Assembly: GCA_029567025.1 (NCBI GenBank) | Contig: JAKQLT010000058.1 | Span: 1 to 46,235 of the forward strand | Length of the DNA: 46,235 bases | Direction: 5' to 3' | From: Candidatus Omnitrophota bacterium | GTDB lineage: Bacteria > Omnitrophota > Gorgyraeia > Zapsychrales > Zapsychraceae | Part shown: in pieces, positions 1-46,235 of the stretch | How the letters are laid out: each line of letters starts with the position of its first letter | How positions within the stretch are numbered: the first letter of the stretch is position 1 | Made by a program: the position numbers and the translations under genes | Notes under the pieces: model-generated | The model's input: only the letters and a program-made list of their open reading frames with translations | Database searches by the model: none | Told to the model about the DNA's origin: nothing

Positions 1-157
1 CATTTTTTAACACCACACACACACCGCCAATCCCAATATTTTCTGTATGCGTTAAAACCACATCTTTACCTCTAACAGAATCAATATGCATGACAATTAA
101 ACAAGGATATTTGACACGAGGAAATTTTCTACGATTAATGCCTTCCCAAGCAGACAT
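1..157 (-). CDS. PilZ-domain protein, N-terminal fragment (ORF continues past the left edge)
   Basis: Absent from the ORF track because it is partial. Minus-strand ATG at 155-157, GGAGG at 163-167. My translation is MSAWEGINRRKFPRVKYPCLIVMHIDSVRGKDVVLTHTENIGIGGVCVVLKN.. It carries RxxxR (RKFPR) and N-x-G-x-x-G (NIGIGG), resembling the two PilZ c-di-GMP-binding signatures. Confidence 0.5.
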   Translation of the reverse strand, partial: MSAWEGINRRKFPRVKYPCLIVMHIDSVRGKDVVLTHTENIGIGGVCVVLKN

Positions 158-248
158 AAAAACCTCCTTTTTAACGTATGATGAGACTATTATAATACAA
201 CTTTAAGAAAATCATACCAAAGATTTATGAAGATTCTAAACCAAAATT

Positions 249-1064
249 TTATTTCTGCGCCAACGCGTTTTGATCTTCTTTTTTAAAAGGAATCTGCATA
301 CGTTCAATAGATAAGGCCTTTCCTGTTTTTTCATCAATGCGGACTAAAATACCACAAAGCATAATATCGTCTTCCGCCACATTAAAAGGCGTCGGTAAAC
401 TCGTTAAAAACCGTTTGATAATATGTTCTTTATTTTGGCCGATCACAGAATCATAAGGGCCTGTCATCCCAACATCAGTAATATACGCCGTCCCTTGAGG
501 CAATATTTTTTCATCCGCTGTTTGAATATGCGTATGAGTGCCAAAAACCGCTGAAACGCGGCCATCGATAAAATAACCTAAAGCGACCTTTTCGCTTGTT
601 GCTTCAGCATGAAAATCAACGACAATAATCGATGTTTCTCGCCGAATAATATCAATAATCTTTTCTAATGTTCTAAATGGGCATTCCACCGCATAACGAA
701 TAAATACACGACCTAAGATATTCACAACGCCAACTTTTATACCGCTTTTTGTTGTAACAATCGTATATCCTTTGCCAACAACGCCCTCTGGAAAATTAGC
801 TGGCCTTAAAACACGATCATCTTCTTTTAAATAACTTTCTATATCTTTTTGATCCCAAGCATGATCGCCTAAAGTCAACACATCAGCGCCCATATGAAAA
901 AGATTTTTCGCAATCCGGCCGGTTAAACCTGAACCGCCCGCCGCATTTTCAGCGTTAACGACAACCAGATCAATGGCGAGATCTTTTTTTAATTTTTCAA
1001 CCAATCCGGCAATCGCATAGCGACCGGGCTTGCCAACCACATCTCCAATACAAAGAATATTCAT
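249..1064 (-). CDS. ymdB: YmdB-family metallophosphoesterase
   Basis: 271-aa ORF. Motifs MNILCIGDVVGKPGR, GDHAWD and GTHTHIQT are typical of the YmdB calcineurin-like phosphoesterase family. It lies directly downstream of rny, the conserved rny-ymdB pair. Confidence 0.85.
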   Translation of the reverse strand: MNILCIGDVVGKPGRYAIAGLVEKLKKDLAIDLVVVNAENAAGGSGLTGRIAKNLFHMGADVLTLGDHAWDQKDIESYLKEDDRVLRPANFPEGVVGKGYTIVTTKSGIKVGVVNILGRVFIRYAVECPFRTLEKIIDIIRRETSIIVVDFHAEATSEKVALGYFIDGRVSAVFGTHTHIQTADEKILPQGTAYITDVGMTGPYDSVIGQNKEHIIKRFLTSLPTPFNVAEDDIMLCGILVRIDEKTGKALSIERMQIPFKKEDQNALAQK

Positions 1065-1132
1065 ATAAAAATCCCCTGTATAAAATTTAGCCTATAGCGT
1101 ATAAAAAAATTAATCAGTATCCGCTTTCTGTT

Positions 1133-2710
1133 TTATTTTGCTATTTCAATCGCGCGTTTCTCGCGCACCACAATCACTTTAATTTGTCCAGGATATTCCA
1201 TTTCTTCTTCGATTTTCTTTCTCATATCACGAGCCATCACAATGGCTTCATCATCATTGATATGTTCAGGATCAACCAAAACACGAATTTCGCGTCCAGC
1301 TTGCAACGCGTAAGATTTCGTAATTCCTTTAAACGAGTTTGCTATTTTTTCCAAATTTTCTAAACGTTTAATATAAGCATCCAATGTTTCCGCACGAGCG
1401 CCTGGTCGAGCCGCACTAATCGCATCAGCCGCGCAAACAAGCGCGCCATAAATAGAAGTCATTTCACGTTCTTCATGATGCGAGGCAATCGCGTTGACGA
1501 CTTCATCTTTTTCTCCATGTTTCTTAGCTAAATTCGCGCCCGCAATCGCATGCGTTCCTTCTTCGACATCTTGACTGATAACTTTTCCAATGTCATGCAA
1601 AAGCCCGGCGCGTGTGGCTATTTTCACATCCAAATTTAAATGTGTCGCAATAGCACCGCACAACATCGCCACTTCCTTAGAATGTTGTAAAGCATTCTGT
1701 CCATAACTGGTACGAAATTTAAGACGGCCTATCAGTTTAATCAATTCCGGATGAAGCCCGTGGACTTTAAGATCAAATGCGGCTTTTTCTCCTTCCTCTT
1801 TAATGGTAATATCCAAATCACGCTGAGCACGCTCAACAACCTCTTCAATCCGTCCCGGGTGAATACGTCCGTCGGAAATCAAATTTTCAAGCGCTAATTT
1901 CGCGACCTCCCGTCGATACATATCAAAACCTGAGATCGTGACCGCTTCTGGTGTATCATCAATAATAATATCAACGCCCGCTGCGGCTTCAAGCGCTCGA
2001 ATATTACGCCCCTCACGGCCAATAATACGACCTTTCATTTCATCATTGGGAAGAATAACCATTGTCACGGTTGAAGATGCCGTATGTTCCGATGCACAAC
2101 GCTGAATAGCTTGCGCTAAGACATATTGGGCTTTTTTATCAGAAACTTCTCGTATTTCCTCTTCGGCTTTACGAATGCGCGTAGCTTTTTCATGAACCAA
2201 ATCTTCTTCCAAGCGCGATAAAAGAAGTTTTTTCGCATCCTCTTCCGTCATGGAAGAAATGGTCTGCAATCGCTTTTTTTCCTCTTCAACTAAAACATTT
2301 AATTCTTGTGATTGCTTTTGCACCTTTTCTTCATTCTCATGTAACAATGCCAAACGGCCATTAATATCTTTCTCTTTCTTATCCAAAAGATCTAATCGGC
2401 GCTCAATATTTTCTTCTTTCTGCACAATGCGTTTTTCCGCTTGCGCCATTTTTTCTGTTTTATCCCGCGTCTCTTTTTCAAATTCTTCGCGCAATTTAAT
2501 CGCAAAATCTTTTCCTTGCAATTGCACTTCTTTACGCAATGTTTCCGCTTCTTTTTGAGCCAAATCAATTAAGCTTTTAGCTTTTTGTTGAGACTCTTTA
2601 AGTTGTTTATGTGCAAAAATCCATCTAAGAAAATATCCAGCAAAAAAAATGACAATAGCGGATACAGATAAAATAATGCTTTGAACATAAATGCTTGACC
2701 CCGAATCCAT
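1133..2710 (-). CDS. rny: Ribonuclease Y
   Basis: N-terminal TM helix, long charged coiled coil, KH motif ([15 protein letters not shown]) and HD motif (LLHDIGKV). Preferred start is ATG 2708-2710 behind GAGGAG. The ORF-track start at 2752 looks like an upstream extension. Confidence 0.93.
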
Positions 2711-2789
2711 ATATAACTCCTCTCTATGTAAGAAAAAACAATAGTGATTCACACTATGTTCGTATCATGATAAAAATTTAACCTGTTAT

Positions 2790-3365
2790 CTAATTACAGA
2801 TCACATCGGACACAGAAATATCATGTTTCTGTGTAAGAGGAAGGTCGTCCACGATTTGAAAATCAAAAGCCAAGCCAATGGTAGGAATCCGTGAAGGTAA
2901 GCGACTTAAAAAGCGGTCATAATAACCACCGCCTCGGCCTAAACGACGATTCTGCCGATCAAAAAGAATGCCCGGAACAATCGCAAGATCAATATCGCGA
3001 CAATTAATCTCAGCCGCTTTATTCTTCTTAGGTTGAAGAATAGAAAACGGCCCTTGCTCAAGGTCTGTGTTTAAGTTTTCTACCAAGGTAGGAATAATCG
3101 CCTTTGAATATTTAATAATTCTCGGCAATCCGATTCTTTTTCCTAATTTTTGTGCTTGTCGTATCATTTCAAACGTATCGACTTCCCCATCAAAAGATGC
3201 GTAAAACAAAATAATTGCAGCGCTTTTGAATTCTCGTGTTGTAAAGAGCTTCTGTTGAATCACGCGGCTCTTTTCTAATCGATCGTCCTCCTTCTGATTT
3301 CTTAAAAGCGTTAAAGCTTTTTGTCTTAAAGATTCTTTTGTTTCTCGTTGTTTCCCTAAATTCAT
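2790..3365 (-). CDS. 5-formyltetrahydrofolate cyclo-ligase
   Basis: Size and the C-terminal LGRGGGYYDRFL motif are characteristic of the MTHFS family. Start is uncertain: ATG at 3365 versus the ORF-track start at 3407. Confidence 0.8.
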   Translation of the reverse strand: MNLGKQRETKESLRQKALTLLRNQKEDDRLEKSRVIQQKLFTTREFKSAAIILFYASFDGEVDTFEMIRQAQKLGKRIGLPRIIKYSKAIIPTLVENLNTDLEQGPFSILQPKKNKAAEINCRDIDLAIVPGILFDRQNRRLGRGGGYYDRFLSRLPSRIPTIGLAFDFQIVDDLPLTQKHDISVSDVICN

Positions 3366-3448
3366 TGATGACGTTATATTATCATTCTTATAATAAATTA
3401 ACAACAAAAAATATTAAACACCCCAACTTATTACTTTGAAAAACGCCT

Positions 3449-4789
3449 TTATTTCTTACGCTCTTTCATTCTCTCTTTGATCTTTTTTTCATATCCGATA
3501 TCTGTCGGCTCATAATAAGTCGCTTTAACGGATAAATAATCTTGTTTCACATAATGACCTTCATAATCATGCGCGTATTTATAATCTTTTTGATGACCTA
3601 ATTGTTTAGCTCCAGGATAAGATGCGTCTTTTAAATGAACAGGCACTTCTTGCATTTTATTATTGCGAACATCATCCAACGCTTTGTCAATACCTAAATA
3701 TGCCGCATTCGATTTTGGCGCACAGGCAACATACACAGCCGCTTGCGCTAAAGGAATTCGCGCTTCTGGAAGGCCGATAAACTCTGAAACTCCTAAAGCT
3801 GCATTTGCTAACACCAGAGCTTGCGGATCAGCTAATCCCACGTCTTCTGCCGCGCAAATACAAATGCGTCGGGCAATAAACCGCGGATCCTCACCCGCAT
3901 AAATCATTTTGGCCATCCAATACAAAGCGGCATCCGGATCCGAGCCTCGCATGGATTTGATAAAAGCAGACGCCGTATCATAATGCGCATCGCCATCACG
4001 ATCATACACCACTTGTTTCTTTTGTATCGACTCTTGCGCCACAAAAAGAGTAAAACAGATTTCTCCTGATGATGACGTCGGCGTTGTGCGGCATCCGATT
4101 TCAAGCGCGTTTAAAGCCCGCCGCGCATCGCCATCGCATATCTCTGATAAAAATTCTAAAGCGTTTTGTTCTATTTTAATATTTAATCCTCCCAATCCTT
4201 TTTCTTTATCGTCAAGCGCGCGCTGTAAAATCATCATAATATCTCGAGCTTCTAATGATTTTAATTCAAAAACAAGCGAACGGGAAATTAAAGGGCTAAT
4301 CAAAGAGAAAAACGGATTAAAAACAGTAGCGCCAATTAAAATCAAATAGCCTTCTTCCAAATCCGGCATCAAAACATCTTGTTGCGCCTTATTAAACCGA
4401 TGAATTTCATCAATAAAAAGAATAGTTTTACGATTCGTTGTTATTTTCCGCTGTTGACTCGCCACAATAATACGTCTTAAATCATCGACATTAGAAGAAA
4501 CAGCATTAATGCTTTCGAAATAACTCTTTGTTTTATGACTGATGCATCGCGCGAGCGTTGTCTTGCCGCAACCCGGCGGGCCATACAAAATTACAGAACT
4601 CATTCGGTCGGATTCAATAGCACGTGTCAGCAATTTTCCTTCGCCTAAAATATGTCTTTGACCAACATAATCTTTAAGCTCTTGAGGACGCATGCGCACG
4701 CTTAAAGGAGCGTCTTTTAATCGAGCCACTTCTTCTTGAGAGGAAAAAAGTGTTTCAGATTGAGAGGGGGAGTGTGATTTCTTTTTCAT
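3449..4789 (-). CDS. rarA: Replication-associated recombination protein A (MgsA/RarA AAA+ ATPase)
   Basis: Walker A GPPGCGKTT, Walker B ILFIDEIHRF, and an MgsA C-terminal region (AHYDTASAFIKSMRGSDPDAALYW). Confidence 0.93.
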   Translation of the reverse strand: MKKKSHSPSQSETLFSSQEEVARLKDAPLSVRMRPQELKDYVGQRHILGEGKLLTRAIESDRMSSVILYGPPGCGKTTLARCISHKTKSYFESINAVSSNVDDLRRIIVASQQRKITTNRKTILFIDEIHRFNKAQQDVLMPDLEEGYLILIGATVFNPFFSLISPLISRSLVFELKSLEARDIMMILQRALDDKEKGLGGLNIKIEQNALEFLSEICDGDARRALNALEIGCRTTPTSSSGEICFTLFVAQESIQKKQVVYDRDGDAHYDTASAFIKSMRGSDPDAALYWMAKMIYAGEDPRFIARRICICAAEDVGLADPQALVLANAALGVSEFIGLPEARIPLAQAAVYVACAPKSNAAYLGIDKALDDVRNNKMQEVPVHLKDASYPGAKQLGHQKDYKYAHDYEGHYVKQDYLSVKATYYEPTDIGYEKKIKERMKERKK

Positions 4790-5020
4790 GAAAAAAATTT
4801 TGAAATAAAAATCCCCCGCTTATGCCGTTGAGAAATATAAAAGTGAACCTGTTAAACAGGTGGGGACATCTCTAAAGTCCCGATGGGTTTTTTAGAAGTT
4901 AAGCCCCCTTATAAAAAGTGTTGGTTCTTTTTATTTTTTTCCCTCACGCACACAGCAGGGGAATTATCATCAAAGATCAAAAAAATCTCATAACATCTAT
5001 TTATTATTATAACAGAAAAA

Positions 5021-7051
5021 TTATCTTTTAATAGCGTTTAATCGTTCCACTAACGCCCGATTAATGGCTTCATGAATAACGCTCACTTCGCTTTCCGTTA
5101 ATGTTTTAGCGCGGGATTGATAAGTAAGAGAAAAAATAATGCCCCGATAACCTTCGGGAATTTTGTCGCCACAATATTCTTCTTTAAAAATAATTTGAGC
5201 TAAAATATCTTGGCCATATTCGAATGCAATTTTTTTAACCTCATCAAAAGAAATACTTTTTGGGATCGCTAAACTAATGTCATAAATAATCGCGGGATAA
5301 TCGCAAAGCGGTATAAATTTTTCTTGGGCCGACATCTCAATATAAAGCGGCTCTAAACATATTTCGGCATAAAACACAGAATTTTGTTTAATATCCCAGC
5401 GTTGTAAAACTTCTAAATCCACTTTTCCTAAATAACCTATTTTTTGAGAACCGCAATAAATATCGGACTGAATGCCTTTTTGTAAAAAAGATTTTTCAGA
5501 AATTTTAAAAATAATATTCTTAATACCTAAACGATCAAAGGCCTGTTCCAGCGCACCTTTAAGATCGTAAAAATTAACATCTTCTTTCTTAAGCTGGCGC
5601 CAATCCGACGATCTTTTGCCTGTCAAAACAAGAGCCAATGTGTCTTTTTCCTCCTGCAAACCATATATTTTTCCAATCTCAAACAACCGTAAATCTTTTT
5701 CATTCTTATTCATATTGGATAAAACAACAGCCAAAAGACTCGGCAACAACGACGGACGCATAATTTCCTGCTCTTGACTTAAAGGATTTAAAACGCGAAT
5801 AGGCGCCAAATCTTTTTGCTGAAAACATTCAAGCGATTTTTCACTCACCATCGCATAAGTCACGACTTCATTAAATCCTTGCGCAATAAAAAATTCGCGC
5901 ATATTTTCTCGTCGTTGTCTTTTAGTATACTCAGGAATATTTATCACCTTGACAGTTGGCAAGCTCGATGGAATATGCTGATATCCATAAATACGCGCGA
6001 TTTCCTCCATAATATCAACAGAAGATTTAATATCTTCACGAAAAGACGGCGGTGTTACCTTTAAAACATTCTGCGGTAATACGCAAACAATACACTCTAA
6101 TTTTTTTAAAATTGCCACACAATCTTGTTGCGTGATACAAGCGCCCAAAAAATGATTAATCTCTTTCAAAGAAATTTTTAAAGAATGCGCTGTTTTTTTC
6201 CGTCGTAACACACAAGAATCACTATAAGAAACAATCTGCCCGCCGGTTAATTCCACAATAAGATTTACAGCCCTTTGAGAAGTTTTTTTAACAGTTGTAA
6301 AATCAAGACCACGCTCAAAACGATAAGACGAATCTGTGGATAGTCCTAACTGCCTCGAAGCTCGTCGGATAAGAATCGGATCAAAAAACGCGCTTTCCAA
6401 AAGAATATTTTTTGTTTCAGGTGTCACCTCTGTTGCTTTTCCGCCCATAATACCGGCGATCGCAACAGGTTTTTCTTGATCCGCAATCACTAAAATTGAC
6501 TCATCAAGCTTGCGCGTGACATTATCAATCGTAACGATTGTTTCATTTTTTCTCGCCCGTCGCACAATAATCTTATGACCGCACAATTTATCATAATCAA
6601 ACGCATGCAATGGCTGGCCGTATTCCATCATACAAAAATTCGTAATATCGACAATATTACTAATCGGACGCAACCCCACAAATTCCAAATGCTGTTGCAT
6701 AGATTTTGCTGACGGACCAACAGCAACATGATCAATAACAGCACCTATATAACGGCTACAGCCTTTTTCATCTTCAATAGAAATAGAGCAACGCTTTTGA
6801 GGAAATTTTATGTTCGCCATTCGCGGATATTGTAATTTTTTATTAAAAATCGCTGACACTTCACGCGCAATGCCTAACATATTTAAACAATCCGGACGAT
6901 TTGGCGTCACTTCAATCTCAAAAATCGTATCGCCCTTGATCGTTGCCACAGATTCCACTTCTAATCCTGCCATTGTGAGCTTATCAGACAGCTCTTTCGC
7001 CGAACAAGAAATAGCCACATATTCTTTTAGCCAATTAAAACTAATCTTCAT
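5021..7051 (-). CDS. pheT: Phenylalanine--tRNA ligase beta subunit (short form, no OB-fold tRNA-binding insert)
   Basis: MKISFNWLKEY N-terminus and the TPNRPDCL motif, with B3/4, B5 and C-terminal FDX-ACB-like regions. It sits 12 nt downstream of pheS. Confidence 0.95.
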   Translation of the reverse strand: MKISFNWLKEYVAISCSAKELSDKLTMAGLEVESVATIKGDTIFEIEVTPNRPDCLNMLGIAREVSAIFNKKLQYPRMANIKFPQKRCSISIEDEKGCSRYIGAVIDHVAVGPSAKSMQQHLEFVGLRPISNIVDITNFCMMEYGQPLHAFDYDKLCGHKIIVRRARKNETIVTIDNVTRKLDESILVIADQEKPVAIAGIMGGKATEVTPETKNILLESAFFDPILIRRASRQLGLSTDSSYRFERGLDFTTVKKTSQRAVNLIVELTGGQIVSYSDSCVLRRKKTAHSLKISLKEINHFLGACITQQDCVAILKKLECIVCVLPQNVLKVTPPSFREDIKSSVDIMEEIARIYGYQHIPSSLPTVKVINIPEYTKRQRRENMREFFIAQGFNEVVTYAMVSEKSLECFQQKDLAPIRVLNPLSQEQEIMRPSLLPSLLAVVLSNMNKNEKDLRLFEIGKIYGLQEEKDTLALVLTGKRSSDWRQLKKEDVNFYDLKGALEQAFDRLGIKNIIFKISEKSFLQKGIQSDIYCGSQKIGYLGKVDLEVLQRWDIKQNSVFYAEICLEPLYIEMSAQEKFIPLCDYPAIIYDISLAIPKSISFDEVKKIAFEYGQDILAQIIFKEEYCGDKIPEGYRGIIFSLTYQSRAKTLTESEVSVIHEAINRALVERLNAIKR

Positions 7052-7063
7052 AAGAGATTCTTT

Positions 7064-8071
7064 TTAAAATTGTTTTAAAAAACGATTATCATTTTCAAAA
7101 AATGTCCGTATATCATTAATGCCATATTTTAACATCGCGATGCGTTCAACGCCCATACCAAAAGCCAAACCCGTATAACGTCCTTTCGGGTATCCAACGG
7201 CCTTAAAGACATTCGGATGCACCATACCGCAACCCATGATCTCTAACCATTTTTTCTTACCGTGTGTCCAAGAAATATCCACCTCCGCCGACGGTTCAGT
7301 AAACGGAAAAAAATGCGGACGAAAACGCATAAGGGTTTGAGCGCCAAAAAATCTTTTACAAAAAACCTCCAACAATCCTTTCAAATCAGAAAATTTCACA
7401 TCACGGTCCACCAAAAGCCCTTCTATTTGATGAAACATAAACGAATGACTTGCATCAACTGCATCCGGACGATAAACTTTTCCAGGCACTAAAACAGCCA
7501 TCGGCGGTTTATATTGTTTCATCACACGAATTTGCACCGGAGAAGTCTGACTGCGTAATAATAAATTTTTATTTTTTTGAGTAGGATCTTTTTTACCCAC
7601 ATAAAAAGTATCAAAACCATCGCGCGAAGGATGATCTGGGGGAATATTAAGCGCGTCAAAATTATTAAATTCCGACTCAATTTCAGGCCCTTCATAAACC
7701 ACAAAACCTAATTTCTGAAATAACGCGCAAATATCATCAATCGTGCGCGTCAGAAGATGTTTATGGCCTAAAGATTGATAAACACCAGGAATCGTAATAT
7801 CAACCTGATCCTTTATTCCTTGAGAAGAAAATGAAATATCCTTTTGTTTTTTTTCTAAAAGGACCTGCAAATAAATTTTAAACTCATTCGCACCTTTACC
7901 GATCAAAGGTTTTTCTTCAGAGGATGCTTGCGATAACGAAGCATAAATCTGCTGAAGAATCCCTTTTTTTCCTAAATATTTAATACGAAAAGATTCTAAT
8001 TCTTGAGAATTACGAATTCCCTTAGATTCTTCGGTGGCCTGATTTTGTAATTCTTCAAAATTCCACGACAT
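7064..8071 (-). CDS. pheS: Phenylalanine--tRNA ligase alpha subunit
   Basis: Class II core motifs (HPSRD, FRPHFFPFTEPS, GMGVERIAMLKYGI). Confidence 0.95.
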   Translation of the reverse strand: MSWNFEELQNQATEESKGIRNSQELESFRIKYLGKKGILQQIYASLSQASSEEKPLIGKGANEFKIYLQVLLEKKQKDISFSSQGIKDQVDITIPGVYQSLGHKHLLTRTIDDICALFQKLGFVVYEGPEIESEFNNFDALNIPPDHPSRDGFDTFYVGKKDPTQKNKNLLLRSQTSPVQIRVMKQYKPPMAVLVPGKVYRPDAVDASHSFMFHQIEGLLVDRDVKFSDLKGLLEVFCKRFFGAQTLMRFRPHFFPFTEPSAEVDISWTHGKKKWLEIMGCGMVHPNVFKAVGYPKGRYTGLAFGMGVERIAMLKYGINDIRTFFENDNRFLKQF

Positions 8072-8106
8072 AAAAATATCTTCTCCTTAAGATAGCTGAG
8101 AGTCGC

Positions 8107-8135
8107 ATTATAACATCAAAAATTTTTATATTCAA
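8107..8135 (-). promoter_or_regulatory. Sigma70-like promoter for pheST
   Basis: Minus strand reads TTGAAT (8135-8130), a 17-nt spacer, then TATAAT (8112-8107). This is about 35 nt upstream of the pheS ATG, which has an AAGGAGAAG RBS. Confidence 0.5.
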
Positions 8136-8143
8136 AGACTAAA

Positions 8144-9115
8144 CTAAAAAGCCTTTCTAAATAATTTTCTTCGAAAAAAAAGTCCGTGTATTTGTTCTAA
8201 AGAAACGCCGCGTGAAAAAATAAGCACCTCATCATCCGGGTAAAGCCGTGTCTCGCCTTTCACTAAAAAAACCTGTTGATTGCGCTTAACAGCACCGAAA
8301 AAACAATGCGCTGGAATGTCCAAATCCTTAATAAACGTTTTAGTTGCTAAAGCGCCTTTTTGAACAACAACTTTTGTGATATTCACATCAGATGAAAAAT
8401 ATTTCTTAACAGCTAAGCATTCTTCAGCTTCATCAGAACATTGAAAAGCATTACCAACAAAATCATTTTGAAAAATAATAAGATCCGCGCCTGTTGTATT
8501 ATCCATCATTCTTTTTTCCTCTCCGGCAATAAGAAGAATCGTCATTTTAACACCAAGTTGCTTAGCCAAAAAAATATGCGCCGCACAATCATCTCTAAGA
8601 GAGCAGGCTATTGCAATAAAAACATCCGTCGATATAATACCGTTTTTGATAAAAACATCTTTTAACTTTTTATCATTTTCACTGTCAACAGCGTCAAGCC
8701 ACGTCACATTTTTATTTAAATTTCGTAATGTTTCGACGATATATGGCGCGATCTTCTCAGAACCCACAATCATAATATTATGATATTTTTCAGGCGCAGG
8801 GTTAATAAAAGTAATGAATTCCGCAATAGATTCCGACGGTAAAAGAACATAAATAATATCGTTTTTTTCCATCACAGTATCGCCTTGAGGAATGATCGCT
8901 TGCCCGTCACGAATCAAAATCACAATGGAAAACGGCCAAGGAAAATCCGCATCGGTAAAATCAACAATACGGGATCTAAAAATAGGAGAATGTTCTGTAA
9001 TCTCAAAACGCCTTAAAAGTATTTTTCCGCTAAAAAATCCGCCAACAGGAAAACAGCCGGGCTGATCCATAGCCTGAATAATACGCTTTGTCACTAAATT
9101 GAAATCATTGCTCAT
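8144..9115 (-). CDS. RCK/TrkA-C domain protein (TrkA-like, degenerate nucleotide-binding motif)
   Basis: Two TrkA_C-like segments (..IVILIRDGQAIIPQGDTVMEKNDIIYVL.. and ..GAVKRNQQVFLVKGETRLYPDDEVLIFS..) flank a Rossmann-like segment (NIMIVGSEKIA) that lacks a clean GxGxxG. Confidence 0.5.
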   Translation of the reverse strand: MSNDFNLVTKRIIQAMDQPGCFPVGGFFSGKILLRRFEITEHSPIFRSRIVDFTDADFPWPFSIVILIRDGQAIIPQGDTVMEKNDIIYVLLPSESIAEFITFINPAPEKYHNIMIVGSEKIAPYIVETLRNLNKNVTWLDAVDSENDKKLKDVFIKNGIISTDVFIAIACSLRDDCAAHIFLAKQLGVKMTILLIAGEEKRMMDNTTGADLIIFQNDFVGNAFQCSDEAEECLAVKKYFSSDVNITKVVVQKGALATKTFIKDLDIPAHCFFGAVKRNQQVFLVKGETRLYPDDEVLIFSRGVSLEQIHGLFFRRKLFRKAF

Positions 9116-9136
9116 AACTGTTAACCATATTCTTTC

Positions 9137-9173
9137 AAAAAATGAGGCTCTTCTTGTTTAAAAGAAAGAGCCT
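9137..9173 (-). terminator. Rho-independent terminator after rplT
   Basis: Minus strand has the hairpin AGGCTCTTTCTT / AAGAAGAGCCT (9145-9173), then CATTTTTT (A-run 9137-9142 on plus). Confidence 0.6.
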
Positions 9174-9210
9174 TATTCTTTATATCAATGATTTTAATAC
9201 AATCCGCACG

Positions 9211-9567
9211 CTACGCTAAAGCTTTTTGAGCCACCGCGACTAATTTATTAAACGCGTCTGGCGCATTCGTCGCTAATTCAGAAAGCATTTTACGATTCAT
9301 CACAACCTTAGCTTTTTTAAGCCCGCTCATAAAACGGCTATATGTCATACCCACTTCTCGACACGCCGCATTAATACGCAAGACCCAAATATTTCTAAAT
9401 TGGCGTTTTTTCACTTTTCTATCGCGATAATGATAAACCAATCCGCGCATTAAGGATTTACGCGCTTGTTTATAACGTCGGCTTCGATGGCCAAATTGTC
9501 CTTTTGTCTGTTTTAAAACGCGCTTGACTCTTTTATGCCTGGCGACGTTTGTTCTTACTCTAACCAT
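9211..9567 (-). CDS. rplT: 50S ribosomal protein L20
   Basis: 118 aa. MVRVRTNVARHKRVKRVLK... is a typical L20. It is the last gene of the infC-rpmI-rplT operon. Confidence 0.97.
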   Translation of the reverse strand: MVRVRTNVARHKRVKRVLKQTKGQFGHRSRRYKQARKSLMRGLVYHYRDRKVKKRQFRNIWVLRINAACREVGMTYSRFMSGLKKAKVVMNRKMLSELATNAPDAFNKLVAVAQKALA

Positions 9568-9757
9568 ACGGCAACAGCCTCCTTATCTTCTTTGCATCAG
9601 CCGCTGACACATATCCCGCTCGTCGCAACTGTCTTTTTCGTTTTCTTGATTTTTTACCCAACACATGTTGGCGACCTGCCGCGCGTTTTTTTAATTTACC
9701 CGATTTGGTAATTTTAAAACGCTTGGCCGCTGATTTATTCGTTTTCAATTTCGGCAT
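9560..9757 (-). CDS. rpmI: 50S ribosomal protein L35
   Basis: MPKLKTNKSAAKRFKITKSGK.. is a canonical L35 N-terminus. The ATG at 9757 is preferred over the ORF-track start at 9766. Confidence 0.93.
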   Translation of the reverse strand: MPKLKTNKSAAKRFKITKSGKLKKRAAGRQHVLGKKSRKRKRQLRRAGYVSAADAKKIRRLLPYG

Positions 9758-10295
9758 CGTTCTCATTCCTTTCTTTTAACATCTTAACAGCCGTTGGAAT
9801 TAAAACCACATATAAAACCTTTCCTTCCATGGCTGGTGCTTTTTCTGGCGTCCCATACATAGCCGTATCTTTTAAAACGCGTTCAAGAATTTCTCGACCT
9901 AATTCCTGATGCATCATTTCACGGCCACGATAAAACATATTCACTTTCACTTTATCTTTTTTCTCTAAAAATCCGATAATCTGGCGCAGCTTCACCTGAT
10001 AATCGCCTTCTCCAATATGCGGCTTTAAACGAATCTGTTTTAAATGGACCACATGCTGATTTTTCTTAATCCGTCGCTCTTTTTTCTCCTGATCATATTT
10101 ATATTTGCTGAAATCCATAATACGACAAACCGGCGGTTTTGCTGTCGGAGAAATTTCGACAAGGTCCAATTCATTTTCAACAGCCAAATCAATAGCGCGA
10201 CGAATACCCACAACACCTAATTGCTCCCCTTCGGGACCAATCACTCGAACTTCAGAAGCTCGAATTTTTTCGTTTATACGGACATACTTTTGAAT
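9735..10295 (-). CDS. infC: Translation initiation factor IF-3, ATT (AUU) start codon
   Basis: Extending the track ORF in frame gives IQKYVRINEKIRASEVRVIGPEGEQLGV.., the conserved IF-3 N-terminus. It begins at ATT (10293-10295), 7 nt after AGGAGGT. An AUU start is the classic infC autoregulatory feature. Confidence 0.9.
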   Translation of the reverse strand: MQKYVRINEKIRASEVRVIGPEGEQLGVVGIRRAIDLAVENELDLVEISPTAKPPVCRIMDFSKYKYDQEKKERRIKKNQHVVHLKQIRLKPHIGEGDYQVKLRQIIGFLEKKDKVKVNMFYRGREMMHQELGREILERVLKDTAMYGTPEKAPAMEGKVLYVVLIPTAVKMLKERNENDAEIENE

Positions 10296-10309
10296 GGCGA
10301 CACCTCCTG

Positions 10310-12058
10310 TTAAAATTGTTTATTCTTAATCTCTTGATCTAAATCCTGGATAAACTGTTCAAAAGAAATTATTTTTTGTTCTCCTTGTGCAGAATATTTC
10401 CTAACTGCTACGGTTTGTTCTTGGGCTTCTTTATCGCCCACGACTAAAATATAAGGAATTTTCTTAACGGTATTTTCCCGAATGCGTTTATTCAAACTTT
10501 CATTTCTATCATCCATTATAACCCGCACATTATTATTTTGTAAATCTTGTTTTATTTTTATTGCATAATTATAATGCGTATCTTTTATCGGAATAATCGC
10601 TACCTGCACAGGCGCCAGCCATGACGGAAACGCGCCGCCATAATGTTCAATCAAAGTTCCGAAAAAACGCTCAATGCTTCCAAAAATCGCACGATGAATC
10701 ATAATCGGACGCTTCGCCGTTCCATCCTCCGCTATATATTTTAAATCAAAACGTTCGGGAAGCGCGAAGTCACATTGTATCGTCGAGCATTGCCATAAAC
10801 GATTTAAGGCATCCCGCAATTTAAAATCTATTTTTGGTCCGTAAAAGGCGCCCTCTCCCTCATGAACAGTATAAACCAAATTTTTTTCCTTCAAGGCTTC
10901 TTGTAAAGCTTGTGTCGCTAAATCCCAATTATCGACTTTTCCAATAAATTTTTCCGGCCGCGTGCTTAATTCAATATCAATATTTTTAAAACCAAAATCT
11001 TTCATCACATCAAAAACATAATCAATAACGCCTTTGATTTCTTCTTTGACTTGATCTTCTCGACAGAAAATATGCGCGTCATCTTGCGTAAACCCGCGCA
11101 CGCGTAAAAGCCCATGAAGAACGCCGGCTTTTTCATAACGATAAACTGTTCCTAATTCCGCCATGCGTAACGGCATCTCCCGATAAGAATGCATCGAAGA
11201 ATTATAAATAAGCATATGACCCGGGCAATTCATCGGCTTAACCGCGAATTCTTCGTTATCAATCTCTAAAAAATACATATTGTCACGATAATAACCCATA
11301 TGCCCGCTTTGTTGCCACAATTTTCCTTTTAACACATGGGGCGTGATAACCGGTTGATACCCTCGACGAATATTTTGAGCATAAATATAATCTTCAATAA
11401 TCTTCCGGACAATCGCGCCGTTGGTATGATAAAACACGAGCCCGCCGCCGGCGGTTTCATGATAAAAATTAAAAAGGTCTAATTGTTTTCCCAAAACACG
11501 ATGATCGCGTTTTTTCGCTTCTTCTAACACGGTCAAATATTTTTGCAATTCTTCTTTTGTTGCAAAACACGTGCCGTAAATCCTCTGCAAACTTTCACGC
11601 TTTTCATCACCACGCCAATAGGCGCCAGCCACAGACAATAATTTAAACGCTTTTATCTCGCCCGTATAAGACACATGCGGGCCTTTACATAAATCCACAA
11701 ACGCATTATCGCCCGTGGTATAAATAGACACATTTTCATCTTCCAAATTTTCAACTAATTCAACTTTATATTTTTCACCTTGTGCATTAAAAAATTTTAT
11801 CGCTTCCGCCTTCTTCATAAAACTTTGCACAATAGGCAAATTTTTATTAATGATTTTCTGCATAGCTTTCTCAATAAGTTTTAAATCCTCATCAAGAAAC
11901 GGTTCTTTTTTATCAAAATCATAATAAAAACCGTCGTCAATAGCAGGACCTATCGCAACTTTAACATCCGGCCACAACTCTTTAACTGCTTGCGCCATAA
12001 TATGCGAACAGCTATGCCGTATTGTTTGTAAATCAAAAATCAGGGGTGTCATAGTCAT
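10310..12058 (-). CDS. thrS: Threonine--tRNA ligase (no N-terminal TGS domain)
   Basis: The editing-domain motif HSCSHIMAQAV is already at about residue 18, followed by the class II core and an anticodon-binding C-terminus. Start is uncertain: ATG 12058 or 12052, versus TTG 12067 in the track. Confidence 0.93.
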   Translation of the reverse strand: MTMTPLIFDLQTIRHSCSHIMAQAVKELWPDVKVAIGPAIDDGFYYDFDKKEPFLDEDLKLIEKAMQKIINKNLPIVQSFMKKAEAIKFFNAQGEKYKVELVENLEDENVSIYTTGDNAFVDLCKGPHVSYTGEIKAFKLLSVAGAYWRGDEKRESLQRIYGTCFATKEELQKYLTVLEEAKKRDHRVLGKQLDLFNFYHETAGGGLVFYHTNGAIVRKIIEDYIYAQNIRRGYQPVITPHVLKGKLWQQSGHMGYYRDNMYFLEIDNEEFAVKPMNCPGHMLIYNSSMHSYREMPLRMAELGTVYRYEKAGVLHGLLRVRGFTQDDAHIFCREDQVKEEIKGVIDYVFDVMKDFGFKNIDIELSTRPEKFIGKVDNWDLATQALQEALKEKNLVYTVHEGEGAFYGPKIDFKLRDALNRLWQCSTIQCDFALPERFDLKYIAEDGTAKRPIMIHRAIFGSIERFFGTLIEHYGGAFPSWLAPVQVAIIPIKDTHYNYAIKIKQDLQNNNVRVIMDDRNESLNKRIRENTVKKIPYILVVGDKEAQEQTVAVRKYSAQGEQKIISFEQFIQDLDQEIKNKQF

Positions 12059-12063
12059 ATTCT

Positions 12064-12558
12064 TCAAGGAAGATATTTTGCTTTGAAATTTCCAACGGAC
12101 AATCGATATAATTCACGTTCAATAGCTTTATTCTCTATAACGCCCAACAAATAAACAGTGCCGCGCGCGTTTAAAAGGCCGTCGTCTTCTATGCGTCTGA
12201 TAGCGGTAAGGAAATAAGACTGCGCGAATTCAGGGACAAATAATTCCCATTGGCCTAATCGACGATTCATGCTTTTAATTTGGCTGATCAATCCTTTCAT
12301 CGCTTTCGTAGGCCCTATCGTGGAACGAAAAGAATTCGCGGTCAGATCAGAGATGATCCCTTGAGGGGGCGTATAAAAAACTTCCGCATTATATTTTTCT
12401 CGATATTCATTAGCAACTTTAACAGACACATGTTCTCTTAAAATCACAAAACGCCTATTAGAAGTTTCTCCTATCAGTTGTTCTTCGTGGTAAACACTTG
12501 CACAACCATAAAAGAAAAGACACATTATAAGTAACATTTTAATAATTTTTTTATTCAT
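12064..12558 (-). CDS. Hypothetical lipoprotein
   Basis: Internal ATG at 12558 preceded by AAGGGTGG. MNKKIIKMLLIMCLFFYGC has a signal peptide with a lipobox Cys. No family recognised. Confidence 0.55.
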   Translation of the reverse strand: MNKKIIKMLLIMCLFFYGCASVYHEEQLIGETSNRRFVILREHVSVKVANEYREKYNAEVFYTPPQGIISDLTANSFRSTIGPTKAMKGLISQIKSMNRRLGQWELFVPEFAQSYFLTAIRRIEDDGLLNARGTVYLLGVIENKAIERELYRLSVGNFKAKYLP

Positions 12559-12678
12559 AAAAACCACCCTTTTTAATATTCCCGTATCTAAAACTTTTGG
12601 TGATCTCATTTCGTTTTTCATTTAAATCTTTTCTCAAAAAACGAAGAACCTGTCATATGTCCCGTATCCAAAAATTTC

Positions 12679-12704
12679 TGGTGGGCTCATGAGGACTCGA
12701 ACCT
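12679..12704 (-). pseudogene. Truncated copy of the tRNA-Val 3' end (26 nt) with duplicated downstream flank
   Basis: tggtgggctcatgaggactcgaacct is identical to 12811-12836. The flanking similarity (gtatccRaaaatttc, aaacgaaga) extends the repeat to about 65 nt (12640-12704 versus 12772-12836). Confidence 0.85.
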
Positions 12705-12810
12705 TTTGGCGTTCCTAACAAAAATAATGGAAGCCAAACTTCGTTTCCTTTTCTGATTTTCTATTGTAGGAAAACGAAGAGACCTCTTAAAGCTCGTATC
12801 CGAAAATTTC

Positions 12811-12887
12811 TGGTGGGCTCATGAGGACTCGAACCTCAGACCTCTTCCATGTCAAGGAAGCGCTCTAACCAACTGAGCTATGAGCCC
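12811..12887 (-). tRNA. tRNA-Val (anticodon GAC), CCA encoded
   Basis: The reverse complement gggctcatagctcagttggttagagcgcttccttGACatggaagaggtctgaggttcgagtcctcatgagcccacca folds as a cloverleaf with a 7-bp acceptor stem and a TTCGAGT T-loop. Confidence 0.93.
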
Positions 12888-12897
12888 TAAAAAACTA

Positions 12898-12980
12898 TGG
12901 GCAAGGAGGGAGTCGAACCCTCACGGCCTTGCAGCCACAGGATTTTAAGTCCTGCGTGTATGCCATTCCACCACTTGCCC
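12898..12980 (-). tRNA. tRNA-Leu (anticodon UAA), long variable arm
   Basis: The reverse complement gggcaagtggtggaatgg...caggactTAAaatcctgtggctgcaaggccgtgagggttcgactccctccttgccca has a type II variable arm. No CCA is encoded. Confidence 0.9.
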
Positions 12981-12991
12981 AATGAGCGCTA

Positions 12992-13023
12992 AATTTATGG
13001 AGCCGAAACGGCGAACATAAATT
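12992..13023. repeat. Left arm of a ~30-bp inverted repeat bounding the tRNA-Leu/tRNA-Cys spacer
   Basis: aatttatggagccgaaacggcgaacataaatt matches the reverse complement of 13387-13416 (aatttatggagccaaaggcgaacataaatt) apart from two 1-nt indels. Confidence 0.85.
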
Positions 13024-13030
13024 TAATGCG

Positions 13031-13103
13031 CGAATTGGACCCCCAAAGGGGGCCCAATGATTCATACATTTTTTCGAATTGGATCCCCAAAGGGGACCCA
13101 ATG
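13031..13103. repeat. Two copies of a 29-nt GC-rich palindromic hairpin unit
   Basis: cgaattggacccccaaagggggcccaatg (13031-13059) and cgaattggatccccaaaggggacccaatg (13075-13103). Each is a ~11-bp stem with an AAA loop. Confidence 0.85.
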
Positions 13104-13194
13104 GCAAATATTTTTTAAAAGAACCGAAATTTATATTTTAAAACTAACCCTAAAAACCCTATTGTTATGCTAACTTTCATCGCACTCAAACAAA

Positions 13195-13253
13195 ATATAT
13201 TCATTACGCTTCGAGTTCGTCGAAGTAAATTCGAACATATAATTTATGTTCGC
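13195..13253. repeat. 59-nt direct repeat, copy 1
   Basis: atatattcattacgcttcgagttcgtcgaagtaaattcgaacatataatttatgttcgc. Three differences from copy 2. It contains two internal palindromes (cttcga..tcgaag and gaacat..atgttc). Confidence 0.85.
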
Positions 13254-13340
13254 TAACGATACCAAAAAATTTTATTATTATCCTGACTGCGTCAAGATCC
13301 AATTCGCACGTATCATTTACGCCGCTAAGGTTTTAAAAAA

Positions 13341-13399
13341 ATATATCTATTACGCTTCGACTTCGTCGAAGTAAATTCGAACATATAATTTATGTTCGC
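13341..13399. repeat. 59-nt direct repeat, copy 2 (overlaps the right inverted-repeat arm)
   Basis: atatatctattacgcttcgacttcgtcgaagtaaattcgaacatataatttatgttcgc, offset 146 nt from copy 1. Confidence 0.85.
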
Positions 13400-13416
13400 C
13401 TTTGGCTCCATAAATT
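13387..13416. repeat. Right arm of the ~30-bp inverted repeat
   Basis: aatttatgttcgcctttggctccataaatt ends 13 nt from the tRNA-Cys 3' end. The left arm starts 12 nt from the tRNA-Leu 5' end. Confidence 0.85.
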
Positions 13417-13429
13417 ATGTTCTCATTTA

Positions 13430-13500
13430 AGGCGTGGACCGGAATCGAACCGGTGTAAAAGGTTTTGCAGACCTCTGCCTAACCTCTTGGCTACCACGCC
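13430..13500 (-). tRNA. tRNA-Cys (anticodon GCA)
   Basis: The reverse complement ggcgtggtagccaagaggttaggcagaggtctGCAaaaccttttacaccggttcgattccggtccacgcct forms a cloverleaf with a U discriminator. No CCA is encoded. Confidence 0.9.
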
Positions 13501-13586
13501 ATATAAAAAATATTCTTTTGAGCGTTGTCCCTTTAGGGGCTACCACGCCATATAAAAAATATTCTTTTAAGCATTGTCCTTTTAAG
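13489..13586. repeat. Tandem 49-nt duplication: first 12 nt of tRNA-Cys plus its upstream (promoter) flank
   Basis: ggctaccacgccatataaaaaatattcttttgagcgttgtccctttagg (13489-13537) versus ggctaccacgccatataaaaaatattcttttaagcattgtccttttaag (13538-13586), about 4 mismatches. Confidence 0.85.
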
Positions 13587-13602
13587 AACTCTGCGCCGTT
13601 AA

Positions 13603-14148
13603 TTATTTAAAAGAACGCTCAACTTCTTTTACAATTTCTTCTTCCGACGCAATATGACCGACACCTTTTGTGCCGCACGCTAAATCGCCTTTTACTGGAC
13701 CAACAAATTTTATTCCATTTTTCTCTAACTTTTTTACATTCTCTTGAAAAATTTTATTCGTATACATCCCTTCATTCATTGCCGGAGCTATAACAATTTT
13801 CGCTTTTGTGGCCAATGTAATACACGTTAAAAGATCATCTGCTAACCCGCACGCTATTTTTGAAATCACATTCGCTGTTGCCGGCGCAATCACAACCGCA
13901 TCCGCACTTTGAGCCAAATCCACATGCTCTATATCCCATGAACTACCATCATTTTCAAACATATCCTGATAAACTTTATTTTGAGATAAACGCGATAACG
14001 TCAACGGCGTAATAAATTTTTTCGCCTCTTGCGTCATCACGACGGAAACCTTATACCTTTTTTTCATAAAAAGCCGCACTAATTCCGCGGCTTTATATGC
14101 CGCAATACTTCCTGTCACTCCCAAAATAATATGTCTTAATTTATTCAC
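13603..14148 (-). CDS. coaC: Phosphopantothenoylcysteine decarboxylase (stand-alone CoaC flavoprotein)
   Basis: 181 aa. ILGVTGSIAAYKAAELVR, APATANVISKIACGLADDLL and PAMN motifs match the flavoprotein half of Dfp/CoaBC. No CoaB half follows. The start overlaps the rpoZ stop (ATGA). Confidence 0.85.
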   Translation of the reverse strand: MNKLRHIILGVTGSIAAYKAAELVRLFMKKRYKVSVVMTQEAKKFITPLTLSRLSQNKVYQDMFENDGSSWDIEHVDLAQSADAVVIAPATANVISKIACGLADDLLTCITLATKAKIVIAPAMNEGMYTNKIFQENVKKLEKNGIKFVGPVKGDLACGTKGVGHIASEEEIVKEVERSFK

Positions 14149-14399
14149 GATTCGGTTTCTTTAGAGGTTGTTTCTTCTTCGGTGGACTCTGCTAATTGGT
14201 CGCTTGATTCTTTAGCTACAACGCGCCCTATCGCAATTTCTTTTAAAGCCACCGATGTCAAGGCATCTGTTGGCGTCGACGGAACTAAACTTCGTTTCCC
14301 TTCAGAAAGCTCCAAAGCCCTTGAAGCCGCAAGTCTTACTAATTTATAAACACTACCGTTTGCTTTGGGTAAAAGATTTTCTAATGATTGATAGTCCAT
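14145..14399 (-). CDS. rpoZ: DNA-directed RNA polymerase subunit omega
   Basis: ATG at 14399 after AAGGGG. MDYQSLENLLPKANGSVYKLVRLAASRALEL.. is a typical omega N-terminus, followed by an acidic tail. The track ORF start at 14483 is an extension. Confidence 0.85.
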   Translation of the reverse strand: MDYQSLENLLPKANGSVYKLVRLAASRALELSEGKRSLVPSTPTDALTSVALKEIAIGRVVAKESSDQLAESTEEETTSKETES

Positions 14400-14557
14400 A
14401 CGCCCCTTTTTAAAAATAAATGTTATATTATTGATTAAATATAAATAGGGATAATATATATCATATATTATTAGGCTTGTCAAAAGACTTATTCGGGCGA
14501 GAAAAAAACAATCTCATAGTTATCAAATGAGAAATGCCTATAAAAACACGTAAAACA

Positions 14558-17287
14558 TCAAGTGACGTTCGGGCCTTCTTTAAACAATTCTGTTAAAATC
14601 GGCAACGTCGTTATAGGTACAATCTCAATAATAACCGGCACAAAACCTTCTACTTGAATATTTTCCACATCCTGCATTTCGAGCGGCAAAACCACGCCAT
14701 TGCCATCACGTTTAATCTGCATATTCAAATTCGCCGGATTAAGGTCAATACCACCAACTTTGTCTTGTGTTATTGTTGGCTGTTGTGCGATAACAGCATT
14801 ATCGCCAGGTTGATCTAAAACTTTCTGTAACGAATAACTGTTTTTTACTGATGATAAATATAAATTAATATGTTCTAAATATTTTCTTGATGAATCATCC
14901 ATAAATGGTTTAGATAAAGCTTGAGTAACAATTGTTATATCGTTTTCTAAATCACCCAGCTTACCTGAAAAACCAAATAATGCCTTACCTTTAATATTAT
15001 TTTGCGCAACGTAATCAAGTGTGGCTTTTTGAAAATCGCCAATTTCAGTTACTCTGCCTAAGCCTACACTGTGTATCATCTCTTTAAGACGCCTATTACC
15101 AATATGATCCGCCGTATTTTGAGCGGCTTCATTTTCTTCTGATAAATTTTCTATTACTCTCGAAAATACTTCATTTATTGTAATATCCGTTCCTTTTTTC
15201 CATGGGAAATTTGTAATAACAAGTGAATATTTTTTTGGCAATTCTGAAAAAGACGCTGGAGATATTCTATCAACCCCATATAAAGTACCAATAATAGTTT
15301 TAACAACATCTATGGGCATATTTAATTTCTTCGCTATTGTAGGAACCATTTTAAATCGTAAAATATCTGACCGCCTATTAAGCTCACGCTGTCTTTCAAG
15401 TATTTCTTTGTTTGTCATTTCATTTTTAGGCTTCAAAAGCTTAGGTTTATTTTGTGTAATTAAAAATAATGACTGCAACTTTTCAGGCACAGACAAAAGA
15501 TTATCTTCTACATAACTAATAGGATATCCTGAATGATGCAAACAGGTCATCAAAGCAAAAGCTTCAGCTTCTTCGCTTGCAAATCCTACGTTCATAAATT
15601 GTTTTTTAATTTCTGGAAATCCTGTAACAGCATGAGCTAAAATTATCATTAAAGGATGTGATTGATTTTTTTCAATCCAATTATAACCTTCTTCTGCTAA
15701 GAAAGACCGCGTATATCGATCATAGCCTAAATATCTGCCAAATGTGTTTAATGTTTCTATGATTTGTGTTTTATTTTCAGCAATATATTGCTTAATATTG
15801 CTGGATTTTCCGTAATCATGATTAGCAACTGATGTTTTAATTATTAAGGCCTGGTTTCTAGAAAAATATCCCAATTTTTCTAATTCATCAACAATGCCTA
15901 ATTCTACAAGAACATGGCGTGTATCATTCTCATCATATCCTAATTTTCCCTTTACTATGTTGTTTATTGTTTTTGTAATCGCCTTACTTATCGTTTGTGT
16001 TCTTGTCATTTTTGAAAAAGGATCAGCTTCTTTTGGTATTAAATTTGGATTTTTATTTCCGTCCCAAACAGGCTTGACAGAGGCATTTCTTGTTGCTGAA
16101 GGCTCTTTAAAATCTCCTCTGACGCGTTGTTTCCTTCCTTGTTTTGTATCCGATAAAAATCTTCCTCTAGAATCTCGAGGAATTCTATTAGGATCTTTAA
16201 CGGTTGCTACCTTTTCCGTCAACATCGCTGAATCAAACCCGCCGGAAAAATATTTCTTTGGCACAATGGATTTTGTTTTCGGGTCGTAATCTTCCTTAAT
16301 ATAATTGTAAACGCCTTTTTTAAATGCCTCGACATATTGATTAAAAATCTTTTTATTAACTGTTTTATCGTCGAGATCAACGCCTTTGGTCTTGCTTTTA
16401 TCCGCGTAAATTTTTCCCAACAAACTTTCTTTTAAAGCTTTTTTATACCAGGTCGCCATAATCATGGCGCTGTAAATTTGGCGCAGTTGAGCGAAATTTT
16501 TTCCTTCATTCACCTCTTGTTCGATAGCCGGAATAATAACTTCACGCATCACTTCCGACGATAATTTGCTTAATTTATCCGCATCGCTTAACGATAAATC
16601 GCGCGTTTTCATCTGATCAGTTAAAGAATTATGCTGAAGCGCCACGTAATCATCCTCGAGCATCACTTTTAAACGGCTGTCAATGATAAGTGCGGTATTA
16701 TCTTTTTCAAAAATCAAAGCGATATCCGGGACAATCCATACCTTATTAAAAGTATCCACCGGAATATCGCTTAATCCAAAAAGGTCATACGCTTTTTTAT
16801 AAACTTTATCCCAGAACTTTTTTCCCAAACCAGATTCTGGATAAATCAAAGAAGACGTGATTTGTTTCAACAAATAATCTTGGGCTAAAAGATCGCGCCC
16901 CATTTCAGTGGTGCCGAAATCTTCAGAAATAATACGATTTTTTTCATACGGCGATAAGTTGACCCAGAGATTTTCTTCAGGAATTGTTAACGCGGCCAAA
17001 AAATATTTAATCATTTTTTCATATTCGCCTTTTAACGCCTCGCCGGATAATCCGGCATCACCTTTATCCATAATAAAATCAAAACGAAGGCCATTTTCCG
17101 GATGCACCGTAATCCCGCTCATCAAAGCCGGCATAAAAGACGGACTTAATGTGATCATGGTTCCTGGCTTAGGTAAAAATGCCACTTGCGCTGAAGCTGG
17201 CGGAATCACATAAGAAAAACTAAAAACAAAAAGCATAAACCAAATAATGGTTTTTTTGAAAAATTTCTTAAAATATTTATTGCCCAT
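14558..17287 (-). CDS. Large secreted hypothetical protein (909 aa) with internal HD-like motifs
   Basis: Signal peptide MGNKYFKKFFKKTIIWFMLFVFSFSYVIPPASA/QV. Central H458, NHDYGKS (490-491), H552 and LHHSGYP (584-589). C-terminal GGIDLNPANLNMQIKRDGNGVVLP motif. No family recognised with confidence. Confidence 0.75.
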   Translation of the reverse strand: MGNKYFKKFFKKTIIWFMLFVFSFSYVIPPASAQVAFLPKPGTMITLSPSFMPALMSGITVHPENGLRFDFIMDKGDAGLSGEALKGEYEKMIKYFLAALTIPEENLWVNLSPYEKNRIISEDFGTTEMGRDLLAQDYLLKQITSSLIYPESGLGKKFWDKVYKKAYDLFGLSDIPVDTFNKVWIVPDIALIFEKDNTALIIDSRLKVMLEDDYVALQHNSLTDQMKTRDLSLSDADKLSKLSSEVMREVIIPAIEQEVNEGKNFAQLRQIYSAMIMATWYKKALKESLLGKIYADKSKTKGVDLDDKTVNKKIFNQYVEAFKKGVYNYIKEDYDPKTKSIVPKKYFSGGFDSAMLTEKVATVKDPNRIPRDSRGRFLSDTKQGRKQRVRGDFKEPSATRNASVKPVWDGNKNPNLIPKEADPFSKMTRTQTISKAITKTINNIVKGKLGYDENDTRHVLVELGIVDELEKLGYFSRNQALIIKTSVANHDYGKSSNIKQYIAENKTQIIETLNTFGRYLGYDRYTRSFLAEEGYNWIEKNQSHPLMIILAHAVTGFPEIKKQFMNVGFASEEAEAFALMTCLHHSGYPISYVEDNLLSVPEKLQSLFLITQNKPKLLKPKNEMTNKEILERQRELNRRSDILRFKMVPTIAKKLNMPIDVVKTIIGTLYGVDRISPASFSELPKKYSLVITNFPWKKGTDITINEVFSRVIENLSEENEAAQNTADHIGNRRLKEMIHSVGLGRVTEIGDFQKATLDYVAQNNIKGKALFGFSGKLGDLENDITIVTQALSKPFMDDSSRKYLEHINLYLSSVKNSYSLQKVLDQPGDNAVIAQQPTITQDKVGGIDLNPANLNMQIKRDGNGVVLPLEMQDVENIQVEGFVPVIIEIVPITTLPILTELFKEGPNVT

Positions 17288-17437
17288 ATCTGCCCCCTTT
17301 TACAAAAATCTTTTTTAACAGCGCCTACATTCGATCAATACGCTAAAAAGCAAATTTTTAAAAACTCTTGTGGAAATCCCACAGTAATCCAAAAAATATT
17401 TTGAATTACTTGGGATGTTTTTTGGCGCCAAAACACC

Positions 17438-17474
17438 AAAAAACAAAAGCCTATTCCTTAAAATGGGAATAGGC
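17438..17474 (-). terminator. Rho-independent terminator (minus strand)
   Basis: Stem gcctattcc / ggaataggc (17449-17457 / 17466-17474). On the minus strand it is followed by TTTTGTTTTTT (A-rich 17438-17448 on plus). It lies about 310 nt below the gmk stop. Confidence 0.6.
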
Positions 17475-17786
17475 CTGAAATATACATATTTTTTCGGTAG
17501 CCAGGCTATCCCAATCTTAGGATCCTTTAGCTTTGCGTCCCAGCTTTTCAGCTAGTTTGCCTTTGTCACAAAATTTTCTAAAGAACAATAAAAACCTACT
17601 CTAAGTATATAATATTTATAAGGAAAAAAACAAGGTCTTGAGACGCAAAAAGTATGATTTTATGAAAACGCTTTCTTCCTAAGATCCAAACTTATGGATG
17701 AGCAAAGCGAAGAATATAAGCTTGATGAGCGATGAAAATTTTACCTACAAAAATTCTAATTTTTCAGGATATTATATGGAAAAATT

Positions 17787-18377
17787 TTAACAAGACAATT
17801 CTGAAATGATAATAGATCGTAGATTTTGATAACACTTGGCGAGATTATCATTCACAATACAATAACGGTAATGTTTGGATTCTCTGAGTTCTTTGACAGC
17901 GGTTTTGAATCGAAGATTGAAAATCTTTTTGTTTTCTGTACCACGCAGAGCCAGCCGTTTTTTTAATTCTTTCAAAGAGGGCGTTTTGACAAAAATACCA
18001 ACTGCTTGGGGCATTTTTTTAAAAACAACTTTCGCGCCTTTGACATCAATGGCTAATAAAACACTTTTTCCTTTTTTTAGCAAATTCTCGACGTATTTTT
18101 TTGGTGTTCCGTAATAATGATCGAACACTTTCATGCTTTCTAAAAAATCACCTTTTTTCTTTTTTGCTAAAAATTGTTTTTTGCTGATAAAAAAATAATC
18201 ACGTCCGTCTTTTTCGCCCACACGCGGATTTCTCGTCGTGACAGAAACAGAACGCTTTAATATATTTTTAAATTTTTTATCGTGAAGAAGTTTTTGATAT
18301 AACGTTGTTTTGCCAGAGCCCGACGGACCAGAAAGAATAAAAACTTTTCCCTTCAAAGACAATGGAGTTTTTTTCAT
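17787..18377 (-). CDS. gmk: Guanylate kinase
   Basis: P-loop GPSGSGKTT and SVTTRNPRVGEKDGRDYFF motif. Confidence 0.93.
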   Translation of the reverse strand: MKKTPLSLKGKVFILSGPSGSGKTTLYQKLLHDKKFKNILKRSVSVTTRNPRVGEKDGRDYFFISKKQFLAKKKKGDFLESMKVFDHYYGTPKKYVENLLKKGKSVLLAIDVKGAKVVFKKMPQAVGIFVKTPSLKELKKRLALRGTENKKIFNLRFKTAVKELRESKHYRYCIVNDNLAKCYQNLRSIIISELSC

Positions 18378-19199
18378 CTATTCAATATTTTGGGCTTGTT
18401 CGCGGATTTTTTCAATTTTGCTTTTTAGCGCAATAACATGGGATGTCACAATTTTATCCTGAAGCTTAGAGCCCATCGTGTTTGTTTCGCGCTGCATTTC
18501 CTGCGCCACAAAATCAATTTTCTTTCCGACGGCTACATCGCTTTTTAAAAGCATTTTCATCTCTTGAATATGATGAAACATGCGTGAAATCTCTTCATGA
18601 ATATCCACGCCTTTCTCAAACGATTTATATTCATCCGACGGTAATTGCGCCTTTTTTTCTTTTAAAACCTCATCACTGCGTTTTTTGATCTGCCTTAACG
18701 CGTTGGTCATTTTATTCATCTGAACGGTTAAATCGCACGCTAAACTTTTTCCTTCACGCTTACGCATATTTAATAAACTCACAATCGCCTGCTGAATGCC
18801 ATTTTCAATTTGCGGCCACAAGACTTCAGGAGTAATCAATTCTTCTTTATTTTCAAAAACACCTGGCAATTTAATGACATCCGCAATGCCCACATCATAT
18901 TTAAGACCAAATTCTTTACTAATATCTTTGGCATATTTTAAATATTTCCGCACAACGCCTTTATTAAGAGACACATTTTCCGACGATCTCTGGGAAACTT
19001 TAACCGAAACCGTAATGCGTCCGCGCGCGATCATTTTCTGAATCATCTGGCGGATTTTCTCTTCATTTGATGCCCAGCCAATCGGCAGATAATAATTCAC
19101 GTCCAAATAACGATGATTCACGCTTTTGATTTCAATCACCGCTTTAATTGTTTTCGTGGAAATCTCAACGCTTCCAAAACCCGTCATACCTTTTATCAT
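18378..19199 (-). CDS. yicC: YicC-family protein
   Basis: MTGFG..EIKSVNHRYLD N-terminal signature and a C-terminal DUF1732-like region (REQAQNIE). It abuts the gmk start. Confidence 0.88.
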   Translation of the reverse strand: MIKGMTGFGSVEISTKTIKAVIEIKSVNHRYLDVNYYLPIGWASNEEKIRQMIQKMIARGRITVSVKVSQRSSENVSLNKGVVRKYLKYAKDISKEFGLKYDVGIADVIKLPGVFENKEELITPEVLWPQIENGIQQAIVSLLNMRKREGKSLACDLTVQMNKMTNALRQIKKRSDEVLKEKKAQLPSDEYKSFEKGVDIHEEISRMFHHIQEMKMLLKSDVAVGKKIDFVAQEMQRETNTMGSKLQDKIVTSHVIALKSKIEKIREQAQNIE

Positions 19200-20059
19200 A
19201 GATTGTCCTTTTTAATCATCACGCGGATGATTCTGTCTAAATCTTCCAACGAATAAAAATCAATAACAATTTTCCCTCTTTTTTTCTTTCCCTCAATACG
19301 CACTTTTGTTCCTAAAAATTTCTGCAAACTTTCTTCTATCAAAAGAATTTCATTCGATTTTGTTTTTTGTTTCTTTTCCCGCCGAGAAAATCCTTTGCCT
19401 TTGAGCTGAATCACATTTTCCAGCTCACGCACGGACATTTCTTTACGCAAAAGGATTTCAAAAAGCATGTTGCGCTCCACATCAGATTCCACACTTAATA
19501 ACGTGCGCGCGTGCCCAACGGATATTTTTCCTTCTGAAACAGCTTTTTTCATCACATCAGATAATTTTAATAAACGCAATAAATTGGTAATCGTCGAACG
19601 ATCTTTACCAACAGATTTCGCGATGGCTTCCTGCGTGTATTGAAATTCATTCATCAACTTTTCATATCCTTGCGCTTCTTCTATCGGGTTTAATTCTTCC
19701 CGCTGAATATTTTCAATCAGCGCGATGACAAAAGCTTCCTGGTCGGAAACATCTTTAATAATAACCGGCACTTGTTCTAAATGTAACGCGCGCGCGGCTT
19801 TTAAACGACGCTCGCCGGCAATCACTTCATAACCGCCATTTTTCGGACGCACTAAAATCGGCTGTAAAATCCCTTTTTCTTCAATAGATTTTTTAAGCGC
19901 CTCTAAACGATCTTGGTCATATTTTGTTCGCGGCTGTTTTGAATTATCTTGAATATCATTTGTTTTTAGAAAAAAAATATTTTTTTGGCTTGGTTCAGAT
20001 ATTTTTTCCTTTTCAGGAATAAGCGCGGATAAACCTTTTCCTAACGCATGTTTTTCCAT
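19196..20059 (-). CDS. parB: Chromosome partitioning protein ParB/Spo0J
   Basis: GKGLSALIP, the ParB box (PILVRP..YEVIAGERRLKAA) and an HTH (TQEAIAKSVGKDRSTITNLLRL). ATG at 20059 behind GGAGA is preferred to the TTG at 20071. Confidence 0.93.
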   Translation of the reverse strand: MEKHALGKGLSALIPEKEKISEPSQKNIFFLKTNDIQDNSKQPRTKYDQDRLEALKKSIEEKGILQPILVRPKNGGYEVIAGERRLKAARALHLEQVPVIIKDVSDQEAFVIALIENIQREELNPIEEAQGYEKLMNEFQYTQEAIAKSVGKDRSTITNLLRLLKLSDVMKKAVSEGKISVGHARTLLSVESDVERNMLFEILLRKEMSVRELENVIQLKGKGFSRREKKQKTKSNEILLIEESLQKFLGTKVRIEGKKKRGKIVIDFYSLEDLDRIIRVMIKKDNL

Positions 20060-20093
20060 ATTTATCTCCAAATTATTGTTGTAAATTGTTTAT

Positions 20094-20879
20094 TTACAAT
20101 GGCTTATGTAAATCTTCATATTTTATTCCTAAAATTTCATAAGCTAATTCTTTATATTTTTTAGCTCCTATTGATGTTGGATCATATAAAGTAATCGGCT
20201 TACCATGACTTGGTGCTTCACTTAAACGAATATTTCGAGGAATAACTGATTTATAAACCTGGTCTTTAAAATACGCCTTTATTTCATTAATAACTTCATT
20301 TGTTAAATTGGTTCTATAATCCGCCATCGTTAATAAAACGCCTTCTATTTTTAAATATTCATTCAATCCTTCTTTGACTAATTTAAAAGTATTAAGAAGT
20401 TGTGAAACGCCTTCAAGCGCGTAAAATTCACATTGAATAGGAATCAATATCGATTGGCAAGCCACTAAAGAATTTAATGTTAATAAACCTAATGACGGCG
20501 GAGAATCAATAAAAATAAAATCATAATTATTTTGTATTGGCTCAAGAGCTTTTTTCAAACGAGTTTCGCGTGAAATCGCGCCAACTAATTCAATTTCAGC
20601 GCCGGTTAAATGAATATTACAAGGAATAATATCGAGATTTGGATAAACGGATGGAATTATTGTTTCTTGAGCTGTTGCGCGGTGAAGTAAAACTTCATAC
20701 ACAGATTTCTTTAATTCATTTTTATTAACGCCAACGCCGCTTGTTGCGTTACCTTGCGGATCCGCATCAACAATTAAAACTTTTTTATTTAGTTCAGCTA
20801 AAGCCGCGGAAAGATTAACAGTTGTGGTCGTTTTACCGGTCCCACCTTTTTGATTGCAAATAGCTATAATTTTTACCAT
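20094..20879 (-). CDS. parA: Chromosome partitioning ATPase ParA/Soj
   Basis: Deviant Walker A NQKGGTGKTTT, with ParA/Soj length and motifs. Confidence 0.93.
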   Translation of the reverse strand: MVKIIAICNQKGGTGKTTTTVNLSAALAELNKKVLIVDADPQGNATSGVGVNKNELKKSVYEVLLHRATAQETIIPSVYPNLDIIPCNIHLTGAEIELVGAISRETRLKKALEPIQNNYDFIFIDSPPSLGLLTLNSLVACQSILIPIQCEFYALEGVSQLLNTFKLVKEGLNEYLKIEGVLLTMADYRTNLTNEVINEIKAYFKDQVYKSVIPRNIRLSEAPSHGKPITLYDPTSIGAKKYKELAYEILGIKYEDLHKPL

Positions 20880-20900
20880 AAGAAATGATGTTTAAAACAT

Positions 20901-20916
20901 TGTTTCACGTGAAACA
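20901..20916. promoter_or_regulatory. parS centromere-like site (perfect consensus)
   Basis: tgtttcacgtgaaaca equals the 16-bp palindromic parS consensus. It lies 22 nt upstream of parA. Confidence 0.85.
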
Positions 20917-20925
20917 TCAATATTA

Positions 20926-20941
20926 TGTTTCACGTAAAACA
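20926..20941. promoter_or_regulatory. parS site (one mismatch)
   Basis: tgtttcacgtaaaaca differs from the consensus at one position. It lies 9 nt from the first site. Confidence 0.75.
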
Positions 20942-20987
20942 TTAAAATTTATAATACATCTTATTTATACAGTTTTTTTGAGAAAAA

Positions 20988-21200
20988 TCAAGAAATGTTA
21001 TTATTTTTTTGCGGCTTTAAAGAAACTTTAATTTTTGCTAATTTTCCGCCGACCATGCCAAAAAGACCTTTTTTTTCTTCGCAGACAATTTTTACAATAA
21101 TTTCATCCCTGGAAACTTTTAAAAAATCTAACGCCTTTTCAACAGCTTCTTCAATATCAGATCCTTCAAATTCCCATACTTTTTTAACAAATTCTTTCAA
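20988..21200 (-). CDS. jag: Jag N-terminal-domain protein (no KH/R3H part)
   Basis: 70 aa immediately after yidC. The ..EEAVEKALDFLKVSRDEIIVKIV.. pattern matches Jag_N. The protein is too short to contain the KH and R3H domains. Confidence 0.7.
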   Translation of the reverse strand: MKEFVKKVWEFEGSDIEEAVEKALDFLKVSRDEIIVKIVCEEKKGLFGMVGGKLAKIKVSLKPQKNNNIS

Positions 21201-21201
21201 T

Positions 21202-22794
21202 TTACGCCACCTTTGTTTCTCTTGATATTTTTAATTGCGTAATCGTTGAAAGCAAATAAAACATAGTAAAATACAAAGTCAATCCGCTTGCAAAACGATA
21301 AAATAAAAATCCTAACATTAAAGGAAATATAAACATCATCATTTTTTGCTGTTGAACTTGCATAGGATCAGAGCTTGCCATATTCGCAGATGTCAATTTT
21401 TGTTGATAAAACATAATAAAAATCATTAAAATAGGCAAAATATTAATTTCATTGCCTATTATAGGAAAACTCGCAGGAAGAATAAAAATCCTATCCGGAA
21501 GAGATAAATCTTTAATCCATAAGAAATCAGCGCCTTTAAATGATACTGAACGCCACAAAACTTGATATAATCCAACAAAAATCGGCATTTGTAATAACAT
21601 TGGCAAACATCCGCCCAAAGGATTAATTTTATGCTCTTTATAAAGCTCCATTATTTCTTGATTTGCTTTTTGCGGGCTATTCTTATGTTTTTCTTGAATT
21701 TTCTTCATTAATGGCTGTAATGCCTGCATTTTCTTCATAGAAACTAAACTACGAATTGTTAAAGGATATGTTGCCAAATAAATAATTATGCTTATTAAAA
21801 TAATACAAACTCCCCAATTAGGAATAACTTTATAAATCATATTCATCGTATGATCAATCGCTTTTGCAACAGCGTCGAAAAACCCTGACCTATAATACCT
21901 TTTAATCTCTAATAAATTATATTTTTTTAAAATATCTGTTATTTCTGGACCAGCAAATATTAACGACGAATACGATATTTCATTATTATTTTCTGATTGG
22001 ACATCAAAACCAATAGCCAATTTCTTTTCATTAATATATTCTATTGAATAACCGGAAACTTTATATTCTGGAACAACAATCAAAGAAAAGAATCTATCTC
22101 TAAAACCAACCCAATTAACATTAACAGAATTTACTTTATTTTCTTTTTCAGTAAACTTAAACGCCTTTGCTTTACGATCAATTTCGTTTTCTATACTAAT
22201 CGCATATTCAAATAATGAATTATCATGAATATTATTTCCTTTATTTCGATCAATATCCAGATTGGACATATCTAAAATCATTGCTAATTTACTTAAATTT
22301 TTCAGATTGGACAAATTATCTTTATTTTCTAACTTTATTTTCGATTCTACAATATATTCATCAGGCCTAATTTTATAAAATTTTGAAATTTTAATCTTTT
22401 CGTTTTCATAAAAATATTGAATTTCATTGTTATTTATTATTTTTGATGAAAATTCAACCTGATCATATTCTTTTAATCCAGTAATATTTTTTACAGGAAA
22501 ATATTGTTCATATTCATTAATAAAAATTTTATTGATATTTCCGCCTAAATTAGAAAAATCAACAGTTATTTTATTATTTTTTAAAATTTCTATTTTTTCT
22601 GAAAAATCAGAAGGGGATGGGATGAATTCTTTTGCCGAAGAAACATCTTTTTTATTTTCTATATCTTGTTTATTTTCAATCACTTCTGATGCTTTATTGA
22701 CATCTTTAACAACGATAGGCTTTGGCATGATCGCTGTCCAAATAAACAAAACCATAAAAGACAAAAAAATCGCTAAAAAAAATCTTTTTTCCAT
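21202..22794 (-). CDS. yidC: Membrane protein insertase YidC
   Basis: N-terminal TM helix, large periplasmic domain and a C-terminal 60-kDa IMP core (..KKMQALQPLMKKIQEKHK..NPLGGCLPMLLQMPIF..). Confidence 0.93.
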   Translation of the reverse strand: MEKRFFLAIFLSFMVLFIWTAIMPKPIVVKDVNKASEVIENKQDIENKKDVSSAKEFIPSPSDFSEKIEILKNNKITVDFSNLGGNINKIFINEYEQYFPVKNITGLKEYDQVEFSSKIINNNEIQYFYENEKIKISKFYKIRPDEYIVESKIKLENKDNLSNLKNLSKLAMILDMSNLDIDRNKGNNIHDNSLFEYAISIENEIDRKAKAFKFTEKENKVNSVNVNWVGFRDRFFSLIVVPEYKVSGYSIEYINEKKLAIGFDVQSENNNEISYSSLIFAGPEITDILKKYNLLEIKRYYRSGFFDAVAKAIDHTMNMIYKVIPNWGVCIILISIIIYLATYPLTIRSLVSMKKMQALQPLMKKIQEKHKNSPQKANQEIMELYKEHKINPLGGCLPMLLQMPIFVGLYQVLWRSVSFKGADFLWIKDLSLPDRIFILPASFPIIGNEINILPILMIFIMFYQQKLTSANMASSDPMQVQQQKMMMFIFPLMLGFLFYRFASGLTLYFTMFYLLSTITQLKISRETKVA

Positions 22795-22875
22795 AAATGA
22801 AATATTTTAAAATAAAACAATGCCCTTCCTATCACAAGGGCTAAAAATTGTCTCTAAAATATCACTGGTAAATTA

Positions 22876-23013
22876 TTATTTGGAGACGCGTTTACGTCCT
22901 TTAGCGCGCCTTCTATTTAAAACAATACGGCCGCTTTTTGTTCGCATGCGTTTACGAAAACCGTGTTTTCTTTTACCGACAATTTTGGTTGGAGTTTTTA
23001 AATGTTTTTTCAT
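22876..23013 (-). CDS. rpmH: 50S ribosomal protein L34
   Basis: Not in the ORF track (45 aa). My translation is [45 protein letters not shown], with the L34 signature [10 protein letters not shown]. Confidence 0.93.
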
Positions 23014-23546
23014 AGGGTGCAATTATAACATAGGTCTTTTGTTAGTCAAGAGCTTTTCCTGATGCTAAAAGGATAGGTATTGTTATTTTTTTACCGTCGG
23101 AAAATAAAGAATATTCTCACAATAAAAGAAAAAAATATTTTTTAAAGCGTTTAAAGTGCTTCTGCGCGAAACACTTGCAAGCGTGTTAAAATTTAATTTG
23201 AAATGATAATGTTCTTTGTTATAATAACCGCACATTTTCATTTTTTTATAAAACTATCGGCGATTGTAAGATTACAAATCCTCAAACAACAACGCGCCCT
23301 AAAGAAAAAGATTGACAATAGAATAATTTTCCAGTACAAATGAAACCCTTCGGCGTAAAAAACCGAATCTGTTATAACAGCCGAGTCATTCCGACGATGA
23401 TAATAAAAAACGTTTTAAAATACCGTCGTTCATATAAAAATTAAGGCTGTGGAAAACCTGTGAATATAAATTTTGTTTTACTGTAAATTGTTTATTTTCA
23501 ATATTTTAAGAATTTCTTGTTATTCTTAGCACATGTGACAAATCTT
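23014..23546. other. Candidate oriC region (rpmH-dnaA divergent spacer)
   Basis: A 533-nt AT-rich non-coding spacer at the exact point where gene orientation flips from all-minus to all-plus. It contains DnaA-box-like 9-mers and lies 2.1 kb from the parS sites. Confidence 0.6.
23448..23467 (+). promoter_or_regulatory. Two DnaA-box-like 9-mers
   Basis: tgtggaaaa (23448-23456) and tgtgaatat (23459-23467) each match TGTGNATAA at 8 of 9 positions. tgtgaatat recurs at 25022-25030, just before dnaN. Confidence 0.45.
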
Positions 23547-24881
23547 ATGAGTCTCGTCGAAATTTGGAAACAAGCGCAACCTGTCATTCGAGAAAAAATA
23601 GGCGCAACATCCTATGAAACGTGGTTCTCTAATATTGAGGCCCAAAACAAAGACAATAATATTCTGCAACTTCAAGCTCCGGATGAGTTTTTTAAAAATT
23701 GGATTGTCGAACATTATCGCGAACTTATAGAAGCAACGCTTAAAAATCTTTCACAAAACATCGCGCATATTGAATTTTCCGTCAATGAAAATATTATTCA
23801 AGAAGAAAAACGCCTACGTTTAGTAGAGTTCGAAAAAGATTTTCAGCCTGTCAAAAATCATCCATCACATTTAAATCATCGCTTTACCTTTGACCATTTT
23901 GTTATCGGCCCGTCAAATCGTTTCGCGTGTGCCGCGAGTTTAGCCGTCGCAGAATCGCCGGCTAAGGCCTATAATCCTTTATTCATTTACGGCGATGTTG
24001 GCTTAGGAAAAACTCATCTGATTCAATCAATCACGCATAAAATCCAGCAATTGCATCCCCAGCAAAAAATCTGTTACCTGACATCGGAACAATTTACTAA
24101 TGAACTAATTGACGCTATTCGTCATCGCTCAACACCGGAATTTCGCAAAAAATATAGAGAGGTCGACGTTCTTTTAATTGATGATATTCATTTTATCGCC
24201 GGTAAAGAGTCCACTCAAGAAGAATTTTTCAATACCTTTAACAGTTTACATGATAATCGCAAACAAATTATCATCACCTCAGATAGGCCACCCAAAGAAA
24301 TTTCTAATTTAGAAGAACGTTTACGGTCGCGTTTTGAATGGGGCTTAACAGCGGATATTCAACCGCCTGATTATGAAACGCGCATCGCGATCTTACAAAA
24401 AAAAGTGGAAAATGAAGCGGTGAAAGTTCCGCAAGATGTGATTCAATTTATCGCGGAACAAATTAAAACCAATATTCGAGAATTAGAAGGTGCGCTTATT
24501 CGGGTTGCGGCGTATTCTTTATTAGAAGAAAAAAAAGTTACACTAGAGCTTGCGAAATCTATTTTAAAAGATATGGTAAAAGAGACGACTAAAACGATTA
24601 GCATTGAAATGATTCAAAAAACAGTCGTTGATTATTTCAAAATGTCTTTAATGGAGCTGCGATCTAAACATCGCAATAAAAATGTGGTCTTGGCCAGACA
24701 AGTCGCGATGTATTTATGCCGGCAATTAACACATTTTTCCCTACCAGAAATTGGCAATGCTTTTGGAGGTAAAGATCACACAACTGTTCTACATTCTTGC
24801 AAAAAAATAGAAGACCAAATAAAAGAAGATAGCGGTCTTAAAAACCTGGTGATGGAGTTAACCACAATTTTACAACAATGA
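23547..24881 (+). CDS. dnaA: Chromosomal replication initiator DnaA
   Basis: MSLVEIWKQ..TWF N-terminus, AAA+ motifs (GDVGLGKTHL, LLIDDIHF) and a C-terminal DNA-binding domain (..GGKDHTTVLHSCKKI). ATG at 23547 is preferred to the TTG at 23517. Confidence 0.95.
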   Translation: MSLVEIWKQAQPVIREKIGATSYETWFSNIEAQNKDNNILQLQAPDEFFKNWIVEHYRELIEATLKNLSQNIAHIEFSVNENIIQEEKRLRLVEFEKDFQPVKNHPSHLNHRFTFDHFVIGPSNRFACAASLAVAESPAKAYNPLFIYGDVGLGKTHLIQSITHKIQQLHPQQKICYLTSEQFTNELIDAIRHRSTPEFRKKYREVDVLLIDDIHFIAGKESTQEEFFNTFNSLHDNRKQIIITSDRPPKEISNLEERLRSRFEWGLTADIQPPDYETRIAILQKKVENEAVKVPQDVIQFIAEQIKTNIRELEGALIRVAAYSLLEEKKVTLELAKSILKDMVKETTKTISIEMIQKTVVDYFKMSLMELRSKHRNKNVVLARQVAMYLCRQLTHFSLPEIGNAFGGKDHTTVLHSCKKIEDQIKEDSGLKNLVMELTTILQQ

Positions 24882-25030
24882 TTCATTAACATTTCACATG
24901 AAATACACAAAAGAAAAAATTATAACTCGTTCACAGGCAATATGTTTGAATCTTATTCAAGAAATACACAAACCTATTATGACGATGACTATTTAAATTA
25001 TTTTAATTAAGTTAAGGGAGATGTGAATAT

Positions 25031-26119
25031 ATGAAAATCAAAGTTGAAAAAGAAATTTTAATGTTAGGAATTCAAAAAGTTCAAAATATTGTTTCCACAA
25101 GAGCTTCATTACCAATACTTTCAAATATTTTAATAGAATCTAAATCTAATATTTTAAAGATGAATGCAACAGATTTAGATATTGGAATATCCTGTGAAAT
25201 ACCTGTGGAAACGTTTGAAGAAGGTTCTATTACAATTCCAGCTAAAAAATTTAATGATATTATTAAGGAATTACCTGTGGGCGATGTTGTGGTTCATGTG
25301 AAAAAAAATAATCATGTTGATATAGAAGGTAAGAATTGCCGTTTCAAATTAATAGGATTGCCTAAAGAGGAATTTCCAAAATTTCCAGAATTTAAAGATA
25401 AGGAAGTATATCGCATAGGGCAAAAAGATTTTAAAGATATGTTGCGATTAACCAGTTTTGCCGTTTCTCATGAAGAATCGCGTTATGTGTTAAATGGTGT
25501 TTTATTTGAGATTAAAGAAGGTGTTTTGATTTTGGTGGCGACTGATGGCCGTCGTTTAGCTAAAATAGAAAAGAAATTAACACAATCTATTAAAAAGGAA
25601 TCAATGGTTATTATTCCCACTAAGGCGGTTCAAGAAATTGTGAGGAATTTGAAGGATGAGGGGGATGTTTCTTTTATTATTGGCACCAATCAGGTTTTGT
25701 TTGATATTGATGGTTTATTGATAGCGACGCGCATTATCGAAGGTGAATTTCCTAATTATCATCAAGTGATTCCTAAACCATCCAAAAATATGGTGCATGT
25801 TAACACGCAGGAGTTTTTATCAGCGATTAAACGGGCGGATATTTTTTCAACCCCGGATTTTCAGGCGATTAAGTTTGAGGTTTTTAGTAATAAAATGGTT
25901 ATTTCCAAAAATACGCCGGATGTGGGTGAGTCTCGAGAAGAAATTACAGCGCAATATAATGGTTCAGAAATTATTGTGGGATTTAATCCGCAGTATTTGA
26001 TTGAATTTTTGAAAAATATGAGCGTTGAAGCGATTGATATTGAAATTTTAGGTGCGGATAAACCGGCGGTTATGCGTTTGGATGATTATCTTTATTTAGT
26101 CTTACCGATGAGAATTTAA
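25031..26119 (+). CDS. dnaN: DNA polymerase III beta sliding clamp
   Basis: 362 aa. Typical three-domain clamp pattern (..LATDGRRLA.., ..LVLPMRI C-terminus). RBS AAGGGAG. Confidence 0.95.
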   Translation: MKIKVEKEILMLGIQKVQNIVSTRASLPILSNILIESKSNILKMNATDLDIGISCEIPVETFEEGSITIPAKKFNDIIKELPVGDVVVHVKKNNHVDIEGKNCRFKLIGLPKEEFPKFPEFKDKEVYRIGQKDFKDMLRLTSFAVSHEESRYVLNGVLFEIKEGVLILVATDGRRLAKIEKKLTQSIKKESMVIIPTKAVQEIVRNLKDEGDVSFIIGTNQVLFDIDGLLIATRIIEGEFPNYHQVIPKPSKNMVHVNTQEFLSAIKRADIFSTPDFQAIKFEVFSNKMVISKNTPDVGESREEITAQYNGSEIIVGFNPQYLIEFLKNMSVEAIDIEILGADKPAVMRLDDYLYLVLPMRI

Positions 26120-26156
26120 GAATTTTTTGAATTTTAATGGATATTGTCAACGACTT

Positions 26157-28912
<2,756 letters not shown>

Positions 28913-28979
28913 AGATTAAGTCAACTGTCATCGGTTTTTTGATGCGTTTATTTTTTAAAAGAGGAAAGGGTTTTAAGGT

Positions 28980-31436
28980 ATGAAAGATTGGACAACGCGA
29001 GAAAAAATAGTTCCGGTCAATATTGAAGAGGAAATGAAAAAATCTTATATGGCGTACTCCATGAGCGTTATTGTGGGGCGGGCTTTGCCGGATGTTCGTG
29101 ATGGATTAAAACCGGTTCATCGACGCGTGTTATACGCGATGAAAGAATTATCTTTAGAGTATGGCAAACCGTATAAGAAATGCGCGCGTATTGTCGGTGA
29201 GGTTTTAGGGAAATATCATCCGCATGGCGATGTGGCGGTTTATGAAACGCTGGTGCGTATGGTCCAGGATTTTTCTTTGCGTTATCCTTTGGTCGATGGT
29301 CAAGGCAACTTTGGCTCTGTCGATGGGGATTCGGCGGCCGCGATGCGTTATACTGAAGCGCGCATGGCCTCTGTCACGAATGAAATGCTTGCTGATATTG
29401 ATAAAGAAACCGTTGATTTTATGCCGAATTTTGATGCGTCGTTAAAAGAACCGGCGTTGTTACCAGCCGCTTTTCCTAATCTTTTGGTCAATGGGTCCAG
29501 CGGTATTGCCGTTGGGATGGCGACGAATATGCCTCCTCATAATTTGGGAGAAATTTGTGATGCGGTTGTTTCTGTGATTGAAAATCCCGAGACTGATATT
29601 AAGGCTTTGTGTAAAATTGTGAAAGGCCCAGATTTTCCGACGGCAGGAATTATTTGTGGCCGCGATGGTATTGCGGATGCTTATCAAACAGGACGTGGAA
29701 AAGTCCTTTTACGCGCGAAAGCCGTTATTGAAAAACAAAATAATAAGAAAGACTGCATTATTGTCTCGGAAATTCCGTATCAGGTCAATAAATCGAATTT
29801 GATTGCAACTATTGCTGGATTGGTTCAGGAAAAAAAGGTGGAAGGGATTACGGATATTCGTGACGAATCCAATAAAGAAGGTATTCGGATTGTTATCGAA
29901 TTACGCCGTGATGTTGAACCGCAAATTATTTTAAATTACCTTTATAAACACACACAATTAGAAACGACTTTTGGAATCATTAATTTGGCGCTTGTGAATA
30001 GTCAGCCTAAAGTCCTTAATTTAAAACAATTATTGCAATATTTTATTGATCATCGGCGCGTGATTGTTCGTCGTCGTACGGAATTTGATTTGTCCCGCGC
30101 TTTACGTCGAGCACATATTTTAGAGGGGTTGCGCATCGCGATCAAAGCGATTAACCAAATTATTAAAACGATTCGAGAGTCGAAAAGCACTGTTGAAGCG
30201 AAAGTCGCGTTAATGAAAGAATTTGGATTAACCGAAATTCAGGCCCAGTCCATTCTTGAAATGCAATTGCAGCGTTTAACAGCTCTTGAACGCGATAAAA
30301 TTGAAAATGAATATCAGGCGCTTTTAAAAGATATTGAGCATTATCGCGCCATTTTAGCGTCGGAAAAAATGATTGATGATATTATTAAAGAAGAAACCCA
30401 AGAGATTAAAAAGAAATACGCGGATGAGCGCCGCACGGAAATCGCAGGGAAAGCCGAAGATATTGAAGTCGAGGATTTGATTGCTGAAGAAGATATGGCG
30501 ATTACTATTTCCAATGAAGGTTATATCAAGCGTCTCGCTGTTTCAGCTTATCGTAAGCAAAAGCGCGGCGGTAAAGGTGTTTCCGCGATGACAACCAAAG
30601 AAGAAGATTTTGTCAAACAGCTTTTTGTGGCTTCTTCTAAAGATTATTTATTAATTTTTTCGAATGAAGGAACCGTGCGTTGGCTAAAAGTTTATGAAAT
30701 TCCTATAGCATCTCGCACGGCCAAGGGAAAAAATATTGTGAATCTTTTATCGATGGGAAAAGATGAAACAATTAGCTCTATCGTGGCAGTTAAAGAATTT
30801 GTTGATGATCAATTTATTGTCATGGCAACGGCCAAAGGAAATGTCAAAAAAACAAAATTATCCGCTTATAGTAATCCGCGTAAGAGCGGCATCGTCGGAA
30901 TAACATTAGAAAAAGGCGACGCGCTGGTCGGAACAGCATTAAGCAATGGCAGCCATGAAGTTTTATTAGCGACCAAACAAGGGAAAGCTCTTCGTTTTCC
31001 TGAAAAATTATTGCGCGATATGGGGCGAGGGGCTAAAGGCGTGCGCGGGATTCGTTTAGGGAAAGATGACGAGGTTGTTAGCATGCTTGTTTTTCCGTCG
31101 GACGTGAGTAAGACAGGAAGCACCTTATTAACGGCGATGTCTTTGGGCTTCGCGAAACGATCGGATTTCGAAGAATATCGTGTTCAGTCCCGAGGAGGAA
31201 AAGGGATTATTAACGTTAAGGTTACTGAACGCAACGGTTATGTGGTCGGTGTTTTGTCTGTTATGCCGGAAGATGAAATTATGGCAGTAACGAAAAATGG
31301 TATGATGGTGCGATGTCCGCCGAATGAAATCCGTCAAACAGGACGCAGTACACAAGGTGTGAAATTGATGAATTTGGATAAAGGCGATATGATTATGTCT
31401 GTGGCTATTATTGCGGCGAAAGAAGACGAAGAATAG
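28980..31436 (+). CDS. gyrA: DNA gyrase subunit A
   Basis: Active-site region [15 protein letters not shown] motif and C-terminal beta-pinwheel repeats. Confidence 0.96.
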
Positions 31437-31514
31437 GTCGTGTTTTTTTACTTGACCGATAACCAAACTTTCATATAATAGTGCCGCTTTATTATAGATT
31501 TTTATTTTTTTTAT

Positions 31515-31588
31515 GACCCCATCGTCTAGCCTGGTCAGGACACAAGCTTTTCAAGCTTGCAGCGCGGGTTCAAATCCCGCTGGGGTCG
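31515..31588 (+). tRNA. tRNA-Glu (anticodon UUC)
   Basis: gaccccatcgtctagcctggtcaggacacaagctttTTCaagcttgcagcgcgggttcaaatcccgctggggtcg has a 7-bp acceptor stem and a TTCAAAT T-loop. Confidence 0.88.
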
Positions 31589-31596
31589 TTAATAAT

Positions 31597-31626
31597 TCCT
31601 TCGTGTAAAAAACGGAGGATTTTTTA
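31597..31626 (+). terminator. Rho-independent terminator after tRNA-Glu
   Basis: Stem tccttcg / cggagga (7 bp including one G-U), 9-nt loop, then TTTTTTATTT. Confidence 0.6.
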
Positions 31627-31668
31627 TTTATGGGTAAGAATAGCGGTTATATAAAATTATTAATCATA

Positions 31669-31697
31669 TTGAAACAATATTTTTTTAGACGTATAAT
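31669..31697 (+). promoter_or_regulatory. Sigma70-like promoter for the PilZ::PilT gene
   Basis: TTGAAA (31669-31674), 17-nt spacer, TATAAT (31692-31697). Confidence 0.5.
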
Positions 31698-31728
31698 AAA
31701 AATAAAAAAAAATACTTAGGACAAGAAT

Positions 31729-33117
31729 ATGGCAGAAATTTTAAGTAAAAAAAGCAGAAAAACACCTCGTCGAAAAATTCGTATTCCTGTGGTTTGCTGG
31801 GATGGCCGCGATGAACAACGCCAGGGGCAAGGAAAAGAATTATTGATAAGGGATTTAAGCGCGGATGGCATTGGCTTTATGTCGAAACAAATTTATACCG
31901 TGGGGACCCTGTTATTTATTGATATGTATTTGCCTAAACGGAAGAAACCTGTATCGTGCCAAATTAAAGTTGTTTTTGTGAAAGCCCTTTTGCAAACAGC
32001 TGATTATGTGATGGGCGCGTCTTTTGTCAATTTATCCGATGAAGATAAGCAGTTTATTATTTTTTCTTTAGAAAAAATGGATTTTTATCTTTTATTAGAA
32101 AGTATGGTTAAGGGCGGGGCGTCTGATTTGCATTTGACAGTTGGCCGTCCTCCAATGGTTCGACGAGATGGACGTATTTTAGCGATGGCGACTGATCCTT
32201 TAGAAGAAGGGGAAGTTGAGGCCATGCTGTATCCTTTATTATCCGATGAGCAGATTCAGAATTTTAAACGAACAAAAGAATTAGATTTTGGTTTCTCTCC
32301 GAATGTAGATTGCCGTTTTCGCGTGAATATGCATTGGCAAAAAGGTTTTGTCGAAGCGGCTATTCGTAATATTCCAACGGATATTAAAACGTTTGAGGAA
32401 TTGGGCTTAGCGACTAAACAAATGGAAGGATTTTGTCAGGATCTTTCCGGATTATTTTTAATCGCCGGGACAACCGGATCTGGAAAAACAACCACCATGG
32501 CGTCCATGATTAATTTTATCAATCATAATCAGAAAAAAGTTATTATTACTATTGAAGACCCCGTGGAATATATTTTTAAGAGTGCGCAAAGCGTAATTAA
32601 ACAAAGAGAATTAGGAAGCGATACGCAGTCGTATGCCGAGGCGTTAAGGCGCGCTTTACGCCAAGATCCTGATGTGTTGTGTGTGGGAGAAATTTTGGAC
32701 GCCGAATGTTTAAAGGCCGCGTTACGCGCCGCGGAGACAGGGCATTTTGTCATTTCAACCATTCACGCTCCGGATACCGTTTCAGCGATTGAACGCGCGG
32801 TTAATTTTTTCCCGCCGGAACATGCCATGGCAATTCGCCAACAATTAGCGACAGCGCTCAAAGCGGTTTTATTTCAAATTCTTTTGCCGCGCAAAGATCA
32901 AAAAGGACGTGTTTTAGCAACAGAATTGTTAATTAACAATAGCGCGATTAAGAATTTAATTCGTGAAGGTAAGGGGATGCTTATGGGAAGCGTTTTGCAG
33001 ACCGGCAAGACTTTAGGGATGCATACGTTACAAAATTCTTTAGAAGAATTATTCAAAAAGGGATTGATCGACGAAGAAACCGTTTTGAGTCTTACCAGCC
33101 GAGAGCACGCGCTTTAA
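31729..33117 (+). CDS. PilZ-domain::PilT-like type IV pilus retraction ATPase fusion
   Basis: The N-terminal ~110 aa carry RxxxR (RRKIR, 14-18) and DxSxxG (DLSADG, 42-47). The remainder is PilT-like: ASDLHLTVGRPP, Walker A GTTGSGKTT, DPDVLCVGEI, TGHFVISTIHA and the PilT signature AIKNLIREGK. Confidence 0.85.
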   Translation: MAEILSKKSRKTPRRKIRIPVVCWDGRDEQRQGQGKELLIRDLSADGIGFMSKQIYTVGTLLFIDMYLPKRKKPVSCQIKVVFVKALLQTADYVMGASFVNLSDEDKQFIIFSLEKMDFYLLLESMVKGGASDLHLTVGRPPMVRRDGRILAMATDPLEEGEVEAMLYPLLSDEQIQNFKRTKELDFGFSPNVDCRFRVNMHWQKGFVEAAIRNIPTDIKTFEELGLATKQMEGFCQDLSGLFLIAGTTGSGKTTTMASMINFINHNQKKVIITIEDPVEYIFKSAQSVIKQRELGSDTQSYAEALRRALRQDPDVLCVGEILDAECLKAALRAAETGHFVISTIHAPDTVSAIERAVNFFPPEHAMAIRQQLATALKAVLFQILLPRKDQKGRVLATELLINNSAIKNLIREGKGMLMGSVLQTGKTLGMHTLQNSLEELFKKGLIDEETVLSLTSREHAL

Positions 33118-33163
33118 AGCTTTTTCATCTTTTTTATCAAAAAATATTTTAATATTTATTGCT

Positions 33164-34159
33164 ATGCGCTTACGCCAAAAAAGAATTCATTATGATGTTG
33201 TTTTTTATGAAGTATATGATCAGGAACGAGATTTTTTGCAACATATGTTGCCTCGTCATATCAAAGCGCGCTATGTGCCGCAAACGATTCAAGAATGCCA
33301 TGATAATTATCCGTTGTCATCATTGATTAGTATTCGAACACAATCCCGAATCCCTTTATCATGGGCAAAAAATCTTTCTGGGATTTTAGCGCGTACGCAA
33401 GGATATGATCATTTAGCGGCTTATCAGCAAAAAGTGCAAAGTCATATAGCTTGCGGTTATTTAGGTCCGTATTGTTCTCGGGCCGTCGCGGAACATGCGA
33501 TAATGAGCATGATGCTTTTATGGCGTCAGGCAAAAAAACAAATAAGGCATTTTAATACTTTTTTACGCGATGGATTAATGGGGCAAAATTGTTCTTGTCG
33601 TCGGGCTTTAGTGGTGGGCGTGGGGCATATTGGTTCTCAGATTGTTGATATGGCGCGCGGGTTACGGATGGAGGTACGAGGCGTAGATATTCAAAAAAGA
33701 TTGAAAAATTTACAATATGTTTTTTTAAAAAAGGGAATTCTTTGGGCGGATGTTGTTTTTTGTGCTTTGCCACTGACGGATCAAACGAACAAAATGTTGA
33801 ATTATGCGACATTAAAATATTTAAAAAAAGGCGCTCTTTTTATTAATATTTCTCGAGGAGAAATATCTCCCATTCAGGATTTAAAACGCCTTTTATCGCA
33901 AAAGATTTTAGGTGGATTAAGCTTGGATGTTTATGAGCAAGAAAGTCTTTTAGCGGATTATTTAAGAGGGCATAGCAAAAAAAAGAATCGCGTTATTAAA
34001 ACAATCTTATCTTTAAAAGATCGCGACAATGTTTTATTAACGCCGCATAATGCGTTTAATACAGAGCAGGCGTTAAGGCAAAAAACAGCAATGACTGTAG
34101 GGTCGGTAGTTTCTTTTTTAAAAACAAAAAAATTTCCCTATCCTGTGAGGATATTATAA
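33164..34159 (+). CDS. D-isomer-specific 2-hydroxyacid dehydrogenase family protein
   Basis: NAD-binding VVGVGHIGSQIV, plus NISRG, LDVYEQE and TPHNAFNT motifs. Confidence 0.8.
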   Translation: MRLRQKRIHYDVVFYEVYDQERDFLQHMLPRHIKARYVPQTIQECHDNYPLSSLISIRTQSRIPLSWAKNLSGILARTQGYDHLAAYQQKVQSHIACGYLGPYCSRAVAEHAIMSMMLLWRQAKKQIRHFNTFLRDGLMGQNCSCRRALVVGVGHIGSQIVDMARGLRMEVRGVDIQKRLKNLQYVFLKKGILWADVVFCALPLTDQTNKMLNYATLKYLKKGALFINISRGEISPIQDLKRLLSQKILGGLSLDVYEQESLLADYLRGHSKKKNRVIKTILSLKDRDNVLLTPHNAFNTEQALRQKTAMTVGSVVSFLKTKKFPYPVRIL

Positions 34160-34962
34160 TGAAAGTCGCTGTTATTCAATTGCGCGTAGAGAACGAGATA
34201 GAAAAAAATATCGCAAAGGCCATGGCCGCGGTTCGTCGCGCGATAGCGCAGCGGGCCACATTTATTCTTTTGCCTGAACTTTTTATTTTTAGTGGCGTGG
34301 TAAGAGAAAAAGCTGTTTCAGAGATAGCGGAAGATATTTATGGGGCAACAACAAAAATTTTTTCCGCTATGGCTCGTCGTTATAAGGCCTATATTTTATT
34401 AGGATCTATTTTGGAAAAAATTAAAAAAAAATCAAAAGTATATAACACTTCTATTTTATTAGATGATCACGGTTGTGTCGCAGGCATCTATCGCAAAAAA
34501 CATCTTTTTAAGGCTGTCATTAAAAAGAAAAATATTGATGAGTCTCGTTATTTTTTAAGCGGCCAGCATCAGGTTATGTCGAAAGTCAAAGAATTTCGAG
34601 TTGGGTTATCGACCTGTTTTGATGTGCGTTTTCCGCGTATGTATCAGGATTATAAAAATAAAAAGGCAGATATTTTGTGTATTCCGTCGGCATTTACGCG
34701 TGAAACAGGTTTGGCTCATTGGGAAGTTTTATTGCGCGCCCGTGCGATTGAAGGGCTCTGTTATGTCTTAGCGCCAAATCAGGTAGGATGTGATGGCCAA
34801 GGCATTTTGCGTTATGGCCATAGTATGATTATTGATCCGTGGGGAAAAATTTTAGCGCGCGCTTCCGATCGACAAGAAGATATTATTTATGCTGATTTAC
34901 ATAAAAAAAATATTATAAAAAAAAGGAGAATATTATTCTCTGTAATGACAAAGGACAGCTGA
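34159..34962 (+). CDS. Carbon-nitrogen hydrolase (nitrilase superfamily)
   Basis: Candidate E-K-C triad contexts LPELF, YRKKHLF and STCFDVRFP. The start overlaps the upstream stop. Confidence 0.8.
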
Positions 34963-35948
34963 TGATAAAAAAAACTATTAGAGTTGCTGTGACAGGTGCG
35001 GCGGGACAAATTGGCTACGCGCTTTTGTTTCGCATAGCTTCCGGCGAGATGTTTGGGCTTGAAACCGAAATTGAATTGCAATTATTAGAGTTGCCGGGCG
35101 CTTTATCTGCGTTAGAAGGGGTTGCGATGGAGCTGCAAGACGGCGCGTTTCCTTTATTAAAATCTGTTATAAAAACAGATGATCCTCGTCGATCGTTTGA
35201 AGGTGTTGATTGGGCTTTATTGGTCGGCAGCGTTCCGCGTAAGGCGGGTATGGAACGCAAAGATCTTTTACAGATTAATGGACGTATTTTTATAGAACAA
35301 GGACGCGCTTTATCCGAAGTTGCCAATCCAACTTGTAAAGTTTTGGTTATTGGAAATCCGTGTAATACCAACGCTTATATTGCGAAAACAGCGTGTCGGA
35401 ATATTCCAGAAAAGAATTTTTTTGCGCTTATGATGTTAGACCAAAATCGTGCTTGTGCTCTTTTAGCCCAAAAGGCAGGATGCCGTATTACATATATTAA
35501 AAATATGATTGTTTGGGGGAATCATTCTTCGACTCAATTTCCGAATTTTTATGATGCCACGATTAAAGGAAAAGAAGCGTATGATGTCTTAGATGAAAAA
35601 TGGCTTCAAACAGAATTTTTAACTCAAGTGCAACAACGGGGCGCTGAAATTATTAAAGCGCGCGGCATGTCTTCAGCGGCATCAGCGGCGCAAGCCGTTA
35701 TTGAAACTGTAAAAAATATTTATCATCCGATTTTAAAAAATGAATGTTTTTCTGTTGCCGTTGCGTCTGATGGCAGTTATGGAATTGAAAAAGGCCTGAT
35801 GTTTGGTTTTCCGGTTTTATGTAGTCAAGGCGATTGGCATATTGCTCAAAATATTTCAATGAATCATCCTTTTATTAAGGAAAAGATGGATAACACCTAT
35901 CAAGAGCTTTTAGCAGAAAAAAAAGCCGTAGAAGACATTTTGTTATAG
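34962..35948 (+). CDS. mdh: Malate dehydrogenase (NAD-dependent, long-type MDH)
   Basis: [27 protein letters not shown].., GNPCNTNA, and the substrate-Arg and catalytic-His regions are typical of this MDH class. Confidence 0.88.
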
Positions 35949-36149
35949 AATATTTTTTAAAAAAAATATCAAAAATTTATATAATTCTATTAGACCGTGA
36001 TTTTAAACTATGATAGGATTTTAAAGGGTCATCGTGTTTTTTAATTTAAAATAAAGGCGTTGTCCTTGTTTTTTTTGAAAAATGTATTATACTTTAACGA
36101 CATTTTCCTTATATATTAAAAAGATATTTAATGAGAGGGGTTTTGAAAG

Positions 36150-37112
36150 ATGAGATATTCTAAAAATTTTTGTGTTAGTGTCGCTATTTTATCTATTGCC
36201 TTGTTTTTAACAGGATGTGATCAATTAAAAGCTTTTCAAGAATATTTTAGTAAGAAGTCCCAATCCAAACAAGCTGTTGTTGAACAGCCGCAAGCTGTGC
36301 CTGCTGTTACTCAAGAAATTCCTCTTGGCCCTTTACCTGCTAATGTCTTAGCCCGTGTTGGCACATGGACCATGACAATGGATGATTTTAAAGAAAAATT
36401 AAATAATTTAAAACAAGCGATGCCGGATTTTGATATTACAACGGAAGAAAATCAGAAAGCTGTTTTAGATGAATTGGTGAATCAGCAGATTTTGGTTGTT
36501 GAAGCTGAGAATAAACGATTGTCTTATGATAAAGAAGTTTTCAAGGCATTAGAAGAATTTAGGCGAACGATCCTTGTTCAAAAAATGGTTTCGGATATGG
36601 TTGAGAATATTAAAGTGACAGAGGCCGAAGCGCAAGCATTATATAATGAACGTAAAGATTTTTTTGTTGAGCCTATTGAGCTTCATGTGAGAGAAATTGT
36701 TATGGATTCGCAAGCAAAAGCGAAAGAAGTCCTCGTTGATCTTTTAAAAGGCGGGGATTTTGCCGAAGCCGCGAAACAATATTCTAAAGGAAAAACAGCC
36801 GCGCAAGGCGGTGATTTAGGTTTTATCACGCAAGTTTCTTTTCCGGAAATGGGCAATGCCCTTATGGCGCTGGATGTCGGCGGCGTTAGTAATGTTTTTA
36901 AAGGCCCGGATGGATTTTATATTGTGAAAGTCGAGGAAAAAAAGGGCGGAGCCCAAGTTCCTTTTGAGAAAATCAAAGACGAGATTATAAGAAATATGAC
37001 ATTATCAAAACAACAGCAAACCGTTTTAGATTATATTGCCCAATTGCGCCAGAAAACAAAAATTGATATTAATCAAGACCTTTTAAAATCCTTATTACAG
37101 GAGAAGAAATAA
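36150..37112 (+). CDS. PpiC/parvulin-type peptidyl-prolyl isomerase lipoprotein (PrsA/SurA-like)
   Basis: Lipobox LFLTGC. Parvulin core FAEAAKQYSKGKTAAQGGDLGFI..GPDGFYIVKV. The stop overlaps the cpaB start (TAATG). Confidence 0.82.
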   Translation: MRYSKNFCVSVAILSIALFLTGCDQLKAFQEYFSKKSQSKQAVVEQPQAVPAVTQEIPLGPLPANVLARVGTWTMTMDDFKEKLNNLKQAMPDFDITTEENQKAVLDELVNQQILVVEAENKRLSYDKEVFKALEEFRRTILVQKMVSDMVENIKVTEAEAQALYNERKDFFVEPIELHVREIVMDSQAKAKEVLVDLLKGGDFAEAAKQYSKGKTAAQGGDLGFITQVSFPEMGNALMALDVGGVSNVFKGPDGFYIVKVEEKKGGAQVPFEKIKDEIIRNMTLSKQQQTVLDYIAQLRQKTKIDINQDLLKSLLQEKK

Positions 37113-37984
37113 TGTTTAATATAGAAAATAAAAAACAATTTGCGATTATTTTATTAGCGGTTGGTTTAGGATTGTTTGCAGCTTTTCTTACAAGCCAGTA
37201 CATTAAAAATAGTATTACCGAGCAAACAAAGACTTTTGCGCAATCGTATGTCCAAAGTAATATGGAGAAAGAACAACAATTACAACAACAAATTGAAATG
37301 TTGCGCGCACAAATGGCTCAGGAAATTCAAAGAGTGGCTCAAGAAGCGGCTCAGCAGGCCGCGGCGCAACAAGCTCAGCAACAAGTTGTTACCAAAACAG
37401 AAGAAAAAGAAGTTCGTCAAGAAGCTTTTTCTGTGCGTATGCCAAAAGGCAAAAGAGCATTAACTGTTCTTATTGACTCTTTGTCTGCAGTCGGCGGTCT
37501 TATTAAAGCTGGTGATTTGGTTGATATTATTGCGCATTTAAAAGTGCCAGATATTACAAAAGATAAAGACAGAGAAATTGTCAAAGTTGATGATGTAACC
37601 ACTATTTTATTCCAGAAAATTTTAGTTCTTTCTGTGAATACGAACTTCGATGATATGACGCCACCAGATTATGTGCAACAGCAACAAGCTGGACGATTGA
37701 ATATTACTTTAGCGTTGGAACCTGAAGCCGCGGCTTTATTGACATTTGCTCAGAAAAATGGTCAATTACAATTTACATTGCGTGCGCCGGATGAAAAAGA
37801 AACAGGTGTTTTTAAAGTTGCGTCATGGCAAGCGTTATCCGATTTTGTATTAGAACATCAAGGAACACGGCTTAAAGTTCCTCGTGATAAAATAAATACA
37901 GCGACTCCTGTTGTAACAACAGAAATAGAAAAAGAACCTGAGCCTGTTATAAAAATTTTTAAATCAGGACAAGCGGTTCAATAA
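37112..37984 (+). CDS. cpaB: Flp pilus assembly protein CpaB/RcpC-like with a Gln-rich coiled-coil insert
   Basis: N-terminal TM helix. CpaB-type core (MPKGKRALTVLIDSLSAVGGLIKAGDLVDII.. ..ILVLSVN.. ..ITLALEPEAAALLTFAQKNGQLQFTLR). Preceded by EQQLQQQIEMLRAQMAQEIQRVAQEAAQQAAAQQAQQQ. Confidence 0.8.
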   Translation: MFNIENKKQFAIILLAVGLGLFAAFLTSQYIKNSITEQTKTFAQSYVQSNMEKEQQLQQQIEMLRAQMAQEIQRVAQEAAQQAAAQQAQQQVVTKTEEKEVRQEAFSVRMPKGKRALTVLIDSLSAVGGLIKAGDLVDIIAHLKVPDITKDKDREIVKVDDVTTILFQKILVLSVNTNFDDMTPPDYVQQQQAGRLNITLALEPEAAALLTFAQKNGQLQFTLRAPDEKETGVFKVASWQALSDFVLEHQGTRLKVPRDKINTATPVVTTEIEKEPEPVIKIFKSGQAVQ

Positions 37985-38002
37985 AAAATAAGGGATATAA
38001 TC

Positions 38003-39766
38003 ATGATAAAAAAGAAAAAGTTTTTTTATTTCATTTTTTTTGTTGTTATTTGCTGTTTATTTTTTTCAAAAGCGCTTTGTGCTCAAATAGCAGAACAAGC
38101 GGACATTGTTGATACAAAAGAAGCCAAAGGCATTGCGTTAATGAAAGGAGAAATAGCAACTCTAAAGGTGTATGATTTAACACGGATTTCTTTAACAGAT
38201 CCTTCCGTGGCTGATATTATTGAAGCTAAAGGCGATAAAATTTTATTAATCGCGCGTGAGGTTGGACAAACGGTTTTATTTTTATGGGATAAATATGGAA
38301 AAAAGACTTTTGTTGTGTATGTTTTTAACCAAAATTTGGAAGAAATTCAAAATCGTTTAATATCTCTTTTTCAAGTCGCTGAAATTGAAGGTATTCAATT
38401 GTCCATTAATAATAAAGAAGGAAAAATAGTGCTTTCTGGCGGAGTGCCAGAAGATAAACAAGATTTATTTAATAAAATTATAGAACCATTTTCTCCAGAT
38501 ATTATTGTATTAACAGAGAAAGAAAAACGCGATGATTTGGTGCAAATAGACATGCAGGTGACTGAATTATCGACGACATTATCACAAACCTTAGGTATTG
38601 ATTGGACAAATCAACTGAAATACAATGAAACATTACCGAGCTTTGACGGATCCGTTAAAGATTATTTTAAAATAGGAGATTTTAATCGTACCACAGCTCT
38701 TTTAGCAACGGTTAACGCTTTGCTTGTCGAAGGAAAGGCGCGTATTTTATCACAACCTAAATTAGTTGTCGTAAGTGGTGAAGAAGCGAATTTTTTGGTT
38801 GGAGGGGAAATTCCTGTTAGAACCGCAACGGTTAATGAAACAGGAACGGCTGAGAATGTGAATTATAAATCTTATGGTATTGGAATGACAATAAAACCTA
38901 TTATTCGTAAGAAAAAAATAGATATTACGTTAAGCACAGAAATTAGCGACGTGGATGCTTCTAATTCTTCAGAAGATAATGTTGCTTTTGTTACGAGAAC
39001 AGCGCAAACACAGTTGTTTTTAGAAGATGGCCAAACCATTGTTTTGGCTGGATTGATTAGAAGTACAAAAAGTCAAGAAGTTAAACAAGTGCCGTTTTTA
39101 GGAAAAATACCTGTTGTTGGATTATTATTTCGTAGTAAATCAACGCCTGCCGCTAATCAAGACAATGAAATAGTTATTTCTTTAACGCCGTATATTTTAA
39201 TGAATAAAAAAGATGATTTGGTTTTAGAGAATATGGAAAACATGCGCATACAAGAGAAAGCAGTCAATAATATAGCGCAAGAAAAAGAAGAACCAAAAAT
39301 GTTAGATATTCAGGATTCTGTTGATGAGAAGACTTTAGAACAATCTCAAAAAGTTGAGACGCTTGCAGAAAAATCACCGCTGATTAAAAAGACTGTCAAA
39401 GAAATGCCTGTGATTGATGAAAAGCCATTATCGGTGAATTCTTCAGAATATCTTTTTGGTATTCCGGAAGAATTGCAAGAGTATGTTAAAGATGTTCAAA
39501 AAAGAATTGCTCAAGCGATTTCTTATCCTCAGGAAGCACAAAGTTATGGTTGGCAGGGCGTTGTTAAAATCGGAATGCTTATTCTTAACGACGGAACGCT
39601 TGCCTTCGCTTTGGTAAAAGAATCATCCGGCTATGAAGTTTTTGATAACAACGCGTTAAAGGTCGCAAAATCTTTAGCGCCTTATCCGCGTTTTCCTGCG
39701 AATACGGATTTGATGGAATTAAGCATTACCGTTCCTATCGTTTATTCTTTGACCAAACAAAAATAA
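38003..39766 (+). CDS. cpaC: Tad-type secretin (CpaC/RcpA-like) fused to a C-terminal TonB_C-like domain
   Basis: Signal peptide. Pilus-formation N-terminal domain (..ISLTDPSVADIIEAKGDKILLIAREVGQTVLFLW..). Secretin core (ARILSQPKLVVVSGEEANFLVGGEIPV.., VPFLGKIPVVGLLFRS). Charged linker, then YPQEAQSYGWQGVVKIGMLILNDGTL..VKESSGYEVFDNNALKVAKSL..FP, which matches the TonB C-terminal pattern. Confidence 0.82.
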   Translation: MIKKKKFFYFIFFVVICCLFFSKALCAQIAEQADIVDTKEAKGIALMKGEIATLKVYDLTRISLTDPSVADIIEAKGDKILLIAREVGQTVLFLWDKYGKKTFVVYVFNQNLEEIQNRLISLFQVAEIEGIQLSINNKEGKIVLSGGVPEDKQDLFNKIIEPFSPDIIVLTEKEKRDDLVQIDMQVTELSTTLSQTLGIDWTNQLKYNETLPSFDGSVKDYFKIGDFNRTTALLATVNALLVEGKARILSQPKLVVVSGEEANFLVGGEIPVRTATVNETGTAENVNYKSYGIGMTIKPIIRKKKIDITLSTEISDVDASNSSEDNVAFVTRTAQTQLFLEDGQTIVLAGLIRSTKSQEVKQVPFLGKIPVVGLLFRSKSTPAANQDNEIVISLTPYILMNKKDDLVLENMENMRIQEKAVNNIAQEKEEPKMLDIQDSVDEKTLEQSQKVETLAEKSPLIKKTVKEMPVIDEKPLSVNSSEYLFGIPEELQEYVKDVQKRIAQAISYPQEAQSYGWQGVVKIGMLILNDGTLAFALVKESSGYEVFDNNALKVAKSLAPYPRFPANTDLMELSITVPIVYSLTKQK

Positions 39767-39784
39767 TCAGTATAATAAGTTTTT

Positions 39785-41950
39785 ATGAATGCAAAAACGA
39801 TAACACTTTTTAGTAATAAAGGTGGCGTGGGTAAAACTTTTATCGCGGTAAATTTAGCCGCGGCGTTGGCCATTTCTAAAAAGAAAGTTTTACTTTTAGA
39901 TTTTGACTTGCAAGCCGGCCAAGATATGGCCCGTGTCATTAATCTTTCCCCGAAAGCATCCATTATCGATCTTTTGCCTCGATTAGAAACAATTGAAAAA
40001 ATAGATTCGATGATCGAATTTGTCGCTGTTCATTCGTCGGGCGTTCATTTCTTACCTGCCGTGCGCGGCATTAAACAAATCAATCATGTTACTCCAGATA
40101 ATATCAAACCGTTTATTCGTAAGGCTAAAGAATTTTATGATTATATTCTGATTGATGCGGGCCGTTCGTTTAGTGAGACATTAATTACTCTTTTTGATTA
40201 TTCGAATTTGTTATTATTGGTGGCCACACCTGATATTTTAGCTGTTTATCAAATTAAAACGAGTATTGATATTTTGCAGAATCTTCAATTCCCGCTTAAG
40301 ATTGCAAAACTGATTTTAAATCGTTCGGAAAGTAGCGGAAGCGTGGCGTGGCAGGAAATTCGTACCGCACTTCCTTGTGAGATTTTCAGTCATATTCCTT
40401 CCGACGGAAAAGTAGTAGGTTTAGCCTTAAATCGTGGAATTCCGTGTGTTTTAGATAGTCCTAAAAGTAAAGTCGCTGAGTCTTTTATGCGCATGGCCCA
40501 GATGATTGAAAAAGATAAAGATCTTTTTGTGGAATCAACGGATATTGAAAAACAAAGGGCGGTAGAAAGCGTTTCTGCTCAAGGGCAATTTTGGGAAAAT
40601 TTTGGAATTTCTCAGCATGTGGCGGATGCGGCTGGCGCTATCACGGCTATTAAAGAAGATGATGAAATAACTATTTTAAAGAAAAAAATACATGAAAAAC
40701 TTATTGAGCGTTTAAATCTCGACGGGATTACGCCAGAGAAATTAAACGATCCACAAACGATAGCGCGTGTTAAAAAAACATCGGAACAGTTAGTCGGAAA
40801 TCTTTTAATGGAAGAAATGGGCGGGAAACAAATCGCTTCTCATGAAGAGCGTATTCATATTGTGAAAGACGTGGTCAATGAGGCTTTAGGATTAGGGCCT
40901 TTAGAAGATCTTTTGGCGGATGGCGATGTGACAGATATTATGGCGAATAATCGTAATGAAATTTATGTGGAGAAAAACGGCCGTCTTGTGTTAACCAATA
41001 AGAAATTTTTGTCTGATTCTCGCATGCGTGCGGTTATAGATCGTATTATCGCGCCTTTAGGCCGTCGTATTGATGAATCAACGCCGATGGTGGATGCGCG
41101 TTTGCCTGACGGTTCGCGTATTAACGCGATTATTCCGCCATTGTCTTTAAACGGTCCGATGATTACGATTCGTAAATTTGGACAGGAGCGTTTAACGGTC
41201 ACAGATTTACTGTCTCAGTATAAAAGTTTGACAGAGCCAATGTCAAAATTTTTACAAGCGAGCGTTGTGGCGCGAAAAAATATTATTGTTTCCGGCGGAA
41301 CAGGTTCAGGAAAAACAACTCTTTTAAACGTGTTATCTGAATTTATTCCTGATGGAGAGCGCATTATTACGATAGAAGACGCCGCAGAATTGAAACTCAA
41401 AAAAAGCCATTGGGCGCGATTAGAGTCACGACCGTCGAACGTTGAAGGAAAAGGCCAGGTAACCATTCGGGATCTTTTTACGAATTGTTTGCGTATGCGA
41501 CCTGATCGTATTGTTATTGGGGAATGTCGTGGCGCTGAAGTTTTAGATATGCTTCAGGCAATGAATACGGGACACGATGGTTCTTTAACCACTATTCACG
41601 CGAATTCCGCGCGCGATGTTTTGACGCGTTTGCATTCTTTAATTTTATTAAGTGGTATTGAACTTCCTGTTCGCGCTATTAATGAAATGGTGGCTTCCGC
41701 GATTCATTTGATCGTTCACATTAATCGTTATTCCGACGGTTCAAGAAAAGTGACTGGTATCGCGGAAATAGTGGGATTAGATAAAGATTTTCAGCCAGAA
41801 CTAAAAGATATTTTTGTTTTTAAACAGGCTGGCATTGACTCTGATGGAAAAGTGATAGGTTCTTATGTCCCAACCGGATACATTCCAAAATGTTATCAGG
41901 ATTTTATCACTCAAGGCATCAAAATTGATAAAAATATTTTTTCGCTTTAA
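39785..41950 (+). CDS. TadZ/CpaE-like ParA/MinD ATPase fused to TadA/CpaF secretion ATPase
   Basis: Residues 1-245 are ParA/MinD-like (FSNKGGVGKTFIAVNLA, LIDAG). Residues ~290-721 are CpaF-like (LGPLEDLL.D..VTDIM.N, Walker A GGTGSGKTT, IITIEDAAEL, RPDRIVIGECRG, NTGHDGSLTTIHANS). It is one uninterrupted 721-aa ORF. Confidence 0.85.
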   Translation: MNAKTITLFSNKGGVGKTFIAVNLAAALAISKKKVLLLDFDLQAGQDMARVINLSPKASIIDLLPRLETIEKIDSMIEFVAVHSSGVHFLPAVRGIKQINHVTPDNIKPFIRKAKEFYDYILIDAGRSFSETLITLFDYSNLLLLVATPDILAVYQIKTSIDILQNLQFPLKIAKLILNRSESSGSVAWQEIRTALPCEIFSHIPSDGKVVGLALNRGIPCVLDSPKSKVAESFMRMAQMIEKDKDLFVESTDIEKQRAVESVSAQGQFWENFGISQHVADAAGAITAIKEDDEITILKKKIHEKLIERLNLDGITPEKLNDPQTIARVKKTSEQLVGNLLMEEMGGKQIASHEERIHIVKDVVNEALGLGPLEDLLADGDVTDIMANNRNEIYVEKNGRLVLTNKKFLSDSRMRAVIDRIIAPLGRRIDESTPMVDARLPDGSRINAIIPPLSLNGPMITIRKFGQERLTVTDLLSQYKSLTEPMSKFLQASVVARKNIIVSGGTGSGKTTLLNVLSEFIPDGERIITIEDAAELKLKKSHWARLESRPSNVEGKGQVTIRDLFTNCLRMRPDRIVIGECRGAEVLDMLQAMNTGHDGSLTTIHANSARDVLTRLHSLILLSGIELPVRAINEMVASAIHLIVHINRYSDGSRKVTGIAEIVGLDKDFQPELKDIFVFKQAGIDSDGKVIGSYVPTGYIPKCYQDFITQGIKIDKNIFSL

Positions 41951-41986
41951 AAAGAAAATCATCATTGTAAGTTGTTTTCCTTCCTT

Positions 41987-42328
41987 ATGACAATTATTAA
42001 TCAAACCCAAAAGACAATCATTGCTCAAAATGTTAAAATCGCGCAAACATTATCTTCGCGGATTATTGGACTTTTAAATCGTTTTTCGCTTGATGAAAAT
42101 GAGGCGCTGGTTATTACTCAATGTCAGTCGATTCATATGTTTTTTATGAAATTTGCGATTGACGCGATTTTTGTTGATAAAAATAATGTTGTTGTTGGAT
42201 TAGTCGAAAATATTAAACCTTTCCAATTAAGTCCTATTTTTTTTAAGGCCAATTATGTTATTGAAGCGCCTGTTCAAACAATCTTGCGAACAAAAACCTG
42301 CCTTGGCGATAGAATAGAAATAATTTAA
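41987..42328 (+). CDS. DUF192-family protein
   Basis: ..RIIGLLNRFSLDENEALVITQCQSIHMFFMKFAIDAIFVDKNNVVVG.. matches the DUF192/COG1430 pattern. ATG at 41987 is preferred to the TTG at 41972. Confidence 0.65.
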   Translation: MTIINQTQKTIIAQNVKIAQTLSSRIIGLLNRFSLDENEALVITQCQSIHMFFMKFAIDAIFVDKNNVVVGLVENIKPFQLSPIFFKANYVIEAPVQTILRTKTCLGDRIEII

Positions 42329-42429
42329 CATTCAAAAGATGTCTTTTTTAATTGTTTTTATTATGTTATAGTGTTTCTATCTGGAAATCAATGTCCAATC
42401 TGGTCAAAAATAGAGAAATTTTATAAATT

Positions 42430-44247
42430 ATGGGTGTTATTTATAAGCTAAAACAAGAAGTTATTGATTATATTCTTCACATAAAGAAAGAAAATAATGA
42501 TTTTAGTTGCCGTCAAATTGCGAAAATCGCTTCCGATAAATTTGATGTGGACATTTCTAAATCTTCTGTAAATACTATTCTTAAGAATTCTCAATTAAGT
42601 AGCGGTGTCGGTCGTCGGGTTATTCAAAAAAAAGATTCGAGCCGCAAGTTTCAGATTCCTCAAGAAAGAAAAGAACAATTTCAAGAAACCATGAAACAGT
42701 TTGGTTTTGAAAAAGAAAATGTTGTTGCCATAGAAGAGCCGATAGCTGTACCGCTTTTGCCGGATGCAGTTAAGGAAAATCTTTTTTTGGAGCCCAAAAG
42801 CGATGATATCATGCTTTTGGAATCTCAAGCGCCAACATTATTAGTCTCGCAAGAACAACATTTGTCTTTAACCGATCAAACAGATTCAAAGCTGATAGAA
42901 GAAATAGATTTTTTACGCCAACAAAAACAGCAGGCATTTTCAAAAGTTTATACAAATGCAGGAGTTATTTTATTAAAAGCATTGTTATTGTTGACAGATG
43001 GCATCGGATTTTTATTGAAGATTATTAAAAAATATAATCCAGAACATATTTTTCCGGATAATTTTGAAGAGAGTTTAAATATTTTTCTTTTATTAAAGGC
43101 CTTAGGAATCAAAGATCCTTTTGAAGAAGATATTTCTTCTTACGCGGCAGGACTTTTGGGGCTACAAAAATCAGATAGCGCTTATGTGGGTCAGGCATTA
43201 GCCAGCGAAGATTCTCGAAAGATTTTTTTTCAGTGGAGCAAAAAAATACGCCTTTCTGATGATTTATTAAAGGAATACAGGAAAGAGAAAAATAATCTAT
43301 TTTTGAGCGTTTATGGCTTTAGGATAGAGTTGGAAGACAAAACAGTTTTATTGACAGATGCTTCTTTAAAATCTTTTTATAAAGAAATGGATTGTATTTT
43401 TCCATTGCCTTTTTATCATGCGATTCGTTTATTGTCTCAATATTTTATTGTGAATGAAAAGCCGATGGTTTTTGATTTTTCCGGAAATTCTTTGTTGTAT
43501 TTGCCTCAGATTGCCAAGATGTTCGATAATGTAAAAGAAAAGCGCGTTCAAAAAATATTTATCTTGAATGATCATCTGCAAGACATTTGTGAATTATCCG
43601 TCATTCCTCAAAAAAAGCGTCAATGGATAGCCCGTGTCGATTTTTCTTTTTTTGAAGGTATGGAAAAAACGGTTTCGGCGGGATCCCGTAAAAAAGTTTT
43701 TTATGATGCATTGTCCGACGAGATATATGATTTTTCAGAATTTCTTTGCCAGCTTGATCATAATCAAAACGTGAGAGCGTTTATTATTGAAAATAAATCG
43801 TGCGAGCGTTTAGCGACTGTTTTTTCTAATTGTTTTGAAATGGAATCTGAAGCTGTTGTATCGTCTTTTTTTATGCGTTTTATATTTAAAAATTCTTTTG
43901 TTAAAGAAAAAGTTTCTGTTACCGGATTTTTAAAGAATAATGAAAATGCGATAATAGAAAATTTTTCAGATTTGGCGGACGACTTTTTAAAAACGTTCGC
44001 GAATTATTTTACGCAGTATTTTTTGTCTGATAAGAATAAAGATAATAGTAGCGCTTGGAATGAATTTTTGAAATTGAAAGGCTCTTTCGATGAGACAAAA
44101 CAATTTTTACATGCGCTGTTTTATCTCGATGAAAAAAGTCCTTTTAAGAATGATTGTATTATGGCAATGCGCATTTTCAATGAGTATTTGATTTTGGATG
44201 ATAAACAGCGCAGGATTTTTTTAGATATTGCTAAAATCAACAATTAG
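42430..44247 (+). CDS. Hypothetical 605-aa protein with an N-terminal helix-turn-helix-like region
   Basis: The N-terminus FSCRQIAKIASDKFDVDISKSSVNTILKN looks like an HTH. The rest has no recognised motifs. Only one weakly hydrophobic stretch (AGVILLKALLLLTDGIGFLL), so it is not a TadB/TadC polytopic platform protein. Confidence 0.6.
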   Translation: MGVIYKLKQEVIDYILHIKKENNDFSCRQIAKIASDKFDVDISKSSVNTILKNSQLSSGVGRRVIQKKDSSRKFQIPQERKEQFQETMKQFGFEKENVVAIEEPIAVPLLPDAVKENLFLEPKSDDIMLLESQAPTLLVSQEQHLSLTDQTDSKLIEEIDFLRQQKQQAFSKVYTNAGVILLKALLLLTDGIGFLLKIIKKYNPEHIFPDNFEESLNIFLLLKALGIKDPFEEDISSYAAGLLGLQKSDSAYVGQALASEDSRKIFFQWSKKIRLSDDLLKEYRKEKNNLFLSVYGFRIELEDKTVLLTDASLKSFYKEMDCIFPLPFYHAIRLLSQYFIVNEKPMVFDFSGNSLLYLPQIAKMFDNVKEKRVQKIFILNDHLQDICELSVIPQKKRQWIARVDFSFFEGMEKTVSAGSRKKVFYDALSDEIYDFSEFLCQLDHNQNVRAFIIENKSCERLATVFSNCFEMESEAVVSSFFMRFIFKNSFVKEKVSVTGFLKNNENAIIENFSDLADDFLKTFANYFTQYFLSDKNKDNSSAWNEFLKLKGSFDETKQFLHALFYLDEKSPFKNDCIMAMRIFNEYLILDDKQRRIFLDIAKINN

Positions 44248-44259
44248 TTTTATTGTCTC

Positions 44260-44287
44260 TTGACCCTCCATAATAATATGATATACT
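44260..44287 (+). promoter_or_regulatory. Sigma70-like promoter for the pilin gene array
   Basis: TTGACC (44260-44265), 16-nt spacer, TATACT (44282-44287). Confidence 0.5.
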
Positions 44288-44314
44288 TTTTATGAAAGAG
44301 TGTTTTTAGCGGTT

Positions 44315-44470
44315 ATGATTATTTTAAAAAACAATCATAAAGGTCAAAGTATTATTGAATATGTTCTTGTCGCGACTATTGTCGCGGCCGCTGTTATGGC
44401 TATGAGCACTTATGTTTTTCGTTCGGTTCAGGCCACACAGCAAATGATTCAAAAGGAAGCTAATAAATAA
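44315..44470 (+). CDS. flp: Flp-family prepilin (51 aa)
   Basis: Not in the ORF track (short). My translation is MIILKNNHKG/QSIIEYVLVATIVAAAVMAMSTYVFRSVQATQQMIQKEANK*. It has the G/xxxxEY processing motif followed by a hydrophobic helix. An upstream in-frame GTG at 44300 is an alternative start. Confidence 0.75.
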   Translation: MIILKNNHKGQSIIEYVLVATIVAAAVMAMSTYVFRSVQATQQMIQKEANK

Positions 44471-44506
44471 TAAAATAATAAGAGAGAAAATAAAGGAGGA
44501 AAGCGC

Positions 44507-44719
44507 ATGTTAAGACAATATCAGGCAGGATGTTTTAAAAGAAAGAGAAAAGGACAAAGTACGGTTGAGTATATTATTTTAGTAGCAGGCGTTATTGCGG
44601 TCTTATTGATTTTTTTACGTCCCAACGGCCCTTTTCATACGGCTTTTAATGAAACATTAAAAACCGGAACAAATGGAATGGAAACTATAGCTGAAAGATT
44701 AAAAAATTCTCATTCATAA
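44507..44719 (+). CDS. Flp-like prepilin paralog (70 aa)
   Basis: RBS AAAGGAGGA. KRKRKG/QSTVEYIILVAGVIAVLLIF. Confidence 0.78.
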   Translation: MLRQYQAGCFKRKRKGQSTVEYIILVAGVIAVLLIFLRPNGPFHTAFNETLKTGTNGMETIAERLKNSHS

Positions 44720-44749
44720 AAAAGGTCATAAAAGATCAGGAGGCGTTTT

Positions 44750-45172
44750 ATGTTGAAAAAATTATTTAAAAATAAGAAGGCCCAAAATACCGCTGAATAT
44801 GCGATATTGATTTCTTTAGTTGTGGACGGGATTGTTGCTATGCAAACGTATGCTCAACGAGCTTTGCAAGCTCGCGTTAAAGATTCAGCTGATGTTATGA
44901 CATCTATTGTGGGTACTTCAGATGTTCAGAATTCTTGGAGTGATGTTGGCGGAAATGCTTTAGGTTCCACAAAACAATATGAACCATATTATTTAGCGCA
45001 AGATTATAATGTTTATCGTGATGATTCAGAAGAAAAAGGTTATGATACTGCGGGCTTTTATGTTGATTCTAATGGAGAAAGAAGGAGAAGAGGTAAACAA
45101 ACGACAACATATAATGAATCCGGCACAGTTGGTACAGGCATGAGTGGATTGTCCAAATCACCAACACCATAG
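44750..45172 (+). CDS. Flp/TadE-like pilin paralog (140 aa)
   Basis: RBS AGGAGG. KNKKA/QNTAEYAILISLVV, then YAQRALQARVK and a YEPYY motif. Confidence 0.75.
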   Translation: MLKKLFKNKKAQNTAEYAILISLVVDGIVAMQTYAQRALQARVKDSADVMTSIVGTSDVQNSWSDVGGNALGSTKQYEPYYLAQDYNVYRDDSEEKGYDTAGFYVDSNGERRRRGKQTTTYNESGTVGTGMSGLSKSPTP

Positions 45173-45220
45173 TAACATATGTAATAAAATAAAATATTTT
45201 ATAATTTTAAGGAGGAAATA

Positions 45221-45589
45221 ATGTTTAAATATTTAAATAAAAAAAGAGGTCAAAGCACTTTAGAATATGCGATTTTGATAATAATTATTATAGGCGCGCT
45301 TTTATCCATTCAGGTTTATATTAAGCGCGGTATTCAAGGCCGTTTAAAAGGCGCGGCGGATGATATCGGGGATCAATTTTCACCAGGAAATACGAATTCC
45401 AGAATAACTACAAGGACAATAAGTAATACTCAAGAAACAAATTATGGAGGTGAGGCTACGTCTGAATTGTTAGAAGATGAAGTTACAACGACTAATAAAA
45501 CGCTTAGAATTATTAATACTGATCAAGAATATTGGGGAGTATCTCATAGCGCTAGTGGTCAGGGTCAGATCCCGCAGAATCCTAATTAA
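45221..45589 (+). CDS. Flp/TadE-like pilin paralog (122 aa)
   Basis: RBS AAGGAGGA. NKKRG/QSTLEYAILIIIIIGALL, then YIKRGIQGRLK. Confidence 0.75.
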   Translation: MFKYLNKKRGQSTLEYAILIIIIIGALLSIQVYIKRGIQGRLKGAADDIGDQFSPGNTNSRITTRTISNTQETNYGGEATSELLEDEVTTTNKTLRIINTDQEYWGVSHSASGQGQIPQNPN

Positions 45590-45621
45590 TAATTTTTTAA
45601 AAAAATATTTTATAATATTAG

Positions 45622-45668
45622 AAACGGCTTGTTAGAGATAAGAAGTTTTCTGACAGGCCGTTTTTATT
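45622..45668 (+). terminator. Possible Rho-independent terminator after the fourth pilin gene
   Basis: Stem cggcttgt / acaggccg (extendable through A-T pairs), then TTTTTATT. The 20-nt loop is large, so confidence is moderate. Confidence 0.45.
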
Positions 45669-45761
45669 GGAATATATTATAAAATCCTCAAAAAGAAAAT
45701 GGTTTTTTATGAAAAATGTTGTATACTTTGAATAAGAATATTAATAATAAAGGAAATAGTT

Positions 45762-46235
45762 ATGCTACGACGCTTAAGACATAAGAAAGCGCAAGCGAAT
45801 ATGGGAGAATATGCGCTTGTTTTGATTATAACGATTAGTTTTATTTCTGCAGTTAGTTTGTATGTTCGACGGGCTTTGCAGTCTCGTCTTTTTGATGCGC
45901 GGAATCTTTTGATGCATGCAGACTGTTTCGGCTGTCTTCCTTCTAGTAGTCTTAAAAGTAATCCATCGACAAATATGTTAGGCAATATAGATATTTCATA
46001 CGAGCCATATTATACGGTCACATCATCAAAAAGATATGCAAGTTATGATGGAGAGGCAAATTTAGTTACAGATGGGACAGGAACTTCTTTTCAAAGAAAA
46101 TTTGATTCTGCGGGAGATTATTCTTCTTTAGGAATTACGTTGCCGCCTTCTGCTAGCGGAAATCCAGCACATATTGAACCATATATCAATATTATTAAAG
46201 AAAAAACGTCGGTATTGCATAATACTGTATTTATT
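45762..46235 (+). CDS. Larger pilin-like paralog, partial (>=158 aa, runs off the right edge)
   Basis: Not in the ORF track (no stop in window). My translation is MLRRLRHKKAQANMGEYALVLIITISFISAVSLYVRRALQSRLFDARNLL...ISYEPYYTVTSS... It shares the EY-hydrophobic helix, the Y-x-R-x-L-Q-x-R-L motif and the EPYY motif with the upstream paralogs. Confidence 0.65.
   Translation, partial: MLRRLRHKKAQANMGEYALVLIITISFISAVSLYVRRALQSRLFDARNLLMHADCFGCLPSSSLKSNPSTNMLGNIDISYEPYYTVTSSKRYASYDGEANLVTDGTGTSFQRKFDSAGDYSSLGITLPPSASGNPAHIEPYINIIKEKTSVLHNTVFI

Follow-up and report, generated by a model that had tools for sequence, protein, structure and literature searches.

A probably exported, almost cysteine-free carrier protein with an exchangeable cargo behind a predicted c-di-GMP riboswitch in an Omnitrophota bacterium

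The 909-aa protein encoded between gmk and rpoZ in this Omnitrophota genome belongs to a large family of exported, almost cysteine-free proteins in which a constant head and a constant tail enclose a variable cargo. The family is essentially confined to one order of the phylum and is apparently undescribed. The gene was inserted into its present position, together with a c-di-GMP-I riboswitch and a terminator, in this lineage only, and its cargo is an exchangeable cassette. We think it probable that the protein is exported, is repressed by c-di-GMP and carries a divergent HD-type phosphohydrolase, a reading in which catalysis and destination are what we infer.

Insertion between gmk and rpoZ and the riboswitch leader

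In the window (the whole 46,235-nt stretch of DNA analyzed here), the order of the locus is gmk, a 499-nt spacer, the 909-aa gene, a 158-nt gap, rpoZ and then coaC. This copy of the gene adjoins the replication origin. The features of the locus and its leader are as follows.

17787 to 18377, minus strand: gmk (guanylate kinase), the upstream flank, assigned by PF00625 on an identical product
17492 to 17571, minus strand: c-di-GMP-I riboswitch aptamer (GEMM-I), from the RF03167 and RF01051 covariance models
17465 to 17512, minus strand: predicted antiterminator, in which the aptamer 3' segment GGGAUAGCCUGG (17512-17501) pairs with the terminator 5' arm CAGGCCUAUUCCC (17477-17465)
17437 to 17476, minus strand: intrinsic terminator serving as riboswitch expression platform, with an 11-bp stem, an 8-nt loop and a U-run
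14558 to 17287, minus strand: 909-aa carrier gene (P0001), stop codon included, from ORF translation
14145 to 14399, minus strand: rpoZ, the downstream flank, assigned by PF01192

The first-pass annotation had read the gene as an insertion into the conserved yicC-gmk-rpoZ-coaC block, and the synteny comparison agrees. In all 20 relatives compared, drawn from elsewhere in the order (other genera and other families), gmk is followed by rpoZ and coaC with no intervening gene and a gap of 17–260 nt. Because gmk directly abuts rpoZ in these relatives, the 909-aa gene is a lineage-specific insertion rather than an ancestral occupant of the slot. A protein identical to its product was found on 11 contigs from at least six samples, in the same slot wherever the flanks are present. 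Insertion by a mobile element was considered and rejected; direct or inverted repeats are absent at the flanks. GC and GC3 contents are 31% and 20% for the cargo, 38% and 39% for the head, and 40% and 39% for the tail, at a genome GC of 36.9%.

A spacer of about 500 nt with its own terminator had been noted at first pass and is indeed present (499 nt; hairpin and T-run), but the riboswitch within it had gone unrecognized. The aptamer matched two covariance models along their whole length and above their gathering thresholds, RF03167 (66.7 bits, gathering 59, E 1.5e-14, model positions 1-80 of 80) and RF01051 (66.7 bits, gathering 35, model positions 1-87 of 87 covered), both of which belong to Rfam clan CL00126. 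The terminator hairpin (17476-17447, followed by the T-run) starts 16 nt after the aptamer. The ATG of the 909-aa gene lies 205 nt from the aptamer and is preceded by a GGGGG Shine-Dalgarno sequence 6 nt to its 5' side.

When the nascent transcript was folded without the terminator 3' arm, which is made later, the structure of minimum free energy was the antiterminator pairing. The same antiterminator/terminator platform appears in two further carrier-linked leaders (C91 and L124). From this folding, the riboswitch is predicted to be an OFF switch. At high c-di-GMP the aptamer would fold, the terminator would form and transcription would stop; at low c-di-GMP the aptamer 3' strand would pair with the terminator 5' arm and the 909-aa gene would be read. 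Since the thermodynamic minimum of the full leader contains aptamer and terminator together, this OFF logic rests on a kinetic argument. In its full-length, above-gathering match followed by an intrinsic terminator, the leader is like known c-di-GMP-I riboswitches such as Vibrio cholerae Vc2. Those of other bacteria likewise control genes for surface or secreted proteins, with ligand binding here being predicted; unlike them, this one regulates a member of an uncharacterized carrier family.

About half of this genus's c-di-GMP-I riboswitches (2 of 5 and 7 of 14) lie ahead of carrier genes. A general link between riboswitch and carrier was rejected, as the head was encoded in only one of 40 sampled riboswitch-downstream regions of relatives; the link is concentrated in this genus. 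A second riboswitch-controlled paralogue in the same genome bears a GGDEF-like domain. The broader proposal that riboswitch-controlled carriers always hold c-di-GMP-related cargo was unsupported by four such carriers of the sister genome. Three of them have neither a Pfam domain nor this cargo module, and the fourth contains HPr- and kinase-like sequence, as judged by eye. The three, having no recognizable c-di-GMP-related cargo, count against the proposed reading of the locus.

A constant head and tail around an exchangeable middle

The protein itself divides into the following parts.

17192 to 17287, minus strand: Sec-type signal peptide, aa 1-32, predicted cleavage ASA/Q33, read from the sequence
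16235 to 17188, minus strand: family head domain, aa 34-351, ending in PKKYFSGG, from the homologue search
16220 to 16234, minus strand: D-S-A-M-L junction motif, aa 352-356, where the cargo swap has its left breakpoint
14797 to 16232, minus strand: exchangeable cargo cassette, aa about 352-830, from comparison with a near-identical strain
14813 to 15970, minus strand: cargo module, aa about 440-825, all-helical, a candidate divergent HD-type phosphohydrolase
14561 to 14773, minus strand: family tail, aa 839-909 (GGIDLNPANLNMQIKRDGNGVVLP...GFVPVIIEIVPITTLPIL), from the family alignment

The Sec signal peptide (PPASA/QV) that had marked the protein as an exported type is upheld by our reading of the sequence and by the family consensus. 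The N-terminus (MGNKYFKKFFKKTIIWFMLFVFSFSYVIPPASA/QV) combines a Lys-rich n-region, a 16-residue hydrophobic core and an A-S-A/Q site, and a consensus built from an alignment of 50 members of the family has A-Q at the cleavage position. The signal peptide has no lipobox because it contains no Cys.

Members of the family begin with a Sec signal peptide, which is followed by a constant head of 320 aa and, after a middle that varies, by a constant tail of 60-70 aa. Searches found more than 3800 homologues of the head only, at 50-63% identity over the head part. Residues 34-351 show this same identity of 50-63% to nine other copies in the same genome and to the copies in relatives. The 909-aa protein matches both the family's head end (..RKYFSGG, here PKKYFSGG) and the tail consensus (GGIDLN..L.IKRDG.G.PLP...GF.PVII.I.P). 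Head and tail were both present in all 121 members examined, and this genome encodes 10 heads and about 11 tails. The GGIDLN motif flagged at first pass is therefore found where described, at 845 (GGIDLNP), but it belongs to the family tail and not to an enzyme.

Carriers occurred in 28 of 31 genomes (this genome and 30 relatives), in 1-74 copies each, whereas only one of 60 further Omnitrophota genomes contained a copy, and a phylum-wide distribution was rejected on that count. Against the 10 copies of this genome, relatives within the order have 3-74. This sharp presence/absence of the head (28/31 vs 1/60 genomes) makes a phylogenetic-profile search for export machinery feasible. Cys accounts for 0.08% of residues in the family vs 1.09% in the long ORFs of this genome, a 14-fold depletion that is specific to the family; the 909-aa protein has a single Cys. 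The motif D-x-A-M is 13-fold enriched, with 201 occurrences in the 121 members vs 15.8 ± 4.4 in shuffles. Cargos of the family include receivers, kinases, hexokinase, phosphoglucomutase, UDP-glucose pyrophosphorylase, nucleoside diphosphate kinase and GGDEF.

The head had no match in Pfam or the PDB and none that was significant by Foldseek. AF2 gave it a mixed alpha/beta structure, for the most part at pLDDT 70-90, and left the tail unresolved at low confidence. With the whole protein, Pfam and NCBIfam searches at E <= 10 gave nothing but two chance-level matches, and a PDB sequence search gave no match. The full-length AF2 model was poor overall (pLDDT 58); NheA, a pore-forming toxin component and the top PDB match of this model, was set aside as not significant (E 0.26, probability 0.07). 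We found no published description of the carrier family in the literature.

A near-identical strain (allele L011) has an unrelated 1382-nt cassette in place of this cargo cassette. Upstream, yicC, gmk and the spacer differ at only 4 of 1912 nt between the two alleles (99.8% identical), and the alternative-cargo allele keeps the aptamer. The heads are 96.0% identical and the cargos cannot be aligned. DNA identity stops at 16233; one breakpoint coincides with the DSAML junction that follows the head, and the other lies 8 residues short of the tail. In both alleles rpoZ is the next gene, 158 nt on, with no immunity gene. No donor copy of the alternative (P0002) cargo was found in this genome, and PDB sequence and profile searches with that cargo returned nothing.

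The cargo module and its resemblance to HD-GYP domains

HD-GYP c-di-GMP phosphodiesterases (PF13487 HD_5) include RpfG, Bd1817 and PmGH. The cargo resembles them in its all-helical model and in part of their signature, since its conserved residues run H ... HD ... H ... HH ... GYP ... D but leave out the E and DG. Three conserved sites have these coordinates.

15815 to 15820, minus strand: H490-D491 ('HD'), invariant in alignment A1 and aligned with the HD of HD-GYP domains
15521 to 15538, minus strand: H584-H585-S-G-Y-P589, with H, H, G and P invariant, aligned with HHE..DG.GYP with a 5-residue deletion
15266 to 15271, minus strand: D673-R674 in an L(D)RI(S/T)PA motif, at least 90% conserved

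The first-pass annotation had listed H458, NHDYGKS, H552 and LHHSGYP, and the translation contains the same residues (H458, N489-H490-D491-YGKS, H552, L583-H584-H585-S-G-Y-P589). Its description of an HD-GYP-like order with longer spacing and without E/DG also holds, and this order is conserved in relatives of the cargo. In alignment A1, which comprises 10 homologous cargo modules sharing only about 20-29% identity, H490, D491, H552, H584, H585, G587 and P589 are invariant. Because of this invariance across 10 modules, the motif residues are not a matter of chance. The cargo aligns motif to motif and collinearly with genuine HD-GYP domains of relatives, with the E/DG segment exactly missing; H458, HD490-491, H552, HH584-585, GYP587-589 and D673 are present, and E and DG are absent (HHSGYP). 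The missing residues, together with a first His motif (H458) that is not invariant among cargo modules, count against an HD reading.

HD-GYP homology of the cargo is not statistically demonstrable. The profile-HMM check suggested at first pass did not bear out the assignment, with no Pfam or NCBIfam match. The 909-aa protein matched no Pfam family even at E <= 10, PF13487 HD_5 included, and none of the 10 cargo homologues matched HD_5, HD or PDEase. Six-frame searches of this genome with PF13487 and PF01966 found other genes and not this one; the genome has four canonical HD-GYP genes. In hhalign comparisons, the cargo reached a probability of 0.6-1.2% (P 0.04-0.09) against the HD-GYP alignments of relatives and at most 1.2% against two other protein groups matching Pfam HD. 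A PDB profile search with the cargo alignment returned nothing, and homologue P0089 gave a sub-threshold cas3_HD match (E 0.023).

In the suggested fold search no match was significant. The AF2 model of the cargo is all-helical (pLDDT 81, pTM 0.79). The class-I cyclic-nucleotide phosphodiesterases PDE1B, TcrPDEC1, PDE2A and PDE10 recur among weak Foldseek matches (probability 0.06-0.25), and the best match against the PDB reached E 0.12 (TM about 0.25). Phage phosphohydrolases in BFVD were also among the weak fold matches (probability 0.11). The C-terminal 150 residues form long, coiled-coil- or stalk-like helices.

The cargo module is rare, with 16 matches among 1.84 billion representatives. 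A word-indexed homologue search with the cargo alone as query found nothing, and with P0102, which is closer to the consensus, as the seed only 7 proteins came up. Elsewhere, the module adjoins cNMP-binding, GGDEF and receiver domains. Such GGDEF and cNMP-binding neighbors in other proteins, and the riboswitch here, provide a c-di-GMP link shared with HD-GYP phosphodiesterases. The cargo is unlike these enzymes in having no significant sequence, profile or fold similarity to them, in the deletion of E/DG from HHExxDGxGYP, in its longer spacers and 150-residue helical extension, and in riding on a signal-peptide-bearing, Cys-free carrier.

Possible roles of the carrier and its cargo

We propose that Sec exports the 909-aa protein, with cleavage after Ala32. 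Throughout the family, head and tail may serve a step past the inner membrane as modules for addressing, anchoring or assembly, and processing at the D-x-A-M sites may release the cargo. The cargo itself (residues about 440-825) would be a very divergent HD-superfamily, HD-GYP-like metal-dependent phosphohydrolase with H458, H490/D491, H552, H584/H585 and D673 as proposed metal ligands. Its substrate would most probably be a cyclic mono- or dinucleotide, and it would act outside the producer cytoplasm, at the cell surface or in an attached host or prey cell. Because head and tail have no detectable relative, export past the inner membrane, D-x-A-M cleavage and delivery are steps that we purely infer. 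A c-di-GMP hydrolase would have no obvious substrate outside a cytoplasm.

The cargo could instead be a non-enzymatic helical module that binds or senses a metal, nucleotide or protein, its His and Asp residues serving ligand binding or structure and its HD-GYP likeness being convergent or accidental. Such a module would account for the lack of a significant HMM, profile-profile or fold match, for the absence of E and DG, and for C-terminal helices like those of coiled-coil or stalk proteins. We consider it rather unlikely, given that seven positions (five His/Asp and the G and P of GYP) are invariant at ~20-29% identity, that these residues match HD-GYP metal ligands in order and spacing, and that the module recurs beside cNMP-binding and GGDEF domains. 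Somewhat unlikely, in our view, is retention by the producer. In the periplasm or at the surface the protein would then work as an extracellular phosphatase or nuclease, as had been suggested at first pass, as a nucleotide scavenger or as a surface-coat component, and head and tail would be envelope anchors rather than delivery signals. The Sec signal and extreme Cys depletion fit that role, as do the c-di-GMP riboswitches of this genome and its relatives, which mostly precede pilins and other signal-peptide proteins and so suggest a surface regulon; scavenging is also expected of those Omnitrophota that have a reduced metabolism. However, many family cargos need cytoplasmic cofactors and are hard to fit to an ATP-free compartment, and searches of Pfam and NCBIfam and with Foldseek gave no tie between head or tail and an anchor to peptidoglycan, the S-layer or the outer membrane.

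If the protein were not exported, the N-terminal hydrophobic segment would be an uncleaved anchor and the cargo a cytoplasmic c-di-GMP-pathway enzyme under riboswitch feedback. This has a simple substrate logic, that of a phosphodiesterase regulated via the riboswitch of its own substrate, and cytoplasm-type cargos are common throughout the family. It is very unlikely in light of the five Lys before the helix, which by the positive-inside rule place the bulk of the protein outside, the conserved A-x-A/Q site, the family-specific 14-fold Cys depletion and the four canonical HD-GYP genes already in the genome. As in polymorphic toxins (CdiA-CT, Rhs-CT, MafB), a cassette enclosed by constant parts differs between near-identical strains through recombination with breakpoints in conserved parts, and the gene is multi-copy with variable payloads. 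Nevertheless, we find it highly improbable that this is a CdiA/Rhs/MafB-type toxin of interbacterial competition, in which a toxic part is exchanged while the delivery part stays constant: the region that varies is internal and not C-terminal, rpoZ follows after 158 nt with no immunity gene, payloads are mostly housekeeping-type, non-toxic enzymes and signaling domains, and no toxin family was matched in Pfam or NCBIfam.

Type IX secretion cargo and autotransporter or two-partner passengers also place a variable part between a Sec signal and a C-terminal module that is conserved on many paralogues, and scarce Cys is a likeness to passengers that cross the outer membrane unfolded. These substrates have no counterpart of the constant 320-aa N-terminal head, and the carrier differs further in its tail of only about 60 aa and its cytoplasm-type enzyme cargos. 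No T9SS-CTD (TIGR04183-type), autotransporter/beta-barrel translocator or TPS model in Pfam or NCBIfam matched the 909-aa protein.

Omnitrophota is, to our knowledge, a phylum without routine cultures. In a further reading, speculative and quite unlikely, head and tail would address proteins to an undescribed export and delivery route specific to the order, by which Cys-free copies of cytoplasm-type enzymes would reach the inside of attached host or prey cells. Here, a cyclic (di)nucleotide phosphodiesterase made only at low producer c-di-GMP would erase second-messenger signaling or nucleotide-based defense in the target, and, with changing targets, strains would exchange cargo cassettes through recombination within the constant parts. 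The producers would then be small, probably host-dependent Omnitrophota. Giant or 'multi-enzyme' Omnitrophota proteins, in which a signal peptide precedes strung cytoplasm-type domains, are described and discussed as host-dependent or predatory tools in two preprints (West-Roberts et al., 2023, bioRxiv 10.1101/2023.11.21.568195; bioRxiv 10.64898/2026.06.07.730766). Searching the words of both preprints gave no mention of a shared head or tail or of cysteine depletion, nor, in West-Roberts et al. (2023), of paralogues. The carrier comes from the same phylum but is only 909 aa long.

The carrier family thus has no relative in Pfam, NCBIfam or the PDB, yet is multi-copy across one order. Two alleles with near-identical flanks and different cargos amount to a natural experiment that defines the exchangeable unit and its junctions, and the c-di-GMP-I riboswitch, as a predicted OFF switch, would place the 909-aa gene in the low-c-di-GMP state of the cell. 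With its conserved His/Asp signature, the 390-residue cargo module offers a small, directly assayable handle. If this cargo is an HD-GYP-like hydrolase, the superfamily would extend to a form that current models miss.

The gmk-rpoZ insertion

The gene for P0001, a 909-aa exported-type protein, lies in the yicC-gmk-rpoZ-coaC block, close to the replication genes of the window.

Features of the locus and its surroundings (window positions)
13603-14148, minus strand: coaC, neighbour of rpoZ
14145-14399, minus strand: rpoZ, 84 aa as called on identical contigs
14558-17287, minus strand: P0001 ORF, 909 aa
17787-18377, minus strand: gmk, neighbour of the P0001 gene
18378-19199, minus strand: yicC, neighbour of the P0001 gene
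21202-22794, minus strand: yidC
23517-24881, plus strand: dnaA
25031-26119, plus strand: dnaN
26438-28912, plus strand: gyrB

A 499-nt spacer separates the ORF from gmk, and a 158-nt gap separates it from rpoZ. We checked 20 relatives belonging to other genera and families of the order, and in every one gmk is followed within 17–260 nt by rpoZ and coaC. It follows that the riboswitch and the P0001 gene (~3.3 kb together) entered this conserved block as an insertion specific to the lineage; this synteny check, with the slot empty in all 20, firmly bears out the inserted gene proposed in the first-pass annotation. Eleven contigs, originating from six or more independent samples, encode the identical 909-aa protein, in the same slot on every contig with flanking sequence. 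A search around the insertion for flanking repeats marking a mobile element found none.

The chromosomal replication origin lies within the window, 6–9 kb from the P0001 locus; the gmk-rpoZ block with its insertion is at this distance from dnaA, dnaN, gyrB and the GC-skew switch. The skew changes sign near 24 kb, and the stretch at 21.5–23 kb is AT-rich (GC 0.26). A tRNA gene lies just downstream of coaC (13430-13500, minus strand; Rfam 64.7 bits), and a 185-aa ORF with a lipoprotein-like N-terminus (...LFFYGC) lies between thrS and this tRNA (12064-12621, minus strand).

Read from the sequence, the P0001 N-terminus carries five Lys ahead of a 16-residue hydrophobic core, which is followed by ASA/Q. 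Since it contains no Cys, there is no lipobox; the whole protein has a single Cys. All motif positions previously claimed for P0001 proved correct when checked against the sequence.

A carrier family with constant ends and exchangeable cargo

A homologue search with P0001 returned more than 3800 matches, confined to the first 37–46% of the query at 45–62% identity. All source names that give an organism are Omnitrophica or Omnitrophota, and a few read 'hydrothermal vent metagenome'. The matching proteins are 660–1588 aa long and have very different Pfam domains mid-protein (receiver, HEAT repeats, UDP-glucose pyrophosphorylase, phosphoglucomutase, hexokinase, LysM, cNMP-binding, FHA, CheR, metallophosphatase). 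When 121 members were read and scored, two constant parts, a head and a C-terminal tail, were present in all 121, and the membership of P0001 is secure. Its head spans aa 34-351 and ends in PKKYFSGG; its tail spans aa 839-909 (GGIDLN..L.IKRDG.G.PLP...GF.PVII.I.P). Because the tail is constant throughout the family, the GGIDLN motif and hydrophobic tail that had been listed after the HD-like segment belong to the family tail, outside the enzyme-like segment.

Neither head nor tail matched Pfam, NCBIfam or PDB sequences. In the AF2 model of full-length P0001 the head is mixed alpha/beta at moderate confidence and the tail is unresolved; a fold search with this model gave no significant match. 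Two papers on large Omnitrophota proteins (bioRxiv 10.1101/2023.11.21.568195; 10.64898/2026.06.07.730766) gave no match for a shared head or tail in word searches, and nothing relevant to the family was found in other literature. Used as a phmmer query, the tail also matched a short stretch near the head end in two paralogues (on contigs C143 and C2), where K-G-V-D-x-x-D...N.K-I-Y resembles G-G-I-D-L-N...L.Q-I-K; the segments concerned in P0001 are aa 299-320 and aa 840-862. The likeness may be accidental, or may hint at interchange of head and tail segments in an assembly.

P0001's own 1.6-Mb genome holds 10 heads and ~11 tails, several cut by contig ends. Head copies were found in 28 of 31 genomes (its own and those of 30 relatives that share its genus, family or order; 1–74 each, 423 in total), compared with only 1 of 60 other genomes in an even sample of the phylum; the family is therefore an expansion of roughly one order and does not extend across the phylum. 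The 74 copies in one 3.7-Mb genome of the same family (G014) are in many cases clustered on the same contigs (e.g., C6, C39, C69). On contig C151 of P0001's own genome, a canonical HD-GYP gene, its 3' part at 2536-2706 on the minus strand (PF13487, 53 bits), immediately precedes a paralogue with its head at 1203-2135.

The same yicC-gmk-[x]-rpoZ-coaC slot is occupied by a different protein, P0002 (891 aa), on contigs from two other runs. We compared the window with this allele (locus L011), from a near-identical strain.

Comparison of the window with the alternative-cargo allele
16233-19300: 98.5% identical
14797-16232: no similarity (1436 nt vs 1382 nt)
13539-14796: 98.25% identical
yicC, gmk and spacer: 4 differences in 1912 nt
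head: 96.0% identical, with 20 of 42 differences inside a 57-nt stretch that surrounds the signal-peptide cleavage site
tail: 7 differences in the first 30 nt, then 0 over 435 nt

The swap breakpoints fall at DSAML352 and at the DNAVI/QPVI segment 8–10 residues ahead of the tail, and the riboswitch is kept at the P0002 locus. The P0001 cargo is thus an exchangeable cassette, as this comparison firmly establishes. The P0002 cargo is unrelated to it in sequence, is absent from P0001's own genome and had no database match; it has its own H..H...HD.D-like stretch. A composition break inside the P0001 gene coincides with the swap borders, GC3 being 0.20 in the cargo (14797-16232) versus 0.39 in the head (16235-17188) and tail (14561-14773). 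The same trend was seen in all six other paralogues checked, in which GC is higher in the head than in the rest.

Across the 121 proteins, D-x-A-M occurs 201 times, against 15.8 ± 4.4 in shuffles, and is clustered just behind the head and just ahead of the tail, where it may be a site of processing. In P0001 the motif appears as DSAML (352-356) and, in degenerate form, as DNAVI (829).

The cargo module and HD domains

When 1.84 billion representatives were searched exhaustively with aa 425-830 of P0001, only 16 relatives emerged, all but two of them parts of larger proteins; the exceptions are a 173-aa fragment of P0001 itself and P0127, which consists of little more than the module. A two-sequence HMM recovered the ~400-aa module in 21 of 21 proteins examined (P0001, E 1e-29). 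Many of its host proteins are head-tail carriers. Three others (P0129, P0137, P0138) have no head and place the module N-terminally, followed by cNMP-binding, Zeta/AAA kinase and SpoT-like HD domains. Typically, a cNMP-binding domain comes next, or GGDEF or receiver domains are found alongside. A genome scan detected the module in MAGs labelled Peribacteria (L132, L137), Elusimicrobiota (L138) and Planctomycetia (L139) as well as in Omnitrophota. Given their similarity to the three head-less homologues, the proteins at these four loci are probably cytoplasmic signalling proteins without a head, with the same partner domains.

In an alignment of 10 modules, H490, D491, H552, H584, H585, G587 and P589 are invariant and D673 and R674 near-invariant. 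The AF2 model of the module is confident and all-helical (pLDDT 81, pTM 0.79), and places the conserved residues at helix ends.

The first-pass annotation had likened this layout to HD-GYP. The motifs are indeed collinear: hhalign alignments, themselves non-significant, pair H with H and HD with HD in both HD-GYP templates, and set HH-----GYP of the cargo opposite HHExxDGxGYP. Membership of the HD superfamily, however, had no significant support from Pfam, hhalign or Foldseek. No HD-type match was found in P0001 and nine homologues with Pfam or NCBIfam, the homologue P0089 reaching a below-cut-off E of 0.023 to NCBIfam cas3_HD, and a PDB profile search with the cargo gave no match. Against HD-GYP and two other Pfam-HD-matching groups (built from proteins in relatives' genomes), hhalign returned a probability of at most 1.2% (P ~0.04–0.1). 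Foldseek with the cargo model gave a best E of 0.12 against PDB, with class-I cyclic-nucleotide phosphodiesterases making up 7 of the top 50 matches (probability 0.06–0.25), and two phage 'phosphohydrolases' in BFVD (probability 0.11). By current models the module is not a member of HD-GYP. On balance we lean towards a very divergent HD-superfamily domain as its probable identity, and hydrolase activity would be a putative property.

The riboswitch leader and the fate of the carriers

The 500-nt spacer had been credited with its own terminator. The terminator stands, as an 11-bp hairpin with a U-run; the spacer is in addition a c-di-GMP riboswitch, securely identified with Rfam.

17492-17571, minus strand: full-length c-di-GMP-I aptamer (RF03167, 66.7 bits, gathering 59; RF01051, 66.7 bits, gathering 35)

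The printed alignment departs once from the RF03167 consensus (CGCGAAG), the window having A (CGCAAAG). The hairpin and U-run lie 16 nt 3' of the aptamer. In folding calculations, pairing is possible between the aptamer 3' strand (GGGAUAGCCUGG) and the terminator 5' arm (CAGGCCUAUUCCC). The resulting antiterminator has the lowest predicted free energy in the nascent transcript until the terminator 3' arm is made; once the leader is complete, the combination of aptamer and terminator is favoured. The design was found again in two other carrier-linked leaders. On these models the leader would act as a kinetic OFF switch, with c-di-GMP favouring termination ahead of the P0001 gene.

P0001's own genome has five c-di-GMP-I riboswitches.

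c-di-GMP-I riboswitches in P0001's own genome
1: ahead of the P0001 gene
2: ahead of a paralogue on contig C91, whose cargo matches Pfam GGDEF (E 4.6e-5; 23.7 bits vs cut-off 23.8)
3: 358 nt from a contig end
4: ahead of pilin-like genes
5: ahead of a small Zn-ribbon protein

When coordinates from separate riboswitch and head searches were cross-read in the sister genome G001, which belongs to the same genus, 7 of 14 riboswitches lay 66–300 nt upstream of head genes (C1:21538, C44:1499, C44:6951, C44:48406, C45:39204, C45:50218, C45:124378). Among 40 sampled riboswitch-downstream regions a head occurred in one, from the sister genome; those from other genera held only pilins and other signal-peptide proteins. 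No riboswitch-head pairs were found in other genera among the matches listed, and the association seems to have expanded at the level of this genus.

Order-wide, the genes behind these riboswitches are mostly type IV pilin-like (GFTLVEI... N-termini), and a ~100-aa Zn-ribbon-like protein (F/YIR.YKK.D...I..HL.I.GDL...C..C) recurs in that position. Such loci include C68:6817-6925 and C237:7396-7542 in P0001's own genome, and L026, L028, L030, L032, L041, L044, L045, L049, L054, L055, L057 and L058.

Together, the domain neighbours and the riboswitch suggest a nucleotide second-messenger role for the cargo. Cys makes up 0.08% of residues in the 121 family members, 58 of which lack it entirely, versus 1.09% in the long ORFs of the genome. 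The signal peptide, this purge of cysteine and the cytoplasm-type cargos, combined, argue that carrier proteins would leave the cytoplasm, and possibly the cell; export would extend beyond the inner membrane, and the putative site of action would lie there.

Follow-up and report, generated by a model that had tools for sequence, protein, structure and literature searches.

The DNA analyzed here, a stretch of 46,235 nucleotides from a ‘Candidatus Omnitrophota’ genome that we call the window, encodes a protein that combines a PilZ domain and a PilT-type ATPase in one polypeptide. The gene lies near the replication origin and is surrounded by housekeeping genes. The following features mark the gene and its upstream region:

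31514-31589: tRNA-Glu, upstream of the promoter match
31597-31619: terminator-like hairpin, between the tRNA-Glu and the promoter match
31669..31697, + strand: sigma-70-like promoter match (TTGAAA-17-TATAAT, 11/12), 32 nt upstream of the fusion start codon
31729..33117, + strand: PilZ::PilT fusion gene, ATG start, 462 aa, one ORF

An AGGA sequence is located 9 nt 5' of the start codon. The promoter match comes after both the tRNA-Glu and the terminator-like hairpin, and this order suggests that the fusion gene is a transcription unit apart from gyrA, although the match is to the consensus only and such sites in this region do not exceed shuffle expectation. The original prediction, made from the sequence of the window, stated that a single 462-aa ORF joins PilZ to a full PilT-type ATPase. 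This holds, and both domains score above the curated cut-offs of their profiles.

The larger part of the protein is the ATPase core, in which the following features were found (conservation among 40 homologues):

32083..33105, + strand: complete PilT-family ATPase, residues 119-459, with an N-terminal PAS-like domain and a C-terminal RecA-like ATPase domain
32467..32493, + strand: Walker A GTTGSGKTT, residues 247-255; G247, G252, K253, T254 and T255 invariant
32548..32568, + strand: Asp box TIEDPVE, residues 274-280; E276, P278 and E280 invariant, D277 at least 90%
32665..32691, + strand: Walker B and catalytic Glu DPDVLCVGE, residues 313-321; D313, P314, D315 and E321 invariant
32737..32766, + strand: His box TGHFVISTIH, residues 337-346; T337, G338, V341 and T344 invariant, H339 and H346 at least 90%
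32944..32967, + strand: PilT signature AIKNLIRE (canonical AIRNLIRE), residues 406-413; A406, I411, R412 and E413 at least 90%

The core matches the NCBIfam family TIGR01420 (‘PilT/PilU family type 4a pilus ATPase’) with 401.2 bits (cut-off 319.1), spanning model positions 5-341 of 343, and Pfam T2SSE with 140 bits. Its sequence matches include the PilT of Aquifex (2ewv, E 3e-85) and that of P. aeruginosa (3jvu, E 1e-80). PilT sequences score 275-290 bits against the core and P. aeruginosa PilU 220 bits, with DotB and TraJ below PilU. The AIRNLIRE signature separates PilT from PilU, which is not known to carry it; the AIKNLIRE of the fusion aligns with the AIRNLIRE of Aquifex PilT. Translation confirmed this motif as well as the Walker A, Asp box and His box that had been read from the sequence earlier. 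With its catalytic motifs intact, the core is predicted to be an active-type PilT enzyme.

The N-terminal part contains the following features:

31756..32058, + strand: PilZ domain, residues 10-110, with six beta-strands and then helix 104-116
31756..31773, + strand: predicted c-di-GMP-binding motif RxxxR(R), R10-K-T-P-R14-R15, from translation, Pfam register and conservation
31852..31869, + strand: predicted c-di-GMP-binding motif (D/N)xSxxG, D42-L-S-A-D-G47, from translation and conservation

The Pfam profile PilZ (PF07238, gathering cut-off 22.5) is matched with 30.7 bits by the full protein and with 34.4 bits by the isolated N-domain, and 29 of 34 N-domains of the fusion family match it too. 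No match to MshEN (PF05157) was found in the fusion at E-values up to 1. The second ligand motif is DLSADG at residues 42-47, as had been proposed. The first had been read as RRKIR at residues 14-18, which is four residues too late: the Pfam register and family conservation point to R10-R14, followed by R15. Across 94 full-length N-domains, conservation is 88% at R10, 94% at R14 and 90% at R15, but just 55% at R18; for the second motif the values are 93% (D/N42), 86% (S44) and 97% (G47). D42-L-S-A-D-G47 begins 27 residues past R14, so that the spacing of the two motifs is canonical. A strict regular expression recovered both motifs in 71 of 100 fusion-length relatives, and the remainder includes several truncated gene calls.

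An AlphaFold2 model of the full protein (pLDDT 91.1, pTM 0.83) places a PilZ barrel next to the PilT-like core without a flexible linker. Strands are predicted at residues 21-27, 30-43, 47-52, 61-66, 75-86 and 93-100, followed by helix 104-116 (pLDDT of the models 87-91). Searching the PDB with the N-domain sequence and its profile retrieved no PilZ match and only a chance match to eIF4A, and therefore the structural relatives had to be sought by fold. When the N-domain model was compared with the PDB using Foldseek, the best ~30 matches were all c-di-GMP-binding PilZ domains, including MotI (5vx6), Alg44 (4rt0/4xrn), BcsA (4p00), MrkH, VCA0042 and YcgR, with E-values down to 1.4e-5 and TM-scores of 0.6-0.7. 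The type II/tetrameric PilZ structures of Xanthomonas ranked below these. For the core, Foldseek retrieved Geobacter PilT4 (6ojy/6ojz, E 1e-38, target-normalised TM 0.83-0.86), and target-normalised TM-scores were 0.83-0.89 across PilT4, PilT and PilU, as expected for a two-domain PilT fold in the model. The N-domain thus models as a PilZ barrel in which both c-di-GMP motifs are intact and conserved. Motifs and predicted fold together identify it as a PilZ domain of the type that binds c-di-GMP, and it is predicted to do so.

The same PilZ-PilT fusion was found in about 100 clusters (clustered at 90% identity) among the best 120 matches. The clusters are 50-72% identical and share a conserved junction without linker, EKMDLYxLLxSAxxGGASDLHL. 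A frameshift or an assembly accident is not the source of the fusion, because these clusters are independent, stem from other metagenomes and agree in length, architecture and junction. The architecture had been called unusual. This is true for the literature, where full-text searches turned up no account of such a fusion, but not for the databases; the design is conserved but apparently undescribed. Neighbour-joining on the ATPase core by itself grouped all 101 fused proteins in a single clade, and the 87 ordinary PilTs, 15 of them from Omnitrophota, all fell outside it. These sequence relationships indicate a single origin of the fusion. The canonical Omnitrophota PilTs used for comparison were taken from a scan of GTDB species-representative genomes, in which full-length alignment returned, among the matches listed, ordinary PilTs only (query residues ~117-454). 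Since the ordinary Omnitrophota PilTs form a separate lineage, the fused protein represents an extra paralogue family. Its named members belong to Omnitrophota, joined by Planctomycetota-like relatives with degenerate motifs. Two short members (P0064 and P0077, 376-395 aa) first appeared to have lost PilZ, but both start inside the PilZ domain and are truncated gene calls. The best match to the N-domain profile, P0126 (4841 aa, ‘25 stretches’), is an artefact of surface-protein repeats and no PilZ array.

The PilZ domain could instead be a ligand-independent adaptor that places or oligomerises the ATPase, in the way that the PilZ proteins of P. aeruginosa and Xanthomonas bind PilB and not c-di-GMP. 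Such non-binding PilZ regulators of pilus ATPases are well documented (bioRxiv 10.1101/814665; PMC8389850), and the effect of the Xanthomonas protein XC_2249 on PilT/PilU does not need c-di-GMP binding, as far as the summary in PMC3749722 goes. In the Planctomycetota-like subclade the N-domain is kept while its motifs have become DLGEDG or GLNRQG and RxxxR is lost; the domain therefore persists there without canonical ligand contacts, and it may have a ligand-independent role. The N-domain also evolves faster than the core (mean pairwise identity 39% vs 60%). However, in the fused protein and in most Omnitrophota relatives the motifs are canonical and well spaced, and their positions are among the most conserved of the N-domain. 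Non-binding PilZ proteins typically lack the N-terminal RxxxR segment (bioRxiv 10.1101/814665), and the nearest structures are ligand-binding PilZ domains rather than those of the type II/tetrameric Xanthomonas group. We regard such a ligand-independent adaptor role of the domain as rather unlikely for this protein.

A second question is which pilus the motor would serve. The only pilus machinery near the gene had been described as Tad-type, and this is correct for the 46-kb window. The Tad-type locus is real: it begins 4 kb downstream of the fusion on the same strand and encodes RcpC, a secretin, TadZ::TadA, DUF192 and four Flp-like pilins, and TadB and TadC were found on contigs of the same species. 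The order PilZ-PilT ... Tad is held in relatives down to 50% identity, and at five syntenic loci the pilus genes near the fusion are of the Tad type only. In Caulobacter, c-di-GMP reportedly influences the retraction of Tad pili. The fusion could be read as the retraction ATPase of this Tad-type pilus, dedicated to it and controlled by c-di-GMP; the pilus would otherwise rely on its single TadZ::TadA, a separate protein of 721 aa. Several observations speak against this link, which the original prediction had implied. Firstly, four metabolic genes (2-hydroxyacid dehydrogenase, C-N hydrolase, malate dehydrogenase and PPIase) separate the fusion from the Tad genes, and the interval also has a 200-bp gap and a promoter-like site. 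Secondly, the whole block from dnaA to Tad is collinear in relatives and this synteny is by descent; the linkage is therefore not specific to these two systems. Thirdly, it is lost in other members: at four fusion loci (L004, L005, L007 and L088) no Tad genes occur within 10 kb, and one of these, L004, still keeps the C-N hydrolase and malate dehydrogenase neighbours. Lastly, the core is a PilT that is remote from CpaF/TadA (CpaF E 1e-6; 53 bits for the TadA/CpaF family TIGR03819, well short of its cut-off of 373), and PilT genes are often unlinked from pilus genes, such as the orphan PilT on an Omnitrophota chromosome at locus L013. A motor dedicated to the Tad pilus thus seems quite improbable, and it is very improbable that the fusion is a c-di-GMP-gated retraction motor for the adjacent Tad pilus or for both pilus systems. 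If this last reading were true, no dedicated Tad retraction ATPase would precede it and no retraction motor would have had a direct c-di-GMP receptor before, and the messenger would decide when an ultra-small, probably host-attached cell pulls itself towards its host or prey.

Within the 46-kb window no type IVa pilus genes (pilB, pilC, pilM-Q) were found. HD-GYP genes encode c-di-GMP phosphodiesterases, and about 407 kb of Omnitrophota loci contained three HD-GYP proteins, one of them encoded two genes from a PilZ-PilT gene; a motif scan of the same loci for GGDEF (diguanylate cyclase) found none. MshEN-PilB homologues are abundant in Omnitrophota, and one locus (L051) carries a type IVa motor cluster with PilT, PilT/U, two MshEN-PilB and PilC. 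An uninformative comparison of the longest contigs bearing Omnitrophota PilB matches with fusion-bearing contigs showed no pair of equal length. Type IVa pilus genes occur in nearly all Omnitrophota genomes, for example in 135 of 141 Velamenicoccia (PMC10066038); the supplementary tables of that paper have nothing under PilT, PilZ or diguanylate. It is very improbable that the fusion is a PilT-like paralogue outside pilus retraction, for instance one that powers secretion or a different type IV filament or serves as a PilU-like accessory. In favour of such a role, ordinary Omnitrophota PilTs form a lineage of their own to which the fusion is extra, and the gene sits amid housekeeping genes by the replication origin. 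Against it, the AIRNLIRE-type signature is retained and conserved, the core scores PilT above PilU and both above DotB and TraJ, and no other partner system except Tad is evident nearby.

We therefore consider it probable, with moderate confidence, that the fusion is a c-di-GMP-gated type IVa retraction motor, a PilT hexameric ATPase with a PilZ domain in cis that is expected to bind the ligand. The machine it serves would most likely be the type IVa pilus of nearly all Omnitrophota, and not the Tad pilus encoded downstream. In the proposed mechanism, c-di-GMP would be clamped between the flexible N-terminal R10xxxR14R15 segment on one side and the D42xSxxG47 barrel strand on the other. The C-terminal helix of the barrel (104-116) would lead, two residues on, into helix 1 of the N-terminal PilT domain. 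With only two residues between these helices, ligand binding could be relayed rigidly to that domain, where it would change either how the hexamer packs (open or closed) or how it docks to the platform protein, and in this way pilus retraction would be switched. In the hexamer, the six barrels would be expected at the face of the N-domains or around the periphery, the position of N1D/MshEN in PilB. Both the allosteric coupling and the direction of control are put forward here as suppositions. By analogy with YcgR and MotI at flagellar motors we favour a brake, in which high c-di-GMP would reduce retraction and keep the bacterium firmly on a surface or host cell, but this sign is a guess; published cases go either way (PMC7096442).

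How bacteria choose between extension and retraction of type IV pili is only partly understood. To our knowledge, every c-di-GMP input characterised so far targets the extension motor or goes through a separate adaptor protein. With a canonical c-di-GMP receptor and the retraction motor naturally joined in one polypeptide, the messenger would have direct access to retraction. Since its sensors are fixed at six per hexamer, the fusion would be well suited to biochemistry and cryo-EM. Omnitrophota are believed to attach to host cells by their pili, and the fusion suggests that a second messenger controls this step.

The statement in the original prediction that known c-di-GMP control of pilus motors works via MshEN domains or separate PilZ/FimX partners agrees with published work. 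Among the nearest known designs are the MshE/PilB extension ATPases (PMC4624772), which are likewise type IV pilus motors of the same superfamily with an N-terminal c-di-GMP sensor in cis; in these proteins and in the fusion alike the sensor precedes the N-terminal ATPase domain. The fusion differs in that its sensor is a PilZ beta-barrel and not MshEN, and its motor is the retraction ATPase PilT and not an extension ATPase. The Omnitrophota PilB proteins carry MshEN, and the fusion is similar to this group in design but not a member of it. PilT and PilU themselves were thought unlikely to be regulated by c-di-GMP (Roelofs et al., 2015; PMC4624772).

Canonical PilTs (Aquifex 2ewv, P. aeruginosa 3jvv and Geobacter PilT4 6ojx) are 41-43% identical to the fusion over the whole core and share its catalytic motifs, AIRNLIRE signature and fold, but they start at the equivalent of M116 (MDFY...) and have no N-terminal extension. 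Canonical PilZ domains that turn c-di-GMP binding into mechanical or allosteric control of a motor or enzyme are known from the flagellar brake/clutch proteins YcgR and MotI (DgrA) and from the C-terminal PilZ of BcsA; all three rank high among the structures that the N-domain matches. BcsA is a precedent for gating in cis. These systems differ in their targets, the flagellar stator/rotor and cellulose synthase, and YcgR and MotI act in trans. PilZ-fold regulation of pilus motors with a direct or indirect response to c-di-GMP occurs in FimX-PilZ-PilB of Xanthomonas and PilZ(PA2960)/PlzR-PilB of P. aeruginosa (PMC8389850, PMC11461919), but in those systems PilZ is without the binding motifs, works in trans and is directed at PilB, the motor for extension.

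[quoted passage not shown] According to this summary, a PilZ-domain protein there touches the ATPases for retraction and influences motility by pili, as is envisaged for the fusion, and c-di-GMP binding by XC_2249 is dispensable for the motility effect. The fusion differs from XC_2249 in its covalent linkage and in its conserved ligand motifs. It looks like a single-polypeptide (‘Rosetta stone’) form of the XC_2249-PilT/PilU pairing, and in this manner it supports the PilZ-PilT/PilU interaction of Xanthomonas.

The ORF at 31729-33117 (+) has an ATG start with an AGGA 9 nt upstream of it and encodes a protein of 462 aa. The original prediction that this single ORF joins a PilZ domain to a PilT-type ATPase holds, as Pfam finds both PilZ and T2SSE (PF00437, 140 bits) and NCBIfam finds TIGR01420. 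Along the protein the following elements were located, the short motifs other than RxxxR by translation:

Residues 10-110, PilZ domain (PF07238; 30.7 bits in the full protein and 34.4 bits in the N-domain alone, gathering cut-off 22.5 bits)
Residues 10-15, RxxxR element R10-K-T-P-R14, then R15 (Pfam alignment and family conservation)
Residues 42-47, DLSADG
Residues 122-459, TIGR01420 'PilT/PilU family type 4a pilus ATPase' (401 bits, cut-off 319 bits, essentially the whole model covered)
Residues 247-255, Walker A
Residues 274-280, Asp box
Residues 313-321, Walker B
Residues 337-346, His box
Residues 406-413, AIKNLIRE

Translation verified each motif listed earlier, but the arginine motif had been read in the wrong register, as RRKIR: among 94 full-length N-domains R18 is kept in only 55%, versus 88% for R10, 94% for R14 and 90% for R15. 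The N-domain evolves faster than the ATPase core (mean pairwise identity 39% versus 60%), and despite this its ligand-contact positions rank among its most conserved. Sequence comparison to known structures gave 275-290 bits for PilT, 220 for Pseudomonas aeruginosa PilU, 113 for DotB and 30 for CpaF. Every sequence and fold criterion applied places the protein in the PilZ and PilT families, and it is a member of neither the MshEN nor the TadA family.

An AlphaFold2 model of the full protein, built from 40 homologues, was confident (pLDDT 91.1, pTM 0.83). It predicts six strands in residues 21-100 followed by a helix (104-116), with only two residues between this helix and the first helix of the PilT N-terminal domain (119-128). 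Residues 1-122 were also modelled separately (pLDDT 87) and compared with the PDB. The best ~30 matches were all c-di-GMP-binding PilZ domains (MotI/DgrA, Alg44, BcsA, MrkH, VCA0042, PP4397, YcgR and PA0012), with E-values down to 1.4e-5 and query-normalised TM-scores of 0.6-0.7, and the non-binding tetrameric PilZ structures of Xanthomonas were placed lower. The N-domain is thus modelled as the PilZ barrel that had been expected. The full model matched Geobacter PilT4, Thermus PilT2, P. aeruginosa PilT and PilU, and Aquifex PilT (E 1e-35 to 1e-38).

A homologue search of 5.8 billion proteins yielded, among the matches listed, about 100 clusters of 430-500 aa that align with 93-99% of the query at 50-72% identity, most of them already annotated with PF07238 and PF00437. 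All named members within the top ~80 matches were Candidatus Omnitrophica/Omnitrophota, so the window almost certainly derives from this phylum. No linker separates the two domains at the junction, which is conserved (EKMDLYxLLxSAxxGGASDLHL); canonical PilTs generally begin at its MD.... Shorter, seemingly PilZ-less family matches were rejected as domain losses, being truncated gene calls that begin within the barrel. A neighbour-joining tree restricted to the ATPase core grouped all 101 fused proteins in a single clade free of unfused sequences and left all 87 ordinary PilTs, 15 of them from Omnitrophota genomes, outside it, in a sampling biased by the fused set being the top matches to the query. 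This topology is consistent with a single ancient fusion and with a paralogue family separate from the ordinary PilT of Omnitrophota. A more distant subclade retains the N-domain with degenerate motifs; the genes next to its members resemble those of planctomycetes, and one of these members is labelled Pirellulaceae. A profile search with the N-domain against 1.84 billion representatives returned many stand-alone PilZ proteins (E 1e-10 to 1e-16), and its top match was discarded as a repeat artefact. The family search also returned proteins of 710-766 aa annotated as PilT/PilU (P0076, P0078, P0083, P0086 and others) that match ~73% of the query length; judged from their length they appear to consist of two tandem PilT-like ATPase units, and the named ones come from Alphaproteobacteria MAGs.

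The PilZ-PilT gene adjoins the replication origin, where the sign of the GC skew switches at about 23-24 kb; a Tad-type locus lies further 3':

21202-31436, origin neighbourhood: yidC, parA and parB (-); dnaA, dnaN, a DciA-like ORF, gyrB and gyrA (+), in this order
26127-26441 (+), the small DciA-like ORF
31514-31589 (+), tRNA-Glu (anticodon ttc), between gyrA and the PilZ-PilT gene
31597-31619, terminator-like hairpin between tRNA-Glu and the PilZ-PilT gene (consensus match only)
38003-39766, Tad-type secretin with a C-terminal TonB_C domain (residues 506-583), a combination found in all syntenic relatives
39785-41950, TadZ::TadA, a single 721-aa protein with a ParA/MinD-like TadZ/CpaE domain and a TadA/CpaF-type T2SSE ATPase
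42430-44247, conserved 605-aa protein without Pfam family, with a weak HTH-like match only
44300-45589, four tandem Flp-like pilin genes with the G/xxxxEY processing motif

On the plus strand the fusion gene is followed by genes for a 2-hydroxyacid dehydrogenase, a C-N hydrolase, malate dehydrogenase and a PPIase before the Tad locus, which also encodes RcpC/CpaB, ahead of the secretin, and DUF192, between TadZ::TadA and the 605-aa protein. Promoter-like sites, both consensus matches only, occur 5' of the fusion gene and 3' of mdh, within the 200-bp gap ahead of the PPIase gene. Elsewhere in the window, rpoZ and gmk flank a 909-aa ORF (14558-17287, -) that has no match in Pfam. TadZ::TadA is conserved in relatives (66-79% identity) and the 605-aa protein occurs in all syntenic relatives (49% identity in locus L001). 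In same-species contigs from other metagenomes the Tad locus extends ~10 kb further (L090, 11886-21818), through three small ORFs of 111-159 aa, possibly minor pilins, and proteins of 523 and 1100 aa without known identity, to TadB and TadC.

The pilus machinery near the fusion is, as originally noted, only of the Tad type. Relatives at 72%, 59%, 57% and 50% identity share the order gyrA, PilZ-PilT, metabolic genes, Tad; in the same relatives gene order is also retained back to dnaA and yidC, and the proximity is synteny by descent, not specific linkage. In locus L004 the family gene still neighbours those for the C-N hydrolase and Mdh, but no Tad genes occur within 10 kb, and in L005, L007 and L088 its neighbours are unrelated. 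Since PilT genes are frequently unlinked from their pilus genes, position says little about the pilus served; an Omnitrophota chromosome (L013) also carries a canonical PilT as an orphan gene. Every test identifies the ATPase as a PilT, with TadA/CpaF only remote relatives. Type IVa pilus genes are reported for nearly all Omnitrophota (135/141 Velamenicoccia, 19/23 Omnitrophia, 38/40 Gorgyraia) and Tad components in roughly half (Seymour et al., 2023; PMC10066038). Omnitrophota are rich in MshEN-PilB homologues, and one MAG of the phylum (L051, 9926-18063) carries a type IVa motor cluster of PilT, a second PilT/U, two tandem MshEN-PilB paralogues and PilC. Because type IVa genes are near-universal, the ATPase is a PilT and position is a poor guide, the fusion probably serves a type IVa pilus, and a role in the Tad pilus is improbable.

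From the intact ATPase, the PilZ fold with canonical conserved binding motifs and the rigid helix-to-helix junction we infer a mechanism in three steps. c-di-GMP would be held between the N-terminal arginine segment and the barrel; this would alter the packing of the PilT N-terminal domain in the hexamer, or docking to the platform; and retraction would be gated as a consequence. The PilZ sensor lies N-terminal to the ATPase N-domain, which, judging from domain order, would be the position of MshEN in PilB/MshE. Published c-di-GMP systems differ in the sign of the effect, so a brake at high c-di-GMP, favoured by analogy with YcgR and MotI, is a guess. Omnitrophota loci contain HD-GYP phosphodiesterase genes (L004 6777-8255 (-), L015 15239-16402, L018 15566-16729) near PilT-family genes, all three with intact HD...GYP motifs; one of them also has GAF domains and is found two genes upstream of a PilZ-PilT gene, and each of the other two has a canonical PilT at a distance of ~4-5 kb. 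A scan of about 407 kb of Omnitrophota sequence revealed no GGDEF motif.

Phrase searches of the literature found no description of a PilZ-PilT fusion, and two broad surveys of PilZ architectures make no mention of PilT or ATPase fusions. Neither the parts nor the regulatory logic are new; the combination is apparently undescribed and conserved in a phylum, and offers a clean, readily testable model of how c-di-GMP could control retraction. The known routes by which c-di-GMP acts on pilus motors are MshEN in MshE/PilB (PMC4624772), FimX-PilZ-PilB (PMC8389850) and PlzR/PilZ-PilB (PMC11461919). For the retraction motors, X. campestris provides XC_2249, a separate PilZ protein that contacts PilT and PilU, and ligand binding is dispensable there (PMC3749722). 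The HD-GYP genes beside PilT-family genes in Omnitrophota recall the HD-GYP/PilZ/PilT complex of Xanthomonas.

Follow-up and report, generated by a model that had tools for sequence, protein, structure and literature searches.

A probable Tad pilus gene cluster with secretin and ATPase fusions in an uncultured Omnitrophota bacterium

Gene content and order

The last 10 kb of the DNA stretch analysed here (46,235 nucleotides, hereafter the window) carry, all on the forward (+) strand, genes for a PPIase lipoprotein, CpaB, a secretin::TonB_C fusion, a ParA/MinD-like::CpaF fusion, a DUF192 protein and an HTH/transposase-like protein, followed by prepilin genes. Very probably they form the opening 10 kb of an 18.2-kb cluster of genes for a Tad (tight-adherence, type IVc) pilus in an uncultured member of the Omnitrophota; clusters of this kind are conserved in the phylum and have been published. 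The dnaA gene lies about 12 kb from the cluster. Profile searches and reading of the sequence recovered every gene and domain listed by the first-pass annotation, which was right in calling the locus Tad/Flp-type and in its two fusions: both secretin::TonB_C and ParA-like::CpaF are real.

By profile search the 10 kb inside the window contain no T2SSF and no A24 gene. A public contig (L001), which differs from the window by 2 mismatches in 11,015 nt, runs 8.2 kb beyond the window end and carries there six further prepilin-like genes (114, 111, 523, 126, 1100 and 117 aa) and then tadB and tadC. The last two are single-domain T2SSF genes (L001 17428-18282 and 18284-19177, E = 1.8e-18 and 1.9e-14); together they occupy L001 17428-19177, equivalent to window coordinates 52648-54397, and lie outside the window, 6.4 kb past base 46235. 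The lack of TadB and TadC reported in the first pass was thus an artefact of the window edge. Over the window and L001, the second half of the cluster reads: four prepilins, a terminator-like hairpin, three prepilins, a TadE/F/G-like trio, one prepilin, tadB and tadC. Contig L001 stops 60 bp after tadC, so that the linkage to giant genes described below is seen in relatives only.

Periplasmic and outer-membrane components

The first gene (36150..37112) encodes a parvulin-type, SurA/PrsA-like PPIase lipoprotein (Rotamase_2, E = 4.7e-17; lipobox LTGC) that occupies the same position in six Omnitrophota genomes. It is the sole lipoprotein of the locus, where no TPR lipoprotein (TadD-type pilotin) was found, and it may be a periplasmic folding helper standing in for such a pilotin. 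Of the accessory genes thought to be missing, TadD is indeed lacking from the locus, whereas TadG-type proteins are represented by the TadE/F/G-like genes on L001.

The CpaB/RcpC periplasmic ring protein (37112..37984; RcpC, E = 1.7e-20; TIGR03177, 82.4 bits, cutoff 71) starts with a transmembrane helix, followed by a helical segment rich in Gln and Ala and then by the RcpC domain. No SAF domain was detected in it by profile search, the Gln/Ala-rich stretch being found at that position, and the CpaB orthologues in two related loci (L090 and L092) have SAF plus RcpC.

The RcpA/CpaC-type secretin (38003..39766) combines the domains T2SS-T3SS_pil_N (34.1 bits) and Secretin (134.9 bits), its best PDB matches being 8jvb and RcpA 8odn, with a charged linker of about 100 aa and a C-terminal TonB_C domain (55.3 bits). 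The same three domains occur in all 120 of its best homologues. At NCBI the protein is named "TonB family protein", a label that hides its identity as a secretin. Carried on this long linker, TonB_C would probably anchor the secretin in the envelope, either to peptidoglycan or to another protein there.

The ATPase fusion

A single polypeptide of 721 aa (39785..41950; AAA_31, CbiA, and T2SSE with 204.8 bits) joins a ParA/MinD-class domain to the CpaF/TadA motor. The former covers residues 1-250, has the Walker A motif KGGVGKT, and matches AAA_31 (65 bits) and the ParA-family structure 3ea0; its top model is TIGR01969 minD_arch. Judging from its sequence, we take this domain as the equivalent of TadZ/CpaE, although it is fused to CpaF without a receiver-like domain. 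The motor half (residues ~330-720) aligns with the CpaF structures 8rkd/9e24 at 380 bits over residues 338-700, as against 126-131 bits for archaeal ATPases. The best NCBIfam model for the ATPase is the TadA family TIGR03819 (328 bits, short of the cutoff at 373).

Both domains are present in all of the best 120 homologues, with a query coverage of 94-100% (100% in 118), and the named ones among them are all from Omnitrophota, at 64-79% identity. Full-length fusions are found in at least 35 representatives of 50%-identity clusters, and the arrangement is common to Bacteriovoracia and Elusimicrobiota as well.

DUF192 and the 605-aa protein

The DUF192 protein (41972..42328; PF02643, E = 5.4e-17) has no sequence match in the PDB. 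Its gene keeps its position in six genomes and is a fixed member of the Omnitrophota locus. Next to it lies the gene for a fast-evolving protein of 605 aa (42430..44247), first described as an HTH protein. Its matches to HTH_32 (E = 0.003) and IS630 are below threshold, but the N-terminal 80 aa, the HTH-like module, are the best conserved part of the family alignment, with invariant residues and a Y..RWP motif. A variable linker leads to a C-terminal body with an IS4/Tn5-transposase-like fold: with the AlphaFold2 model (pLDDT 74.6), each of the top five Foldseek matches in the PDB is to Tn5 transposase, at E = 2e-3 and probability 0.84. A gene of 552-674 aa takes the same place in 6/6 genomes. 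From this predicted fold, the protein is probably a domesticated transposase that serves as a DNA-binding regulator.

Prepilins and their transcription units

Five prepilin genes lie in the window (putative cleavage sites marked by an arrow), and all five proteins have Gln at +1 directly after Gly or Ala, as first described. Prepilin 1 (44300..44470) is of the Flp type, with the motif G↓XXXXEY and a Flp_Fap match of 19.6 bits, below the cutoff of 32.2. Its leader ends in ...NHKG and the mature protein, of 41 aa, starts with QSIIEY (KG↓QSIIEY). It is likely the major pilin, and orthologues with a mature length of 41-42 aa head the pilin cluster in many relatives. The public gene call begins at the ATG at 44315. 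Prepilin 2 (44507..44719; KG↓QSTVEY) matches Class_IIIsignal above cutoff (29.4 bits, cutoff 23.7); prepilin 3 (44750..45172; 140 aa, KA↓QNTAEY) was assigned by sequence motif and has no Pfam match. Prepilin 4 (45221..45589; 122 aa, RG↓QSTLEY; Class_IIIsignal, E = 0.014) is encoded as an identical protein on 13 public contigs. Prepilin 5 (45762..46235; 159 aa, KAQANMGEY) has its last 6 nt beyond the window and is complete on L001 (10542-11021).

The TadE/F/G-like trio on L001 (adjacent genes of 523, 126 and 1100 aa) has the N-termini KA↓QIVLEL, KA↓QVIIEF and QG↓QAAFIL. None of the three matches Pfam TadE, and hhalign gives 90% probability over 31 N-terminal columns only. The assignment of pilins and TadE/F/G-like proteins accordingly follows from N-terminal motifs, gene order and this 31-column match, and is below the Pfam thresholds except for one Class_IIIsignal hit.

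A sigma-70-like promoter match (44260..44287, +; TTGACC, 16 nt, TATACT, extended TG) precedes prepilin 1. It is a match to consensus only, and such matches are not enriched in the region (44, versus 36.7 +/- 5.7 in shuffled sequences). Downstream, an intrinsic-terminator-like hairpin (45619..45666, +) with a 20-bp stem and a U-run has a dG of -28 kcal/mol (z = -8.7), and 0/200 shuffles were as stable. It is predicted to end the first pilin transcription unit, parting pilins 1-4 from pilin 5, which opens the downstream unit with the six further prepilin-like genes, tadB and tadC. The proposal of five pilins under their own promoter thus keeps a candidate promoter, while the fifth pilin is split off by the hairpin.

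In 73 loci we collected 410 prepilin-like N-termini; Gln stands at +1 in 92% of them, and position -1 has Gly 230 times and Ala 178 times (43%). The first-pass annotation likened this Gln to archaeal signal peptides. It is no archaeal hallmark: it also occurs in Bacteriovoracia, in Elusimicrobiota and in a further bacterial Tad locus (L093), and the Bacteriovoracia Tad locus combines the ParA::CpaF fusion and Gln +1 prepilins with an ordinary A24 peptidase.

Such a peptidase was found neither in the window nor in the Omnitrophota loci, by a motif scan of 89 loci plus the window and by phmmer, with the Bacteriovoracia TadV as query, against 90 loci plus the window. The reported lack of TadV/CpaA in the window is borne out there, on the L001 extension and in about 75 related Omnitrophota loci, where neither the cluster nor the stretch up to 10 kb from tadC showed a prepilin peptidase gene. 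Processing of the prepilins is therefore putative. TadV is likewise absent from all Bdellovibrio genomes (Avidan 2017), and in the available part of Seymour 2023 (PMC10066038) the KEGG tables, which cover few genomes, list PilD (K02654) and not CpaA/TadV (K02278). Most plausibly the cleavage would fall to a PilD-type A24 enzyme whose gene lies elsewhere in the genome, perhaps together with type IVa pilus genes.

Conservation and earlier descriptions

As the survey of relatives proposed in the first pass showed, the gene order is identical in six Omnitrophota genomes. A search of GTDB genomes found 219 relatives of TadC; 80 loci were kept, almost all of them from Omnitrophota. In 40 of the 52 loci with at least 4.5 kb downstream of tadC, a giant open frame follows on the same strand after 0.2-3.5 kb, and the closest relative (L010) has a giant gene downstream of its locus.

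At least three papers describe the locus, two of which were available to us in part. A complete Tad complex is given for V. archaeovorus LiM (CP019384.1, 12382-29832) and is expressed in co-culture with Methanosaeta; TadBC and RcpA are listed for 74 of 116 Velamenicoccia species, and Omnitrophota TadB and TadC are placed next to Bdellovibrionales, within bacterial Tad (Seymour 2023, PMC10066038). A conserved secretion locus upstream of giant genes, including PPIase and class III signal genes, is described by West-Roberts 2023 (bioRxiv 10.1101/2023.11.21.568195), and of its content we find the secretin, ATPase, T2SSF, rcpC, Rotamase_2 PPIase and small class III signal genes here. The present locus agrees with this Omnitrophota Tad/giant-gene locus in phylum, proximity to the replication origin, components and gene order, and a giant gene follows in most relatives. 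Nothing material differs, and we regard it as another species-level member of this locus type.

The idea of a new system variant therefore falls: the architecture is Omnitrophota-wide and already published, the kind of system is known, and its proteins stand in public databases under Tad/Flp names. In their available parts, the two studies make no mention of the ParA::CpaF fusion, the TonB_C domain of the secretin or the near-universal Gln at +1, nor of the missing TadV or the protein resembling a transposase. To their picture our analysis adds that TonB_C is a constant part of the secretin, that the ATPase fusion is shared with Bacteriovoracia and Elusimicrobiota, that [Gly/Ala]↓Gln sites are nearly universal, that no TadV lies near the locus, and that the cluster has among its fixed members an HTH protein probably derived from a transposase. 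What is novel is modest: the TonB_C-tagged secretin, the transposase-like HTH protein and the peptidase question.

Comparison with known systems

With the canonical Tad/Cpa systems (A. actinomycetemcomitans tad, C. crescentus cpa, P. aeruginosa flp-tad-rcp) the locus shares the CpaF/TadA motor, single-T2SSF TadB and TadC, CpaB/RcpC, an RcpA/CpaC secretin with the N-terminal pilus-formation domain, a short Flp pilin (G↓XXXXEY) and putative TadE/F/G-like minor pilins. In those systems, however, TadZ/CpaE is encoded on its own and begins with a receiver-like domain, whereas here a bare ParA-like domain is fused to CpaF. Canonical loci also encode a TadV/CpaA/FppA peptidase and a TadD pilotin, and the Omnitrophota locus neither; their secretins lack TonB_C, and their +1 residue is usually Ala or Val instead of Gln.

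Bdellovibrionota (among them Bdellovibrio and Bacteriovorax, Avidan 2017), similar also in their predatory lifestyle, have Tad loci with the same G↓Q prepilins, RcpC and secretin. The Bacteriovoracia locus L090 encodes a ParA-like::CpaF fusion that is 41% identical along its entire length. It differs by its A24 peptidase, the SAF domain on CpaB, and FHA and RHS neighbours, and it lacks the secretin TonB_C, the PPIase, DUF192, the transposase-like gene and the giant gene.

The Kil system of Myxococcus xanthus is a Tad-like predation pilus with interchangeable tips that kills prey on contact (PMC12075869). Like the present locus it has many minor pilins and adjacent small, medium and very large TadE/F/G-like genes, and some of its pilins are processed by a peptidase outside the locus. 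Kil alone has a needle-less T3SS partner and its own short peptidase KilA (PMC12075869). No fusions of the ParA::CpaF or TonB_C type are reported for Kil in the literature searched, and homology between the tip proteins of the two systems is undetectable by sequence.

A type II secretion system was considered and rejected: GspD reached 135 bits (cutoff 351), GspE 47 (cutoff 630) and GspF 17.8 (cutoff 424), and GspC, GspL and GspM have no homologues here.

Proposed mechanism and alternative readings

By homology with Caulobacter Cpa, Aggregatibacter Tad and Myxococcus Kil, a CpaF hexamer would dock on the TadB/TadC platform, with the covalent ParA-like domain taking over the positioning job of TadZ/CpaE. 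All 11 prepilin-like proteins would be cut between Gly/Ala and Gln by a peptidase from outside the locus. CpaF would then power the polymerisation of the 41-aa mature Flp pilin through the CpaB ring and the secretin, while the large TadE/F/G-like proteins would prime the fibre and form its tip, as modelled on the Kil tip complex (PMC12075869). The machine would probably cooperate with the giant surface protein encoded 3' of tadC in most relatives, and its likely role would be contact with host or prey cells. No imaging of pili in Omnitrophota was found in the literature searched, as far as its available parts go. Any functions given to TonB_C, DUF192, the PPIase and the 605-aa protein are putative. 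As supposed in the first pass, the bacterium has a small genome, and for it attachment to cells is the leading published proposal.

It is distinctly unlikely that the machine is instead a Tad-derived, T2SS-like secretion apparatus with a short pseudopilus, which would export, display or activate the giant protein or associated hydrolases. The giant frames after tadC would suit it, as would the many mid-sized pilin paralogues, the very large TadG-like protein and the unusual TonB_C on the secretin. However, the first pilin, of 41 aa, is of the Flp type typical of Tad fibres, unlike GspG-like pseudopilins; ATPase, CpaB, platform and secretin are closest to Tad/Cpa families, with the Gsp scores given above far below their cutoffs and no counterparts of GspC, GspL or GspM. 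The giant proteins, moreover, have many transmembrane helices, many have a signal peptide and most have divergent SecA domains, according to the available parts of both giant-gene papers; these traits create no obvious need for a secretin.

Archaeal Epd (EppA-dependent) pili have class III signal peptides, in which Gln occupies +1 and Glu +5, and two single-domain platform proteins. These signal-peptide and platform traits were reportedly described by Szabo in 2007 and by Denise in 2019. The Omnitrophota locus resembles Epd pili in its Gln +1 signal peptides and its two single-domain platform proteins, and the Class_IIIsignal match above cutoff, the preference of the N-terminal ATPase domain for minD_arch and the frequent Ala at -1 would also agree with a recently acquired archaeal-type (Epd-like) system. 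Such an origin is nevertheless very improbable. Archaea are not known to have the secretin or CpaB, which are bacterial outer-membrane and periplasmic parts; the motor is clearly of the bacterial CpaF type, scoring far higher with Caulobacter CpaF than with archaeal ATPases; Gln +1 occurs in the other bacterial loci named above, in one of them beside a standard A24 peptidase; and no EppA-like peptidase was found at the Omnitrophota locus.

Least credible of all is the original picture of a compacted new variant without platform, peptidase and accessories, driven and retracted under c-di-GMP through a PilZ::PilT protein, for which the 10 kb without T2SSF or A24 genes and the PilZ- and PilT-family gene 3 kb upstream could speak, but which founders on tadB, tadC and the TadE/F/G-like genes just past the window end on the near-identical L001, on the phylum-wide, published architecture, and on PilZ::PilT itself. 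This protein (TIGR01420, 401 bits, cutoff 319; N-terminal PilZ, 30.7 bits) passes the T4aP PilT/PilU model and so belongs to the T4aP family, not to Tad; its gene is upstream in only 3/6 genomes, which leaves c-di-GMP control and retraction unsupported. The extension to the right proposed in the first pass turned up the platform genes, and annotated loci commonly show the fused architecture; of the conditions named there as refuting novelty, only a downstream tadV is lacking.

Biological meaning

Beyond the Tad pilus that we favour, one may speculate, as an unlikely extension, on a two-part predation apparatus made of a Tad-derived machine and the giant protein, in which the secretin TonB_C and the very large TadG-like tip would link up physically with either the giant protein or the envelope of the host, and a non-dedicated or novel peptidase would mature the prepilins. 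If true, type IV filament machines would thereby gain a new functional class. As a candidate for the means by which the ultra-small Omnitrophota attach to other cells or attack them, the Tad locus stands first, and it is linked genetically to the largest bacterial genes known.

The Tad locus and its continuation

The region from position 36150 to the window end at 46235 belongs to a genuine, complete locus for a Tad-type pilus, one more member of an already published, phylum-wide Omnitrophota cluster. ORF reading and profile searches bore out the genes and domains listed there by the first-pass annotation. They begin with a parvulin-type PPIase (lipobox LTGC), followed by CpaB/RcpC, whose TIGR03177 score exceeds the cutoff; a 587-aa secretin (38003-39766) composed of T2SS-T3SS_pil_N, Secretin, and a C-terminal TonB_C domain; and a single 721-aa protein in which a ParA/MinD-class domain (Walker A KGGVGKT) is joined to a CpaF-type T2SSE domain. 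A DUF192 protein lies between this fused ATPase and a 605-aa ORF (42430-44247) with sub-threshold HTH matches only. The set is completed by five short ORFs whose N-termini resemble class III signals: KG/QSIIEY, KG/QSTVEY, KA/QNTAEY, RG/QSTLEY, and KAQANMGEY (the slash separates positions -1 and +1). The PPIase and the DUF192 protein are constant members of the locus, with presumed roles; for DUF192, sequence searches of the PDB gave no match and the literature search no relevant result.

The platform and TadE/F/G-type genes had been reported as missing. Across the entire window there is no T2SSF or A24 gene, but the window stops within the pilin cluster. An exact-protein look-up with pilin 4 returned 13 public contigs, the longest of which, L001 (JGI Ga0268387_1225966), shows 2 mismatches to the window in 11,015 nt and extends 8.2 kb further. 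Downstream of pilin 5 it carries two further prepilins (RG/QSIVEY and RG/QSSLEY), then proteins of 523 aa (KA/QIVLEL), 126 aa (KA/QVIIEF), and 1100 aa (QG/QAAFIL; Cys-rich), one more prepilin (KG/QSFIEY), and, at its end, genes of 284 and 297 aa with a single T2SSF domain each (E = 1.8e-18 and 1.9e-14). The latter two are tadB and tadC, at window-equivalent positions 52648-54397. The TadB/TadC genes and the putative TadE/F/G-type genes are present on L001, and are therefore not missing from the locus, which in full spans about 18.2 kb with 11 prepilin-like genes. Pfam and NCBIfam provided no match by which to assign the 523-, 126-, and 1100-aa proteins to TadE/F/G, and hhalign support for that assignment was confined to the N-terminal helix. 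In its size and its place in the locus, the 1100-aa TadG-like protein (L001 13709-17011) is comparable to KilN, a large Kil tip pilin from Myxococcus. Its first ~150 residues appear, from the sequence as read, to include several hydrophobic segments instead of a single one, ahead of a long Cys-rich region.

Distribution and earlier descriptions

A common gene order was seen in six Omnitrophota genomes: 2-hydroxyacid dehydrogenase, CN hydrolase, Mdh, PPIase, RcpC, Secretin::TonB_C, ParA::CpaF, DUF192, a 552-674 aa protein without an assigned function, and pilins. The fused ATPase has at least 120 homologue clusters with both domains (64-79% identity, 94-100% query coverage, the coverage being 100% in 118 of the 120 homologues listed), and every named homologue among those listed is from Candidatus Omnitrophota. 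For TadC, 219 relatives were found in GTDB species genomes, and Omnitrophota account for nearly all of the 80 loci kept.

Such loci have been described before. According to Seymour 2023 (PMC10066038), V. archaeovorus LiM has a complete Tad complex (CP019384.1, 12382-29832), which also adjoins the origin and is expressed when the organism is co-cultured with Methanosaeta; of 116 Velamenicoccia species, 74 have TadBC and RcpA. West-Roberts 2023 (bioRxiv 10.1101/2023.11.21.568195) describes, upstream of the giant genes in Omnitrophota, a conserved secretion system with over 10 subunits, which includes homologues of gspD, gspE, and gspF together with rcpC, a PPIase of the Rotamase_2 family, and small genes of the class III signal type; a 2026 preprint makes the same observation on the giant genes and the secretion locus. 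What the first-pass annotation observed inside the window is accurate; the compacted new variant that it proposed is an artefact of where the window ends, together with the lack of comparison with relatives.

Fused components

Searching a representative library, we found at least 35 clusters (50% identity) whose alignments span the whole ParA::CpaF fusion at 38-52% identity, with one Bacteriovoracia MAG and one Elusimicrobiota MAG among the named members. The Bacteriovoracia member lies in a standard Tad locus, L090, made up of Flp1_like, Peptidase_A24, SAF and RcpC, a secretin that lacks TonB_C, the fused ATPase, and T2SSF. The ParA::CpaF fusion is therefore widespread, and it is found within loci with an existing Tad annotation. 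The secretin::TonB_C fusion has a narrower spread, yet is universal in its own clade: all of the 120 best homologues have the three domains (39-54% identity), and the locus of a more distant lineage (L092) retains a four-gene core of PPIase, CpaB, secretin::TonB_C, and fused ATPase. The C-terminal domain has led NCBI to name these secretins (the one in the window and its homologues P0288, P0309, P0314, P0320, and P0348) "TonB family protein", a label that conceals the Tad outer-membrane channel from keyword or KEGG-style surveys. Our literature search found no paper discussing either the secretin-TonB_C or the TadZ-CpaF fusion.

Prepilins and their presumed processing

Gln at +1 had been likened to archaeal class III signal peptides. 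It occurs in 92% of 410 prepilin-like N-termini with Glu at +5 (73 loci), position -1 holding Gly in 230 cases and Ala in 178. The same G/Q site is found in each of the four prepilin-like proteins encoded at the Bacteriovoracia locus, beside a canonical A24 peptidase; TadE proteins from the Elusimicrobiota locus and from another bacterial Tad locus (L093) have it too. Gln at +1 is therefore characteristic of this bacterial Tad subgroup, and no sign of archaeal machinery. An archaeal origin of the locus was rejected, given these G/Q sites and a CpaF half that matches bacterial CpaF better.

The absence of a prepilin peptidase from the locus was upheld: neither an A24 active-site regular expression nor phmmer --max with the Bacteriovoracia TadV as query detected one in the window or in the Omnitrophota loci (up to 10 kb from tadC). 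There is precedent in Bdellovibrio, all of whose genomes lack TadV according to Avidan 2017. A KEGG table in Seymour 2023 (PMC10066038), anecdotal in that it covers few genomes, lists PilD (K02654) as present and CpaA (K02278) as absent. As a working inference, the prepilins would be processed by a PilD-type enzyme encoded outside the locus.

A 20-bp hairpin followed by a U-run, downstream of pilin 4, divides the pilin genes into two units. Pilin 5 (45762-46235) has one extra residue between its Ala-Gln site and the Glu-Tyr pair, which places Glu at +6 or else implies a shifted cleavage site; its orthologue in another locus (L079) has regular spacing (KAQTLGEY).

The 605-aa protein

The 605-aa protein evolves fast: compared with the closest MAG, it has 34% identity to its orthologue and the ATPase 79%. 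In an alignment of the family, the N-terminal HTH-like module is invariant and a C-terminal Y..RWP motif is kept, and the gene is syntenic in six genomes despite its very fast divergence. An AlphaFold2 model (pLDDT 74.6, pTM 0.66) searched with Foldseek against the PDB gave Tn5 transposase as all top five hits, albeit weak ones (E = 2e-3, probability 0.84). On this modelled fold we tentatively suggest that the protein could be a domesticated IS4-like (IS4/Tn5-type) transposase, now a DNA-binding protein.

The giant gene after tadC

Among the 52 loci whose sequence extends 4.5 kb or more past tadC, 40 have a giant open frame on the same strand that begins 0.2-3.5 kb 3' of this gene, as in L010, the closest relative (10811-15619), and L083 (12358-20886). 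These frames extend beyond the ends of the loci, their visible parts ranging from more than 1,600 to more than 3,200 aa. They are the Omnitrophota giant genes, and our own count agrees with the linkage described by West-Roberts 2023; it is seen in relatives, the contig of the window strain stopping 60 bp past tadC. An rRNA operon, suspected here from an ORF-poor stretch and a contig break, was discarded when Rfam found nothing and the stretch proved to be the giant ORF. In the ORF-poor spacer between tadC and the giant ORF of L010 (9200-10400) we observed several copies of a short repeated element, recognizable from peptide strings, SFGDDNKGNIAGMITKANI and LPAGRQ among them, that recur on either strand and in more than one frame; it may represent a small repeat or MITE family.

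Genomic surroundings

Positions 1-36000 hold housekeeping genes around the replication origin. In the origin region (21000-31500), yidC, parA, and parB lie on the minus strand, and dnaA (23517-24881), dnaN, gyrB, and gyrA on the plus strand; the sign of the GC skew flips at about 24 kb. A one-mismatch scan for DnaA boxes gave no clear cluster, and oriC is therefore not placed precisely. The minus strand also carries a cluster of tRNA-Val(GAC), tRNA-Leu(TAA), and tRNA-Cys(GCA) (12811-13500) and, among the housekeeping genes, ORFs of 909 aa (14558-17287) and 185 aa (12064-12621) with no Pfam match at E <= 0.01.

Just past gyrA is tRNA-Glu(TTC) (31514-31589), and between these and metabolic genes sits a PilT/PilU-family ATPase with an N-terminal PilZ domain (31729-33117; TIGR01420, 401 bits against a cutoff of 319). 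It had been associated with possible c-di-GMP control and retraction of the Tad machine. It passes the T4aP PilT/PilU model and is found upstream of the Tad locus in only three of six Omnitrophota genomes; it is a neighbour and not a Tad component. Tad pili of Caulobacter are described as retracting, and are not known to use a PilT for it.

What remains of interest in this member of the Omnitrophota cluster are the TonB_C-tagged secretin, the prepilin peptidase, presumably encoded outside the locus, the transposase-like protein, and the tight linkage to the giant genes.

Follow-up and report, generated by a model that had tools for sequence, protein, structure and literature searches.

The window analysed here is a stretch of 46,235 nucleotides from an Omnitrophota contig (JAKQLT010000058.1), and all positions given below are counted along it. 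Towards its end, on the forward strand, lies a set of tad genes, and positions 38003-39766 encode a secretin, the outer-membrane pore of a Tad (Flp) pilus machine, in a genome of Omnitrophota type. The genes and features of this locus are listed below, with residue numbers referring to the secretin.

36150-37112, +, parvulin-type PPIase lipoprotein, with lipobox LTGC followed by D (Pfam Rotamase_2, Rotamase and Rotamase_3)
37112-37984, +, CpaB/RcpC alignment-complex protein (Pfam RcpC, PF16976, E 1.7e-20)
38003-39766, +, secretin-TonB_C open reading frame, 587 aa in a single intact frame
38003-38083, +, signal peptide, aa 1-27 (from the sequence, with predicted cleavage at about ALCA/Q)
38105-38524, +, periplasmic N-modules, namely, a pil_N beta-sandwich (aa 35-108) and an N1-like alpha/beta module (aa 112-174)
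38537-39199, +, Secretin core, beta-barrel and gate, aa 179-399 (Pfam Secretin)
39200-39460, +, E/K-rich tether, aa 400-486 (composition and disorder in the model)
39461-39751, +, TonB_C domain of the TolA-TonB C-terminal fold, aa 487-583 (profiles, model and fold matches)
39785-41950, +, TadZ (ParA/MinD-like) fused to a TadA/CpaF secretion ATPase (Pfam)
41972-42328, +, DUF192 protein without an evident signal peptide (Pfam DUF192, E 5e-17)
42430-44247, +, conserved 605-aa protein with an HTH-like N-terminus (no Pfam match)
44300-45589, +, four tandem Flp-type (class III signal peptide) pilin or pilin-like genes

The locus and the secretin core

To place this locus among its relatives, we used a set of 82 related loci from independent assemblies and sources, 80 of which are informative for the secretin-TonB_C fusion. 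The tad gene order matches in 78-81 of the 82, and the operon order is conserved, namely, parvulin lipoprotein, CpaB, secretin-TonB_C and TadZ-TadA. The parvulin lipoprotein is encoded by the first operon gene, whose stop codon overlaps the cpaB start (ATGA); it is found upstream of cpaB in 72-73/82 loci, and its G-C-D motif is kept across the alignment. CpaB, present in 81/82 loci, comprises an N-terminal TM helix, a Q/A-rich linker and the RcpC domain, and ends in a conserved tail, I-x-I-F-R-G-G. The TadZ-TadA fusion (80/82 loci) joins Pfam matches to AAA_31, CbiA and ParA at its residues 4-240 with T2SSE at residues 368-646. Further downstream, the DUF192 gene recurs in 64-65/82 loci, and the gene for the 605-aa protein, a homologue of which gives a weak HTH_32 match, in 57-58/82. 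The four pilin genes (44300-44470, 44507-44719, 44750-45172 and 45221-45589) were recognised by their G/xxxEY-type N-termini together with weak Flp_Fap and Class_IIIsignal matches, and homologous pilin families lie downstream in 52-58 loci. A TadG-like gene is also part of this Tad context.

Accessory and motor components were sought in the same neighbourhoods. Across the 82 loci, no conserved TadD-like (TPR) or CpaD-like (OmpA-type) family lies within 10 kb of the secretin gene. Neither ExbBD (MotA_ExbB, ExbD) nor TolQR was found among the window open reading frames scanned or among the conserved neighbours in the 82 loci, and the same holds for TonB-dependent receptors, both in the window frames scanned and among conserved families near the related loci.

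Pfam matches and the AlphaFold model gave, from the N-terminus, the domain order signal peptide, pil_N, N1-like module, Secretin core, E/K-rich tether and TonB_C. The signal peptide carries no lipobox, and the full-length AlphaFold model places an N-terminal helix at aa 3-30. The N-region matches T2SS-T3SS_pil_N (PF13629, aa 58-101, E 2.3e-8) and, weakly, a YscD BON-like profile in Pfam, and the N-modules were modelled with a pLDDT of 89-96. In the Pfam scan of the whole protein, Secretin (PF00263) covers aa 242-399 with an E-value of 2.7e-39. The nearest solved sequences are 8jvb (E 5.8e-33) and Pseudomonas aeruginosa RcpA, 8odn (E 7e-26), and every one of the best 40 fold matches of the core is a secretin. 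No AMIN, SPOR, LysM or OmpA-like profile matched the secretin in Pfam at E-values up to 1, and the STN/N0 domain is likewise absent from it by Pfam.

A TonB_C domain on a disordered tether

Positions 39461-39763 encode aa 487-587 of the secretin. The earlier note had proposed that these last residues, about 100 in number, adopt the TonB_C fold, and this was borne out by PF03544, by TIGR01352 and by the fold matches. The HMM search that it had suggested gave a significant match to TonB_C (PF03544) over aa 506-583, with an E-value of 9.2e-15 and 55.3 bits against a gathering cut-off of 24.6, and the 101-aa segment scanned by itself matched TonB_C with an E-value of 7e-16. NCBIfam tonB_Cterm (TIGR01352) scored 50.8 bits against a cut-off of 27.1, and TonB_2 (PF13103, aa 492-575) scored 23.2 bits against a cut-off of 22. 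The TonB_C match is far above chance level. A full-length TolA model also matched, although weakly.

The structural comparison points the same way. The domain was modelled as an alpha/beta fold with elements H-H-E-E-H-E and a three-stranded sheet lying against the helices, with a pLDDT of 84.7 in isolation and of about 95 (range 85-97) within the full-length AlphaFold model, and is predicted to fold independently of the secretin core. The best 26 PDB neighbours of the isolated domain are only C-terminal domains of TonB, FusB, HasB and TolA. Superposition on TonB and TolA C-terminal folds, also foreseen by the earlier note, gave TonB of Helicobacter pylori as the top match, with a TM-score of 0.78 and an rmsd of 2.1-2.5 Å. 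The same protein was retrieved by profile comparison with the PDB (6sly, E 1e-11, about 28% identity), and both domains end alike, with IPIxYSL. The region of aa 487-585 or so, where the lack of any profile match or fold similarity would have spoken against a TonB_C domain, clearly has both.

Along the chain, the elements of the domain are an N-terminal helix, YP, two strands, SSG, a helix, APYxxFP and the edge strand TVPIVYSL; the peptide at aa 508-565 reads YPQEAQSYGWQGVVKIGMLILNDGTLAFALVKESSGYEVFDNNALKVAKSLAPYPRFP. The family alignments show little or no variation at Y508-P509, S542-G543 and T-x-P-I-V-Y; the invariant columns are Y, P, G, S-G, D, P, F-P, T, P and Y, and the edge strand is nearly invariant throughout. 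Mean column identity is 65% for TonB_C versus 36% for the whole secretin and, judged by this measure, TonB_C is constrained more strongly than the rest of the protein.

Between the core and this domain, the earlier note had described a charged, E/K-rich linker of about 85 residues, and its description was accurate: the tether is 87 aa long, with 14.9% E, 13.8% K and 4.6% P, and a pLDDT of 35-56 in the full-length model. A weak helix at aa 403-426 is followed by a disordered stretch, with aa 427-479 at 35-45. Neither the length nor the sequence of the tether is conserved in the family, in which the shortest is 37 aa and the median about 60 aa. The shortest tethers, of 37-43 aa, would reach no further than roughly 13-15 nm, which constrains the location of a partner without naming it. 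No docking of TonB_C onto its own secretin chain was evident in the full-length AlphaFold model, and a fixed cis arrangement appears to be absent from this model given its pTM of 0.41 and the disordered tether.

Distribution of the fusion and comparison with known systems

Proteins combining Secretin and TonB_C, for which the earlier note had recommended a database search, turned up in hundreds of clusters. PF03544 occurs together with PF00263 in 120/120 homologues among the matches listed, in each of two separate listings (240 in total), the second of which had the most divergent member (31% identity) as its query. Both domains lie within one open reading frame in all 80 informative loci, each from a GTDB species. 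Two copies of TonB_C are found in about 8% of family members, and this tandem duplication would suit avidity-based binding. The fusion, as far as these homologues tell, is a lineage hallmark shared throughout Omnitrophota and not a one-off. An identical operon occurs in MAGs labelled Planctomycetales, Phycisphaerae, Deltaproteobacteria or Elulimicrobium; as the operon is identical, these are probably differences in labelling. In one related locus (L063), the secretin and TonB_C parts are split over overlapping open reading frames.

We found no description of a secretin-TonB_C fusion in the literature, including under TonB-like together with Omnitrophota, and the published analysis of Omnitrophota Tad systems (PMC10066038) mentions neither TonB nor 'secretin'. 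Public pipelines call these secretins 'TonB family protein', as seen in the NCBI-derived names of the protein collection. A true TonB, as this name implies, was rejected on the grounds of a cleavable signal peptide and secretin domains, of the lack of a membrane anchor and of the lack of ExbBD among the window frames scanned. By its domain composition, the protein is not a TonB/TolA energy transducer.

The closest counterparts of the secretin itself are RcpA and CpaC, which share with it a Secretin core and a pil_N-type N-domain, and whose genes likewise adjoin rcpC/cpaB, the tadZ/tadA ATPase genes and Flp pilins. They differ at the C-terminus. RcpA stops a few residues past the core, whereas the secretin described here is extended by about 190 aa, namely, the tether and TonB_C. 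The pilotin TadD of P. aeruginosa binds to the four C-terminal residues of RcpA (PMC10499894); in place of that short tail, the present secretin has tether and TonB_C, and no TPR lipoprotein family is conserved within 10 kb. In Caulobacter, the OmpA-like lipoprotein CpaD forms a belt around CpaC and has been proposed to anchor it to peptidoglycan (PMC13170226), but no CpaD-like family is conserved near the secretin here.

The C-terminal domain, in turn, has the fold of TonB (from H. pylori, 5lw8 and 6sly, and from E. coli, P. aeruginosa and Neisseria meningitidis), HasB, FusB and TolA domain III. The types of H. pylori TonB, HasB and TolA also carry the extra N-terminal helix, and YP, SSG and the edge strand are common to both sides. 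TonB and TolA C-terminal domains act by beta-strand addition, and in these proteins an N-terminal TM helix with a SHLS motif plugs into ExbBD or TolQR, and a rod spans the periplasm (PMC12204202). Whereas TonB and TolA are coupled to a motor, the present domain is tethered from the outer-membrane side, without a motor; and whereas their domain II is proline-rich or a long helix, the linker here is E/K-rich, poor in proline (4.6%), disordered and as short as 37 aa.

TonB-like proteins have been linked, by genetic or physical evidence, to secretin assembly or pilus biogenesis before, namely, ExeB/GspB of the T2SS, PocAB-TonB3 of the P. aeruginosa T4aP and Acinetobacter baumannii TonB2. ExeB binds the N0N1 region of ExeD (PMC4098917), and TonB3 is needed for T4aP assembly, a contact with the N0 domain of PilQ having been speculated (PMC5285504; PMC8811193). 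These are, however, separate proteins anchored in the inner membrane and acting in trans, with STN/N0 as their proposed target. In the manner of a 'Rosetta stone', the fusion described here hints that the TonB_C fold and secretins cooperate. A further group, comprising PilQ AMIN, TsaP LysM, FimV, ExeA and OmpA-like CpaD, may share with TonB_C the role of a multicopy periplasmic module that fixes the secretin ring; their folds are unrelated to that of TonB_C, and the resemblance would be one of function, itself hypothetical.

TonB_C is also found on a second kind of outer-membrane channel. In Omnitrophota-type MAGs, at least two of which are labelled Omnitrophota, TonB_C repeats of 2-6 copies are fused to TolC-like OEP channels (P0377, P0386, P0345, P0318 and P0376) and are 30-40% identical to the TonB_C of the secretin. 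Both belong to a common subtype with the N-terminal helix, YP, SSG and PYPxP, and both place TonB_C on the periplasmic side of an outer-membrane channel. The OEP proteins differ in that TonB_C is N-terminal and in 2-6 tandem copies, the channel is a trimeric efflux channel, and the genes lie in RND-type operons, where they adjoin giant genes. A protein with six TonB_C copies gave three matches as query, a repetitive query of this kind probably saturating the word index.

Possible roles of the tethered domain

Our preferred reading, to which we assign a probability of about 0.45, is that TonB_C, as a tethered module for beta-strand addition, takes over from TadD or CpaD accessories in anchoring or positioning the pore. 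We infer this role from the position of the domain, its fold and analogy, and we count in its favour that elements which bind accessories are known from the corresponding place in other Tad secretins, namely, the TadD-bound tail of RcpA and the CpaD-belted CpaC. Each subunit, 13-14 of which are expected by analogy with RcpA, would hang one TonB_C in the periplasm below the outer membrane, or two in about 8% of lineages, and each domain would capture an extended partner strand by addition onto its edge strand, TVPIVYSL. Direct binding of peptidoglycan is possible, but less certain than strand capture: to our knowledge TonB_C is not established as a peptidoglycan-binding fold, and such binding, reportedly described by Kaserer and colleagues in 2008, is not widely accepted. 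Together, the domains would form a multivalent skirt that may anchor, position and stabilise the pore, may also aid its assembly, and would withstand the pulling that results from pilus retraction on host or prey cells. In other systems, this job falls to the TadD pilotin on the tail of RcpA, to a belt of OmpA-like CpaD, to TsaP/LysM or to AMIN domains. TonB_C would be uncoupled from any ExbBD motor and would have no role as a TonB energy transducer. The ligands suggested in the earlier note, either peptidoglycan or a TonB-box-like strand of a partner protein, are both plausible, and the choice is narrowed indirectly by the flexible tether, by the lack of evident cis docking, by the TonB_C domains of TolC-like channels and by the lack of a conserved TadD-like or CpaD-like family within 10 kb.

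The partner would most likely be a generic envelope component rather than one specific to the pilus. The occurrence of TonB_C on TolC-like channels points in this direction, an argument that is suggestive, the repeats being 30-40% identical to the secretin domain, so that the partners could differ. A Tad-specific partner could be encoded in the same operon, as the parvulin lipoprotein or the C-terminal strand of CpaB. No TonB-box-like strand was found in the parvulin lipoprotein, the lipid-proximal linker of which is unconserved. The CpaB strand is conserved, yet by homology it is already paired with the secretin N-domain.

The same edge strand might instead be engaged within the machine. Bound to the N-domain of its own or a neighbouring subunit, or to the CpaB strand, TonB_C would act as a staple that promotes ring assembly or controls how the alignment complex docks, and would do in cis what has been proposed for ExeB/GspB with T2SS secretins and for PocAB-TonB3 with those of T4aP. 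Tad N-domains are indeed hubs of strand complementation, in that a beta-hairpin of RcpC completes the sheet of the RcpA N-domain (PMC12307814), and the N-domain of CpaC provides a packing surface for CpaI (PMC13170226). The N-domain ring lies within reach of the tether, the conserved CpaB strand lies past a variable linker, and the binding of ExeB to ExeD N0N1 (PMC4098917) and the suggested contact between TonB3 and PilQ N0 (PMC5285504; PMC8811193) would be precedents, but the STN/N0 domain, on which the speculation for both ExeB and TonB3 is based, is missing from this secretin. As the full-length model (pTM 0.41) shows no confident cis docking, the CpaB tail already has a partner by homology, and a Tad partner is not available to the TonB_C repeats of TolC-like channels, we regard such a staple as unlikely. 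Alternatively, TonB_C may take the place of a pilotin and, while the secretin monomer crosses the periplasm, grip an outer-membrane lipoprotein, a BAM/Lol component or another outer-membrane protein. In this way, the secretin would be directed to the outer membrane and its assembly triggered, and the interaction between TadD and the RcpA tail would be replaced. TonB_C does occupy the place of the pilotin-binding S-domain or tail of secretins (PMC10499894), with no TadD-like TPR lipoprotein family conserved near the locus and a chaperone-like parvulin lipoprotein translationally coupled upstream. This lipoprotein, however, has no conserved strand motif in its lipid-proximal linker, and its +2 residue is a conserved Asp. 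In E. coli, Asp at this position is a signal for retention in the inner membrane, a rule that may not hold in this bacterium. TolC-like channels, moreover, assemble via BAM without pilotins and still carry TonB_C, often in 2-6 copies, and tandem copies and multivalency would be expected of a lasting tether more than of a short-lived targeting signal, all of which makes a pilotin-like role unlikely.

Two further explanations call on the wider TonB family or on error. TonB_C may bind the TonB boxes of TonB-dependent transporters or the N-terminus of TolB. This would bring nutrient import or Tol-Pal to the pilus pore, or would set TonB_C in competition with the TonB or TolA of the cell. Among solved structures, functional TonB proteins come closest to the domain (H. 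pylori TonB, with 28% identity, an E-value of 1e-11 and the IPIxYSL end), its edge strand and YP motif are intact, and the TolA full-length model matches weakly. We nonetheless consider this very unlikely, with no TonB-dependent receptor, ExbBD or TolQR among the window frames scanned or conserved near related loci, and canonical TBDR/Sus clusters absent from the Omnitrophota genomes of a survey (bioRxiv 10.64898/2026.06.07.730766); without a motor, furthermore, the binding of TonB_C would block transporters. That the fusion is an error of assembly or gene calling, or TonB_C a decaying and functionless relic, could appeal to the overlapping frames of L063, but is effectively refuted by the conservation data, namely, a single intact frame in 80/80 informative loci from independent assemblies and a TonB_C that is the most conserved segment of the secretin, to which its confident fold prediction may be added.

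Beyond the anchoring of the Tad pore, a broader reading, which is speculative and in our view quite unlikely, is that Omnitrophota use TonB_C 'in reverse', as motor-independent hands on outer-membrane channels, both the Tad secretin and the TolC-like efflux channels that adjoin giant genes, and that these hands would grasp a common TonB-box-like strand on an envelope scaffold or landmark. If true, this would amount to a new system for anchoring and positioning outer-membrane channels, with attack and secretion machinery concentrated at the site of host contact, and would provide physical evidence, for the first time, on why type IV pilus secretins depend on TonB-like proteins (PocAB-TonB3, ExeB), which has long lacked an explanation.

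Omnitrophota are a widespread, almost uncultured phylum of ultra-small, host-dependent bacteria, in which Tad pili are the main candidate organelles of attachment and attack (PMC10066038). How Tad secretins are targeted and anchored varies among models and is only now being resolved, with TadD in Pseudomonas and CpaD in Caulobacter, and a third solution may be the one seen here, in which a secretin found across the phylum brings along a TonB-type docking domain on a tether. In Pseudomonas, Acinetobacter and Aeromonas, secretin assembly and pilus biogenesis require TonB-like proteins for reasons that have long been puzzling, and the finding bears on this question too. The public name 'TonB family protein' hides a core Tad component, and would inflate TonB counts in metabolic reconstructions of Omnitrophota. 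As a soluble domain of about 100 aa, TonB_C offers a concrete and easily testable handle on what holds the pore.

Architecture of the secretin-TonB_C protein

The 587-aa product of the ORF at 38003..39766 (+) contains four domains according to a Pfam scan of the protein:

aa 58-101, pil_N, PF13629
aa 242-399, secretin core, PF00263, E 2.7e-39
aa 492-575, TonB_2, PF13103
aa 506-583, TonB_C, PF03544, E 9.2e-15, 55.3 bits against a gathering cut-off of 24.6

The product is also matched by NCBIfam TIGR01352 (tonB_Cterm), with 50.8 bits against a cut-off of 27.1, and the TonB_C domain that the earlier note had proposed at the 3' end of the secretin gene is thus confirmed by profile. The peptide that it had quoted and the coordinates that it gave are both exact (39461-39763 corresponds to aa 487-587), and its charged, E/K-rich linker of about 85 aa measures 87 aa (aa 400-486), with 15% E, 14% K and just 4.6% P.

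The isolated C-terminal domain was modelled with AlphaFold from an alignment of 26 C-terminal segments (pLDDT 84.7, pTM 0.74), giving the order helix, helix, strand, strand, helix, strand. When this model was compared with the PDB using Foldseek, the top 26 matches were exclusively TonB, FusB, HasB or TolA C-terminal domains, the best being H. pylori TonB 5lw8 and 6sly (E about 3e-6, TM 0.78, rmsd 2.1-2.5 Å), as expected from the fold originally suggested. The sequence profile of the same alignment matches 6sly at E 1e-11 across the full domain length, with the additional N-terminal helix and the closing IPIxYSL strand included. A full-length model, built on an alignment of 38 homologues, has the following parts:

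aa 3-30, signal-peptide helix
aa 35-108, beta-sandwich N-domain
aa 112-174, N1-like domain
aa 179-399, secretin core
aa 403-426, low-confidence helix
aa 427-479, disordered stretch, pLDDT 35-45
aa 489-581, TonB_C, pLDDT about 95

The disordered tether and the overall pTM of 0.41, with no docking of TonB_C in cis onto the rest of the secretin evident in this model, make TonB_C an independent module carried on a flexible tether. Ranked by fold, the full-length model is nearest to secretins, which take places 1 to 40, and then to TonB C-terminal domains; by sequence, the nearest solved proteins are 8jvb and P. aeruginosa RcpA (8odn).

TonB and TolA consist of an N-terminal TM helix, for coupling to ExbBD/TolQR, a periplasm-spanning domain and a C-terminal domain (PMC12204202). 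In contrast, our protein begins with a signal peptide and a secretin, and its middle part is a short, Pro-poor linker; moreover, ExbBD/TolQR motor genes are found neither in the window nor among the conserved neighbours of related loci. On these grounds true TonB identity was rejected: this is a Tad secretin to which TonB_C has been added as an accessory domain. For the same reasons, the name 'TonB family protein', which NCBI-derived records (ncbi, nr) give to homologues (P0002, P0023, P0028 and others), is a misleading one for what is a core part of the Tad machinery; JGI uses 'pilus assembly protein CpaC'.

Conservation of the fusion and its locus

A homology search with the window secretin returned 329 matches, and both PF03544 and PF00263 were present in 120/120 among the matches listed, which bears out the proposed architecture. 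Named matches of this search are Candidatus Omnitrophota or Zapsychrus. A second search, begun with the relative that differs most (31% identity), gave 550 matches, and among those listed both domains were again present in 120/120. Scanning one genome per GTDB species yielded at least 560 stretches encoding a secretin relative, the best 80 of which, plus two found earlier, make up 82 related loci. Secretin and TonB_C share one ORF in 80 of these, the exceptions being split by a frameshift (L063) or broken by an N-run (L070). MAGs labelled Planctomycetales, Phycisphaerae or Elulimicrobium carry the identical operon (PPIase, CpaB, secretin-TonB_C, TadZA, DUF192); the secretin-TonB_C operon is a single gene-cluster lineage. 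In the window, the Tad locus is ordered as follows:

36150-37112 (+), parvulin PPIase lipoprotein, first gene, its stop overlapping the cpaB start
37112-37984 (+), CpaB/RcpC
38003..39766 (+), secretin-TonB_C
39785-41950 (+), TadZ (ParA/MinD-like)-TadA/CpaF fusion, 721 aa
next, DUF192 gene
42430-44247 (+), 605-aa protein, HTH-like N-terminus, no Pfam family
then, four Flp-type pilin genes

The PPIase gene is translationally coupled to cpaB, encodes a conserved G-C-D lipobox and is kept in 72-73/82 Tad loci; we know of no description of a dedicated foldase as a Tad locus component. The 605-aa protein is an uncharacterised conserved member (57-58/82 loci). The TadZ-TadA fusion is kept in 80/82 loci, and a similar one was found in Bdellovibrio (bioRxiv 10.64898/2026.07.08.737194).

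The Tad locus lies next to the replication-origin region, about 13 kb from dnaA; that of V. archaeovorus is likewise reported at 12-30 kb of its chromosome. Other features of the window are:

4809-4964 (-), 6S RNA, 71.6 bits
12814-12980 and 13430-13500 (-), 31515-31588 (+), four tRNA genes
14558-17287 (-), ORF, 908 aa, no Pfam family
17492-17570 (-), c-di-GMP-I-GGC riboswitch RF03167, 66.7 bits against a gathering score of 59
21202-24881, probable replication origin, GC skew changing sign near 23 kb
22795-23516, AT-rich gap, about 30% GC, between yidC (-) and dnaA (+), the latter followed by dnaN, dciA, gyrB and gyrA; parAB also in this region
31729-33117 (+), PilZ domain fused to a T2SSE-type secretion ATPase

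The riboswitch is directly upstream of the 908-aa ORF, whose large product is apparently under c-di-GMP control. The PilZ-T2SSE fusion, which in 67/82 loci is kept in the interval from gyrA to the Tad operon, suggests c-di-GMP-responsive pilus or secretion control.

Across the family the tether is at least 37 aa long, the median being about 60 aa. Two tandem TonB_C domains, divided by low-complexity linkers, are present in about 8% of the secretins (e.g. P0003, P0091, P0012, L044), bringing these proteins to 685-802 aa. Further long extensions occur in two relatives (P0338, P0348; 1045-1091 aa).

TonB_C repeats on TolC-like channels

When 1.84 billion cluster representatives were searched by profile, 2389 proteins matched at E up to 1e-10. 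The best 150 include 88 secretin fusions and 29 long non-secretin proteins with 2-6 TonB_C repeats. Several of the latter belong to the TolC-like outer-membrane efflux proteins (OEP, PF02321) and carry their repeats N-terminally:

P0377, 1183 aa, six repeats, OEP, cluster including an entry labelled Omnitrophica
P0386, repeats and OEP, labelled Omnitrophota
P0345, P0318, P0376, repeats and OEP
L083 8001-10076 and L085 7001-9010, TonB_C-OEP loci on Omnitrophota-type contigs

The OEP-fused repeats are 30-40% identical to the window TonB_C, and both have the N-terminal helix and the YP, SSG and PYPxP motifs. Together with the domain on the secretin, they mean that in Omnitrophota the TonB_C module is joined to the periplasmic side of two unrelated outer-membrane channel classes. 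The P0376 and P0386 genes belong to RND-type operons and have divergently oriented giant genes, encoding >2,300-4,300 aa, as their neighbours. These TonB_C-OEP genes may be the 'TonB-domain' genes reported to flank giant genes, whose nature was not recognised (bioRxiv 10.64898/2026.06.07.730766).

Proposed role of the module

In P. aeruginosa, assembly requires the pilotin TadD, to which RcpA binds by its last four residues (PMC10499894), whereas the Omnitrophota secretin has a tether and a docking domain at the equivalent position. In Caulobacter, the OmpA-like lipoprotein CpaD belts CpaC, and peptidoglycan anchoring was proposed (PMC13170226). No TadD-type or CpaD-type gene is conserved within 10 kb of the secretin in the related loci. 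Since the shortest tethers (37-43 aa) have an estimated reach of only about 13-15 nm, the partner should be close to either the outer membrane or the peptidoglycan. If the pore were an RcpA-like 13-14-mer, 13-14 TonB_C modules would be on show, and double in the tandem forms. The C-terminal tether and docking domain, together with the TolC-like fusions, favour a multivalent skirt that would anchor or position the pore, using the conserved edge strand of TonB_C to bind some generic component of the envelope, a reading that we infer with a probability of about 0.45.

Following what has been suggested for ExeB-ExeD and PocAB-TonB3, TonB_C might instead act as a staple within the Tad machine, gripping the secretin N-domain or the tail of CpaB, which we consider unlikely. 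That it is a built-in pilotin substitute we consider slightly less likely still. In TonB and TolA, the C-terminal domain takes its target by beta-strand addition (PMC12204202). That the module on the secretin binds genuine TonB boxes or TolB is very unlikely. Mean column identity is 65% for the TonB_C segment versus 36% for the whole protein, and the chance that the fusion is an artefact or a non-functional relic is practically negligible.

These sequences and their automatic domain annotations are already public. Our literature search found no paper describing or discussing a secretin-TonB_C fusion, and in the main study of Tad in Omnitrophota the words TonB and 'secretin' do not occur (PMC10066038). 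What is new here is a lineage-fixed accessory module on a Tad secretin, an architecture unexpected for specialists and strongly conserved. Its function is inferential, and the TonB_C domain provides a tractable way into how Tad pores are anchored.

Follow-up and report, generated by a model that had tools for sequence, protein, structure and literature searches.

Do the localisation ATPase TadZ (CpaE) and the motor ATPase TadA (CpaF) of the Tad adhesion pilus share a single polypeptide in this genome of an uncultivated Omnitrophota bacterium, and if so, is the arrangement genuine, what would it do and is it new? The question is raised by an open-reading frame in the tad locus of the window (the whole stretch of DNA analysed, 46,235 nucleotides of a Candidatus Omnitrophota bacterium contig), which the initial annotation had read as TadZ and TadA joined in one chain of 721 aa. 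As a whole, the evidence is best explained if this frame encodes such a fusion, TadZA, which we consider highly probable. Its features are:

39785..41950, forward strand: tadZA, TadZ-TadA fusion ATPase, a single uninterrupted 721-aa open-reading frame (CbiA/AAA_31 and T2SSE domains)
39785..40519, forward strand: TadZ-like ParA/MinD ATPase domain, residues 1-245, without N-terminal receiver (Pfam, AlphaFold2, Foldseek)
39818..39838, forward strand: deviant Walker A KGGVGKT, residues 12-18, both lysines kept (translation)
40520..40660, forward strand: inter-domain linker, residues 246-292, predicted flexible (AlphaFold2 pLDDT <50 at 253-268 and 278-292)
40583..40615, forward strand: linker motif G-x-FWENFGISQ, residues 267-277, consensus FWEKFGIS (alignment, short predicted helix)
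40661..41950, forward strand: TadA/CpaF motor ATPase, residues 293-721 (helical N-region, N-terminal domain, C-terminal ATPase domain)
41294..41317, forward strand: TadA Walker A GGTGSGKT, residues 504-511 (translation)

The translation and the domain searches bear out the single-frame reading: Pfam places AAA_31/CbiA/ParA at residues 4-240 and T2SSE at residues 368-646, NCBIfam places MinD-type models at 5-246 and a TadA-family model at 330-660, and the two nucleotide-binding motifs originally picked out, KGGVGKT at residues 12-18 and GGTGSGKTT at 504-512, are both found in the translation. AlphaFold2 predicts two folded modules (residues 1-245 and 293-721) separated by a low-confidence segment of ~47 aa (pLDDT <50, residues 246-292); the fused protein as a whole has a pTM of 0.48, and no fixed TadZ-TadA arrangement is predicted. 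Nucleotide-binding and catalytic residues are invariant in both halves of the homologue alignment, and both nucleotide-binding sites of TadZA are intact.

A frame of this kind could arise if a stop or frameshift between separate tadZ and tadA genes had been overlooked, and one contig does carry a split gene: JGI contig L116, from the same population, has lost 1 nt from a GGG run (window position 40895), which divides the gene into 372-aa and 345-aa products. This deletion sits however at residue 371, inside the conserved TadA motif LGLGPLE and away from the domain junction. The exact 721-aa protein was recovered on 14 contigs of independent assemblies, of which six, drawn from six samples, from different assemblers and from Logan, ENA and NCBI, were checked and showed 0 mismatches across 2166 nt. 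More than 120 homologues at 64-79% identity and 100% query coverage carry the same Pfam pair, the single frame recurs in these and in ~44 species genomes, some of them single-contig, and the linker itself is conserved as protein sequence. An artefact is thus effectively refuted; the independent contigs exclude assembly error without the use of reads and, on sequence grounds, the fusion is genuine and conserved.

In the C-terminal half, a sequence search matched residues 338-700 to the CpaF structures 8rkd, 8rjf and 9e24 with an E-value of ~2e-112, with the next family at 4e-37, so that the closest solved relative of this half is CpaF, not PilB, PilT, GspE or VirB11. Foldseek on the AlphaFold2 model gave a TMt of 0.81 and 41% identity to CpaF 8rjf, and the Pfam T2SSE domain was matched at 2.1e-60. 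The half carries the Walker A, Asp box, Walker B catalytic Glu and His box of the T2SSE superfamily, with G504, G505, T506, G507, G509, K510 and T511, together with E531, D532, E580, H597 and H605, invariant in homologue alignment A1. The NCBIfam model TIGR03819 scored 328.5 bits, under its cut-off of 373.15; as this model describes a hypothetical equivalog of actinobacteria, the low score speaks against that subfamily and not against TadA. Residues 293-721 are a complete CpaF/TadA.

In the N-terminal half, KGGVGKT conforms to the K/RGGxGx[ST] box expected of TadZ/CpaE. The Pfam matches of this half span residues 4-168 (AAA_31), 6-210 (CbiA) and 4-240 (ParA), and its structural matches (Foldseek on the AlphaFold2 model) are 3ea0 (ParA family, TMt 0.91), MinD and FleN/FlhG. 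K12, G13, G14, G16, D39, D41 and D124 are invariant in 40 fused homologues, Bdellovibrionota included. The N-terminal atypical receiver domain that defines canonical TadZ is absent from the query, the ATPase domain beginning at residue 4, as the initial annotation had stated. There is no TadZ-specific profile in Pfam or NCBIfam, and canonical TadZ proteins also match MinD-type models only. A MinD identity for the domain was rejected, its scores falling under the family cut-offs (minD_arch 100.7 vs. 201.75 bits, minD_bact 83.8 vs. 212.9) and the domain being fused rather than stand-alone; canonical split TadZ proteins give the same NCBIfam pattern (MinD_arch below cut-off) together with a receiver domain (e.g. 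residues 36-155 in L013).

We compared the half with split tadZ-tadA pairs in 56 loci (Bacillota, Actinomycetota, Chloroflexota, Acidobacteriota, Pseudomonadota and other phyla). There, query residues 3-245 can be aligned with the C-terminal part of a gene of 380-450 aa, which immediately precedes a tadA of 430-500 aa. The best scores against split TadZ were 120-165 bits; the sole ParA-like paralogue encoded in the query's own genome reached 53 bits. Since the whole domain aligns to the ATPase domain of split tadZ, in the same position relative to tadA, the N-terminal half is identified as TadZ, the counterpart of the tadZ gene placed directly upstream of tadA in other phyla. Could it instead be a MinD/ParA/FlhG-type ATPase recruited independently, serving for instance as a switch that binds the membrane and has no link to TadZ function? 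The top profile matches are archaeal and bacterial MinD, the top PDB matches are 3ea0 and MinD with no TadZ structure among the matches listed, the receiver is missing, and the query has a full MinD-type Walker A, KGGVGKT, the second lysine of which is kept in just 19 of the 56 separate TadZ proteins. Bona fide split TadZ, however, match the same MinD-type profiles and some of them also carry KGGVGKT, whilst the full-length alignment to the tadZ ATPase domain holds across many phyla and scores far above the ParA-like paralogue. We regard independent recruitment as very unlikely.

Between the two halves, the length and sequence of the linker differ between clades in an alignment of 40 fused homologues. 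Nearly every one of the 34 close Omnitrophota relatives carries the FWEKFGIS motif, as does a more distant fused sequence from Omnitrophota (L101), and the Bdellovibrionota and family f34 sequences of the same alignment lack it; AlphaFold2 predicts a helix at residues 266-271. The conservation of this motif in the query's clade, as read from the alignment, is new here. A similar aromatic and basic tail is found at the C-terminal end of many separate TadZ proteins.

A long, predicted disordered linker would be accessible to proteases, and the fusion might thus exist at gene level only, with internal initiation or linker proteolysis freeing TadZ and TadA, so that neither stoichiometry nor tether would be fixed. 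Against this, no Met, Val or Leu offers a start with obvious context and Met is absent altogether between residues 242 and 340, the single frame is retained across distant phyla, and a functional, full-length TadZA-msfGFP accumulates in Bdellovibrio (10.64898/2026.07.08.737194). Release of separate halves is accordingly judged improbable.

The surrounding genes are those of a tad locus:

37112..37984, forward strand: rcpC/cpaB, 290 aa (Pfam RcpC 1.7e-20)
38003..39766, forward strand: rcpA/cpaC secretin, 587 aa, with C-terminal TonB_C (Pfam Secretin, T2SS-T3SS_pil_N, TonB_C)
41972..42328, forward strand: DUF192 gene directly downstream of tadZA (Pfam DUF192 5.4e-17)
42430..44247, forward strand: 605-aa protein with a weak N-terminal HTH match (Pfam HTH_32 alone, below cut-off)
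44300..46235, forward strand: array of small Flp/class-III-signal-type pilin genes, running off the contig end (Pfam Flp_Fap, Class_IIIsignal)

The position of the DUF192 gene after tadZA is kept in the relative G091 and in all identical contigs, and the syntenic counterpart of the 605-aa protein in G091 has 827 aa. Family, protein and local tblastn searches found neither tadB nor tadC in the query's own assembly, because its contig stops inside the pilin array. An identical locus on a longer contig (L117) continues with further pilins, then proteins of 523, 126, 1100 and 117 aa without assigned function, and ends with TadB-like (284 aa) and TadC-like (297 aa) genes, both of which are also present in G091. 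The gene for the prepilin peptidase lies at another site of the genome, outside the tad locus. Judged by its gene content, the locus is complete, with RcpC, secretin, TadZA, about seven pilins and single-domain TadB and TadC. A promoter and terminator scan of the locus gave the same counts as in shuffled sequence and was uninformative.

The fusion is widespread. A full-length, single-frame match was present in ~44 of 201 sampled Omnitrophota species (~22%), other Omnitrophota families keep split tadZ and tadA genes, and there are two distinct Tad lineages within the phylum. Fused forms also occur in Bdellovibrionota (single open-reading frames of 720-770 aa, ~37-42% identical to the query, with KGGVGKS), Elusimicrobiota, WOR-3 and Eremiobacterota. 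At least 65 of the best 150 representatives of 50%-identity clusters are fused. The frequency of ~22% in Omnitrophota and the fused forms in Elusimicrobiota, WOR-3 and Eremiobacterota are new here. Annotations of the homologues are inconsistent, being MinD, CpaF or TadA. One apparent fused member from Gaiellaceae (L047) was rejected: its open frame, in DNA of high GC content, is spurious, and the genes there are in fact split.

Trees were built from loci whose sampling was weighted towards relatives of the query. In the TadZ-domain tree of these query-biased loci, all 23 fused sequences fell on one side of a single branch (SH-aLRT 93), and fused vs. split states required one change. The free TadA tree, with the same bias, placed fused forms in three or four groups with weak joining branches (3 changes), and an AU test of the fused TadA domains as one clade, again on query-biased loci, did not reject that constraint (p 0.57). 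The trees, likewise new here, are thus compatible with a single origin of the fusion, non-rejection not being proof.

How might such a protein work? By analogy with CpaF, the TadA part would form a hexamer under the TadB/TadC platform and drive pilin insertion and removal. Six tethered TadZ domains would then constitute a built-in recruitment module of the machine, probably dimerising on ATP via the signature lysine K12 and probably attaching, where the machine is assembled, to the membrane or to a partner; the motor would therefore be delivered together with its positioning factor, at a fixed 1:1 stoichiometry. The suggestion that the motor is tethered to its positioning factor, made when the frame was first described, was judged a reasonable reading. 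As in Bdellovibrio TadZA, the TadZ domain and linker may contact a separate landmark protein, which would stand in for the missing receiver domain.

The fusion bears on the location of TadZ/CpaE within the Tad machine and on whether it touches the motor. A Caulobacter cryo-tomography preprint speculated that an outer cytoplasmic ring around CpaF is formed in part by CpaE. Retention of the fusion in dozens of divergent lineages is an argument for direct physical contact between TadZ and TadA as they work, and the fusion provides a ready-made single-chain construct for structural work. A bolder reading, which as a whole we consider doubtful, would treat the fusion as a ‘Rosetta stone’ for this outer cytoplasmic ring of Tad machines: the six copies of TadZ, in which the residues expected to bind and hydrolyse ATP are kept, would make up three ATP-dependent dimers surrounding the TadA hexamer, these dimers would gate or bias the two-fold rotary cycle of the motor, and the clade-specific FWEKFGIS helix of the linker would be a retained TadZ C-terminal tail docking on the membrane or on TadA. 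If true, TadZ would be a regulatory motor subunit, more than a landmark, and this would suggest one ancient fusion that was passed by gene transfer between lineages with a host-dependent or predatory life (Omnitrophota, Bdellovibrionota, Elusimicrobiota and WOR-3). The fused Omnitrophota lineage groups, on weak branches, with Bdellovibrionota and FHA-TadA predators, which fits the predatory or parasitic lifestyle proposed for Omnitrophota. The fused lineage also refines the annotation of Tad systems in Omnitrophota genomes.

The nearest known system is that of Bdellovibrio bacteriovorus HD100, where an ‘atypical TadZA fusion ATPase’ in tad locus 1 was described and tested in a recent preprint (bioRxiv 10.64898/2026.07.08.737194, July 2026). 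Its TadZ part lacks the atypical receiver domain and is followed by a flexible linker and then TadA, and its TadZ domain and linker bind the polar hub RomR (10.64898/2026.07.08.737194); according to the preprint's authors the fusion had already been noted in an earlier paper (10.64898/2026.07.08.737194). In view of this protein, the claim that described tad loci always keep the two genes separate is not supported, the TadZA design is not new, and the Omnitrophota protein adds to the Bdellovibrio precedent. The two share the single-polypeptide architecture and the missing receiver, their fused TadZ domains lie on one side of a single branch and one TadA clade was not rejected, and in neither does the tad locus include the prepilin peptidase gene. 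They are however only ~40% identical, the FWEKFGIS linker motif belongs to the query's clade and is lacking in Bdellovibrionota, and the gene orders differ: tadZA, DUF192, the 605-aa protein, pilins and then tadB and tadC together at the far end in the query, but tadZA followed by tadB, with tadC elsewhere, in Bdellovibrio (10.64898/2026.07.08.737194).

Canonical TadZ/CpaE and TadA/CpaF (Aggregatibacter, Caulobacter, Pseudomonas) comprise the same modules in the same order, in loci that share the secretin, RcpC, Flp pilins, TadB and TadC with the query locus, and solved CpaF has the same fold as the query TadA part at 41% identity. The canonical system is encoded by two genes whilst the query is one polypeptide, canonical TadZ has a receiver-like N-domain (~130-190 aa) which the query lacks, and the second lysine of the Walker A, present in the query, is often missing from separate TadZ proteins (retained in 19 of 56). 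FHA-TadA fusions (Myxococcota, Lentisphaerota and some Pseudomonadota) resemble the query in placing a regulatory or positioning domain N-terminal to TadA, although that domain is a phosphopeptide-binding FHA and not a ParA/MinD ATPase; in the free tree their TadA domains fall near the fused Omnitrophota and Bdellovibrionota clades, on weak branches. Finally, MinD, FlhG (FleN) and ParA (3ea0, 1hyq, 5j1j) share with the query N-domain both the fold (TMt 0.75-0.91) and the deviant Walker A with its signature lysine, whereas the query domain differs in being fused, in lying in a pilus locus and in having no free C-terminal membrane-targeting helix.

The initial annotation had described one polypeptide carrying both Tad ATPases; this observation is confirmed, whilst its interpretation is borne out in part. 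The gene, which we call tadZA after the TadZ-TadA fusion ATPase of Bdellovibrio bacteriovorus, is an uninterrupted reading frame within the following features of the window:

38003-39766, plus strand: Tad secretin with a C-terminal TonB_C domain (residues 506-583), kept on all identical contigs
39785-41950, plus strand: tadZA, 721 codons
41972-44247, plus strand: DUF192 protein and unknown 605-aa protein, between tadZA and the pilins

Pfam assigns AAA_31/CbiA/ParA to residues 4-240 and T2SSE to residues 368-646; in NCBIfam, MinD-type models cover residues 5-246 and a TadA-family model residues 330-660 (328.5 bits, under its cut-off of 373.15). Both Walker A boxes agree with the initial annotation (KGGVGKT, residues 12-18; GGTGSGKTT, here at residues 504-512), and since the ParA-like domain begins at residue 4, no receiver-like domain precedes it, also as annotated. 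CpaF is by far the best solved relative by sequence (E about 2e-112, residues 338-700). From a 40-sequence alignment, AlphaFold2 predicted two folded modules, 1-245 and 293-721 (mean pLDDT 80, pTM 0.48), joined by residues 246-292 with pLDDT below 50 and one short helix at 266-271. In Foldseek the C-terminal module resembled solved CpaF 8rjf (TM-score 0.81 on target, 41% identity) and the N-terminal module the ParA-family ATPase 3ea0 (0.91), also MinD and FleN/FlhG. Across 40 fused proteins, Bdellovibrionota included, K12, G13, G14, G16, D39, D41 and D124 are invariant in the TadZ half, as are G504-G507, G509, K510, T511, E531, D532, E580, H597 and H605 in the TadA half; judged from sequence, nucleotide binding seems feasible at both sites of TadZA. 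K17, the second lysine of the KGGVGKT box, is found in 9 of 12 Omnitrophota fused proteins and 6/6 from Bdellovibrionota, but in only 19 of 56 separate TadZ proteins.

Had an assembly error merged two separate genes, the split gene on JGI contig L116 (3300009696, positions 1528-3692), from the same population, might represent the true arrangement; however, that split is caused by the loss of 1 nt from a GGG run (window position 40895, residue 371), which falls within the conserved TadA motif LGLGPLE, 80 residues beyond the linker and not in it. It is a sequencing error or a rare variant/broken allele rather than a genuine two-gene arrangement. Fourteen recorded contigs encode the 721-aa protein unchanged, the six checked (six samples; Logan, ENA and NCBI) showing no mismatch to the window across the 2166 nt, and more than 120 homologues share 64-79% identity over the full query length with the same Pfam pair, those named being labelled Candidatus Omnitrophica or Omnitrophota. 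The fusion is therefore not an artefact.

A one-genome-per-species scan yielded 80 loci, whose reading frames were checked and aligned to the query. The query was divided over two adjacent genes in 56 of these, from Bacillota, Actinomycetota, Chloroflexota, Acidobacteriota, Nitrospirota, Planctomycetota, Pseudomonadota, Thermodesulfobacteriota and some Omnitrophota. Residues 3-245 matched the C-terminal part of an upstream gene of 380-450 aa, which is canonical tadZ, and residues from about 275-300 to 720 matched the next gene (430-500 aa). In one such locus (L013) the upstream gene encodes a receiver domain (36-155) followed by a ParA-like domain that hits the same MinD-type NCBIfam models as the window protein, likewise under cut-off. 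The query scored 120-165 bits against the best split TadZ proteins vs. 53 bits against the sole ParA-like paralogue in the window's genome. Judged by both its sequence and its position, the N-terminal half is thus the counterpart of TadZ/CpaE with the receiver domain missing.

Upstream of tadZA lie genes for a parvulin-type PPIase, RcpC/CpaB and the secretin; downstream, the DUF192 and 605-aa proteins are followed by an array of small pilins of the Flp/class-III-signal type, which reaches the end of the contig. No tadB or tadC was found in the window's own assembly. The same genes, with products of matching length, are found on a 32.6 kb JGI contig (L117) that extends further, through seven pilin-like genes and proteins of 523, 126, 1100 and 117 aa (L117:11744-17396, no Pfam match, syntenic in G091) to TadB-like (284 aa) and TadC-like (297 aa) proteins with one T2SSF domain each. 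Gene order across the locus is identical in G091, a relative from the same order, and the sole A24 prepilin peptidase of the window's genome is on another contig. That genome also encodes another CpaF-like ATPase that is not fused (421 aa, 42% identity to the TadA part) on the 6.3 kb contig G000:C173 (L109:111-4332, minus strand), adjoining genes of about 400-418 aa with no ParA-like gene adjacent. Window 31729-33117 (plus strand), which precedes the tad locus by about 7 kb, encodes a PilT-like ATPase with N-terminal PilZ (10-110) and T2SSE (213-395) domains.

Of 201 Omnitrophota species genomes, about 44 had a full-length match in a single frame; they comprise every one of the ten genomes listed for the window's order, 29 from its class, and families f32 and f34, which belong to other classes. 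Separate tadZ and tadA were present in about 25 (families f31, f36, f41 and others), and 128 gave no match. Nine genomes of other families (G128, G040, G138, G028, G172, G034, G134, G066 and G100; loci L089-L096 and L100) encode a canonical split tadZ (about 400 aa) and tadA (about 450 aa), which in G100 share one frame with a lone TAG between. In G135 (L104:2441-3505) and G145 (C2:31576-32643), tadZA is immediately followed by a further, short gene of TadA type (about 355 aa, 41-46% identity to the TadA part). Single-ORF fusions with both Pfam domains are also present in several lineages outside Omnitrophota: Bdellovibrionota (six loci, Bdellovibrio sp. HCB288 among them), Elusimicrobiales, WOR-3, Eremiobacterota and further MAGs. 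Among the best 150 of the 50%-identity representatives, 38 aligned end-to-end in one stretch and another 27 carried CbiA and T2SSE, so at least 65 divergent clusters are fused. A Candidatus Eremiobacterota MAG has a 1282-aa frame (L049:9062-12907, plus strand; CbiA 316-503, T2SSE 648-923, T2SSF 1114-1239), which may represent a TadZ-TadA-TadB fusion of three proteins, or else separate genes masked by a long high-GC open frame. The best-scoring representatives, P0122 (1156 aa), P0123 (1605 aa) and P0126 (1356 aa), have 2-4 separate query matches each, a pattern pointing either to TadA/TadZA repeated in tandem within one polypeptide or to mis-called genes.

In the TadZ-domain tree (79 sequences), one branch (SH-aLRT 93) parts the 56 split from the 23 fused proteins. 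The TadA-domain tree (99 sequences) contains fused clades for Omnitrophota (support 97), Bdellovibrionota (99) and WOR-3/Elusimicrobia (96), joined by weak branches with Myxococcota FHA-TadA proteins in between. Split Omnitrophota systems branch far off, with Acidobacteriota and Pseudomonadota, and the phylum thus holds two unrelated Tad lineages. L043, L061, L081 (Myxococcota, Lentisphaerota) and relatives encode a 540-700-aa TadA with an N-terminal FHA domain in place of TadZ, near the fused Omnitrophota/Bdellovibrionota clades in the free tree on weak branches. When the fused TadA domains were all constrained to a single clade, the likelihood was slightly better than in the free quick search (+4.2; AU p = 0.57), with loci chosen by likeness to the query and the constrained group defined after the tree was seen; the data are thus compatible with a single origin followed by inter-phylum transfer. 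The linker of close Omnitrophota relatives conserves G-x-FWEKFGIS-Q (window residues 267-277), a motif absent from family f34. On visual inspection, roughly half of the separate TadZ proteins carry a comparable short C-terminal tail, aromatic/hydrophobic then basic (GLFGRK, NRIFSL, KKFSLWR), and separate TadA proteins begin MSLxxRL. The fusion may have arisen by read-through of adjacent genes, the linker motif being a retained TadZ tail.

The identity, integrity, context and conservation of tadZA are established; its mode of action is extrapolated from the known properties of CpaF and of ParA/MinD ATPases. The TadA half would form a hexameric motor beneath TadB/TadC, driving pilus extension and retraction, with six tethered TadZ domains supplying recruitment and positioning. 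These would probably dimerise in an ATP-dependent manner via K12 and probably contact a separate landmark protein replacing the lost receiver domain, as RomR does in Bdellovibrio. The 1:1 TadZ:TadA stoichiometry noted in the initial annotation follows trivially from the fusion.

The premise that described tad loci keep the two genes separate does not hold, as TadZA was already reported in B. bacteriovorus HD100 (bioRxiv 10.64898/2026.07.08.737194, July 2026), where the polar hub RomR is bound by the TadZ region and linker together and by neither alone, full-length TadZA-msfGFP is functional and highly dynamic, and silencing tadZA-tadB blocks prey invasion. A full-text literature search found no further description of a TadZ-TadA or CpaE-CpaF fusion; an Omnitrophota survey reported Tad complexes, with TadB and TadC grouping with Bdellovibrionales, and did not mention the fusion (PMC10066038). 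What our analysis adds is the breadth of the family, two Tad lineages in one phylum, a possible single origin and a clade-specific linker motif. The window gene is the Omnitrophota branch of the already known TadZA: as in the Bdellovibrio protein, the atypical receiver domain is missing from its TadZ region, whereas the FWEKFGIS-type linker motif of its close Omnitrophota relatives is absent from the Bdellovibrionota fusions.

What the first reader, a model, noticed from the sequence alone, without database searches (positions are those of the whole stretch)
44315..46235. Array of five Flp-like prepilin paralogs with Q(+1) and shared post-helix motifs
Five consecutive genes (51, 70, 140, 122 and >=158 aa) all carry a basic leader, then (G/A)/Q-x-x-x-E-Y and a hydrophobic helix. 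Two of them were missed by the ORF track. The leaders read KG/QSIIEY, KG/QSTVEY, KA/QNTAEY and RG/QSTLEY. The fifth (KKAQANMGEY) has a one-residue shift and no small residue at -1, so it may not be cleaved in the same way. Q at +1 with E at +5 resembles the archaeal class III signal (QxSxExxxL) more than typical bacterial Flp. The three larger paralogs share Y-x-(Q/K/R)-R-x-(L/I)-Q-x-R-(V/L) just after the helix, and two share a (Q/S)YEPYY motif. This suggests one major pilin plus a graded set of minor or tip pilins from a distinct family. The fifth gene follows a terminator-like hairpin and may be separately transcribed.
Basis: partly seen in the sequence, partly recalled or inferred. Interest (0 to 1): 0.6.

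Follow-up and report, generated by a model that had tools for sequence, protein, structure and literature searches.

The report
Omnitrophota Tad pilus multi-pilin gene block
The five small genes are real pilin genes, the first five of a fixed set of eleven that uncultured Omnitrophota bacteria (suspected nano-predators) keep in their Tad adhesion-pilus operon; the pilin families are unnamed and partly unusual, but the machine and the locus are of a known kind.

Summary
Five + strand ORFs (51, 70, 140, 122 and 158+ aa) each carry a short basic leader, (G/A)|Q, E-Y and a hydrophobic helix. They follow PPIase, RcpC, a secretin-TonB_C fusion, a TadZ-TadA fusion, DUF192 and a 605-aa gene.

A 99.98% identical metagenome contig continues past the window end. 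P5 is 159 aa. After it come three more Flp-like genes, three large TadE/F/G-like prepilins, then tadB and tadC. All eleven orthogroups recur, mostly in the same order, in 27-35 of 35 full-length loci from other Omnitrophota species.

Gln at +1 holds in 605 of 631 prepilin-like ORFs. [quoted passage not shown] So this is a bacterial Tad system, not an archaeal one.

P5 does have Ala at -1. Its orthogroup carries one extra residue, which puts Glu at +6.

P3 and P4 belong to large families confined to Omnitrophota in every search I ran. They pass no curated model. Both are predicted as a helix plus a long beta-hairpin, with no PDB match.

A strong hairpin follows P4 in all 77 loci tested. Metatranscriptome contigs fall almost only on P1-P4.

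No TadV is present, only one PilD-type peptidase.

Verdict: new variant of a known kind, already outlined in the literature.

The parts
44260..44287 (+). Promoter-like site (TTGACC-16-TATACT with TG) ahead of P1
   Evidence: consensus scan only. The 13 sites found in the region compare with 10.2 expected from shuffles, so this is weak on its own.
44315..44470 (+). P1: 51-aa Flp-size prepilin (leader MIILKNNHKG | QSIIEY; mature 41 aa)
   Evidence: Flp_Fap scores 20.7 bits, below the cut-off of 32.2. The orthologue is present in 35 of 35 full-length loci at a median 63% identity. An RNA contig covers 44373-44526 in X30/X31.
44507..44719 (+). P2: 70-aa prepilin (KRKG | QSTVEY), helix-break-helix type; GGAGG Shine-Dalgarno
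   Evidence: Class_IIIsignal scores 29.4 bits, above the cut-off of 23.7. NCBI names its homologues 'class III signal peptide-containing protein [Ca. Omnitrophica]'. It is present in 35 of 35 loci. RNA contigs lie on it in X25, X26 and X33.
44750..45172 (+). P3: 140-aa prepilin (NKKA | QNTAEY), with the YAQRALQARV and QYEPYY motifs; predicted helix plus long beta-hairpin; GGAGG Shine-Dalgarno
   Evidence: At least 1469 homologues. 2442 representatives of 50%-identity clusters match at E<=1e-3. AF2 gives pLDDT 74, helix 2-52 and hairpin 81-120. There is no PDB fold or sequence match. RNA contigs lie on it in 4 of 4 activated-sludge metatranscriptomes.
45221..45589 (+). P4: 122-aa prepilin (KKRG | QSTLEY), with YIKRGIQGRLK..DDIGDQ.SPGNTN...EYWG; predicted helix plus long beta-hairpin; GGAGG Shine-Dalgarno
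   Evidence: At least 1392 homologues at 65-75% identity. AF2 gives pLDDT 73, helix 13-52 and hairpin 58-97. There is no PDB match. An RNA contig covers 45139-45390 in X29.
45621..45668 (+). Strong stem-loop plus U run: intrinsic terminator or attenuator closing the P1-P4 unit
   Evidence: -35.1 kcal/mol, z = -7.1; an equivalent hairpin follows the P4 orthologue in 77 of 77 loci. Its median dG is -30.6, against -14 to -16 after the other pilin genes. The P4-P5 gap has a median of 181 nt, against 5-58 nt elsewhere.
45650..45678 (+). Promoter-like site (CTGACA-17-TATATT) ahead of P5
   Evidence: consensus scan only; weak.
45762..46235 (+). P5: prepilin of 159 aa (the last codon and the stop lie beyond the contig end), HKKA | QANMGEY with Glu at +6, with the YVRRALQSRL and SYEPYY motifs; first gene of the downstream unit
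   Evidence: The orthogroup reads (G/A)|Q-x4-E-Y in 48 of 48 and has YEPYY in 46 of 48. No RNA contig lies on it.
37112..41950 (+). Context: Tad machinery genes rcpC/cpaB (37112-37984), secretin-TonB_C (38003-39766) and the TadZ-TadA fusion (39785-41950)
   Evidence: Pfam results. The same gene order is seen in L011 and L015.

Best explanation
The five ORFs are the first five of eleven consecutive prepilin-type genes of an Omnitrophota-type Tad (type IVc) pilus operon.

The operon order is: PPIase, rcpC, secretin-TonB_C, tadZ-tadA fusion, DUF192, 605-aa gene, P1-P4, terminator, P5-P7, three large TadE/F/G-like prepilins (523, 126 and 1100 aa), P8, tadB, tadC. What is shown: the genes, their conservation and order, the signal motif, the terminator, and in-situ RNA on P1-P4.

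The following steps are inferred.
- Each product inserts into the inner membrane by its N-terminal helix.
- Its 10-16-residue basic leader is removed before Gln+1 by the genome's only A24 prepilin peptidase. That enzyme is PilD-type, is encoded on another contig, and is shared with the type IVa pilins.
- The TadZ-TadA / TadB-TadC motor polymerises the mature subunits through RcpC and the secretin.
- P1-P4 form a strongly expressed, terminator-bounded unit that supplies the fibre subunits. P1 and P2 are short and Flp-like. P3 and P4 have a helix plus a beta-hairpin that would lie on the fibre surface.
- P5, with its Glu shifted to +6, and the genes behind the terminator are low-abundance adapter pilins and a TadE/F/G-like tip complex. 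This matches the model for the Myxococcus Kil Tad pilus.
- The likely role is attachment to prey or host cells by these suspected nano-predators.
For: - Tad context: RcpC, Secretin, T2SSE plus a ParA-like fusion. Single-domain T2SSF TadB and TadC lie downstream on the 99.98% identical contig L011.
- Prepilin grammar: in 631 ORFs of 80 related loci, +1 is Q in 605, -1 is G in 412 and A in 216, and +6 is Y in 485.
- All eleven orthogroups are present in 27-35 of 35 full-length loci. Gene order is colinear in 54 of 64 loci.
- Hairpin after P4: -35 kcal/mol here. It is conserved in 77 of 77 loci, and the largest intergenic gap is there.
- P2-P4 have full GGAGG Shine-Dalgarno sites, while P1 and P5 do not (sequence).
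- RNA: in eight metatranscriptomes almost all clean contigs lie between 44373 and 45390. P3 is covered in 4 of 4 runs of the first set. Only one clean contig lies on 13.4 kb of dnaA-gyrA housekeeping genes in the same runs.
- Peptidase: there is one A24 gene, of A24_N_bact + Peptidase_A24 type. In 15 other genomes carrying the P3 family there are one or two A24 genes, with open frames of 245-373 aa, never near the pilin locus.
- Precedent for a shared peptidase: B. bacteriovorus Tad has a TadZ-TadA fusion and no TadV, and its PilD processes Flp1 (bioRxiv 10.64898/2026.07.08.737194).
- Framework of major pilin, Flp adapters and a TadE/F/G tip: Herrou et al. 2025 (PMC12075869).
Against: - Processing, assembly and fibre composition are not shown for any Omnitrophota pilin.
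- The RNA evidence comes from assembled contigs. These show presence and are a poor measure of abundance.
- P1 is the most Flp-like gene and the first in the unit, but it is short and may simply assemble poorly into contigs.
- The AF2 models are monomers of moderate confidence (pLDDT 73-74). The hairpins could pack differently or be partly disordered.
- No curated TadE, TadF or TadG model matches the three large downstream proteins. TadE scores 12.1 bits against a cut-off of 22.9.
- Ala at -1 in P3 and P5 is a poor substrate for some studied prepilin peptidases (from my own knowledge, not tested here).
- The window's own MAG lacks the downstream half of the operon.
Confidence: 0.62

Rival explanations
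1. Canonical Tad arrangement. P1 alone is the major Flp pilin, and the fibre is an all-helical homopolymer as in Caulobacter. P2-P5 and the later genes are all low-copy minor or adapter pilins. Nothing about the fibre is unusual.
For: - P1 has canonical Flp size (mature 41 aa), is the first gene of the array, and has the best Flp_Fap score of the set (20.7 bits).
- It is 63% conserved.
- Solved Tad pilins lack a globular domain (abstract of PMC11067988).
Against: - P2-P4 share P1's transcription unit, upstream of the conserved terminator.
- They carry stronger Shine-Dalgarno sites than P1.
- They are where the RNA contigs lie.
- P3 and P4 are as conserved as P1 over their whole length.
Confidence: 0.22
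2. The system is a secretion pseudopilus rather than an adhesive pilus. The eleven pilins would build a short T2SS-like piston that exports or displays the giant surface protein encoded next to such loci in Omnitrophota.
For: - West-Roberts et al. [quoted passage not shown] They list gspD/E/F homologues, rcpC, a Rotamase_2 PPIase and many small class III signal genes.
- In L015 a protein of more than 1352 aa follows tadC.
Against: - The platform is split into TadB and TadC.
- The ATPase is CpaF/TadA-like and fused to TadZ, and RcpC is present.
- These are Tad rather than T2SS hallmarks according to Denise et al. 2019 (PMC6668835).
- High P2-P3 RNA fits a fibre better than a short pseudopilus. 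L011 ends at tadC, so no giant gene is shown for this lineage.
Confidence: 0.12
3. The array is an archaeal Epd-type pilin set, recently acquired from archaea (for example methanogen prey) and served by an EppA-like peptidase.
For: - P2 passes Pfam Class_IIIsignal (29.4 bits), and 52 of 119 members of the P4 family hit it weakly.
- Q+1 and E+5 match the EppA substrate motif (PMC3875500).
Against: - Tyr +6 is present; it is the Flp hallmark that Epd pilins lack.
- 47 of 120 members of the P3 family hit Flp_Fap weakly.
- The secretin, RcpC and TadZ-TadA are bacterial.
- The only A24 peptidase carries the bacterial N-domain A24_N_bact.
- The set is fixed across a whole class of Omnitrophota, so it is old.
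- The resemblance is expected from the deep common ancestry of Tad and Epd (PMC6668835).
Confidence: 0.03

Closest known systems
Myxococcus xanthus Kil Tad pilus (major Flp pilin KilP, Flp adapter pilins KilK/KilO, KilL/M/N TadE/F/G-like tip complexes; Herrou et al. 2025, PMC12075869)
   Same: - A Tad machine in a predatory bacterium with several Flp-type pilins.
- Three larger prepilins, one of them very large, that would form a tip.
- Cleavage motif G|xxxxE.
- Adapter pilins expressed at a low level.
   Different: - Here all eleven pilin genes sit in one operon in a fixed order.
- Four pilins, not one, lie in the highly expressed unit.
- Two of those four are predicted as helix plus beta-hairpin, whereas KilP is all-helical.
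- Gln +1 is near-universal.
- No sequence match to KilL/M/N was tested.
Bdellovibrio bacteriovorus Tad system (bioRxiv 10.64898/2026.07.08.737194; Avidan et al. 2017, PMC5430801)
   Same: - TadZ fused to TadA.
- No TadV in the tad loci, with a PilD encoded elsewhere that processes Flp1.
- Several flp paralogues.
- Seymour et al. 2023 place Omnitrophota TadB and TadC with those of Bdellovibrionales.
   Different: - The Bdellovibrio tad genes are dispersed over several loci.
- Its pilins are described as Flp/TadE/F/G.
- No 110-160-aa helix plus hairpin pilin families are reported there.
Canonical Flp/Tad loci (Aggregatibacter flp-1-flp-2-tadV-rcpCAB-tadZABCDEFG; Caulobacter pilA-cpaA-F)
   Same: - A short basic leader, then G|xxxxEY, then a hydrophobic helix.
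- Pilin genes at the edge of a tad operon.
- A terminator behind the pilin genes. This is from my own recollection of the 'termination cascade' of the Aggregatibacter tad locus (Kram et al. 2008) and was not checked here.
   Different: - One or two Flp genes of 50-80 aa plus TadE and TadF, against eleven here.
- A dedicated TadV.
- +1 is usually Ala or Val (from my own knowledge).
- Pfam Flp_Fap and TadE models match those proteins but not the ones here.
Archaeal EppA-dependent (Epd) pilins of Methanococcus maripaludis (DUF361 / Pfam Class_IIIsignal)
   Same: - A short leader ending in Gly, then Gln +1 and Glu +5.
- A mix of about 60-aa and larger pilins.
- Tad and Epd share ancestry (PMC6668835).
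   Different: - Epd pilins lack Tyr +6 and the Flp motif (PMC3875500).
- The host is archaeal.
- They use the EppA peptidase.
- There is no secretin or RcpC.
[quoted passage not shown] 2023, bioRxiv 10.1101/2023.11.21.568195) and the Tad complex of Velamenicoccus archaeovorus (Seymour et al. 2023, PMC10066038)
   Same: [quoted passage not shown]
   Different: Those papers mention the small genes in one sentence. They do not define the orthogroups, the motifs, the terminator-split architecture, the predicted folds or the expression.

Membership tests
Flp/Fap pilins of Tad (type IVc) pili, Pfam PF04964 | Profile match at or above the Pfam gathering score (32.2 bits) | tested here: not met
   P1 scores 20.7 bits, P2 14.8, and P3-P5 nothing. 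In the P3 family, 47 of 120 members give only weak hits, best E = 0.0025. NCBIfam gives no hit.
Flp/Fap pilins of Tad (type IVc) pili, Pfam PF04964 | Short basic leader, small residue at -1, Glu +5, Tyr +6, then a ~20-residue hydrophobic helix (G|xxxxEY) | tested here: met
   The sequences of P1-P4 show it. In P5, Glu and Tyr are at +6 and +7, a trait of its orthogroup. Statistics over 631 ORFs are.
Flp/Fap pilins of Tad (type IVc) pili, Pfam PF04964 | Small (50-80 aa), entirely alpha-helical subunit | tested here: inconclusive
   P1 (51 aa) and P2 (70 aa) fit by size. P3, P4 and P5 (140, 122 and 159 aa) do not. AF2 predicts a helix plus a ~40-residue beta-hairpin for P3 and P4 at pLDDT 73-74.
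Flp/Fap pilins of Tad (type IVc) pili, Pfam PF04964 | Encoded in a tad locus with TadA, TadB, TadC, TadZ, RcpA and RcpC | tested here: met
   RcpC, Secretin and the ParA-like + T2SSE fusion lie upstream. Two single-domain T2SSF genes lie downstream on L011 and L015.
Flp/Fap pilins of Tad (type IVc) pili, Pfam PF04964 | Leader removed by a dedicated short TadV/FppA/CpaA peptidase | tested here: not met
   No A24 gene lies in the locus. This genome has one PilD-type gene, A24_N_bact + Peptidase_A24, 270 aa. The 15 related genomes have one or two A24 genes with open frames of 245-373 aa, all far from the locus. Actual cleavage cannot be tested with these tools.
Class III signal peptide proteins / archaeal Epd pilins, Pfam PF04021 | Profile match at or above the gathering score (23.7 bits) | tested here: inconclusive
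   P2 scores 29.4 bits and passes. P4 (15.8) and P7 (18.7) fall below, and P1, P3 and P5 give nothing. In the P4 family, 52 of 119 members hit weakly. The model covers only the 27-residue signal.
Class III signal peptide proteins / archaeal Epd pilins, Pfam PF04021 | Gln +1 and Glu +5, no Tyr +6, EppA-type peptidase, archaeal host | tested here: not met
   Q+1 and E+5 are present, but so is Tyr +6. The peptidase is of the bacterial PilD type. The host is Omnitrophota by record titles. The criteria come from PMC3875500.
TadE/TadF pseudopilins, Pfam PF07811 / PF16964 | Profile match above the gathering score; G|xxxxE(F/L) N-terminus | tested here: not met
   P1-P5 give no hit. The downstream 126-aa protein scores 12.1 bits on TadE against a cut-off of 22.9. 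Two of 119 members of the P4 family hit TadF weakly. The 523-aa and 126-aa proteins do have A|Q-x3-E-(L/F) N-termini.
Type IVa pilins / T2SS pseudopilins (N_methyl, PF07963) | G|(F/M)xxxE N-methylation motif | tested here: not met
   None of P1-P5 hits N_methyl. A genuine type IVa/T2SSG pilin of the same genome does, at 29.2 bits (C230:369-866).

The most novel reading that the evidence does not exclude
The Omnitrophota Tad fibre may not be an all-helical Flp homopolymer. It could be a heteropolymer, or a coated filament, built from the four co-transcribed subunits P1-P4. The helix plus beta-hairpin pilins P3 and P4, which come from families seen so far only in Omnitrophota and have no solved relative, would form its surface. 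All subunits would begin with Gln and would be matured by a PilD shared with type IVa pili. That would be a new architectural class of type IV filament in a phylum of suspected nano-predators.
Probability: 0.22. Interest if true: 0.7.

Novelty: new variant of a known kind. Interest (0 to 1): 0.42.

Why it matters
Tad pili are the attachment and, in predators, the killing organelles of many bacteria. All solved Tad fibres are polymers of a bare helix. Omnitrophota are abundant, uncultured, ultra-small bacteria suspected of preying on other microbes, and how they attach is unknown.

A fixed eleven-pilin module would give concrete candidates for the fibre and tip of their contact apparatus. Two of its pilin families are highly conserved, unnamed, predicted as helix plus hairpin, and transcribed in wastewater communities. 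The module would also widen the known range of Tad pilin architecture.

The finding corrects the idea that the +1 Gln marks an archaeal-type system. It also adds a second lineage, after Bdellovibrio, in which a Tad system has a TadZ-TadA fusion and apparently borrows PilD.

Tried and rejected
- Foldseek of both AF2 models against the PDB gave no match below E = 0.4. The top hits are stem hairpins of pore-forming toxins and phage coat proteins, which I regard as meaningless.
- Profile searches of the P3 and P4 families against PDB sequences gave nothing.
- NCBIfam gave nothing for ten pilin-like proteins.
- The simple terminator scanner found 0 sites, because the hairpin has a long stem with G-U pairs. 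Folding showed the hairpin.
- I looked for a dedicated TadV peptidase in this genome and in 16 relatives and found none.
- I looked for the rest of the operon in the window's own MAG; it is absent.
- The Kizina et al. 2022 paper on V. archaeovorus (PMC9004380), which may hold proteomic data, is not held in the library.
- I considered a recent archaeal origin and spurious ORFs, and rejected both (see the rival explanations).
- A pore-forming role for the hairpins is rejected because their sequence is highly polar (P3 residues 81-120).
Full report
**What is in the window.** Searches show five consecutive + strand ORFs at 44315-46235.
- P1: 51 aa, leader MIILKNNHKG then QSIIEY.
- P2: 70 aa, ...KRKG|QSTVEY.
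- P3: 140 aa, ...NKKA|QNTAEY.
- P4: 122 aa, ...KKRG|QSTLEY.
- P5: 158 aa, open-ended, ...HKKA|QANMGEY.

Each has about 20 hydrophobic residues after the E-Y. P2, P3 and P4 have full GGAGG Shine-Dalgarno sites; P1 and P5 do not. Directly upstream, on the same strand, lie a parvulin PPIase, RcpC/CpaB, a secretin with a C-terminal TonB_C domain, a ParA-like/T2SSE (TadZ-TadA) fusion, a DUF192 protein and a 605-aa protein. Further upstream are dnaA, dnaN, gyrB and gyrA. The window is a complete 46,235-bp contig of a 1.6-Mb, 241-contig, 37% G+C MAG.

**The array continues beyond the window.** A JGI metagenome contig (L011, 32.6 kb) is 99.98% identical to window 34750-46235 and runs on. On it P5 is 159 aa, so the window lacks only its last codon and the stop. 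These genes follow:
- P6, 114 aa, RRG|QSIVEY.
- P7, 111 aa, NRG|QSSLEY.
- A 523-aa protein, SKA|QIVLEL.
- A 126-aa protein, RKA|QVIIEF.
- A 1100-aa protein, SQG|QAAFIL.
- P8, 117 aa, NKG|QSFIEY, with a Cys-rich tail.
- Two single-domain T2SSF genes, TadB and TadC.

The MAG itself does not contain this half. A distant relative (L015, on a 1.34-Mb contig) has the same genes one for one and in the same order.

**Conservation.**
- P3 has at least 1469 word-indexed homologues at about 50% identity over about 90% of its length. An exhaustive profile search finds 2442 representatives of 50%-identity clusters at E<=1e-3, and 636 at E<=1e-10.
- 115 of the 120 best P3 hits read A|QNTAEY, and all 120 have QYEPYY.
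- P4 has at least 1392 homologues at 65-75% identity. Their consensus is KG|QSTLEYAVLIIIIIGALLSIQVYIKRGVQGRLKSAADDIGDQYSPGNTN...EQEYWG.
- P2 homologues carry PF04021, and NCBI calls them class III signal peptide-containing proteins of Ca. Omnitrophica.
- Among GTDB species representatives, 150 loci encode a P3 relative. All 80 that were kept are titled Omnitrophota/Omnitrophica, Zapsychrus or Aceula; a few carry generic or other submitter labels ('uncultured Planctomycetales/Planctomycetia', one 'Candidatus Saccharibacteria', 'bacterium'), and one of the Planctomycetales-labelled bins is the same contig as L015.
- In an even sample of the phylum, 41 of 201 genomes have the family. These are all 9 listed genomes of the same order, 28 of the same class, and three weak hits elsewhere.
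- In the 35 full-length related loci the orthogroups are present as follows: P1 35, P2 35, P3 35, P4 35, P5 27, P6 34, P7 33, 523-aa 35, 126-aa 32, 1100-aa 35, P8 33. Median identities to this lineage are 63, 56, 48, 63, 30, 35, 43, 33, 35, 31 and 39%.
- Gene order is colinear in 54 of 64 loci.

This is therefore an old, fixed module, not a local expansion.

**The signal.**
- I scanned the 80 loci with a pattern that left +1 free. Of 631 prepilin-like ORFs, 605 have Gln at +1. Residue -1 is Gly in 412, Ala in 216 and Ser in 3. Residue +6 is Tyr in 485, Phe in 68 and Leu in 59.
- The P5 orthogroup is a consistent exception in spacing. All 48 members read (G or A)|Q-x4-E-Y. So P5 has Ala at -1 and Gln at +1 like P3, and its Glu sits at +6.
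- In the literature, EppA substrates have Gly -1, Gln +1 and Glu +5. [quoted passage not shown]
- Tad and Epd share ancestry (PMC6668835).
- The grammar here is therefore Flp-type (E5, Y6) with Gln +1. This is a known combination, and the partial Class_IIIsignal matches are expected.

**Family membership.**
- Only P2 passes a curated model: Class_IIIsignal, 29.4 bits against a cut-off of 23.7.
- P1 reaches 20.7 bits on Flp_Fap, against a cut-off of 32.2.
- NCBIfam gives nothing.
- Across families, 47 of 120 P3-type and 52 of 119 P4-type proteins give sub-threshold hits to Flp_Fap and Class_IIIsignal respectively.
- The P3 and P4 profiles are related to each other only over the first ~60 residues (hhalign probability 98.6%).

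**Predicted structure.** AF2 with deep alignments gives the same plan for both proteins.
- P3: helix 2-52, a low-confidence loop, and a two-stranded hairpin at 81-99 and 102-120 (pLDDT 74; 78-89 in the hairpin).
- P4: helix 13-52 and a hairpin at 58-75 and 78-97 (pLDDT 73).

Neither model has a Foldseek match in the PDB below E = 0.4, and neither profile has a PDB sequence relative. Solved Tad pilins lack any beta domain (abstract of PMC11067988). If the models are right, this is a departure from known Tad pilins. Confidence is moderate and the models are monomers.

**Operon architecture and expression.**
- The 172-nt P4-P5 spacer holds a 20-bp stem-loop followed by a U run (-35.1 kcal/mol, z = -7.1).
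- In 77 of 77 related loci the strongest 55-nt hairpin within 140 nt after the P4 orthologue has a median dG of -30.6 kcal/mol. The same measure after P1, P2, P3, P6 or P7 gives -14 to -16.
- The hairpin sequences differ between species while the structure is kept.
- The P4-P5 gap has a median of 181 nt, against 5-58 nt for the other gaps.
- In four activated-sludge metatranscriptomes the clean RNA contigs on the 10-kb locus lie on 44488-45158, which is P2 and P3. Three small pieces lie on the PPIase and on the rcpC-secretin junction.
- In four further RNA runs the only full-length pieces are 44373-44526, 44513-44684 and 45139-45390.
- Over 13.4 kb of dnaA-gyrA-pilT-type genes, the first four runs give a single clean contig.
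- Contigs show presence, not quantity. Even so, the pattern fits a highly expressed P1-P4 unit closed by an attenuator, with P5 and the rest made at a lower level.

**Peptidase.**
- This genome has one A24 gene, PilD-type with A24_N_bact + Peptidase_A24, on contig C230 next to a type IVa/T2SSG pilin.
- L015's genome has a single one, 640 kb from its Tad locus.
- Fifteen genomes carrying the P3 family (one of them, G130, is L015's own genome) have one or two, with open frames of 245-373 aa, never near the locus.
- A recent preprint shows that B. bacteriovorus Tad likewise has a TadZ-TadA fusion and no TadV, and that its PilD cleaves Flp1.
- Shared PilD processing is thus the best inference, but it is untested here.

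**Comparison with what is known.**
- Seymour et al. 2023 reported Tad complexes in Omnitrophota, analysed through TadB/C, RcpA and TadZ.
- West-Roberts et al. [quoted passage not shown]
- The Kil pilus of Myxococcus supplies the functional framework of major pilin, Flp adapters and a TadE/F/G tip.

What I did not find in the papers I searched:
- the definition of the eleven orthogroups;
- the P3 and P4 families and their predicted helix plus hairpin fold;
- the E+6 orthogroup;
- the conserved terminator split;
- the in-situ RNA pattern.

Earlier notes of this scan on other genomes reached the same picture. They are not independent evidence.

**Verdict.**
- It is a bacterial Tad pilin module of an unusual, conserved and only partly described composition: a new variant of a known kind, of moderate interest.

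Noticed in passing
window 44826: The window reads A here, which puts Asp at residue 26 of P3, inside the hydrophobic helix. Four near-identical metagenome contigs and three RNA contigs read C (Ala), and Ala is nearly invariant (90% or more) in the family. This is either an assembly or strain variant, or a damaging substitution in this MAG.
   Followed up: partly
window 46235 (contig end): The contig stops one codon before the P5 stop. The remaining 8.2 kb of the operon (P6-P8, three large prepilins, tadB, tadC) is absent from the whole 241-contig MAG. It is present on the 99.98% identical contig L011.
   Followed up: yes
genome contigs C177:4583-4807 (+) and C183:13916-14122 (-): Two orphan P2-like small prepilin genes (KG|QGMLEY, 74 aa; NG|QTAFEY, 68 aa) lie far from any pilus machinery. 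The second passes Pfam Class_IIIsignal at 26.3 bits.
   Followed up: partly
window 39785-41950: TadZ (ParA-like) and TadA/CpaF are fused in one 721-aa protein. The same fusion has just been reported for Bdellovibrio bacteriovorus tad locus 1 (bioRxiv 10.64898/2026.07.08.737194).
   Followed up: partly
window 41972-44247: A DUF192 gene and a 605-aa protein with a weak HTH hit sit between tadZ-tadA and the pilins, and they are syntenic in a distant relative (113 aa + 493 aa in L015). They do not replace tadB and tadC, which lie at the far end of the operon.
   Followed up: partly
whole genome: This 1.6-Mb genome carries about six two-domain T2SSF (PilC/GspF-like) genes, on C184, C44, C12, C68, C156 and C172. 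That points to several further type IV filament or T2SS-like systems.
   Followed up: no
loci L024, L026, L029 and others: Many third-party-annotated bins that carry this Omnitrophota-type locus are titled 'uncultured Planctomycetales bacterium'. One of them is the same contig as L015, which genome search places in the window's own order. The titles look like coarse or wrong labels.
   Followed up: no
window 42430-46235: Near-identical DNA is held by wastewater, activated-sludge, anaerobic-digester and biogas-fermenter metagenomes from many studies, so this population is widespread in engineered water systems.
   Followed up: no
L011:17514-17867 and L015:16900-17223: The last Flp-like pilin (P8), just before tadB, has a conserved Cys-rich C-terminal tail. 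No other pilin of the set has one.
   Followed up: no
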